Virus record (IMG/VR): IMGVR_UViG_3300016467_000600
Coordinates: 1 to 31,597 of that record
Direction: 5' to 3' (one strand)
Origin: a virus
Taxonomy: Duplodnaviria; Caudoviricetes
Length of the DNA stretch: 31,597 bases
This document shows, piece by piece, positions 1 through 31,597 of this stretch. A program made the translations under genes and the position numbers. Under the pieces are notes generated by a model. It saw only the letters and a list, made by a program, of their open reading frames with translations, did no database searches and was not told the origin of the DNA. Every line of letters begins with the position of its first letter. Within the stretch, counting starts at the first letter, position 1.

Positions 1-45
1 TCTGAAGGCCTCGGCGAAAGCCGGGCCGGTGTCTGGGGTGAACAT
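1..45 (-). CDS. 5' fragment of the next gene (MFTPDTGPAFAEAFR...), runs off the window
   Basis: ATG at 43-45 lies 7 nt after the helicase stop and the frame is open to the window edge. The product cannot be determined. Confidence 0.45.
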   Translation of the reverse strand, partial: MFTPDTGPAFAEAFR

Positions 46-52
46 AAGTCGG

Positions 53-1708
53 TTATTTTTGTGCGGCCTTGATCACTCGCTCGATGCCCTTTTCGTTGAA
101 CTTCCAGGTCAGATCACAGCACGCACGGTACTTGGTTTTGGTGAACATGCTGGTCCTTGCAAGCCCCAACTGTGCAAGCTGTTTTTCGCTTGCCGGCTCA
201 CGCAACCAGCGCTTGTTTTTGCCGGCCAGGGAGGCATCCCCGTGCATGCGAAGAAAGTCGTCACAGGTGGCTATGGCCGTGACCTTGGACTCCTTGGCGG
301 ATATGCCAATCAGCTGGATCTGCTTGTCCAAGCCGCCGACGGAATACCACCGGTCGCCGTACAGGACCATGGCTACCCATGCGGACATGCCGTTGGCGAT
401 CAGCACCAGGCCGTCGAACATCTCGATCCAGCGATAGGGGGATATCTCCATGAGGTGCACCTCACGCATGGCAAAGTCCTCGATCAGTCCACGGGCGTTC
501 ACCGGAGTCTCCTTGTCTTCGTCCTCCTCGGCCTGGCAAGCCGGGCACGACGGGGATCTGGCCGGGTAGATGTGTCCGCACTTGAAGCATTGCACGTACT
601 CGATCTCCTTTTCCTCGACGTCGAGCTTCGGGACGGACGTTTCGATGGTGCCGTGCGAGAACAGCGAATAGCCGAAATCAAGGACGACGCAGTCATCCTT
701 GATGACGCCTGGATACCTGGTCTGATCTACCTTGCGCAAGCCACGCCCAATCATCTGGATCATCGTGGACTTGTAGGAGCACGGCCGCAGGAGCACGACG
801 CACGAGACGGTTTGGCAGTCCCAGCCCTCGGTCAGCACGGCCACGTTTATCATTACCTGGATCTTGCCGTTGTCGAAGTTCTTGAGCCTGGAGGACCGCT
901 GGTCGTCCGGCATCTCGCTGTGCACCAAACTTGCGTTGATGCCGGCCTTCACGAAGGCGGCGTGGACGTTGATCGCATGGTCTATCGTCGAACAGAAGAC
1001 GACGGTCTGGCGGTCGCCGGCGTTGGCCTTCCATTCCTCGATCACCCGGCGGGTGATGGCGTCCTTGTCCATGATGCTGGCGACCTCATCCATGTCGAAG
1101 TCTGCGATCGTGGCCTTCACCTTGGAGAGCTCATCTTTGATGTTGCAGTCGATGACGAAGCACCTGGGCTTCACCAGGTGCCCGGCGTCGATGAGCTCCG
1201 GCAGGGTGATCTGGTCCGCCGTGTTGGAAAATATCCGGCCAAGGGCCTTGCGGTCACCACGCTCCGGAGTGGCCGTCACGCCAAACACCTTGAGCTCCGG
1301 GTTGATCCGGCGTGCCGCCTCGATGATCTCCAGGTAGGAATCGGCGGCCACATGGTGGCACTCGTCGATCACCACCGTGTCGATCTTTGGGATCGTGGCC
1401 ATGTTCCGATCACGGCACAGGGTCTGCACCATGCCGAACGTCACGCCGTCCGACCATTCCTTGATGTCGGCCGTGTACTCGGAGGTCCTGGCGCCAGGAG
1501 CGTACGCCAGGTACGTCCGGCGGTTCTGATTGACGAGTTCGATGCGATGTTGGAGCACCAGGGACTTGCCCTTGAGGCCGTCAAGGACGGCGGACAGCAT
1601 CACGGTCTTCCCGGCCCCGGTTGGTGCCACGCCAAGCGTGTTGCCGTGCTTATTGATGGCGTTGATGCACCTCTTTACAAAGTCAGACTGTCTCGGTCTA
1701 AGTTGCAT
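53..1708 (-). CDS. Superfamily 2 (DEAD/DEAH-like, ResIII/IRC3-type) helicase with C-terminal Cys4 zinc finger
   Basis: Q-motif LRPRQ, Walker A APTGAGKT, DECHH, motif III TATP, LTEGWD, motif VI QMIGRGLR, and CFKC...CPAC. Confidence 0.93.
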   Translation of the reverse strand: MQLRPRQSDFVKRCINAINKHGNTLGVAPTGAGKTVMLSAVLDGLKGKSLVLQHRIELVNQNRRTYLAYAPGARTSEYTADIKEWSDGVTFGMVQTLCRDRNMATIPKIDTVVIDECHHVAADSYLEIIEAARRINPELKVFGVTATPERGDRKALGRIFSNTADQITLPELIDAGHLVKPRCFVIDCNIKDELSKVKATIADFDMDEVASIMDKDAITRRVIEEWKANAGDRQTVVFCSTIDHAINVHAAFVKAGINASLVHSEMPDDQRSSRLKNFDNGKIQVMINVAVLTEGWDCQTVSCVVLLRPCSYKSTMIQMIGRGLRKVDQTRYPGVIKDDCVVLDFGYSLFSHGTIETSVPKLDVEEKEIEYVQCFKCGHIYPARSPSCPACQAEEDEDKETPVNARGLIEDFAMREVHLMEISPYRWIEMFDGLVLIANGMSAWVAMVLYGDRWYSVGGLDKQIQLIGISAKESKVTAIATCDDFLRMHGDASLAGKNKRWLREPASEKQLAQLGLARTSMFTKTKYRACCDLTWKFNEKGIERVIKAAQK

Positions 1709-1802
1709 GAAAGAAGAAGGCGGGCGGCCTTTCCGGCTAAAGAGGGTGTCGGAATGGAACCGACGCCACCCGCCCCCTCACGCCCGCCTATCCTAAATTG
1801 GC

Positions 1803-1826
1803 GCCCACCCCGTCTCCAGGGTGGGC
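1803..1826. other. GC-rich hairpin just after the SSB-like gene
   Basis: GCCCACCC-N8-GGGTGGGC is a perfect 8-bp stem. A T-rich tail is present only on the plus-strand side. Confidence 0.5.
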
Positions 1827-1832
1827 TTTGTT

Positions 1833-2423
1833 TCAGCCGTTGCGCTTCAGCCAGCTCGGGGCCGAGCTCGGCTTAGGGGCCTGGGGAACCTGGGGCTTCG
1901 CCGGCTGGGCGACGCTGGGCTTGATCTGGGCCGAGCCGTTGAGCTGGTTCCAGAGGTTCTTGCTACCGGACGACTCGATCGGGGACAGGTACTGAGCCAC
2001 TTCGTTCTTGTCCTCAAAACCGTTCTCGCCCTTGGCGACCTTGATGCGGATCGCCACGACCTGGCCTTCGAGCTTGGCCAGGATGTCCTGGAAGCCCCAG
2101 CCTTCGTACTGACCGACGCTGGCCTCGCTGGTGTGATCCATGAAGCCGGCCGCCTCCATCATGTAGCACAGGCTACGTTCGCCCATCTCGGCGCCCTTGG
2201 CCTGGTCGCCCTGGTTGTCCTTCGGGTTCATCACGACGGTGAAGACGTGACGGCCGGTGAACGGACCCTCGACGATGGTGAAGTCGAGCTTGGCGTACTC
2301 GGCCCCGGTGCGCTTGCTGTTGCCGATCGCCTGGACCTTGAAGGAGGCCTTGGCGAGCGTGCCGTGGGGGATGATCGTGTTGCCCTGTTTCGGGTCGGGC
2401 TTACCGCTGTTGGTGGTGAACAT
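1833..2423 (-). CDS. Putative phage single-stranded DNA-binding protein (DUF669-like)
   Basis: Lies directly after a Sak4-like ATPase. It has the pattern IP.G...YAKLDFTIVEGPFTGRHVF...KNEV and a Pro/Ala-rich tail ending in PSW, as in this family. Confidence 0.65.
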   Translation of the reverse strand: MFTTNSGKPDPKQGNTIIPHGTLAKASFKVQAIGNSKRTGAEYAKLDFTIVEGPFTGRHVFTVVMNPKDNQGDQAKGAEMGERSLCYMMEAAGFMDHTSEASVGQYEGWGFQDILAKLEGQVVAIRIKVAKGENGFEDKNEVAQYLSPIESSGSKNLWNQLNGSAQIKPSVAQPAKPQVPQAPKPSSAPSWLKRNG

Positions 2424-2449
2424 GTTGTTCGTGTGGTTTTGGGTTTGGG

Positions 2450-3304
2450 TTACTGCTTGCTGGGCAGAGTGGTGGTGATGGACGTGTCGATCCGCTTTCC
2501 TTCACGGATCTTCTTGAGGATGGCACCCAGGTCCGGAGCCTCCAGGAGCTCCAGGCGACCGGAGCGGTCCTTGGCCGGGTAGCCCCAGGGGTTCTGCTGT
2601 TGGCAGACCAGGGCACGGTACATCTCGCCCTCGTCGGTCTTGAAGCTTTGAAGCGTCATGACCTGGTCAAAAATGCCGGGGATCTCACGGCCGGTCTTGG
2701 AGCCTTCCAGCTGAGGGTTCCAGGTGACACGGTTGAGGTCGTCCTTCTCGGAGTCCAGGATGCCGACCATGATGACCGACTTGTGGCTGTGCTGGAGGTG
2801 AGTCACCCAGCGGATCATCTCACGGCCAAGGAGGCCGTAGGCGGCACGGGTATCGGGCTTGCCGGTCTTCTCGGACATGCCCTCCGGCTGGACCTGGGCC
2901 CATTTGAAGCACTCACGGGAGGCCACGGTGATCGAGTCCACGAAGATCGTCTCGTACTTCTTGAGGTCGATCGACGAGAACATCTGCTCGACGTCGGCGT
3001 ACACGCCGGCCGAGTAGTTGCCGTTGGCATCGGAGGGATCCGGTCCGCCGATGTACAGGGCCAGGGCACGGGCGATCTCCCAGGGGTGGGCGCCGGTGGC
3101 CAAGGAGGCCGCACGGACGTCCAGGACGTCGCCGGCCCAATCCTGGATGGCGAGGGTGCCGGCCTCCAGGTCCACGAAGAGGGTCTTCTTCGGGTCCAGG
3201 GTCCGGGCGAGGGTCGTCTTGCCGACCCCGCTGGGGCCGAAGAGAACGACGTTGACTTTGGGGATGAGCTTGAGGCGCTCATCAGCCTTGATGATTTTGA
3301 TCAT
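2450..3304 (-). CDS. AAA_24 / Sak4-like phage ATPase (single-strand annealing/recombination)
   Basis: Walker A GPSGVGKT, DLEAG, Walker B IFVDSIT and C-terminal AKDRSG, in a typical context with SSB and helicase. Confidence 0.85.
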   Translation of the reverse strand: MIKIIKADERLKLIPKVNVVLFGPSGVGKTTLARTLDPKKTLFVDLEAGTLAIQDWAGDVLDVRAASLATGAHPWEIARALALYIGGPDPSDANGNYSAGVYADVEQMFSSIDLKKYETIFVDSITVASRECFKWAQVQPEGMSEKTGKPDTRAAYGLLGREMIRWVTHLQHSHKSVIMVGILDSEKDDLNRVTWNPQLEGSKTGREIPGIFDQVMTLQSFKTDEGEMYRALVCQQQNPWGYPAKDRSGRLELLEAPDLGAILKKIREGKRIDTSITTTLPSKQ

Positions 3305-3323
3305 GTCGGTTTTGGGAAAATGG

Positions 3324-3359
3324 AGGCCAGCCGGGGGGTTAAGCCCGGTGGCCTTTTTT
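3324..3359. terminator. Intergenic stem-loop, possibly a bidirectional intrinsic terminator
   Basis: AGGCCA(G)CCGGG...CCCGGTGGCCT stem, followed by TTTTT on the plus strand and CCATTTT on the minus strand. Confidence 0.5.
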
Positions 3360-3369
3360 GGGGTTCGCC

Positions 3370-3789
3370 TTATTTGGCGAAAACGATCTTGGGTTGGCCG
3401 TACTCGACGGTGCGGGCGGTGGTCAGATCAGCGATCAGCTCCGGGCTGGTGAGAGCCTTGAAGGTCCGCTCCGGGACGGAGAACTCGATCTTGAACACCT
3501 TGTCCACGGTCTCATAGGGAAGGTTCTCGCAGATCTGCTTGAGCTTCTGGGAGTCCCATTTGACCTTGGCCTTGATGGCAAAAGTCATCTTGATGCCGTC
3601 CACCTCACGGGTCATCTCGCCGTCCTGCTTGCCGGCCTTGGCGAGCTCTTCGGTGAATGCCTTGGAGTGGCGCTCCAGGAGGATCTGTCCGATCTCCTCG
3701 AGGCTTCGCTTGGAGGCCTCGATCACTTCGTCGAGATCAGTAGCGATTTTCCGGAGTTCGGCCGTCGTCTTGTTGGTCATGTAGCTCAT
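3370..3789 (-). CDS. Hypothetical phage protein (N-terminal coiled coil) preceding the AAA ATPase
   Basis: Strong coding-like codon use. It has a helical N-terminus followed by KVKWDSQKL and FSVPERTF, and occupies a position typical for a recombination-module accessory gene. Confidence 0.75.
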   Translation of the reverse strand: MSYMTNKTTAELRKIATDLDEVIEASKRSLEEIGQILLERHSKAFTEELAKAGKQDGEMTREVDGIKMTFAIKAKVKWDSQKLKQICENLPYETVDKVFKIEFSVPERTFKALTSPELIADLTTARTVEYGQPKIVFAK

Positions 3790-4003
3790 TGTCGGTTTTG
3801 ATGTATTCGTGTAGGTTGAGATTCCGGCCTTCTTTGTTGGCGAGCCTCATCAGAACGATCAGTCGTTTGGTGGGGATGGAGTCACGCTCCATCCATTTTT
3901 CGATCGTCTTGACGGAGATCGGGTGTCCGATGGCCGAGAGCCGACGGTACAGTTCCATCCGCCCGCCGAAGCGTTTCACGATGGTCTTGGCGTCGATGCC
4001 CAT
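3737..4003 (-). CDS. Cro/CI-like helix-turn-helix regulator
   Basis: IVKRFGG..ELYRRL......SVKTIEKW.ERDSIP matches the small Cro-like pattern. It is the first gene of the replication block and follows a TTGACG promoter-like site. Confidence 0.7.
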   Translation of the reverse strand: MGIDAKTIVKRFGGRMELYRRLSAIGHPISVKTIEKWMERDSIPTKRLIVLMRLANKEGRNLNLHEYIKTDNELHDQQDDGRTPENRY

Positions 4004-4009
4004 GGAGAA

Positions 4010-4038
4010 GGTATGTACCGCACCCCCTGGGCCGTCAA
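4010..4038 (-). promoter_or_regulatory. Candidate sigma70-type promoter for the Cro-like/replication block
   Basis: TTGACG at 4038-4033 followed by TGCGGTACATACC. The -10 match is imperfect. Confidence 0.35.
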
Positions 4039-4047
4039 CTACAAAAG

Positions 4048-4374
4048 TTAGGACTTTTTAAACACCCTCCAGCACAGGGCGCCCAAAACCAGGGTGGACC
4101 CTATTGTCGTAGCCGTGGCGATATCCCTGGTCCGAATCATGGCCACGGTAGCCTGGCTGAGCTGTTTTTCGGTGTTTTTGTCGTCAAATACCACACCGGA
4201 ATCCGTGATGATCCCAGCCATGGCATGCGAATTCTGGAAAGTGTCCAGGGTCAACCCCAGCAGGTATGCGGTAAGCCCGGCGCAGATGATCGATACCACC
4301 ACGGTGATACCGATCACCATGTGCAACGTCTCATCGTTTCCGCTTTTGCTTGGTTTGGTTTTCGAGCTTTTCAC
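4048..4374 (-). CDS. Small membrane protein with two hydrophobic segments (lysis cassette-associated?)
   Basis: Hydrophobic stretches VIGITVVVSIICAGLTAYLLGL and TIGSTLVLGALCW. The start codon is uncertain. Confidence 0.6.
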   Translation of the reverse strand: MKSSKTKPSKSGNDETLHMVIGITVVVSIICAGLTAYLLGLTLDTFQNSHAMAGIITDSGVVFDDKNTEKQLSQATVAMIRTRDIATATTIGSTLVLGALCWRVFKKS

Positions 4375-4669
4375 GGACGATCTTTAGGGTGAAGTCGCAA
4401 ACCTCCGGTGCGGCATACGACAAGGCCGCAACGCAACAGAACTGAAGTTTCACGGAGCTCACGTATTCTGCCACGAACATCGACGAGAAGAAACCTACGA
4501 TGCACGCCACGCCCATTCGCCTGGCCACGTAGCCAAGCGACTGCTTTTCCGTACTCATCAAGATGCGTGCGGTCATAGCCCCGGCTCCAAGGGCGGCCGA
4601 TTTGGCTCCGTCGGCCAGGAGCTTATTCAGCTCTTCCGGGTCCGGTGGGTTGGGAATTGGAGGGCTCAT
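4331..4669 (-). CDS. Putative holin
   Basis: 112 aa with 2-3 hydrophobic helices and a strongly basic C-terminus (KQKRKR), located after the virion genes. Confidence 0.6.
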   Translation of the reverse strand: MSPPIPNPPDPEELNKLLADGAKSAALGAGAMTARILMSTEKQSLGYVARRMGVACIVGFFSSMFVAEYVSSVKLQFCCVAALSYAAPEVCDFTLKIVREKLENQTKQKRKR

Positions 4670-5351
4670 TTTTGTTTACGCTATCACGCACTTTATCGAA
4701 CACCCACCACACTCCGAGGCCAGCACAACAGAACAACGTAACGCCGGCTATCCACAGAAACATGGGGCTATCCACGATGAATGGGATGGATCCGCAGAAG
4801 GCGCCGGCCAGGAGCAATGGAGCCCCCACCTTCCAGCTGGCGATCGCCATCGCCAGTCCTCCGATCACAACCAGGCCGGCACCCGTAATGGTCCAAATGT
4901 CTTTTTTGGCGTCGTCGACCTGGGCCTTGAGCGCCTTGATCTGATCGTCCTTTTCACGCAGTACACGCTTGTTTTCACGGACCTGTCCTTCTAGCTCCGA
5001 CCAGGCCTTGTCGAGCTCGGCGGCCTTTGCCTGGGCCTTCTTCCGTTGCTCCTCGTATTCTGCGTTCGTGGCTTTTTCGGCCCTGGCCCTGGCCACCGTG
5101 ACCGATTCCGCCGGAGGCTTCGGAAGGTTGGCGGCCGCCACGGACAGTTCCGACTCGACCTTATCCGGTTTGCCGTCCTTGTTCATCTCACGGGCGACCT
5201 GGATGCTTGCCGCCACGGCGGCGTCGATCTGATCAAGTCCGTTGCCGACGGCATCCAGGGACACGCCCTTTGGCTGAGGCGATGGTTGCGGCAGCTGGTT
5301 GCATGTGCAACCGGCCATCACGGCGACCAGGATCAGCAGGGCATACCGCAT
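4623..5351 (-). CDS. Lipoprotein with coiled coil and C-terminal transmembrane segments (spanin-like)
   Basis: Signal peptide and lipobox MRYALLILVAVMAG-C, a long helical/coiled-coil middle and a hydrophobic C-terminal region. The ATG at 5351 overlaps the upstream TGA. Confidence 0.65.
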   Translation of the reverse strand: MRYALLILVAVMAGCTCNQLPQPSPQPKGVSLDAVGNGLDQIDAAVAASIQVAREMNKDGKPDKVESELSVAAANLPKPPAESVTVARARAEKATNAEYEEQRKKAQAKAAELDKAWSELEGQVRENKRVLREKDDQIKALKAQVDDAKKDIWTITGAGLVVIGGLAMAIASWKVGAPLLLAGAFCGSIPFIVDSPMFLWIAGVTLFCCAGLGVWWVFDKVRDSVNKNEPSNSQPTGPGRAE

Positions 5352-5476
5352 CACTTTAGGATCTCACGGATGTCGAGCTCGGCCTTCTCCAGCTTCGCCT
5401 TGTTCTTGCGGAAGAACAAAGCTCCGGCGGCGAAACCAAGGACGGCGAAAACAATGGCGGTGATGATGTAGGACAT
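5351..5476 (-). CDS. 41-aa single-pass membrane protein (not in the ORF track): MSYIITAIVFAVLGFAAGALFFRKNKAKLEKAELDIREILK
   Basis: Translated by hand. It fills the gap between the giant gene and the lipoprotein, its stop overlaps the next ATG (TGATG), and it has an N-terminal TM helix followed by a basic patch. Confidence 0.75.
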   Translation of the reverse strand: MSYIITAIVFAVLGFAAGALFFRKNKAKLEKAELDIREILK

Positions 5477-5482
5477 GGATGT

Positions 5483-5510
5483 ATGTTCGTATGGAGGTGG
5501 TGCCGGTCAA
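5483..5510 (-). promoter_or_regulatory. Candidate promoter TTGACC-N17-AACAT, 6 nt upstream of ATG
   Basis: Same spacing as the element upstream of the scaffold gene (27047-27074). Confidence 0.4.
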
Positions 5511-8500
5511 TCACTTACCTTTGTGTTTCGGTTTCGTGATCGCCTCATTTTTGTCGGGCTCCGTCATGGCGTTTGACCACGTCGTGCTATTGGCAATCTG
5601 CGATGCAATCGCACCGGCCACAGGATGGAAGGCCGTGGCCCCGATCACGGCGGCGGCCTTGATGGGCTGTACGGACGCCTTGGCCGCCTGGCGCTTGGCG
5701 TTGTCCTGCGGCTTGCCCTCCATGGCGTTCGAGATGGCCGTCTTGGCGGCACGTGCGTAGCCGATCGCCGCCTGGCCAAGGGGGCCGCCGGGAGGCTGGT
5801 CACGCATCACGTACTTCGTGGCCATCTCGATCTTCGGGCCGAAGATGCCGGCGAACGACGAGGCGTTGAGCCACTTGGTCCATTCCGGATCGTTCTCGTG
5901 CTGTTTGCTGTATTGGGTCGGGTAGAGCTTGTCCTTCAGCTCGAACATCGCACGGAATGCGATCACGCCGAGCGGGGCCATCATCAACGGTGCGAGGAAC
6001 CGGATGCGGTCGCCGACGGTATACGACTTCCCGGCAGGAGCCGACTTGAGGGAGGACTTTGCGTAGTCGTACGCACGTGAGTTGATCTCTGCGGCGTAGG
6101 CATACGAGTAGCTCATGAGCTGGAAGAGCGTCTTACCGATGGGGCCATCCTGGAACACGGGCTTGTGGGCACGGTTGGCACGCACGGACGACTGCATCGA
6201 GAACTTGGTCATGGCGGTCTCGAAGAGCTTGGACATGCGTCCGCCGTTGAGCATGGTCCGCATGCGGGCGGCGTCATCCATGCCCTCAAGGCGCAACATC
6301 CACTTTGCGAAATCGGAGTGATCTGCGTCGTCGATGCCGAGCTCACGGAGGTTGGACTTGACCGACTCGGAAACGTCCAGCCTGTTCATGAAACTGCGAC
6401 CCTGTTGCATCTCGGCCAGGTTGACCAGGTACTTGAACCCGATGGCGTGCGAGGCCTGTAGCTTGGCGTTTTCCGTGAGTTGCAGGAGGTTCGACTGGTA
6501 CACCTTGCTGGTGAGCCAATTGATCCGGGGATCCGACCGGTCTCCGTCGACCTCGATCGAATGGCTGTTCATCCAGGCGTCGTTGATGTCGGCGCTCATC
6601 GTGCCGATGTGCTCTGCGTACTTCTCCCAGAACGTCTTGTCGATGCGTTCGCCGCTGACGATGCGGGCGCCGTTGCGGATCGTCCGTCCCCAGGTCTCGG
6701 CGTACGCCTGGAGGGCCAGGTTGAGGTTGCCGGCCCGCATGCCCATGGAGCCTGGCTCGAACATGTTGTTGAGGAACGAACGGCCCATCACGGAGCCGGC
6801 CGTGTACAGGCCCATTAGGTCGATGAAGGTCTGCTCGCCACGGCTGTTCGGCGTACGGCCGATGCCCACGGACGCCTTCAGAAGGTCACGCATTTCGTCG
6901 ATCTTCTCGTACGAGACGCCCTGCTTCTCCATGTCTCCGGCCATCTTGCGCCACTTCTGGCCTTCGTCGCCGAGGCGACGGACGATCTCGGCGCTCTTCG
7001 TGGCACCGGAGATGTACCTGGAGATGATCCGGTACGGATCCTTGACCTGCCACTTGGACATGATCTGCTGGGCTTCCGGGCCAAAGGTTCGGCTCTTGGA
7101 CGAGTTCTCGCCCATGCTGGGTCCGCCTTCCTCGAAGAAGCTGTTGAACATCCCGGCGCTTTCGCCACGGACGTGCGACATGGTGAGCTCTCGGGCGGCC
7201 TTTTCGGCGGCGTCGTCCAGCTCCTGCCCTTGGAACTCGTTGGCAAGCTCCAGGAGATAGGCCTGTTTGGCGTCGTCCTTGAAGGCCACGGCGTTGTCGG
7301 CGATCCGGATGGAATCGTAGACGGCCGGGAAGTAATCGGCGACGTCGCCAAGCTTCTCGCCGGCGGCCACACGGTAGTCATGGATGTCACGCAGGAGGGA
7401 CTTCAGCCCATTGGCGGCACGACCGGCAGACGTGGACATGTCGATCGGCATGTTGCCGGTCACCATGTCCGCAAACTCACGATAGGACGTCTCACGTGCG
7501 TCACGGCTCATTGCGGCGAACTCGCCACGAAGGGGCTCCATGATGTCGAAGAACCGGTTCATGAGTGCGGTGCGCTCCTTCATGATGGCCGTCGGGAGAT
7601 CCAGGCCGGTGACGCCGGCTTCGGCGCCGGCACGGGCATGGATCATGTTGGCCACGGCCTTGGCGGCCCGGCTCATCGGGAAGTCGTCGGCGATCTGGTG
7701 CGCCTTCGTGCTGATTCCCGTGAAGAAGCGTGCGGTGACGATGTCCTTGGCCAACTCCATGTTGGTCCTACCCGGGGCGACCTTGGGCACACGGAACGGA
7801 GGCTCGCTGACCTCGTCGCCCTCGGACAGCTTTGCGGCGATCGCCTTTAGGCGGGCCTGGCCGTCCTTGCCTTCGCCGATCGGACGGGTGGCGACGTCAC
7901 GCATGGTTTCTGCGTCACCTTCGGACATCTTCACAGGACCGAAGTCCTTGCGGGAGATCCCCATCTCGGCCTTGTCTTTTTTCATGCCGAACCCGTACAC
8001 GTCATACATGTCCGGGGTGTGGATCTGCTTCTCCGTGATGCCTTCGCCCTCGTACTCGACCAGGTCGTAGCCCTGCTTGGCCGCTTCCTGTTTGAGCTTG
8101 GTAAGGAAGTCCGGCGGGAACTCGCCACGACGCATCTCGTGCGAGTCTTCGAGCCACGACTTACCCTCGATATTGCGACCAAGGGAAATCCGGCCACGAC
8201 GCTCAACCGTGCCGTCCTTAGTTACGATCGCCGGCTCGATGCGACCAAGGTACGAGTACTTCGACGGAATCACGCCGAAATCGGAATTGAAACCGCTTTT
8301 GCCGGAAACGATCAGTCGCTGTCCGCTGGGAATACCAAGCCACCCGGCATGACTGCTACGGTTCATGTCGGTGTCATGAATGAAGACGCCCTTGGAAGCG
8401 TCGTATGCGAACAAGCCGTTCTCGAAATTGATATTCATCTGAAGCTGGCCGGCGTCTTCCAGATCTCTGATCAACTTTTCCGGCGGCTTGCCGATGTCCT

Positions 8501-11500
8501 CGCCAAACATGTCCCCTTTGTACTGCAACGGCTCGTGGCCGATATCACCCCAGCCGAGGTTGCTTGTGTTCCTGTTGCGGATGATGCCGCCACGGGAGTC
8601 GAGCCGTTCGCCTGGCCCCAGGGTGAAGCCTAGGTCGGTCTCGCCGTTGTTCACCCGGGCGTTCGGGATCTTGCCACGGGCACGCACCTGGTTCGGGAAG
8701 CGCCCGTTTTCGGCGTCTCCTTCGGAGAAGCGATCTGGACCCGTGCCCTTGGTCGCCGTGGACGTGAAGTCATACCCGGGCATCTCGTCGGCCTTCTTGC
8801 CCATGTAGTCGGCGAGCTTCTGCTTGATTTCGTCACGCAGGTGCTCGTAGTCGGTGCGACCGGCACGATGGTGGTCCATATAAGAGATCCTCGTGACGTC
8901 GCCACGGTCGTCGATCCGGCCGTGCGGAAGGTCCATGATTGGCTGTTTGCCGAAATCACCCTTAATGTTGCCATTTTCCAGATGCGTCTCCCAGTCCGCA
9001 TGCGTCGGGATGTCATCGGATTCGATGAGCTGGTATCCTTCCGGACTATGGGCGTTCCGGAGCTCGTCGGCGCTGATCACCTGGATGTCGCCCTTTTTCG
9101 TGGCGTACCAAAGGTAGGTGTTTTCCTCTCCTTCGGCATCCGTGCGGTCGGCATGGCCGATGTCGGTCCAGAAACGGATCGGCTTTTGACGCTTCACGCC
9201 GGCCGTATCACGCTGGAAACGGTCACGGGCTCCGCCTGGGATGCGCATGTTCTCACCGTCATCGCCCTCGGAGTTGAAGTTGCCACGGTCCAGGCGATTC
9301 GATCGGCGCATGCCTTCGAGCTCGGATTCCGGGTCCGGGCCGGTCGGAGGAGGATTGAGTTCACGGTCTGCCGCCCATTCCGGAGCCGGGTGACCCTGCT
9401 CCTTGTACTTCTTCACGATCTCCTGTCGGCGGGCTTCCTGTTTTGCACGGATCTCACGAATCCTGGGACGGTCCTCGAAGTCCTTGTTGCGAATGTATTC
9501 AAACATGATGCGGAACTCATCCCTGTTTTTCTTATCAGCTGAAATCGAGTTCCAAATGGCCCTTCTTTCTTCCGGCGTTCCGTACAGGTATTTGCGGACG
9601 TCGTTCTCGGAGAACTCCAAGCCTTCGTAGTTCTGGCTGGGGTCGCCTTCGGAGTAGAGCTTCTTCGGATCGATCTTTCCGTTCACATCCCAGGATCTGC
9701 GGACGTATTCTCCGTCGCCGGTCTGCTGTGCGAACTGATCACGGGGGCTGGTCTCCTCGAATCCGTTGTCGGAAATTTCGACGTTCTCCCTGCCGAGAAC
9801 ACGGTTGATCGCATGGATCGGGCGGCCGTTCGGATCGACGACGAAGGCGTTCATATCGCCACCATAGGAGCGGCGGATGCGCTCGACGACCTCGGCCGTG
9901 ATGACGGTCGAGATGTTGCGGTTGCGCCAGATCGGCTGGACCTTGATCCAATCCAGGTCGCCGGTGCCGTCGCCGACGGCTGAGCCAGGCATGACTTTGT
10001 AGATGAAGTCGGCCACCTTCTGGAGCCCGTTCTCGCCGTTGTATTCGATGACGCCGTGGAACTCGCCCATGCCATCGATTTCGCCACCCTCGATGGACCC
10101 TTCGACCTTTGGAAGGTACGTCGGAGCCCCCATCTTAGTGTAACCCTTCTGCTGGATGGTCATCTTCATGCCGGCCATGCTCTTGGCGTTATCCTTGGCG
10201 ACCTGGGTGATGAAGCCACGCTTGGCGAGCTGTACGTCCGTGTGGTTGGCAACCTCGCCGTCCTTGGTCTTCGGGTTGGTGGACGGGGGCGTGGCGATCT
10301 GATCGCCTTCTGAAAGCTTGCGGTTCGGGTCGACATTCGTGAGCACTTCTGCCCCGGAGAACTTGCGCTCGCCGGTATCCTCGTCGACATACGTGTCCTT
10401 CCTGTATGTCGTGGAGCCTTCGCCGAATACGGCCTTTCGGGCCAAGATCGGGCGCATCTTGTCGTCGACAACGTACCCCTCGATCTTGTTGATGCCAAGC
10501 CGTCGCAGTCGTTCTCCGATCTCGGCGTACATCAACTTGTTGAACCCCTTGCCCTGGGCGTTTCCGTACACGTTGGTGGCCTCGAAGTAGGCGACTTTCT
10601 CACGGAGATTGACGCTGAACATGACGTCGCCGAACTTGCTGTTCGGATGGTTCGAGTCCTTGAGGGTCATGACCATGTACCGGTTCCGGTACTGCGATCC
10701 GGGGATGGCTCTGAAGTCGCTCTCCGAATTGACGGCATTTCCGTCGTCGTCGACGAACGTGGCCACAAGGCTATTTCTGAACCTCGGGGAAATGTTCTCG
10801 TCGGCGTATTTCGTGATGAATCCACGGCTCTCCAGGTCTTTATCCTGGTGATTCGGGGTCTTCAGATCGACATCACCCTCCGAGAAGCGCTCCTGGAAAC
10901 CAGGCTCGTATCCGAGGAAATCACGCTCGTACGGTCCTGGGAAACCATAGCCCTCGATCTTGTAGCCGGCCGGAAGCTCGCCCTTCTTTTGCATAAATTC
11001 GACGTAAGACCGGATCTCCTTGAGCGCATCGCTACGCTTCATCATTTCCTCTCTCCTTGCGGAGAAGGCGTCCAGCTTGCCACGGCCCTGGCCGGCCGAG
11101 ACCAGGATGGTCTTGTTCTCGTGGTCGATCTCGATCCGTCCGTTCAAGCCGGTCTTACGGGATTTCAGACCGATGCCTGTCTCGATCCCGTTGCCGCCCA
11201 TGCCATGTGCAAAGTCGTCTGGGCGGGTTGCCTTGACGTTCTCTTCGTTGGCCATGTCGGCCACGTTCCGCACGGTGAACTTGCCCTTGTTGTGGTCATA
11301 CATGTACAAGAAGGTGTCTTCCGGCTTGAAACCGCCGACGTATTCGGCGTTGCCGTAAGCACCTTCGATGTTGCCATGGCCGATGTTCAGATAGGTCTTT
11401 ATCTGCTTCTTCGGGCGGGCGTTCATGGCCGCCTCACGGGCGCCACCGGGGATCATCATGTTCTCGGCGTCGCCTTCGGACTTCCGGGTGTAGTCGTCCG

Positions 11501-14500
11501 GGTAGTTGGAGTCGTAGATGTGAACGAACCGGCTACGCATGTCGTTGGCCATGTCGATCAGCTCCATGCCGGTCTTCTTGCTGGTCATGCCGGCTTGCAT
11601 GGACTTGTACATGGCATCCGTGAACTTCGCATGGTCGGACAGCAGGGCGTTAAGGTAGAACCTAACGTGGCGCATCGGCATGTCATCCTGGACAAAATCG
11701 ACCATGTTGAGGCCGTTTCTGCCGATCTCCTTGAAGGCCGTCATGACGACCTCGTCGTGGATCTTGCGGACCTGCTTGAGCATGCCGGGCTTGAGCGTCA
11801 TCGGGTTGAACCCCTTTTGGCGTTCCATCTTGGCGATCACCTGGTCCAGGACGGCGTGCTTGCCTAGGCGTTCCTTATCACGGGCGATGTCGCCTTCGTA
11901 ATCTCCGCTGTTACCGGGGAACGGGTGCTGATACAGGTGCTGATCGGCAAGCACCTTGACGCTCTTGATCCATCCAAGGAAGTCGCCCTTGATCGACTCC
12001 GGCCCAACGACGGCGTCCTGCTCGAGGGCGCTCTTGGCACGATCGCCGAATTCCTTGGCGTCGCCTTCGGAGAAGTTGGGGTCCTTGAGCATACCACGCC
12101 AGCGGTGGTTGCCGGAGCTGGAGCGTTCCGGGTTGGCTTTGGGCGGCTCAATTTGTCTAACCCCTTGAGCTCCCGTAATCAACTCATTAGGATTTTGAAG
12201 GCCGGCCTTGGCTTGGGTTCTAGCGATACCTCTGGATTCAATGTAACGCACATTATCCAGGGTCTTGTATGACTCATGTCGCTGAATATCCAGGAAGGTC
12301 TTTCGGTCGATCGGGTAGGCGGTCACCAATTCATTCCCATTGGAAGTGACATCAAAAACCATCTGAATGACTTGCGCCTTCGTGGTGCCAATTACGCTAA
12401 TACGGGTATCATTCGGGTTGTAAGGAGACCTAATGCCGTTTCCGAACCCCTGCCCAATTCGGGCGATGCCAATTCGATTGTCGAACGCATCGGATAGGAT
12501 GGCGGTGAGATTTTTGCGTTGTTCCTGGATCGTTGATCCAAGCTCAAACCCAGCACGCTCAAAGTCGGCCCTATGATCCGTCGTCCTCCCGGGGATGATG
12601 TTGCCCTGGGAATCCCTTGCGACACGTGCCGTAAGGATGTGTCCTACGAGCGCACGATCCGGGATGATCAAATGGCCGGATTTCAGATTGAATGCGCTGA
12701 CTTCCTGCCTGGTGAACATCCCACCTTGCGATTCAAGGTCGCTCTCGAACTGCTCAAGCGGAATCTTCACCCTTTCACCACCAGCGGTCGGTTGCGACCC
12801 AGGCGTTGGCGATCCGTTTTTGTCGAACAACGGATGCGGAGAAGAAGGCCAAGGAAAAGTATTAAATACACGGCGGCCATCTTCGGTGAATCCAATATTG
12901 TTGGCTTTGCTGGACGGAACATCCGGGAACGAGTCGCCAGGCATGGCACGCTCCTGGTCTCCTTCGGACTTCCATTGCATCTGGGATGATTCGATGTACG
13001 AATTGTCGTGCGTTGACCAGCCCTGCATCACTTCCCCGTTTCTGGATGAGTCACGATACAGGATCTCGTCGTTCTTTAGGTTGGCCTGTTTTAGGAACCT
13101 GCCCATGTTATTGGTGGCTTCTCCGATGGCTTTCATGGCCGCCTTGTCCTTGCCGTTAACGTCGCCAAAATGGATCGTGGCCCAATTCGTCCCTGCACGG
13201 TCAGCGATGGCCAGGATGGCCTTTTGGGCCGGGCTATTGCGGATATTGGTCATCTGCTCGATGGTCATCGGGTAGACCGCCGTGATGACGCCGCTGTTGG
13301 CCGTGAATACGATGCCGGACTTCTTGCCCATCTGGGCCTCAATGGAATCGTTGTAGGCCGAAAAGCTTATGCGTCTGCCGTTTTTAGGATTCGGTGCGAC
13401 GGCGTCGGTGCGCACGGAACCCTGGCCGTAAGGGATCTGGTTGCGTGACGAATAACGGCGTTCCGTGATCTTGAAGGAATGCGTCTCTTTACCGTCCGAA
13501 ACGGGGATCTGCTGGTCGACCACGGTAAGATGTGGCGCCTTGAGGTACTCACCTACGCCTCCGCCAGGCTGGAAGTCCTTTAGTGGGTTGAAACTGTAAC
13601 GGCCATCAGAGATCGCAAGGGCTCCTCGGAACGTGATGCCGGTTCCGTCAAGGACGTTGCGCAGGGCGTCGACCCCCTCCATACCACGATCGCCGTGGAA
13701 GTCGGTCAATACGCTCGGCTCTCCGTTGTTGATCCGGATGTACCAGGCCTCCTTTGCGCCGGGCGTCGATACGGCCTGGCCGGCAAGCACGCCAACCATC
13801 GGAGAGTACACCATTTCCGATTTTTTGGTCCCGGACAAAGCCTGGATCATGTGAAGTCCGACCTGCAACGGTTTGCCGTTCTTATCCGTGATTAGGATCA
13901 TCAGTTGACCCTGGACGAGATGTCCGGCGTAATCGTCGATGAACATTGCGGCGTCCTTGGCCGACTCGATCTTCGCCACCGGAGACTCGACCTTGCCGAC
14001 AACGGCATGCTCCGAAAATTGGTTCATGTGGCCGGCGTCGATGCCGAACTTCTTGAGCTTCTCGGCAGGGATCGGGAACTTGACGTTCGGTGCGGCGTGC
14101 AATGGCTTGATCTTCGTCGCCCCGACACGGGATTCATGTTCCGTTCGGCCGACGAAGTTCTCGTCGCCCTGGACATCCCCTTCGGACTTCCAATCGTTCG
14201 ACTTGTACCCCCTGGAGATTTCCTCGTTGATCTGACGATGATCGACGTTCCCGCTCCGATCCATGGACACCACGGATTTGATCACCTTTTGAGAGGATCC
14301 AATGGTGATCTGGTCAAACGCACCATTTACGTTTTTTGCCAAATTTTCCTGTACATCAGCAGGGACGTCCTTACCGCCGGTCATAAGGACGACTTGGTGA
14401 GCGCTGGTACGACTGAATGCAGAGACCATTTCACGGGCCCCTTTTCGTCCGAGAGATCCGTTTTCCTTGAAGGCGATCTCATGGGTTCCGACCGGATTGT

Positions 14501-17500
14501 TGTTTTTATCCAAGAAGATCAAACCAGGTTTTTCTCCAAGCGTCTTTGAGGCGAAATCACGTGCATCTTGATAGACGAGGATCTGGGTATCGCTCATCAC
14601 GTCGTGACCTGTGCCACGCTTGAACTCAAAACGTCGTTCGACGATCGGGATCTTGCGCATCTTGTCGCCTTCGACCGGCTTTGACGCATCGACGACACGC
14701 TCGCCAAAGCCCGTGTCCGAGAACGCACTACGATGCTCGCCGGCCTGGGCGAAGAATCCAAGGGGTTTCACGCCCATCTTCTTGAACACCTGGTTCAGCA
14801 GGACATGGGCCACCCTCGTGTCTGGAACCGAAAGTTCCGGCGTTTCGGACGGATGGTTGTGCGTGACCCACACGTGCGCCGCCCCCTTGATGGACACCAC
14901 CTGGGCGGCCATCGCAAGCGAGGACAGGCTTGATGCGCCCGGCTCCGACATGGTGTGACGGATGATCTCAAGCGGCTTGTGGTTTTTGTCCGTCACAAGC
15001 ATCTGGATCGACTCCTGGGTCATGTGCGAGATGTCCCGGAAGGCATGGGTGACCTTCTCCGGGGTATCCATGACATGGAACCCTTCGATGTATCCGATCT
15101 TGCGGTGCTGGACGACGTTGGCGGCCACGGTCCGCTTGATTCCAAGCTTCGCCAGGATTTCGTCCGTACCCTTGGCCGCCGGCGGGTTGGCCGGGTCCAC
15201 GTCGCCTTCGCTAAGGAACCTGTTACTCAGCGTAACCTCGCCGCCTTCTGAACGAATGGCGTCACGGATTCGCTGTGTTTGCTCCGGCGCCTCTTCAAAA
15301 CTTTTCGTGGTCGGGTTCCACCTAAACTGTTGACCATTTTCCTCGGTTGCCAGGATTCCACGAAGGGCGTCATTGATGGCGGCCTCATTGCTACCTCTTG
15401 CCTTGGTGAGCTCTTCGAGAGCGTCGCCAACCTTGCTCGTGTCGATGTCCTTGAGCCGTGTAGCAAGGTCTGACTTGATCTGTGCGTCGGCGGCGATCTC
15501 GCCCTTTCCGGACATTGAAACTTCGCCGAAATTCTTTTCGGCAATACGATCCATGATCACGTCAATCTGGCTTCGCTTCCCGATCAACGCCTCGCCAAAG
15601 CCTGTGGATTGAAGGGCCTTTCGCATGCCGTGGTACATCGACTGGATCATGGCCACGACGTCGTACCACTTCTGGGATCCCCACTTTGAGTCGTACTTTC
15701 CACGATTTCTGATGATCCTTGCGCCTTCGTCGGAGAAGAACTCATGGGCGTCCTTCAAGCGATACACACGCCTTCCGGATTCGCTCTCTTCGTATCCAGG
15801 ACGAAGACGGAAATACGTTGACCCGTCGTCTGCCGTCCTGGCCTCGAACATTCCTTTCGGGATCGGTACGCCGGCTTTTCTCATTTCATCAGCCAGGGCG
15901 GTCATCTGGACCTCGGAGAGCGTGAATTTGTCAAAGTCCCACGTGCTGTCGTTTTCGATCCCAAGCTTGGACAGGATGTAATCCATGGCCTTGTTTGAAG
16001 ACCTGGCTTTGGCTCGTTGCTTGATGAGTTCGGCCTTGATCTCAGCCTGGATCTCCGGCTTCAAGCTCTGGAAGAGCGGGTGTAGGATCTCGTGCGAAAG
16101 CGTAAACTGGAACTTGTTGCGGTTGATTGCGTCGGCGAATACCTTTACGGCGTTAAAGACGCCACGGCCGTCCGTGAACACGGCGTTCGAGCTCCCTAGT
16201 GCGGTGCCGTCACGGCCGCCGATCTGGCGAAGCTGGATGTGCTTGAGAAGCTCTGCACCCATCGTGTCGGCAACCAGGTTTGCCGTGTCATGTGTTTCTT
16301 GGTTGATGATGTTTCTCTTGAGGGCATCGGCCAGAGCCGACTTGATCTGAGTCAAGCCGACTTTCTGTTCCTGCGTTAGGCCAGGCGCAATCTGGGTTTG
16401 CTCCTCGGAAATCCCACGTTCACGTGCGATGTTGCCCGTGACCTCCTTCATCAGCTCTGCTTGTGCCGCCAGCCTTGCGGACTGACGGTCCATGGCTTGG
16501 GCACGGATAGCGTCCCAGGTGGGAGCTCCGCTCATCTTGACGTACGTCGAAGGCTTTCCTCCCGTGGCGTAGGCGGCGGCATTGTGCATCAATGCCCCGG
16601 CACCCCAGGTTTTATGAAGGACGCCGGCGCCAAGCGCAAACTCCCTGCCGGCACTCATGAGTCGATCTCCGATCTCTCCGCCATTCTCAACGGTAGGATC
16701 TCCGAAGCCAAGGGTTCTTGCGGCGGCCGTAAGGCGATCGGTGCCGGGTGCTCCATGCACAAGGGCTTCGGCTGTCGAACTTGCCTGGGCGATGCCCATG
16801 TTCATTAGGCCGCCCTTTGCCACCTGCCTTAGGGCGTTTGCCTGGGTGATGCCGGCGGTCTCAAAACCGGCGGCCGCCTTCAAAAGCGAACCGGACGGGC
16901 GAAACGCAAGCATGGTTGGCGCAAACGAACCAAGCACGGCCGCAGTAGGATTAAGCTGTGCGTTGATGGCATCCTGCTCGCTAGGTTCAATTTTGAAACC
17001 GTATTTCAAAGCGGCGTCAGTTGCGCCGCTGGCAAGCATAGACCCGCCGATACCGGTAACCCACCCAAGCGGCGTCTCAAGGCCGCCGCCGATGGCGGCC
17101 CCAGCCATGAACCCGCCAATACCGCTCAAGGCGCCAGGCGTGGCTCTGATTGCGCTATCCCTTGCGGTTTCAAAAGCGCTAGATCCTGCGGCAAAAGCAT
17201 CAACCTGGTCCGGCGTGAAGCTTTCGATGACGGATTCCTTTGTTACGTCTTTCGGGATAACCTGGCCGGTCTGAGAATAAACAAGCGTTTTTTCGCCAGT
17301 AGGGACCATGCCTTTGGCTTCAAACATTCCCGTGAGCTTATTCCACTTAAGCTGTTTAACCTTACCGCCCTTGTTGATCAGAACATCCTCTCCGTCCTCA
17401 AGCTGTGATACGTTGGCAAGCGTTGCCTGGTTCCATCCTAGCTTATTGCCTACGCTTACGCCCGTATCGACCCCCGGAAGCGGGGAGTTGATGATGGCAT

Positions 17501-17528
17501 CAAGCTGTTGTTCGTTTAGGTTTTCCAT
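5511..17528 (-). CDS. Giant (4005 aa) polyvalent virion/ejection protein: N-terminal region with zincin HExxH, 11 SEGD-delimited internal modules, and a helical C-terminal region
   Basis: Uninterrupted ORF in the position of the largest podovirus ejection protein. Motifs seen: HEILH (aa 479-483), RadC-type HNHPS, GNAT-like QGKGF and RNRNI, and 12 copies of SEGD. Confidence 0.9.
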   Translation of the reverse strand: MENLNEQQLDAIINSPLPGVDTGVSVGNKLGWNQATLANVSQLEDGEDVLINKGGKVKQLKWNKLTGMFEAKGMVPTGEKTLVYSQTGQVIPKDVTKESVIESFTPDQVDAFAAGSSAFETARDSAIRATPGALSGIGGFMAGAAIGGGLETPLGWVTGIGGSMLASGATDAALKYGFKIEPSEQDAINAQLNPTAAVLGSFAPTMLAFRPSGSLLKAAAGFETAGITQANALRQVAKGGLMNMGIAQASSTAEALVHGAPGTDRLTAAARTLGFGDPTVENGGEIGDRLMSAGREFALGAGVLHKTWGAGALMHNAAAYATGGKPSTYVKMSGAPTWDAIRAQAMDRQSARLAAQAELMKEVTGNIARERGISEEQTQIAPGLTQEQKVGLTQIKSALADALKRNIINQETHDTANLVADTMGAELLKHIQLRQIGGRDGTALGSSNAVFTDGRGVFNAVKVFADAINRNKFQFTLSHEILHPLFQSLKPEIQAEIKAELIKQRAKARSSNKAMDYILSKLGIENDSTWDFDKFTLSEVQMTALADEMRKAGVPIPKGMFEARTADDGSTYFRLRPGYEESESGRRVYRLKDAHEFFSDEGARIIRNRGKYDSKWGSQKWYDVVAMIQSMYHGMRKALQSTGFGEALIGKRSQIDVIMDRIAEKNFGEVSMSGKGEIAADAQIKSDLATRLKDIDTSKVGDALEELTKARGSNEAAINDALRGILATEENGQQFRWNPTTKSFEEAPEQTQRIRDAIRSEGGEVTLSNRFLSEGDVDPANPPAAKGTDEILAKLGIKRTVAANVVQHRKIGYIEGFHVMDTPEKVTHAFRDISHMTQESIQMLVTDKNHKPLEIIRHTMSEPGASSLSSLAMAAQVVSIKGAAHVWVTHNHPSETPELSVPDTRVAHVLLNQVFKKMGVKPLGFFAQAGEHRSAFSDTGFGERVVDASKPVEGDKMRKIPIVERRFEFKRGTGHDVMSDTQILVYQDARDFASKTLGEKPGLIFLDKNNNPVGTHEIAFKENGSLGRKGAREMVSAFSRTSAHQVVLMTGGKDVPADVQENLAKNVNGAFDQITIGSSQKVIKSVVSMDRSGNVDHRQINEEISRGYKSNDWKSEGDVQGDENFVGRTEHESRVGATKIKPLHAAPNVKFPIPAEKLKKFGIDAGHMNQFSEHAVVGKVESPVAKIESAKDAAMFIDDYAGHLVQGQLMILITDKNGKPLQVGLHMIQALSGTKKSEMVYSPMVGVLAGQAVSTPGAKEAWYIRINNGEPSVLTDFHGDRGMEGVDALRNVLDGTGITFRGALAISDGRYSFNPLKDFQPGGGVGEYLKAPHLTVVDQQIPVSDGKETHSFKITERRYSSRNQIPYGQGSVRTDAVAPNPKNGRRISFSAYNDSIEAQMGKKSGIVFTANSGVITAVYPMTIEQMTNIRNSPAQKAILAIADRAGTNWATIHFGDVNGKDKAAMKAIGEATNNMGRFLKQANLKNDEILYRDSSRNGEVMQGWSTHDNSYIESSQMQWKSEGDQERAMPGDSFPDVPSSKANNIGFTEDGRRVFNTFPWPSSPHPLFDKNGSPTPGSQPTAGGERVKIPLEQFESDLESQGGMFTRQEVSAFNLKSGHLIIPDRALVGHILTARVARDSQGNIIPGRTTDHRADFERAGFELGSTIQEQRKNLTAILSDAFDNRIGIARIGQGFGNGIRSPYNPNDTRISVIGTTKAQVIQMVFDVTSNGNELVTAYPIDRKTFLDIQRHESYKTLDNVRYIESRGIARTQAKAGLQNPNELITGAQGVRQIEPPKANPERSSSGNHRWRGMLKDPNFSEGDAKEFGDRAKSALEQDAVVGPESIKGDFLGWIKSVKVLADQHLYQHPFPGNSGDYEGDIARDKERLGKHAVLDQVIAKMERQKGFNPMTLKPGMLKQVRKIHDEVVMTAFKEIGRNGLNMVDFVQDDMPMRHVRFYLNALLSDHAKFTDAMYKSMQAGMTSKKTGMELIDMANDMRSRFVHIYDSNYPDDYTRKSEGDAENMMIPGGAREAAMNARPKKQIKTYLNIGHGNIEGAYGNAEYVGGFKPEDTFLYMYDHNKGKFTVRNVADMANEENVKATRPDDFAHGMGGNGIETGIGLKSRKTGLNGRIEIDHENKTILVSAGQGRGKLDAFSARREEMMKRSDALKEIRSYVEFMQKKGELPAGYKIEGYGFPGPYERDFLGYEPGFQERFSEGDVDLKTPNHQDKDLESRGFITKYADENISPRFRNSLVATFVDDDGNAVNSESDFRAIPGSQYRNRYMVMTLKDSNHPNSKFGDVMFSVNLREKVAYFEATNVYGNAQGKGFNKLMYAEIGERLRRLGINKIEGYVVDDKMRPILARKAVFGEGSTTYRKDTYVDEDTGERKFSGAEVLTNVDPNRKLSEGDQIATPPSTNPKTKDGEVANHTDVQLAKRGFITQVAKDNAKSMAGMKMTIQQKGYTKMGAPTYLPKVEGSIEGGEIDGMGEFHGVIEYNGENGLQKVADFIYKVMPGSAVGDGTGDLDWIKVQPIWRNRNISTVITAEVVERIRRSYGGDMNAFVVDPNGRPIHAINRVLGRENVEISDNGFEETSPRDQFAQQTGDGEYVRRSWDVNGKIDPKKLYSEGDPSQNYEGLEFSENDVRKYLYGTPEERRAIWNSISADKKNRDEFRIMFEYIRNKDFEDRPRIREIRAKQEARRQEIVKKYKEQGHPAPEWAADRELNPPPTGPDPESELEGMRRSNRLDRGNFNSEGDDGENMRIPGGARDRFQRDTAGVKRQKPIRFWTDIGHADRTDAEGEENTYLWYATKKGDIQVISADELRNAHSPEGYQLIESDDIPTHADWETHLENGNIKGDFGKQPIMDLPHGRIDDRGDVTRISYMDHHRAGRTDYEHLRDEIKQKLADYMGKKADEMPGYDFTSTATKGTGPDRFSEGDAENGRFPNQVRARGKIPNARVNNGETDLGFTLGPGERLDSRGGIIRNRNTSNLGWGDIGHEPLQYKGDMFGEDIGKPPEKLIRDLEDAGQLQMNINFENGLFAYDASKGVFIHDTDMNRSSHAGWLGIPSGQRLIVSGKSGFNSDFGVIPSKYSYLGRIEPAIVTKDGTVERRGRISLGRNIEGKSWLEDSHEMRRGEFPPDFLTKLKQEAAKQGYDLVEYEGEGITEKQIHTPDMYDVYGFGMKKDKAEMGISRKDFGPVKMSEGDAETMRDVATRPIGEGKDGQARLKAIAAKLSEGDEVSEPPFRVPKVAPGRTNMELAKDIVTARFFTGISTKAHQIADDFPMSRAAKAVANMIHARAGAEAGVTGLDLPTAIMKERTALMNRFFDIMEPLRGEFAAMSRDARETSYREFADMVTGNMPIDMSTSAGRAANGLKSLLRDIHDYRVAAGEKLGDVADYFPAVYDSIRIADNAVAFKDDAKQAYLLELANEFQGQELDDAAEKAARELTMSHVRGESAGMFNSFFEEGGPSMGENSSKSRTFGPEAQQIMSKWQVKDPYRIISRYISGATKSAEIVRRLGDEGQKWRKMAGDMEKQGVSYEKIDEMRDLLKASVGIGRTPNSRGEQTFIDLMGLYTAGSVMGRSFLNNMFEPGSMGMRAGNLNLALQAYAETWGRTIRNGARIVSGERIDKTFWEKYAEHIGTMSADINDAWMNSHSIEVDGDRSDPRINWLTSKVYQSNLLQLTENAKLQASHAIGFKYLVNLAEMQQGRSFMNRLDVSESVKSNLRELGIDDADHSDFAKWMLRLEGMDDAARMRTMLNGGRMSKLFETAMTKFSMQSSVRANRAHKPVFQDGPIGKTLFQLMSYSYAYAAEINSRAYDYAKSSLKSAPAGKSYTVGDRIRFLAPLMMAPLGVIAFRAMFELKDKLYPTQYSKQHENDPEWTKWLNASSFAGIFGPKIEMATKYVMRDQPPGGPLGQAAIGYARAAKTAISNAMEGKPQDNAKRQAAKASVQPIKAAAVIGATAFHPVAGAIASQIANSTTWSNAMTEPDKNEAITKPKHKGK
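7815..15212 (-). repeat. 12 dispersed in-frame SEGD motifs at 15201-15212, 14175-14186, 12957-12968, 12060-12071, 11469-11480, 10872-10883, 10302-10313, 9642-9653, 9261-9272, 8715-8726, 7914-7925 and 7815-7826
   Basis: Each copy was located in the nucleotide sequence. The Ser residues are at aa 773, 1115, 1521, 1820, 2017, 2216, 2406, 2626, 2753, 2935, 3202 and 3235. Confidence 0.95.
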
Positions 17529-19462
17529 TAGTTCGATTGGGTTTTCTGCTTAAGCCTCGCTTTTGCGGCTTCAATTTTTTGCCGGATGAGTTCGACCTGC
17601 TCCGGCGACACCTGGCGTTGCGTGTATCCGCCATTGATGCCCCTCGCCGCATATCCGTTTTTGGAATTGGCGACGATATCCTCCCAGAACTTGATGTCTG
17701 CGGCAAGCTTGACGACGTCCTGCGGAGGCGCCGTTGTTCCGTAATCACGGAACGTCTTGATCAGATCAAGTCCTTGGGTCTTGTACTTGGAGTCACCCTC
17801 CATGGGGAATTGTCCGAGCGCCGCCTCGATCGAGTTTTTGAACATGCCAACCGACGACGGCCTTTGTGCTCCTTCAAGTGCGCCAGTTGCCTTATTTACG
17901 GTTCCACCGATTGCCTCAGCCCCGGAAATCATTTCGGCCGGAGTGAGGTTGTCCTTGTCCCAATGGGTGATTGATCGCTTTTCCCTTTTATCGACAACGT
18001 GAGCATCACCGACGATCTGATAGATCAATTCATAATTACCCTCGAAAGCCTGCCTTACGGCGGATACTGCGACGGTTCTTGCGAAATCCGGCGCAAAGCC
18101 ACGCTGTTCGAGTTTAAGTCGAACATCATTCGCTTCCAATGCGAGACGTAGGGCATGTTCTTTGCTAAGCGGCGTGTCCTTGGACGGAGAAAGTTGATCT
18201 ATGAAAACTTGAGAAAGACCTTCGGTCCATGCCCTATCTGAGTTCATTTTTTCAACGCTTTCCTTGTAGTTCCTAGGAACGCTCGGATTTTCCATCCTAA
18301 ACAATTTCTCAATCTCATCCGGAGCCAGCGACCTCTTGTCCGGAATGACAGGTTCCGGTGGCGTGATGGGGTCTGGAACCCATCTTGTTCCTCCGCCAGG
18401 TAGCTGTTCGAGTTTGCCGGTCGGTCTTTTTGCGGCGGCCTCGAATTGGGCTTTGTTCGCCTTGTTCAGCGTCTCCATTTGCGACTTGATGGCTTTGGTG
18501 AACAGGCTTGCGACGCTCTGATCTTTGAGCGGATCAGATGGTTCATCATCCGGCTGTGATGCTGGAGATGTGGTCGTGGCAGGTGTTTCCGTCGTTGCGG
18601 CAGACGAAACTGAAGACATCCCAGGTTGAGGCCCTGGAAGGCTTACGGGAGTGAAGTTGAAGCTTGCTCCGGGTGTTGAAAACGGAGTCGGGGGCTCGCT
18701 TGAGGTTCCAGGTGCGGCCGCATTTGCGGAAATCATGTTTGCCACGACGTTGGCGGATTTATCCGGAGATGCGGGGGGTGGCTCCGAACTTGGCTTAGTC
18801 ATCAGCTTCGATGGATGATTCGGACCAACAAGCTTGGCGCCAGGGTTGAGCGGATCATCAAGAGCTCCAACTTGAGCAGCAGCTTCAGCGTTGCCCATGG
18901 CGTTTGACATGATCTGACGACGAATCGAGTCATCGACGTTCTTCTTTGACTGATCCGATGGGGTTATGCCTCCGGAAACAGCCTCAAGCCCCTTTCGTGA
19001 AGCAAGATTAGCTTCTGAGTCAGTTAGGTGTTTGTTGGTAGGCGCCGCATTGGTTAGGAACTCGTGCCACTTGGTGGCAAAGTCCGGACCGTATAGGGCC
19101 ACTCCGTTTGACATGATATCGCCAACACGTGATTGATCGAACTCAAACAAACCACGATCCTTGTTCCACGACATCACGGGCTTACCTTGGGCAACCGTGT
19201 CAACCGGCCATTGACCCTGGTTTTCGCCATGATACGGGTCATACTCGGTATCCGGAACCTGTCCTCCTCCGCTGAAAAGCTCACGCCAGGACTGCCTAAA
19301 CGGATCAAGCTCACGATCACGATCTGCTTCACGACGTGCTTGTTCCAGCTTGAGCTGGTTGATCTCACGGTTCTGCTGGTACTGTCGTGCCTCGGCGTCG
19401 GCCTTCGGGTTGCCCCAAACGTCAACCATGAGCTTGGCAATGTTGTCAATTTCGCTGGCCAT
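17528..19462 (-). CDS. Putative internal virion/ejection protein (644 aa) with central Pro/Ser/Thr-rich linker
   Basis: Lies between the gp14-like gene and the giant gene, and its stop overlaps the giant gene's start (TAATG). No recognisable catalytic motif. Confidence 0.6.
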   Translation of the reverse strand: MASEIDNIAKLMVDVWGNPKADAEARQYQQNREINQLKLEQARREADRDRELDPFRQSWRELFSGGGQVPDTEYDPYHGENQGQWPVDTVAQGKPVMSWNKDRGLFEFDQSRVGDIMSNGVALYGPDFATKWHEFLTNAAPTNKHLTDSEANLASRKGLEAVSGGITPSDQSKKNVDDSIRRQIMSNAMGNAEAAAQVGALDDPLNPGAKLVGPNHPSKLMTKPSSEPPPASPDKSANVVANMISANAAAPGTSSEPPTPFSTPGASFNFTPVSLPGPQPGMSSVSSAATTETPATTTSPASQPDDEPSDPLKDQSVASLFTKAIKSQMETLNKANKAQFEAAAKRPTGKLEQLPGGGTRWVPDPITPPEPVIPDKRSLAPDEIEKLFRMENPSVPRNYKESVEKMNSDRAWTEGLSQVFIDQLSPSKDTPLSKEHALRLALEANDVRLKLEQRGFAPDFARTVAVSAVRQAFEGNYELIYQIVGDAHVVDKREKRSITHWDKDNLTPAEMISGAEAIGGTVNKATGALEGAQRPSSVGMFKNSIEAALGQFPMEGDSKYKTQGLDLIKTFRDYGTTAPPQDVVKLAADIKFWEDIVANSKNGYAARGINGGYTQRQVSPEQVELIRQKIEAAKARLKQKTQSN

Positions 19463-19466
19463 TTTG

Positions 19467-20090
19467 TTATGCTGGTTTGGATGGTTTGACGGCTTCGCCG
19501 CCCTTGGCGCCGGCTTTGGAGGCGGCGATCATGGCGCCGGCCTGGAGCAGAGATCCGATCTCGGACATGCCGTTGGGGCGCTGGGCGGCTTCGGCCTCGG
19601 TGGCGAAGGCGTTGGTGGATCCGGCGGAGAAGTTGCCGATGCGACCCATGTTTTCCCCAAACCTGGCGTTGGCCAGATTGTTGGTCTGCTGGACGTCGCC
19701 GTAGGCCTTGATGAGGGCGTCGTTCTTGGCGTTGTTGATCGCCAGGTTGTTGGCGTCTCCGATCCGGACACGGTTGGCGTCCGCAACGTTACCGGCGGTT
19801 CCGAAGGCGTTCTTGAAGTTGGCGACCTGGTCCGTGTTCATGGCGCCACGCATCGACTCGAAACGGTTGGCGTTTGCCTTGGCCAGAAGTTTGGCTTGCT
19901 CGGCCGGAGAAGCGTGCTTCATCGAGCGGCTGAATTCGGCGTCAGATTCCTCCTTGAGCTTGCCTTGACGCTCCGCCTCGGCGGCGGATGCGGCCTGGAG
20001 CCGTCCTTTGGCGATCTGATTGCTACGGGCTTTTGCGGCCGCACCGGCAAGCGACATACCAAGAGCCGTCCATGACATTGGTTCACACAT
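19467..20090 (-). CDS. Internal virion/ejection protein, T7 gp14-like
   Basis: MCEP N-terminus followed by a hydrophobic Ala/Gly segment, an Ala/Asn-rich helical body and a hydrophobic C-terminal patch, in the expected position. Confidence 0.7.
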   Translation of the reverse strand: MCEPMSWTALGMSLAGAAAKARSNQIAKGRLQAASAAEAERQGKLKEESDAEFSRSMKHASPAEQAKLLAKANANRFESMRGAMNTDQVANFKNAFGTAGNVADANRVRIGDANNLAINNAKNDALIKAYGDVQQTNNLANARFGENMGRIGNFSAGSTNAFATEAEAAQRPNGMSEIGSLLQAGAMIAASKAGAKGGEAVKPSKPA

Positions 20091-20095
20091 GGCCT

Positions 20096-20686
20096 TTAAG
20101 AGTCACGGAAGCCGAACATTCCGGCTCCGCCGGCGGCTCCCTTGGGGTTATCGGAATATCGCTTGCCCATTTCGGCGGCGCCATAGATCCCAAGACCTCC
20201 GGAAATGATGCCGGCAAGCGGGTTGGTGGACATTTGGCTGGAAAGCGTGTTGACCTTGTTCATGGCGTTTCGTCCGGCCTGGAAGGCCTGTTCTCCACCG
20301 TTGAGCTGTGCAACGAGCTGATTCCGGTTTTCGGCAACCGTGTTTCGGAGCTGATTGCTCTGGTCGATGGCCGAGCTGGCGATCTCTGCGGCCTTTGCGT
20401 TGTACGCCCCCTGGAGCCCGCCGGCTACGTTGGCGGCGTTGCTTGAGTCGGTCATGCCTTTCGCCGCCAGGGACATCTCGGCGCTGTTCTTCTCGCCCGT
20501 GAAGGCGTTGTTCAACAACGGGGTCGCCTGTTTGATGAAGGCGTTTTCCCGCTTCTTGAAGAAGTTGTCGTCGAAGCCGGCGAACTGCTTGTCTATGGCG
20601 GCGGTTCCTTCACGGATCCGCTGTTGGCGTGCGGCCTCATCTGCTCTTGCTTGAGCGGCGCCGCCGTCTCCAGATGGTGCACACAT
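20096..20686 (-). CDS. Putative small ejection (DNA transfer) protein; likely start MCAPSGDGG
   Basis: Ala/Gln/Asn-rich helical protein with a Gly-rich hydrophobic C-terminus. The ATG at 20686 is preferred over the track's longer start, which lies deep inside the upstream gene. Confidence 0.65.
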   Translation of the reverse strand: MCAPSGDGGAAQARADEAARQQRIREGTAAIDKQFAGFDDNFFKKRENAFIKQATPLLNNAFTGEKNSAEMSLAAKGMTDSSNAANVAGGLQGAYNAKAAEIASSAIDQSNQLRNTVAENRNQLVAQLNGGEQAFQAGRNAMNKVNTLSSQMSTNPLAGIISGGLGIYGAAEMGKRYSDNPKGAAGGAGMFGFRDS

Positions 20687-21171
20687 GCTTGCAAGTGTGG
20701 TCGTGATACCGGTCGAATCCAGCTGAAAGTATAGAAGGTCTCGCCGTTCCTGCCGAAGTTGATCGCCTCCGACTCTTTGGAGGCCCCTAGCATCTCGAGC
20801 CACCTATGGGACGTTTTGTTTTCAGCCAGGGATTTGCATTCGGCACGGTGATATCCGACTTCCTCCAGGGCCGGGGTCATGATCTTCTTGATGAACCTGG
20901 TCACGGACAGCGAAACCTCCGGCCAGCGATCCGTGGCGAACATCCAGACCGACCAAACGCCGTTCCACATGGGAACCGCACCGAACGCAGATACGGGGGT
21001 ACCGTCGTCGGCGCACGCAATCCACCCGAAATCGCCGCAAGCCAGGATGGCGTCCGCAAGATCATCGCCATTTTCGGTCCATCTTGTGGCAAACACCTCA
21101 TTTTTGTCGGACATTCGCAGGTTTTCTGCGATGAACGACACGTCTTTTTTGTTTATCTGTGAAAAGTACAT
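20593..21171 (-). CDS. GNAT-fold virion-associated protein (T7 gp13-like); likely start MYFSQINK
   Basis: The ATG overlaps the nozzle stop (TGATG). Motifs IAENLR.SD..E, VWMFATD and N..SHRWLEMLG are present, and it sits after the nozzle gene. Confidence 0.75.
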   Translation of the reverse strand: MYFSQINKKDVSFIAENLRMSDKNEVFATRWTENGDDLADAILACGDFGWIACADDGTPVSAFGAVPMWNGVWSVWMFATDRWPEVSLSVTRFIKKIMTPALEEVGYHRAECKSLAENKTSHRWLEMLGASKESEAINFGRNGETFYTFSWIRPVSRPHLQACVHHLETAAPLKQEQMRPHANSGSVKEPPP

Positions 21172-23798
21172 CAGCCGGCCGTCGCCCTTGAGTGAAGCTC
21201 TCGGAAGTGGACGACAATATTGCTGATCTTGGCCGGACCTGGGGCTTGATTGACCATGCGGATGCCCATGTGGGTGCCGACGCCATTCATCGGGATGATT
21301 CCAAGGGCATAAGTGGACTGTGTAGCCGTGCAGATGACGTCCCTGGCATCCGGGGCCGTATAATCGAAGCCGGCGTACACCGTCCAGGTGCCGTCGATCG
21401 TCAGATCGATGCCGGTGCCCTGCTTGTAGACATGCGGAGTGCCTCCATCCATGTAAGGAAGCTCGGCTACGACCTGGCAACTGTCGTACTGGGTGCCGGT
21501 GGGGCCGCCGTAAATGTAGATCTTGTCGCCGGATCTGGCGTAGACCAAGTTGTCCTTGTTCGCCAGCCACTCGATGTTGAATCCAGGCTCATACCTGGAC
21601 CAGGCAAAGATCTGACTGCCGGCGTACATGGACAAAACGTAGATCTGGTCGCCCAAGACCAGCCAATAACGACCTTCGACGGGCTCAATGATGCCGATGG
21701 CTTTGCTTTTCTGCTCCTCGGTCATCGTAGCCAGCTTGTCGATCACCAGGGTGTCGATTGGCGTGCCGATGTCGTCGGCGTAGGCGGACACCGTGTTCTG
21801 TCGTGCCTTGACTGATCTGATCCCGTTGTCGGCCAGGTAGAACAAATCCAGGCTATTGGCGGAAACAACGGACCCTGGGGCAATCGTTCCCGTGCCATCG
21901 ATTACCTGCGCTTGGGAGTCCTGTGCCGGGTCGTAGTTGATGTCGAAAAGCTGGATGTTTCGGCGGCTAAAGATGGCCAGCTTGTCCTGGTATACGCCGA
22001 TGCCGGTCAACGAATCACGGCCGGAGAAGTTGTTGGACAGGTTGATGAAGCCGGTTCCGTTGTCGTAGATATCCCATTGCGTGGCATCATTGAGCCTGGA
22101 AAAATACAAGGAGTAGTCGATTGCGGCGAACTCCTTGGACTTGTACGTATACGTGATGCTCGGCTTCTTGTCGGCGACCCAGCTTGCCCCGATCTCATAT
22201 GGGTACGCCGTAAGCATCGAGTCCGTGATCGTGATCGTCAGCTTCTTTCCTGGCTCAAAGCCGCTGAATGCAAAGTCCGTGATCTGCGGAAGACCTGGAA
22301 GCCCATCACGGCCTCCGGAAAACGCCGTTGATCCGACAAGACCGACGGCGCCATGCGTGTCCACGTATATCCGACGTCCGTTGAAGGATGCACCTGTGCC
22401 AGGTCGTGCCGTGATAACCACCTTGGACGTGTCGGCGATCGAAACGATGTAATCTGGAGTTGGGCTTTGCTCCTCAAGCCACGTGTTGATGTTTTCGGCA
22501 AGGTCATCCGCCATCTGGGCGTTAGACTTCTTCCAGAACACCTCGGTGCCTGGGCGCATGAGCTCCGTGCTTTCCACCATGACGGAGGAAATCGAATTCC
22601 TCAGCCCAAGCGTCATGGATGGACCAAATTGAGCATACCATCTGCCTGGATTTCTCGGGCTTGCCTTGATCGTCGATACATCAATCCCGAAGTCCGCCCA
22701 ACTCGACGAATACGGAGTCGGATCAGACTCGAACTCAAACCACACCGTCCATCCGTTAGCGCTCTCGGCATACCGATTTGGTGCGTAGATGGTAAGCTCG
22801 CCAGGGTCCGCCCCGCTCCACCGGCCGCCATACGAATACGTTGCGTAGTACTCCGTGGTGCTTGATTGGAGGTTGATGTAATACGCAAGGACACGTGCCA
22901 GCATGTTTGCGTCGCTACCGGTTGGTTGCGATGCGGCGTATCCGTCTATGTAGCTATTGCCTTTCAAAGGAGGAGATCCAGCTGAAAGGGATAGCAATTC
23001 CTTATCTTCCTCGTCTATCCAGATACCCGTGATTCCAGGGGTCACGGTGGATCCGTTTGATCCATAGAAAGCATATCTATGTCCATGGCTCGTCCTGGCG
23101 GAGCCGTTGGACCCTTGGGCGATGATAAAACTGCCGTTACCGACCTTTTCAAGGACATCATCGGTGGCCTCCTGCACCTTCGTGGCCGTAAGCGTCATCG
23201 GGCTTTCACAGACCACGGATGATTGGAATGATACACCCTGCTTTCCCGTAAGCCGCACCGTGGACGCATCAAGCTTGCTAACCGTGTAGTTCTTGAGAAC
23301 GGAGTTCTCCTTTGCGGCGTCGGAGATCGCCGTGTCGAACAGCGTCTTGAAATGATCCACAACGCCTTCCGTGTTGGTCATGGAATAGCGCACGATCCCG
23401 TTGACGAAACTCCCGACGGCCACGCCGTCGTAGAACGGGATGACGTCACCGCCCATGAACTCGGCCAGGACAAACGGTTTGGCTCCGTAGACGTTGGACC
23501 ATCGAACCCCGGTCATGGCATAGCCGTCCGGGTGCTGGAGGCGCTGGTACGTGAACCCGACCGGCATTACGGGTGCGTCATCTGACCCGAAAACAAAGAC
23601 ACCGCCTCCGGTGATCTCCATTCCGAACGTGCCAGGCGGAAGAGAAGCGATCTCCACGAAGGCCTTCCGTTTTTCGATCTCGCCACCACGGTTGATGTGT
23701 GCGTTGACGAGATCCTGGAGTTCCCCAGGGTCCGCCGAGATGACGTGACGCTTGGTGTCTAGCCCCTTCGAGAAGTTGTTTACGCCGAATGTAGGCAT
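21171..23798 (-). CDS. Tail nozzle / tail tubular protein B-like (875 aa)
   Basis: N-terminal NFSKGL...NA.I..GG.I.KR, beta-propeller-like blocks (LYFS.LND...W, LAIFS, LFYLA..GIRS, AWSRY), and location after the adaptor. Confidence 0.8.
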   Translation of the reverse strand: MPTFGVNNFSKGLDTKRHVISADPGELQDLVNAHINRGGEIEKRKAFVEIASLPPGTFGMEITGGGVFVFGSDDAPVMPVGFTYQRLQHPDGYAMTGVRWSNVYGAKPFVLAEFMGGDVIPFYDGVAVGSFVNGIVRYSMTNTEGVVDHFKTLFDTAISDAAKENSVLKNYTVSKLDASTVRLTGKQGVSFQSSVVCESPMTLTATKVQEATDDVLEKVGNGSFIIAQGSNGSARTSHGHRYAFYGSNGSTVTPGITGIWIDEEDKELLSLSAGSPPLKGNSYIDGYAASQPTGSDANMLARVLAYYINLQSSTTEYYATYSYGGRWSGADPGELTIYAPNRYAESANGWTVWFEFESDPTPYSSSWADFGIDVSTIKASPRNPGRWYAQFGPSMTLGLRNSISSVMVESTELMRPGTEVFWKKSNAQMADDLAENINTWLEEQSPTPDYIVSIADTSKVVITARPGTGASFNGRRIYVDTHGAVGLVGSTAFSGGRDGLPGLPQITDFAFSGFEPGKKLTITITDSMLTAYPYEIGASWVADKKPSITYTYKSKEFAAIDYSLYFSRLNDATQWDIYDNGTGFINLSNNFSGRDSLTGIGVYQDKLAIFSRRNIQLFDINYDPAQDSQAQVIDGTGTIAPGSVVSANSLDLFYLADNGIRSVKARQNTVSAYADDIGTPIDTLVIDKLATMTEEQKSKAIGIIEPVEGRYWLVLGDQIYVLSMYAGSQIFAWSRYEPGFNIEWLANKDNLVYARSGDKIYIYGGPTGTQYDSCQVVAELPYMDGGTPHVYKQGTGIDLTIDGTWTVYAGFDYTAPDARDVICTATQSTYALGIIPMNGVGTHMGIRMVNQAPGPAKISNIVVHFRELHSRATAG

Positions 23799-24499
23799 CA
23801 GTAAAGCCGGTCATCCCGGACAAATCGACCGCCGATGATACGGAGACGCTCGCCCTTGTCGTTGCCGCCGCCATAGAGGAAGCGATCGTTCTTCAAGGCG
23901 AGGCCCTTGAGCTTGTTGTAATGGGCCGTGGCCTGGGCCATTTTGATCGGGGCGTCCGTGGCCTGGTTGCGGCTAAGGATCTCGGCGGCGGCAAACAGGA
24001 CGAGCAGAACGTCGTCAAGGTCGGCCTTGTCCGTGTCGGAGATGAGGGGAGCCAGCTTCCTGGTGCCACGGAAACGGATGATCTGGTTGTTGTCCACGGG
24101 CACCGGCCATACCTCGAACATGTTGTTCCCGTCGTGTTGCCAGCGGATCACGGGGTTCGTGCCGACGCCACGATCCGAGTCAAACGTGTTGTATTGGGCC
24201 GGACTGATGCCGTACTCGATCGGGTGCCAGATGTTGTTGTACTTCACCCAGGCGTTAGTGACACGGTCAAACTCCAGGTCGTCCGGGAATGAGTACGTGC
24301 GCTCGTTGACGAGCAACGGCTCATCACGGTTGACGACGGCCCAGGGCCATTCGTGATCTGACCACAAACGTTTCTGGACACGTGACAGCAGGAGGTCGTA
24401 CTGCTCGACGGTGTTGACGCCCATCTGGGCGTTGGAGGATACGCCGATCTCCGCACGGAGCATCTGGCGTAGCTCCAGAAGTGACGTTCCTCGGGCCAT
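23798..24499 (-). CDS. Head-tail adaptor / tail tubular protein A-like; likely start MARGTSLL
   Basis: Helical N-terminus, W.W motif, YSFPDD, WPVP and LLVLFAAA patterns typical of podovirus adaptors. The ATG at 24499 lies 1 nt after the upstream stop. Confidence 0.75.
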   Translation of the reverse strand: MARGTSLLELRQMLRAEIGVSSNAQMGVNTVEQYDLLLSRVQKRLWSDHEWPWAVVNRDEPLLVNERTYSFPDDLEFDRVTNAWVKYNNIWHPIEYGISPAQYNTFDSDRGVGTNPVIRWQHDGNNMFEVWPVPVDNNQIIRFRGTRKLAPLISDTDKADLDDVLLVLFAAAEILSRNQATDAPIKMAQATAHYNKLKGLALKNDRFLYGGGNDKGERLRIIGGRFVRDDRLY

Positions 24500-24500
24500 A

Positions 24501-24806
24501 TCAGTTGGCGGTTTCGGCCGCCTTGGCGGCCTTCGGGGTTTCGATGCCAAGATCCTCGAAGGAGGCCGGAAGCTTGGGCATGGTGCCAGGGAAGACCTTG
24601 GTCACGACGTCGGCGCCATAGAACAGCTTGAGGCGTTCCATCTCCTCGCCGCTGGAACGGCGGACGGAGTTCACGTCGGACAGGTTGAGGACGGCATCGG
24701 AGCCGTGGATCTCACGGAGGATGGCGACTTCCGGGGCGGACACCGTACGGACGACGGAGTGCTGGAGGTTGCCGTTGAGGAGGATTTCGGCGAGTGCGAT
24801 CTGCAT
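24501..24806 (-). CDS. Hypothetical virion-module protein (101 aa)
   Basis: Fills the gap between capsid and adaptor genes and has coding-like codon bias. Confidence 0.7.
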   Translation of the reverse strand: MQIALAEILLNGNLQHSVVRTVSAPEVAILREIHGSDAVLNLSDVNSVRRSSGEEMERLKLFYGADVVTKVFPGTMPKLPASFEDLGIETPKAAKAAETAN

Positions 24807-24841
24807 GGTGAGACCATCCTGTCCCGGCGGGATGGACCTGC

Positions 24842-24880
24842 AACAAAGAAAAGGGGCTGACCCGTTAGGATCAGCCCCTT
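24842..24880 (-). terminator. Rho-independent terminator after the major capsid gene
   Basis: AAGGGGCTGATCC-TAAC-GGGTCAGCCCCTT stem followed by TTCTTTGTT on the minus strand. Confidence 0.85.
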
Positions 24881-24898
24881 GGTGCTATGGACTCCGGA

Positions 24899-25975
24899 TC
24901 AGACGGCCTTGTAGACCGCCGAGCTGTTGAGACGCTTGCACACCGTGCCGCCGGTCCAAGTCATCGCCTTGTAGATGACGTACTTGTCCTCGGGTCGGGC
25001 CGGGTTGTGGGTCTTCTTGTCCTCGCCGTCCATCACGTAGAGCTGGATGGAGTCGGTGTCCAGGAAGTAGCAATAGCCACTCTGGTTACCGGAGCCATTC
25101 CACTCGGGCAGGTCGTCGAGGGTCGGGTCGTAGACGAATTCGCCCACGCCGGCCAACGAGATGGCGCCCATGCTGATGCCCTGCGGGCCGGTGAAGCCAC
25201 CCTGGGTGTAGAGACCCTTGGCGTGGATCTCCTTCTCGACCTTCTGGAGGAAGTCCGAGCCGCAGAGGATGGTGTTCGGCTTGCCACCGTAACGCTTCAG
25301 CTGACGGATCTCATGACGGAGGCCGTCGATGATGTTCGTCGCACCGGTCGTGTAGGTGAACTTGTCCGAACGGTTGCGCCACAGGGGGTTGGTGACACGG
25401 CTGATGCCGCCGGTGGTGCCGGTGGCGGACAGGTCGGTACCACCCGTGATGGCGGCGCCAGGCTTGATGTAGGCCTGGATGCCGGGGACGAGCGTCGCAT
25501 CCTGGGTGCCATCCTTCCAGAGCATGGAATTCATGCCTCGGGCCCAGCCCTCGGTCATGTCGTCCAGCTTGGCCTTGAGGATGTTCGTGAGCACGGTGGC
25601 GTCACGGCCGGAATGCTTCGAGGTGCCTTCGCCGGTGGTCGAGTCGGTGACGGAGATGCCATCGATCTTGAGCTCGGTGAGGGTCACCTTGATACCGGCA
25701 TGCAGTTCCTTCCAGGGGTAGGAGGCACGCTTGGTGTTCTGCGGGGTCTGGTAGGAGACCTGGTCGTCGCCTTCATAGCCCGAGATGGTGGTGGTGTAGT
25801 CGAAGACTACGGGGAGGGTGATTTCGCCCTTGCCGCCCGGGAAGCTTTGCTGGCGCTTGGTCATAACGCCGATTAGAGGCTTCTCCTGGATGGTCTGAGC
25901 GAACGCATCGGACTTGACGTGGAAGTCGAGGGCCGAAGCTACGATGTGGTCCAGATTCGAGAAGGAATTGGCCAT
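24899..25975 (-). CDS. Major capsid protein
   Basis: 358 aa, follows the scaffold, is followed by a terminator and has very strong codon bias. The sequence pattern is compatible with an HK97-fold capsid protein. Confidence 0.85.
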   Translation of the reverse strand: MANSFSNLDHIVASALDFHVKSDAFAQTIQEKPLIGVMTKRQQSFPGGKGEITLPVVFDYTTTISGYEGDDQVSYQTPQNTKRASYPWKELHAGIKVTLTELKIDGISVTDSTTGEGTSKHSGRDATVLTNILKAKLDDMTEGWARGMNSMLWKDGTQDATLVPGIQAYIKPGAAITGGTDLSATGTTGGISRVTNPLWRNRSDKFTYTTGATNIIDGLRHEIRQLKRYGGKPNTILCGSDFLQKVEKEIHAKGLYTQGGFTGPQGISMGAISLAGVGEFVYDPTLDDLPEWNGSGNQSGYCYFLDTDSIQLYVMDGEDKKTHNPARPEDKYVIYKAMTWTGGTVCKRLNSSAVYKAV

Positions 25976-25987
25976 GGTAGTTGTTCG

Positions 25988-27040
25988 TTAGGTTTGGAGG
26001 CCCATCCGCACGATATCCTCGAGGGATCTCGCAACAGGACGGGTGGTTGCGGACGACATCGAGCTGGTCGGGGTACGCATGGCGGTATTCCGCCCGGCAA
26101 GCGGTCGAAGCCGGTCATTCACGTCGGAGAGCGCACGCTTTGCGAGCGTGACCGCTTCTTCCGGCGTGGACGGTTTCGCCGACGCCAAGAGCGTCCGCAC
26201 ACGATCCTGCACCATCTCGTATTTCACGGACCAATCCGGATCCCTTGCCTTTTCGGAAGCTTCCCATCCGACCACGGCGTCGTACATCGACTTCTGCTGA
26301 GCGGCTTGCTGTTGGGCGATCTGGGCTTGGTAGATCTCCTCGGTCCGCTTGTTGAGGAATTCCTTCTCCGCCTTTAGGCGGGAAAGCTCCTTGGCGGATT
26401 CGGGATCAACGAAACCATCGTCGACCTTGGCTTTGACGTCTGGATGAAGCTCTTCCCCGGTGAAAGGGGCGAGCTTCTTCATGTACGTCTGCAACTGCTC
26501 ATAGGCGGCGGCAGGGTTATGCTTCATGAGCGCCATCACACGCATACCATCGGCCATCTCGTTCGGAGTAAGGCTGTTGGTATTCATGAAATTGACGATC
26601 TTGTCGTACTGCTCGGCCCTGGGTTTCAGGGCATCACGCTCCGACAGCATTTCCTTCCACCGTGGGTGGTTATGGAACGGCAACTTTTCGGCCGCCTTCG
26701 GGTCTTCCGCATGCGTACGGCCGTCGTCCAGACTGCCTTTCGCATCGTTAGAGGATCCGTTGACGGGATCTGTGTTCCCCCCGGTGGACGAGATCGGGTC
26801 GGGTGAAGTCTTGTTGTATGCGGCTTTCACCACGTCCAACAAGCTCGCCTTCTTATTAGCGTCCTTGTCGCCCGAGGCTGACGAAGCCTGGGTCTGCTCT
26901 TTAGCGTCCTGGGGCGGCGGCGACGATTCTGTTGCCTGGACAGGCGTCGCCTCCGGTGCCGATGCCACGATAGGCTCCGGCGTTGAGTTCGTGGAATCAG
27001 CTGACGGTGCTGATTCGGCTGGATTTAGCGTCTCGCTCAC
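25988..27040 (-). CDS. Capsid scaffolding protein
   Basis: Acidic disordered N-terminus, PFHNHPRWKEM, coiled coils, and location between portal and capsid. GTG start. Confidence 0.75.
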   Translation of the reverse strand: MSETLNPAESAPSADSTNSTPEPIVASAPEATPVQATESSPPPQDAKEQTQASSASGDKDANKKASLLDVVKAAYNKTSPDPISSTGGNTDPVNGSSNDAKGSLDDGRTHAEDPKAAEKLPFHNHPRWKEMLSERDALKPRAEQYDKIVNFMNTNSLTPNEMADGMRVMALMKHNPAAAYEQLQTYMKKLAPFTGEELHPDVKAKVDDGFVDPESAKELSRLKAEKEFLNKRTEEIYQAQIAQQQAAQQKSMYDAVVGWEASEKARDPDWSVKYEMVQDRVRTLLASAKPSTPEEAVTLAKRALSDVNDRLRPLAGRNTAMRTPTSSMSSATTRPVARSLEDIVRMGLQT

Positions 27041-27046
27041 AAGGTC

Positions 27047-27074
27047 ATGTTCGCATTGTCCTGTAATAGATCAA
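27047..27074 (-). promoter_or_regulatory. Candidate promoter TTGATC-N17-AACAT, 6 nt upstream of GTG, overlapped by inverted repeat TAATAGA-N6-TCTATTA (27064-27083)
   Basis: Same spacing as 5483-5510. It lies in one of the few intergenic gaps. Confidence 0.4.
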
Positions 27075-27080
27075 GCTCTA

Positions 27081-29222
27081 TTAACCAGGTACGTTTGCGT
27101 AGGTTATGGGCGTCGGGATGTTCGGGACGCCCTGGGAATTCGGGATCGGAGTTCCGCCCACGGGAGCACCAGGAGCGCCGCCAGGGGTGGGAGCATTCAT
27201 GGCACCTCCTACACCTTGTAGGGCAGGGTTACCCATGGCTGTTTCCTGGGCCTGTTGCATGGCGTTCTGGGCCACGATGGACGGGATGGCCGCCTTGATG
27301 GCTTCGGTCAGATCAAGGCCGTCATCCATGCGACGGATGGCCTCCTTGGCCAGCCATGTCGGATCAATTCCAGGAATCTGGATGATGGTAGGCGCAAGGC
27401 GCTCGAAATTGGCAATTTCGGCGGCCTTGTTAGGTCGGCCGGAGCTACCGGCGGCCACCTCGAGCATCAGTTCATCGGCGATCTCCTGGGCCGACAGAAC
27501 GGGCCAGGAGGCGCCAGGGCCGGCGATCTTCTGAGCCGTCATTGGGTCCATGTTGGTCAAGAGCACCTGGCCGGCGGCCCGGCAAAGCTCGGTCAAGAAG
27601 TCGTCCAGGTCATCGACGTTAGATCCGATCGAGCTCATGCGGCTGGATTCGGCGACGGACACTTCCGTGGCCGTGGAGCCCGTGGTGCCGCCGAGGTTGG
27701 CTTCCTGGGAGCCGACTACACGGAACATGTCCTCCATAAGAGGGGCCACGTCGTACAGGCCGGCATCCAGGGGAACCGGCTTGACCTGCTGGATGATGGT
27801 GCCGACGTCCTGGCCAGGCTGAAGGCTGTTGAGCTGGATGACCTCGTTGGGCTGGCGGTCCATCAGCTTCTTGACGTCGGTTTCGTTCAACGATCCGACG
27901 GGAACAACGTACAGCGGGCGGTTGGCGTTGCGGTGCTCACGGAATCGCTGGCGTGCCAGGTTGTATTCGAGCTGGATCGGCTTGAGGAGCCGGACGTCGG
28001 ACGGCGGGAAAATGTCACGGTCGGACTCGACCTCGTTGAACACCAAGGTGAAGAACGGCCAAAACCGCTTGAGCTTGATCTCCGGGCAACCTGGTTCGAT
28101 TAGGAAATCCGGATAGCCTTCGGCGATGACGTATTTCATGCCGTCACGCTTGCTGTAGATCTCCCAGATCCGGCAGACGCAACAATCGTCATCCTTGGAC
28201 TTTTCGGAGGTCCAGGTCTCCGGGGTGGGTTCGTGCTTCGTATAGGATGTCCCGAGGTCGACTTGGTAGATCTCCTTCACCTCGTCGGTCGTCATGATGA
28301 ACTCCTGGGCGACCCATTCGGCGCCGATGAAGTTCTTCAGCTGACGGCAACGTGGGTCGACGATGATGTTCTGCGTCTGCGGGAAATCGAAGACGAGTCC
28401 CTCGTCGAGGATCGTGTCCTCTTTTTCGGACAGCTCCTTGAGCATGAGCTTCATCTGCTCGAACTTTGCGTTGTTCTCGTCGAACTTGGCGTCCTGCTGG
28501 TCCTGGATGAGGGTCTCGAGCACACGGATCTGCTCCTTGATGTCCGTGATCTTCTCGACGTCCTCGGGACGCTTGCCGATCGAACGCTGGTAGCCGACTT
28601 TGACGTAGCCGACGCCGGTGACGCACGTGCGTCGCACCAACTGCTTCATCTGGCCCTTGAAATTGTTGTGCTCAAGCAGGTAATGGAATACGACCTCCAG
28701 GGTGCGTGCGACCTTGTCCATCTTGGATCGCATCAAGAAGCCGTTCTTGACGTCGTCCAACAGGGCCATGGCCTCCGGGTTCTGCATGCCTCCGGTCTGG
28801 GCCATGGTGAGCTCGTTCATCGCCTGGGCTTCCTGGAGCTGGCTCTGCTCCTCGTTCCAGATCTGGAAATCGAGCTTGCGGCGACGCTTGGCGACGGCCT
28901 TCGGGTTCTTGGCGTAGAGCGAGGCGACACGGGTCTGCACGTGACGCTGGACGATGTTGGCGACGTACCGATCGTCACGTTCGGTGGCGTACGGCCATTG
29001 CTTACCCATGTAGAAGTCCGTGTCCTCCTTCATGTTCTTGAAGACACGGTCCCAATGCTTCTTGGCACGGGTGACCTTGTTCTCCCATTGCTTGACGAGC
29101 GCCTTGCGTGCGGCCGTCTCGGCCGGATCCGGCTCACGCTTGATGCCGACGGGCTGGACTTCGCCTTCGTTGACGGAGTCCGGATCGTAGGCCTCTTGGC
29201 CCATGGGTTCGTTGGGTTCCAT
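27081..29222 (-). CDS. Portal protein (P22-like, 713 aa)
   Basis: Located after the terminase. Motifs FYMGKQW, TGVGYVKV, IWEIY and TATEV, plus a Gln/Pro-rich C-terminal tail. Confidence 0.85.
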   Translation of the reverse strand: MEPNEPMGQEAYDPDSVNEGEVQPVGIKREPDPAETAARKALVKQWENKVTRAKKHWDRVFKNMKEDTDFYMGKQWPYATERDDRYVANIVQRHVQTRVASLYAKNPKAVAKRRRKLDFQIWNEEQSQLQEAQAMNELTMAQTGGMQNPEAMALLDDVKNGFLMRSKMDKVARTLEVVFHYLLEHNNFKGQMKQLVRRTCVTGVGYVKVGYQRSIGKRPEDVEKITDIKEQIRVLETLIQDQQDAKFDENNAKFEQMKLMLKELSEKEDTILDEGLVFDFPQTQNIIVDPRCRQLKNFIGAEWVAQEFIMTTDEVKEIYQVDLGTSYTKHEPTPETWTSEKSKDDDCCVCRIWEIYSKRDGMKYVIAEGYPDFLIEPGCPEIKLKRFWPFFTLVFNEVESDRDIFPPSDVRLLKPIQLEYNLARQRFREHRNANRPLYVVPVGSLNETDVKKLMDRQPNEVIQLNSLQPGQDVGTIIQQVKPVPLDAGLYDVAPLMEDMFRVVGSQEANLGGTTGSTATEVSVAESSRMSSIGSNVDDLDDFLTELCRAAGQVLLTNMDPMTAQKIAGPGASWPVLSAQEIADELMLEVAAGSSGRPNKAAEIANFERLAPTIIQIPGIDPTWLAKEAIRRMDDGLDLTEAIKAAIPSIVAQNAMQQAQETAMGNPALQGVGGAMNAPTPGGAPGAPVGGTPIPNSQGVPNIPTPITYANVPG

Positions 29223-29527
29223 TAGAAATTGCGGGTATATCCGATGTTGGCCTGGGTCATCGGAAACTGCCCCATGGTGCGGTTGACGGATGCGTTGAAT
29301 CCGCCGTTCTGGTAGTTTACGCCGACATTCGGCGCAACAAATGGCTTCATGCCAGGTACGAGCGACGCATTCACTCCGGCGTTCAGATCGACGCCACGGA
29401 TTGCGTTCGGATACATGGCTTGAAGGCCAAGATTCACGCCGCTCATGCCTTGCGGCATGCCAGAGATCGATGCGGCCAACGGATTGAGCTTCTGGCCGGT
29501 TGAAAGCATCGGGATGTTCTCGTTCAT
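29222..29527 (-). CDS. Hypothetical 101-aa Gly/Asn-rich beta-strand protein
   Basis: Fills the terminase-portal gap and its stop overlaps the portal ATG (TAATG). Confidence 0.65.
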   Translation of the reverse strand: MNENIPMLSTGQKLNPLAASISGMPQGMSGVNLGLQAMYPNAIRGVDLNAGVNASLVPGMKPFVAPNVGVNYQNGGFNASVNRTMGQFPMTQANIGYTRNF

Positions 29528-29540
29528 GGCGTCATGTTCC

Positions 29541-31115
29541 TCAAGACCACATGTTTTTCAACCTGTTTTCGGCGAAGGCCCTCATGTTGGCCGAGTGCTT
29601 CACCCAGGCCAGCGTGCCGGTCTTGAGCGCACCTTTCTTCTCCTCGATCGGGGAGGCGGCGGCCTGGAGGCCGAGACCCATGCCGATGTGGGCCATGTAG
29701 TCGACGAAGTCGTCGTGGCGGCCGGCCGGGAACTTCATCATCTCGTTCTGGGCGTCCTGCCACCAGGTGGCGAACTTCGGGAAGAACACCTTGCCCATGG
29801 CCATGCGCCCACGGATCGCCTGGGCACGGGTCTGCTTGTCCTTGGCCGGCGTCACCTCGTCGATGGCGCAGTAGATCCGCTCCTCGCCCATGCGTTTACG
29901 CAGGAACGGGCCTATCGCCTTGGAGATATGTCCACGTTCTGCCCACCACAGGATGGGTTTGTTTCGTCGCATCTGGTCAAGCATCCCATCGCACACGGCA
30001 TCCGTGGCCGCACGTCGCCAAAACAGGTCTGGCAGTACCCAGATATTGTCGTCTTCGTCGACGCCGACGCAACCAAAGCAGGTCTTGTCGGCGTCCTGGG
30101 CGATCGAAACAGCGTGGTCAGACGCCGCATAAATCCTAAGATTTGTGGGAAGTTCATGGGGGGATGAGTAAGTTTTTAGCCAATCTCGCTTGAAATACTC
30201 GCCGTCGTCCGGCGTCGGTTGGCCCTGGTACAAAGCGGAAAAACCCATGGGGTCCAATCGACGTATCCCGTCCAACGTGTCGATAGGGAACCGCTCCGGC
30301 CATAGGGCCTCGCCTGGCTTGCGGTTCATCGGATCTCCGTCCACGGCAATCGCCGGCAACGCCAGGATCCTCCAATTGGCGGCCTCGTCCTGGTTGAAGC
30401 ATGGGTTGCTTTTGTCCGTGAGGCGACCGATCAGATCGTCCTCGTGCCAGCGGGTCATGATGATGACCACACGACCGCCGGGCATCAGACGTGTCATCGC
30501 AACTTGCGTGAACCACGTCCAGAGCTTGTCCCGGAGCGACTTCGAGTTGGCTTCCTCACGGTCTTTGATCGGGTCGTCGATGACAAGGAGGTCCGCACCA
30601 CGGCCCGTAAGAGCGCCGCCACGCCCGACAAAAACGGCCAACCCTCCTTCGTCGGTCTGGATGCGATCAGCCGCCTGGCTTCCTGTGCGAAGCTTGCAAC
30701 CGGGGAAGACCTGCTGGAAGACGGGTGATCGCATGGTTTCACGGACCGATCTGCCGAAGTCCTGGGCGAATTCTTCATTGTATGTGGAAAAGATCATCTG
30801 CCGGTACGGATCACGTCCGAGGAACCAGGCCGGGAAACGTTTCGACGCCAGCTCCGATTTCCCGTGGCGAGGCGGCATCGTGATGATGAGCCGGCGCATG
30901 CGACCGGCGTCGACCTCCTCGAGGGCGGCGGCGATCACCTCGTGGTGCCTGGCCGCCTTGTAGCGTGAGCGTGTATGGTCGTCCGGGTTTTCCGGATCCG
31001 GCAACGTGAAACGTGTGAAGTCGAGCAACGAGTCCTTGGCTTTCTTGAGGCGCAACAGACGCTCTGCGGCCGTCACCTGCCGCTGGATCTCGTCTATCGT
31101 GTCGTCATTCGGCAT
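29541..31115 (-). CDS. terL: Terminase large subunit
   Basis: Walker A PPRHGKS, GRGADLLVIDDPIKD (Walker B), MTRWHEDDL, ALYQGQP, and nuclease motifs ASDHA and HDDFVD. Confidence 0.95.
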   Translation of the reverse strand: MPNDDTIDEIQRQVTAAERLLRLKKAKDSLLDFTRFTLPDPENPDDHTRSRYKAARHHEVIAAALEEVDAGRMRRLIITMPPRHGKSELASKRFPAWFLGRDPYRQMIFSTYNEEFAQDFGRSVRETMRSPVFQQVFPGCKLRTGSQAADRIQTDEGGLAVFVGRGGALTGRGADLLVIDDPIKDREEANSKSLRDKLWTWFTQVAMTRLMPGGRVVIIMTRWHEDDLIGRLTDKSNPCFNQDEAANWRILALPAIAVDGDPMNRKPGEALWPERFPIDTLDGIRRLDPMGFSALYQGQPTPDDGEYFKRDWLKTYSSPHELPTNLRIYAASDHAVSIAQDADKTCFGCVGVDEDDNIWVLPDLFWRRAATDAVCDGMLDQMRRNKPILWWAERGHISKAIGPFLRKRMGEERIYCAIDEVTPAKDKQTRAQAIRGRMAMGKVFFPKFATWWQDAQNEMMKFPAGRHDDFVDYMAHIGMGLGLQAAASPIEEKKGALKTGTLAWVKHSANMRAFAENRLKNMWS

Positions 31116-31597
31116 CAGAACTTGAACGTCGATTCATACCATGTAGTTCCGCCGTCCTCGGTGTAGAACAATCCGGTTCCGGAATCCGGATTGGACAACA
31201 GCGGGAACGTGATCGTCACGACTCCGGAGGAAAGATTCACGCTCATGGCCGAGTTCATGGCGCCGGCGTTCTTGACGCCAAACCACTTCCCGGACGAAGA
31301 AAATTCCGAATTGGAAACAGGCCTGTTGAGGCAGCTGGATCTCAAAGGGGTGTAGAAATAACCACCTCCGTCGAAACCGATCGCCGTGTCGTCAATCTGC
31401 GACCGGATGGATTCGACGACGGCTTGCCGGCGTGCGTCGTTGATGTCTGCGTTCGTACCGTTGGCTCCAGCAGGACCTTGCGGTCCGACGATCGTGATCG
31501 GCGCCCATAGCGACGTTCCGGCCGTGACCGGATCGTTGTAATACGATGTGTGCGTGCTGAGCGCCGTGTACAGCAGACCGTTGAATTCCACGAAGTC
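31115..31597 (-). CDS. 3' part of a fibre/adhesin-like virion protein (5' end outside the window)
   Basis: The frame is open to the window edge. DFVEFNGLLYTALSTHTS...P.....W resembles a CBM5/12-type module and is followed by a short collagen-like GPQGPAGANG. Confidence 0.55.
   Translation of the reverse strand, partial: DFVEFNGLLYTALSTHTSYYNDPVTAGTSLWAPITIVGPQGPAGANGTNADINDARRQAVVESIRSQIDDTAIGFDGGGYFYTPLRSSCLNRPVSNSEFSSSGKWFGVKNAGAMNSAMSVNLSSGVVTITFPLLSNPDSGTGLFYTEDGGTTWYESTFKF

Follow-up and report, generated by a model that had tools for sequence, protein, structure and literature searches.

The window analysed here, a stretch of 31,597 nucleotides from an uncultured phage, is the entire viral record and covers about 69% of the genome. 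Besides TerL and a P22-like portal it encodes an SU10-like capsid protein and adaptor as well as an internal virion protein, followed by a single giant gene (Table 1). The closest cultured phage by TerL is the Microcystis phage Mae-Yong1326-1 (52.6%), which has the same gene order. As to the host, contigs of bacterial and archaeal genomes were scanned twice and returned no relative, and no RNA holder is listed.

Table 1. Features of the giant gene and of the genes upstream of it (window coordinates; aa, residue of the giant protein).
Feature	Coordinates	Strand	Basis or remark
Polyvalent giant protein of 4005 aa, probably the large ejection (internal virion) protein	5511..17528	minus	ORF; largest gene in the TerL-portal-MCP-adaptor-nozzle-internal protein module, and the last one
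N-terminal region, aa 1-394	16347..17528	minus	Sequence; Gly/Ala-rich, variable, without tags
Predicted zincin-like metallopeptidase (MPTase), about aa 395-690	15459..16346	minus	Motifs; alignment across clades
HEILH, aa 479-483	16080-16094	minus	HExxH motif of the predicted peptidase
E596, putative third ligand	15741-15743	minus	Distal Glu, aligns across clades
Tag 1, aa 773	15201..15212	minus	Only tag with an AGC serine codon; kept in 18/20, SEAD in 2
M1, JAB/RadC module	14187..15212	minus	HxH-x7-S-x2-D motif intact; PF04002 above cut-off; in 20/20
Tag 2 (14175-14186) and M2, JAB/RadC paralogue	12969..14186	minus	Tag kept in 20/20
Tag 3 (12957-12968) and M3, hypervariable slot	12072..12968	minus	Nuclease-like by motif only
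Tag 4 (12060-12071) and M4, 197-aa module without family	11481..12071	minus	Module in 20/20; tag kept in 20/20
Tag 5 (11469-11480) and M5, unnamed A family	10884..11480	minus	Alignment
Tag 6 (10872-10883) and M6, GNAT-like	10314..10883	minus	Profile match
Tag 7 (10302-10313) and M7, GNAT-like paralogue of M6	9654..10313	minus	Alignment, profile match
Tag 8 (9642-9653) and M8, optional H module, 126-127 aa, without family	9273..9653	minus	In 11/20, at differing positions
Tag 9 (9261-9272) and M9, A-family module	8727..9272	minus	Alignment
Tag 10 (8715-8726) and M10, long A-family module	7926..8726	minus	Alignment; tag kept in 19/20
Tag 11 (7914-7925) and 33-aa spacer	7827..7925	minus	Redundant tag; kept in 7/20
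Tag 12 (7815-7826) and conserved C-terminal domain, about 770 aa	5511..7826	minus	Tag kept in 20/20
Podovirus morphogenesis module upstream of the giant gene	17528..31591	minus	Three unannotated genes in ejection-protein position, internal virion protein (phrog_308), putative nozzle, adaptor, MCP, putative scaffold, portal, TerL; without tags or a recognisable protease

The giant protein is likely a large ejection protein packed in the phage head. We infer this virion location from synteny and from weak homology to annotated virion proteins, both of which fit the ejection-protein reading offered in the initial annotation of this locus. The C-terminal domain is common to other giant phage proteins (682 cluster representatives at E<=0.001), and shows 20-22% identity to a KPP25 protein annotated as a virion structural protein (22%) and to the giant protein of Mae-Yong1326-1.

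The tetrapeptide SEGD occurs 12 times in the 4005 residues of this protein as against 0.11 expected from composition, starting at aa 773, 1115, 1521, 1820, 2017, 2216, 2406, 2626, 2753, 2935, 3202 and 3235. The successive distances are 342, 406, 299, 197, 199, 190, 220, 127, 182, 267 and 33 aa; our recount agrees with the initial annotation on the number, on the expectation of about 0.1, on all 12 sequence contexts and on all 11 intervals. In 300 shuffles of the giant protein the commonest 4-mer had at most 5 copies, and in a de novo gapped-motif scan SEGD scored 17.2 against a top null score of 9.6, the same scan being near the null level in most of the distant proteins. All 12 matches in a six-frame scan of the window lie inside the giant gene, as had been claimed, and the tag is likewise absent from the capsid, scaffold, portal and other ORFs of at least 150 aa in the window and six further loci. 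Within the protein, the tags are confined to the region between aa 773 and 3238, leaving the first 772 and the last 767 residues free of them; they fall at seams of unrelated enzymes only, with an uneven spacing of 33-406 aa, and the flanks of these unrelated modules have nothing in common beyond the tag itself.

Between the tags we count 10 cargo-sized segments plus one 33-aa spacer, which accords with the earlier estimate of about 10 cargo proteins. Of the assignments made at that stage, JAB/RadC is confirmed and GNAT is supported: M1 matches Pfam PF04002 with 35.4 bits (cut-off 22.1), whereas its paralogue M2 (25% identity, E 1e-7) has neither the HxH motif nor a Pfam match; the profile of M6 and M7 matches the PDB entry 5i0c (YjdJ, E 3e-5), and P0039, a protein with a module homologous to these two, passes PF00583. 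The proposed BECR nuclease did not fare as well, with M3 finding no match in any library, Pfam and PDB included; the module presumably resembles these nucleases in motif only, and its slot is occupied by three exchangeable types (I, K and M) among relatives. M5, M9 and M10 form an unnamed family, here called A, with invariant G-H, H and G-R positions in the alignment. It has no PDB match, an Atlas search with M5 gave nothing above 0.82, and no homologues of 95-489 aa or 490-2000 aa were found at E<=0.001, a weak test given that the known members reside in longer proteins. By sequence alignment, the paralogous modules (M1/M2, M5/M9 and also M10, M6/M7) start and end in register with the tags, as first noted. 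PDB sequence searches with the C-terminal domain, the peptidase, the A family and slot 3 returned nothing meaningful, the best matches being designed helical repeats.

The region aa 395-690, preceding the first tag, is predicted by motifs alone to be a zincin-like MPTase. The combination of HExxH with a conserved Glu on a later helix is the signature of MPTases found in polyvalent proteins (PMC5512222), and both elements are present: H479, E480, H483 and E596 are invariant in all 20 aligned proteins of the close group described below. The segment also reaches an Atlas feature score of 0.96 to unnamed clusters, one of which has LPD23 in 18% of its members. The zincin metallopeptidase of the initial annotation thus stands as regards its motifs, and lacks a zincin match in Pfam and PDB sequence and profile searches. 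Among relatives, identity over aa 1-772 is 34-81%; to most SEGD-bearing relatives it is no higher than 34-48% in the N-terminal segment containing the peptidase, with the tag unchanged.

A search with the C-terminal region yielded 49 proteins including the query, of 2.2-4.4 thousand residues, of which 20 form a close group at 76-100% identity. The case for a boundary motif had been made to depend on relatives keeping it, and they do: each of the 20 close-group proteins has 8-13 tags, together with an intact HExxH/E domain, while of the other 29 proteins 28 have none and one (P0030) has a single tag. The tag type is uniform within a protein, with 16 having SEGD only, four SEDD only and none a mixture. 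In one locus (L017), 10 seams display SED with D, A or S as the next residue, and single-site variants (SEAD, SADD, SEND and SQDD) are also seen. The motif is better written as hydrophobic/basic-S-E-[G/D]-D and is lineage-specific rather than universal. At seams present in all 20 proteins the tag is kept in 18-20 of them, the single variants there being SEAD, SADD and SEND. Of the two tags situated 33 aa apart, the one at 3202 has decayed in 13/20 and the one at 3235 is kept in 20/20, which would be expected were a single site enough for a seam. P0030, a single case, has no HExxH motif, and the tag ahead of its C-terminal domain is lost.

The tags also mark where the architecture changes. Splitting the 20 proteins at their tags gives 14 clusters, with modules being gained, lost, duplicated and moved from tag to tag: the copy number of the A family differs among these proteins, both GNAT modules are missing in three SEDD proteins (P0010, P0019 and P0020), and the nearest relative differs from module to module. 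To avoid circularity the tags were masked before alignment of 16 hand-picked pairs out of 210 possible. Of the ends of indels of at least 80 aa, 33/44 lie within 15 aa of a tag as against 12.8% for random positions, although the 44 ends are not independent, as several pairs share one event; the 11 ends away from tags come mostly from the most divergent pairs. This is the variation in module content at motif boundaries that the initial annotation had proposed to look for. Contigs of related phages from runs X3 and X5 have breaks or joints at, or close to, the tag coordinates 9642, 12074 and 15212; one X5 contig links 9257 with 9642, a span that would correspond to the H module, the letters between them being not known. 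Other joints in contigs of related phages lie away from tags.

Beyond the close group, the modules persist behind other motifs. A second clade, with about 45% identity in the C-terminal region and mostly the HExxxH form of the peptidase, has the same A, H and GNAT modules. Here, a motif of the E-P-G-x-x-Y type precedes 44 of the 47 A-family matches outside the close group (background 2.2% per window), with the clade-2 starts being homologous and not independent of each other; the three matches without it start deep in the profile. The residues following the tag, [G/D]-D-[A/G]-E-N, are common to the close group and clade 2. In a third clade S-x-R-D, a pattern chosen after inspection, occurs 60 times in 22 proteins as against 13.6 in shuffled sequences; as the clade-2 and clade-3 patterns were both defined after viewing the boundaries, their counts are post hoc. 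In some relatives with E-P-G-x-x-Y the reading frame is broken about 40-50 residues after such a tag. GNAT-module matches outside the close group follow a different pattern, with only 4/24 being preceded by a tag. In a quick tree the tag types follow the peptidase clades, with the E-P-G-x-x-Y label partly assigned from HExxxH and hence circular for short rows. SEGD versus SEDD follows the tree of the C-terminal domain (one side, support 96) at least as well as that of the peptidase. The tree test is compatible with a single G/D switch (AU p 0.36), which leaves co-evolution of tag and protease with no independent replicates.

In architectural terms the giant protein is a phage-type polyvalent protein: it unites diverse conflict domains in one phage polypeptide (RadC, GNAT and HExxH in a phage context), its architecture is mosaic among relatives, M1 has both the PF04002 match and the HxH...D motif of RadC/JAB domains, and the HExxH with a later conserved Glu agrees with the MPTase motif. 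Likewise, the polyvalent proteins described by Iyer, Burroughs, Anand, de Souza and Aravind in 2017 (PMC5512222) are giant multidomain proteins that bring together MPTase-like, RadC and GNAT domains in mosaic architectures, and the HExxxH variant described there is the form seen here in clade 2; the C-terminal domain found here also occurs in InPase- and ART-PolyVal-bearing proteins. Those authors proposed in section 8 that the MPTase releases domains by autoproteolysis after packaging or injection, so that domain release as such was already on record. In the main text of that paper, among the matching places listed, we found no boundary motif or cleavage site, and 'linker' has 0 occurrences; the present protein differs from the 2017 set in its fixed tag at every seam, which switches throughout the protein and is replaced in other clades, and in its three modules of an unnamed family. 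In the literature covered, with most subscription journals lying outside, no published seam motif of this kind was found, in keeping with the initial annotation, which knew of no described phage system with this motif. The 12 of 16 literature matches listed for 'SEGD' deal, by title and opening of the abstract, with genomes of T4-like phages and with seg genes for homing endonucleases.

Several individual phage proteins offer closer comparisons. The MPTase-bearing virion protein DdrB of phage P1 is reported to be proteolytically processed before packaging (PMC5512222), though in a single event for which that source, in its section 8, identifies neither site nor enzyme, as against 11-12 candidate sites here. 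The N4 virion RNA polymerase gp50 is likewise a podovirus ejection protein of giant size; it has an HExxH domain and a beads-on-a-string organization, but is described as full-length (PMC13434306) and has no repeated tag (top 4-mer count 3); the protein studied here in turn has no RNA polymerase domain, and N4 is not among the matches of the peptidase profile at E<=10. In the crAss-like phage phi14:2, gp65/gp66/gp67 and fused polyproteins are described as 'likely cleaved' with a zincin-like domain as candidate (bioRxiv 10.1101/2020.03.07.982082), but this is a different phage group with other cargo, and no motif is given in the passages concerned. The Mae-Yong1326-1 giant protein, with its related C-terminal domain and two HExxH motifs, has no cargo module and no dispersed repeated tag. 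Finally, gp47 of phi24B, a polyvalent protein, has been detected in virions and put forward as an ejection protein; the authors assign its peptidase to peptidoglycan (bioRxiv 10.64898/2026.04.10.717836).

What, then, reads the tag? If the repeat were no more than a hinge for recombination of the DNA, or a relic left by duplicated modules, and no protein read it, one could point to short nucleotide repeats around the tags, to TCN codons in 58/64 tag serines and to tag codons that are slightly more alike than expected (p 0.02; context-matched p 0.01). However, the third codon positions vary freely, GAA in the tags (47/64) has the same bias as gene-wide before GG (96/135), and the flanks of the unrelated modules share nothing else. 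Further, in 6/6 genes examined, of the SEGD and SED types alike, the serine of tag 1 is AGC-coded and the others are TCN-coded, and the AGC-coded site too has undergone the G/D switch. As the switch hit sites with different serine codons, selection acts on the protein, and the change came to both codon classes site by site rather than by copying of a 12-mer. DNA-level homogenisation as the main cause is rejected in view of the free third positions and the switch of the AGC-coded site; the likeness of the codons fits a spread of TCN tags by duplication, and the hinge or relic reading as a whole strikes us as very improbable. We attach just as little weight to the proposal that the zincin plays no part and that the invariant Ser (in clade 2, Tyr) is either modified or serves as nucleophile in self-cleavage by an acyl shift. 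Ser is found in 156/156 distinct contexts, being invariant by the definition of the pattern, and S-x-x-D is common to the tag and the S-x-R-D of the third clade; but no kinase or transferase of such a kind was found, the modules flanking the tags are unrelated, and acyl-shift cleavage normally requires a dedicated fold around each site.

Alternatively, the tag might be a docking or handling signal that is bound and never cut, whether by the C-terminal domain, the portal/ejection channel or a chaperone, such that a beads-on-a-string protein is staged in the head and fed whole through the tail. This is unlikely in our view, yet it is the main rival and has real backing: a single binding partner would equally force tag switching throughout the protein, the state of the tag goes with the tree of the C-terminal domain, and divergence is far greater in the peptidase region than in the tag. 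Moreover, ArdC and TraC1 keep their MPTase domains unprocessed (PMC5512222), and the HExxH-bearing N4 polymerase is described as full-length with flexibly linked subdomains (PMC13434306). All of these points except the first we also count against self-cleavage. On the other hand, N4 has no repeated tag; a docking signal agrees poorly with tags found only at seams of unrelated enzymes, at irregular intervals and in neither terminal region; and the frame break after E-P-G-x-x-Y in some relatives could give a separate N-terminal product. Less probable again is cutting by another enzyme, either a phage head protease encoded outside the window, which is only about 69% of the genome, or a host protease. 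The sites of T4 gp21-type proteases look like hydrophobic-x-Glu, a likeness that favours such an enzyme, and clade 2 seems to have two motifs, E-P-G-x-x-Y and L-F-N, making more than one reader possible. Nevertheless, head-protease-processed cargo of the T4 gp21/phiKZ type would share its sites with other virion proteins and come with a protease; here the capsid, scaffold and portal are untagged, and no peptidase family was detected in 20 ORFs of the window and 30 ORFs mostly from relatives (coverage incomplete, as is the genome). A conserved host enzyme, for its part, fits poorly with lineage-specific changes of the tag.

We hold strongly that the tag is imposed on all seams by a single protein reader, with moderate confidence that this reader is a protease, and with moderate confidence again that the protease is the predicted zincin in the chain. 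Taken together, the proposition that the tags are self-cleavage sites for this in-chain zincin is, from sequence comparison, on balance probable. The protease reading fits best because the tags occur only between unrelated modules and a redundant tag decays, because the HExxH is intact in all 20 tagged proteins, and because other virion proteins are untagged and no other protease was found in the ORFs scanned. P0030, with its concurrent absence of HExxH and loss of the C-terminal tag, and the N4 polymerase, which stays whole and has no repeated motif, agree with self-cleavage as one case each; the processing of P1 DdrB and the autoproteolysis proposed for MPTases provide precedent. Also counted against it are the 4/24 tagged GNAT matches outside the close group, the single-site variants and the failure of any library to recognise the peptidase.

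Briefly, we advance the following plausible mechanism. An S-E-[G/D]-D tag opens each of about 10 swappable modules, and the chain would be loaded as one polypeptide via its conserved ends. Its own predicted zinc protease would then cut at the tags, during head maturation or after ejection, to yield separate effectors. In-frame recombination near the tags could add or drop effectors with no need for new packaging signals. A wider generalization, to which we assign a little less than an even chance, is that these proteins represent a programmable effector cassette: an injected polyprotein in which a seam code particular to the lineage (SEGD, SEDD, S-x-R-D or E-P-G-x-x-Y) is read by the zincin, with tag and protease forming orthogonal, co-evolving pairs, and modules recombined behind a tag being packaged, injected and freed.

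What is new here is the switching of the tag across a whole protein, its replacement before homologous modules and the many tag-bounded gains and losses. The autoproteolysis hypothesis of 2017, which named no site, thereby gains 12 exact candidate sites and becomes directly testable, with a natural near-cognate pair (SEGD/SEDD) and a non-cognate clade being available. If true, it would offer short-tag, site-specific metalloproteases and would define module boundaries for expressing early effectors, including those of the unnamed three-copy family. It would also explain the delivery of about 10 enzymes at once, and their fast exchange, by a phage whose tail is narrow.

The N-terminal segment of the giant protein, which carries the predicted zincin-like peptidase, is 81% identical to that of its relative P0004 as against 36–37% to those of P0002 and P0003, even though the later modules of the latter two are 85–95% identical to the window protein. 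From this disparity, the peptidase unit itself seems to have been exchanged at tag 1, the first SEGD seam (aa 773). Further, in alignment columns at peptidase aa ~453, 522, 588 and 600, one of which lies four residues past the third ligand, a single residue is common to all five proteins with SED-type tags and absent from the 16 SEGD proteins. These are candidate specificity positions, though the kinship of the SED-type proteins could also explain such columns.

In distant relatives of clade 2 (P0033–P0044; e.g., the giant ORFs of phage loci L019, L022 and L028), a second motif, L-F-N followed by R, Q or A, flanks the peptidase unit and lies ahead of the C-terminal domain, whereas the cargo modules are marked instead by E-P-G-x-x-Y. 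There may be two readers. Four relatives from clade 2 have the giant gene split into two ORFs, directly after the RadC modules, by a run of A10 followed by G (see table); a -1 shift reconnects them. The run is a candidate for programmed frameshifting, transcriptional slippage or phase variation; alternatively, the break may be an assembly error common to these sequences, one of which (L024) terminates at the run.

Proteins of two clades each contain several A-family modules, whose alignment shows invariant G-H, H and G-R. A search of the libraries and the Atlas for a match to any family found none; the module is likely an enzyme. P0030, a relative outside the close group, has an A-family-like module without surrounding seam tags and, at aa ~1240–1470, a different peptidase-like domain with the first His replaced by E.

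Features of the window and of related phage loci
Feature	Position	Strand	Remarks
Replication module	window 53-3789	-	SF2 helicase, SSB-like protein, Sak4-like annealing protein
A-family modules M5, M9, M10	window 7926-11480		unnamed family
N-terminal segment with peptidase	window 15213-17528		
Internal-virion-protein (phrog_308) gene and next gene	window 20096-21183		both too long in ORF list
A10 run	L023:13011, L024:12945, L025:12618, L026:13323		
A run	L027:3235		eleven A; giant gene in frame

Elsewhere in the window, the probable start of the phrog_308 gene is near 21183, and that of its neighbor is an internal ATG. The replication module sits downstream of lysis-like genes. Its Sak4, acting at short homologies, could promote the shuffling of modules.
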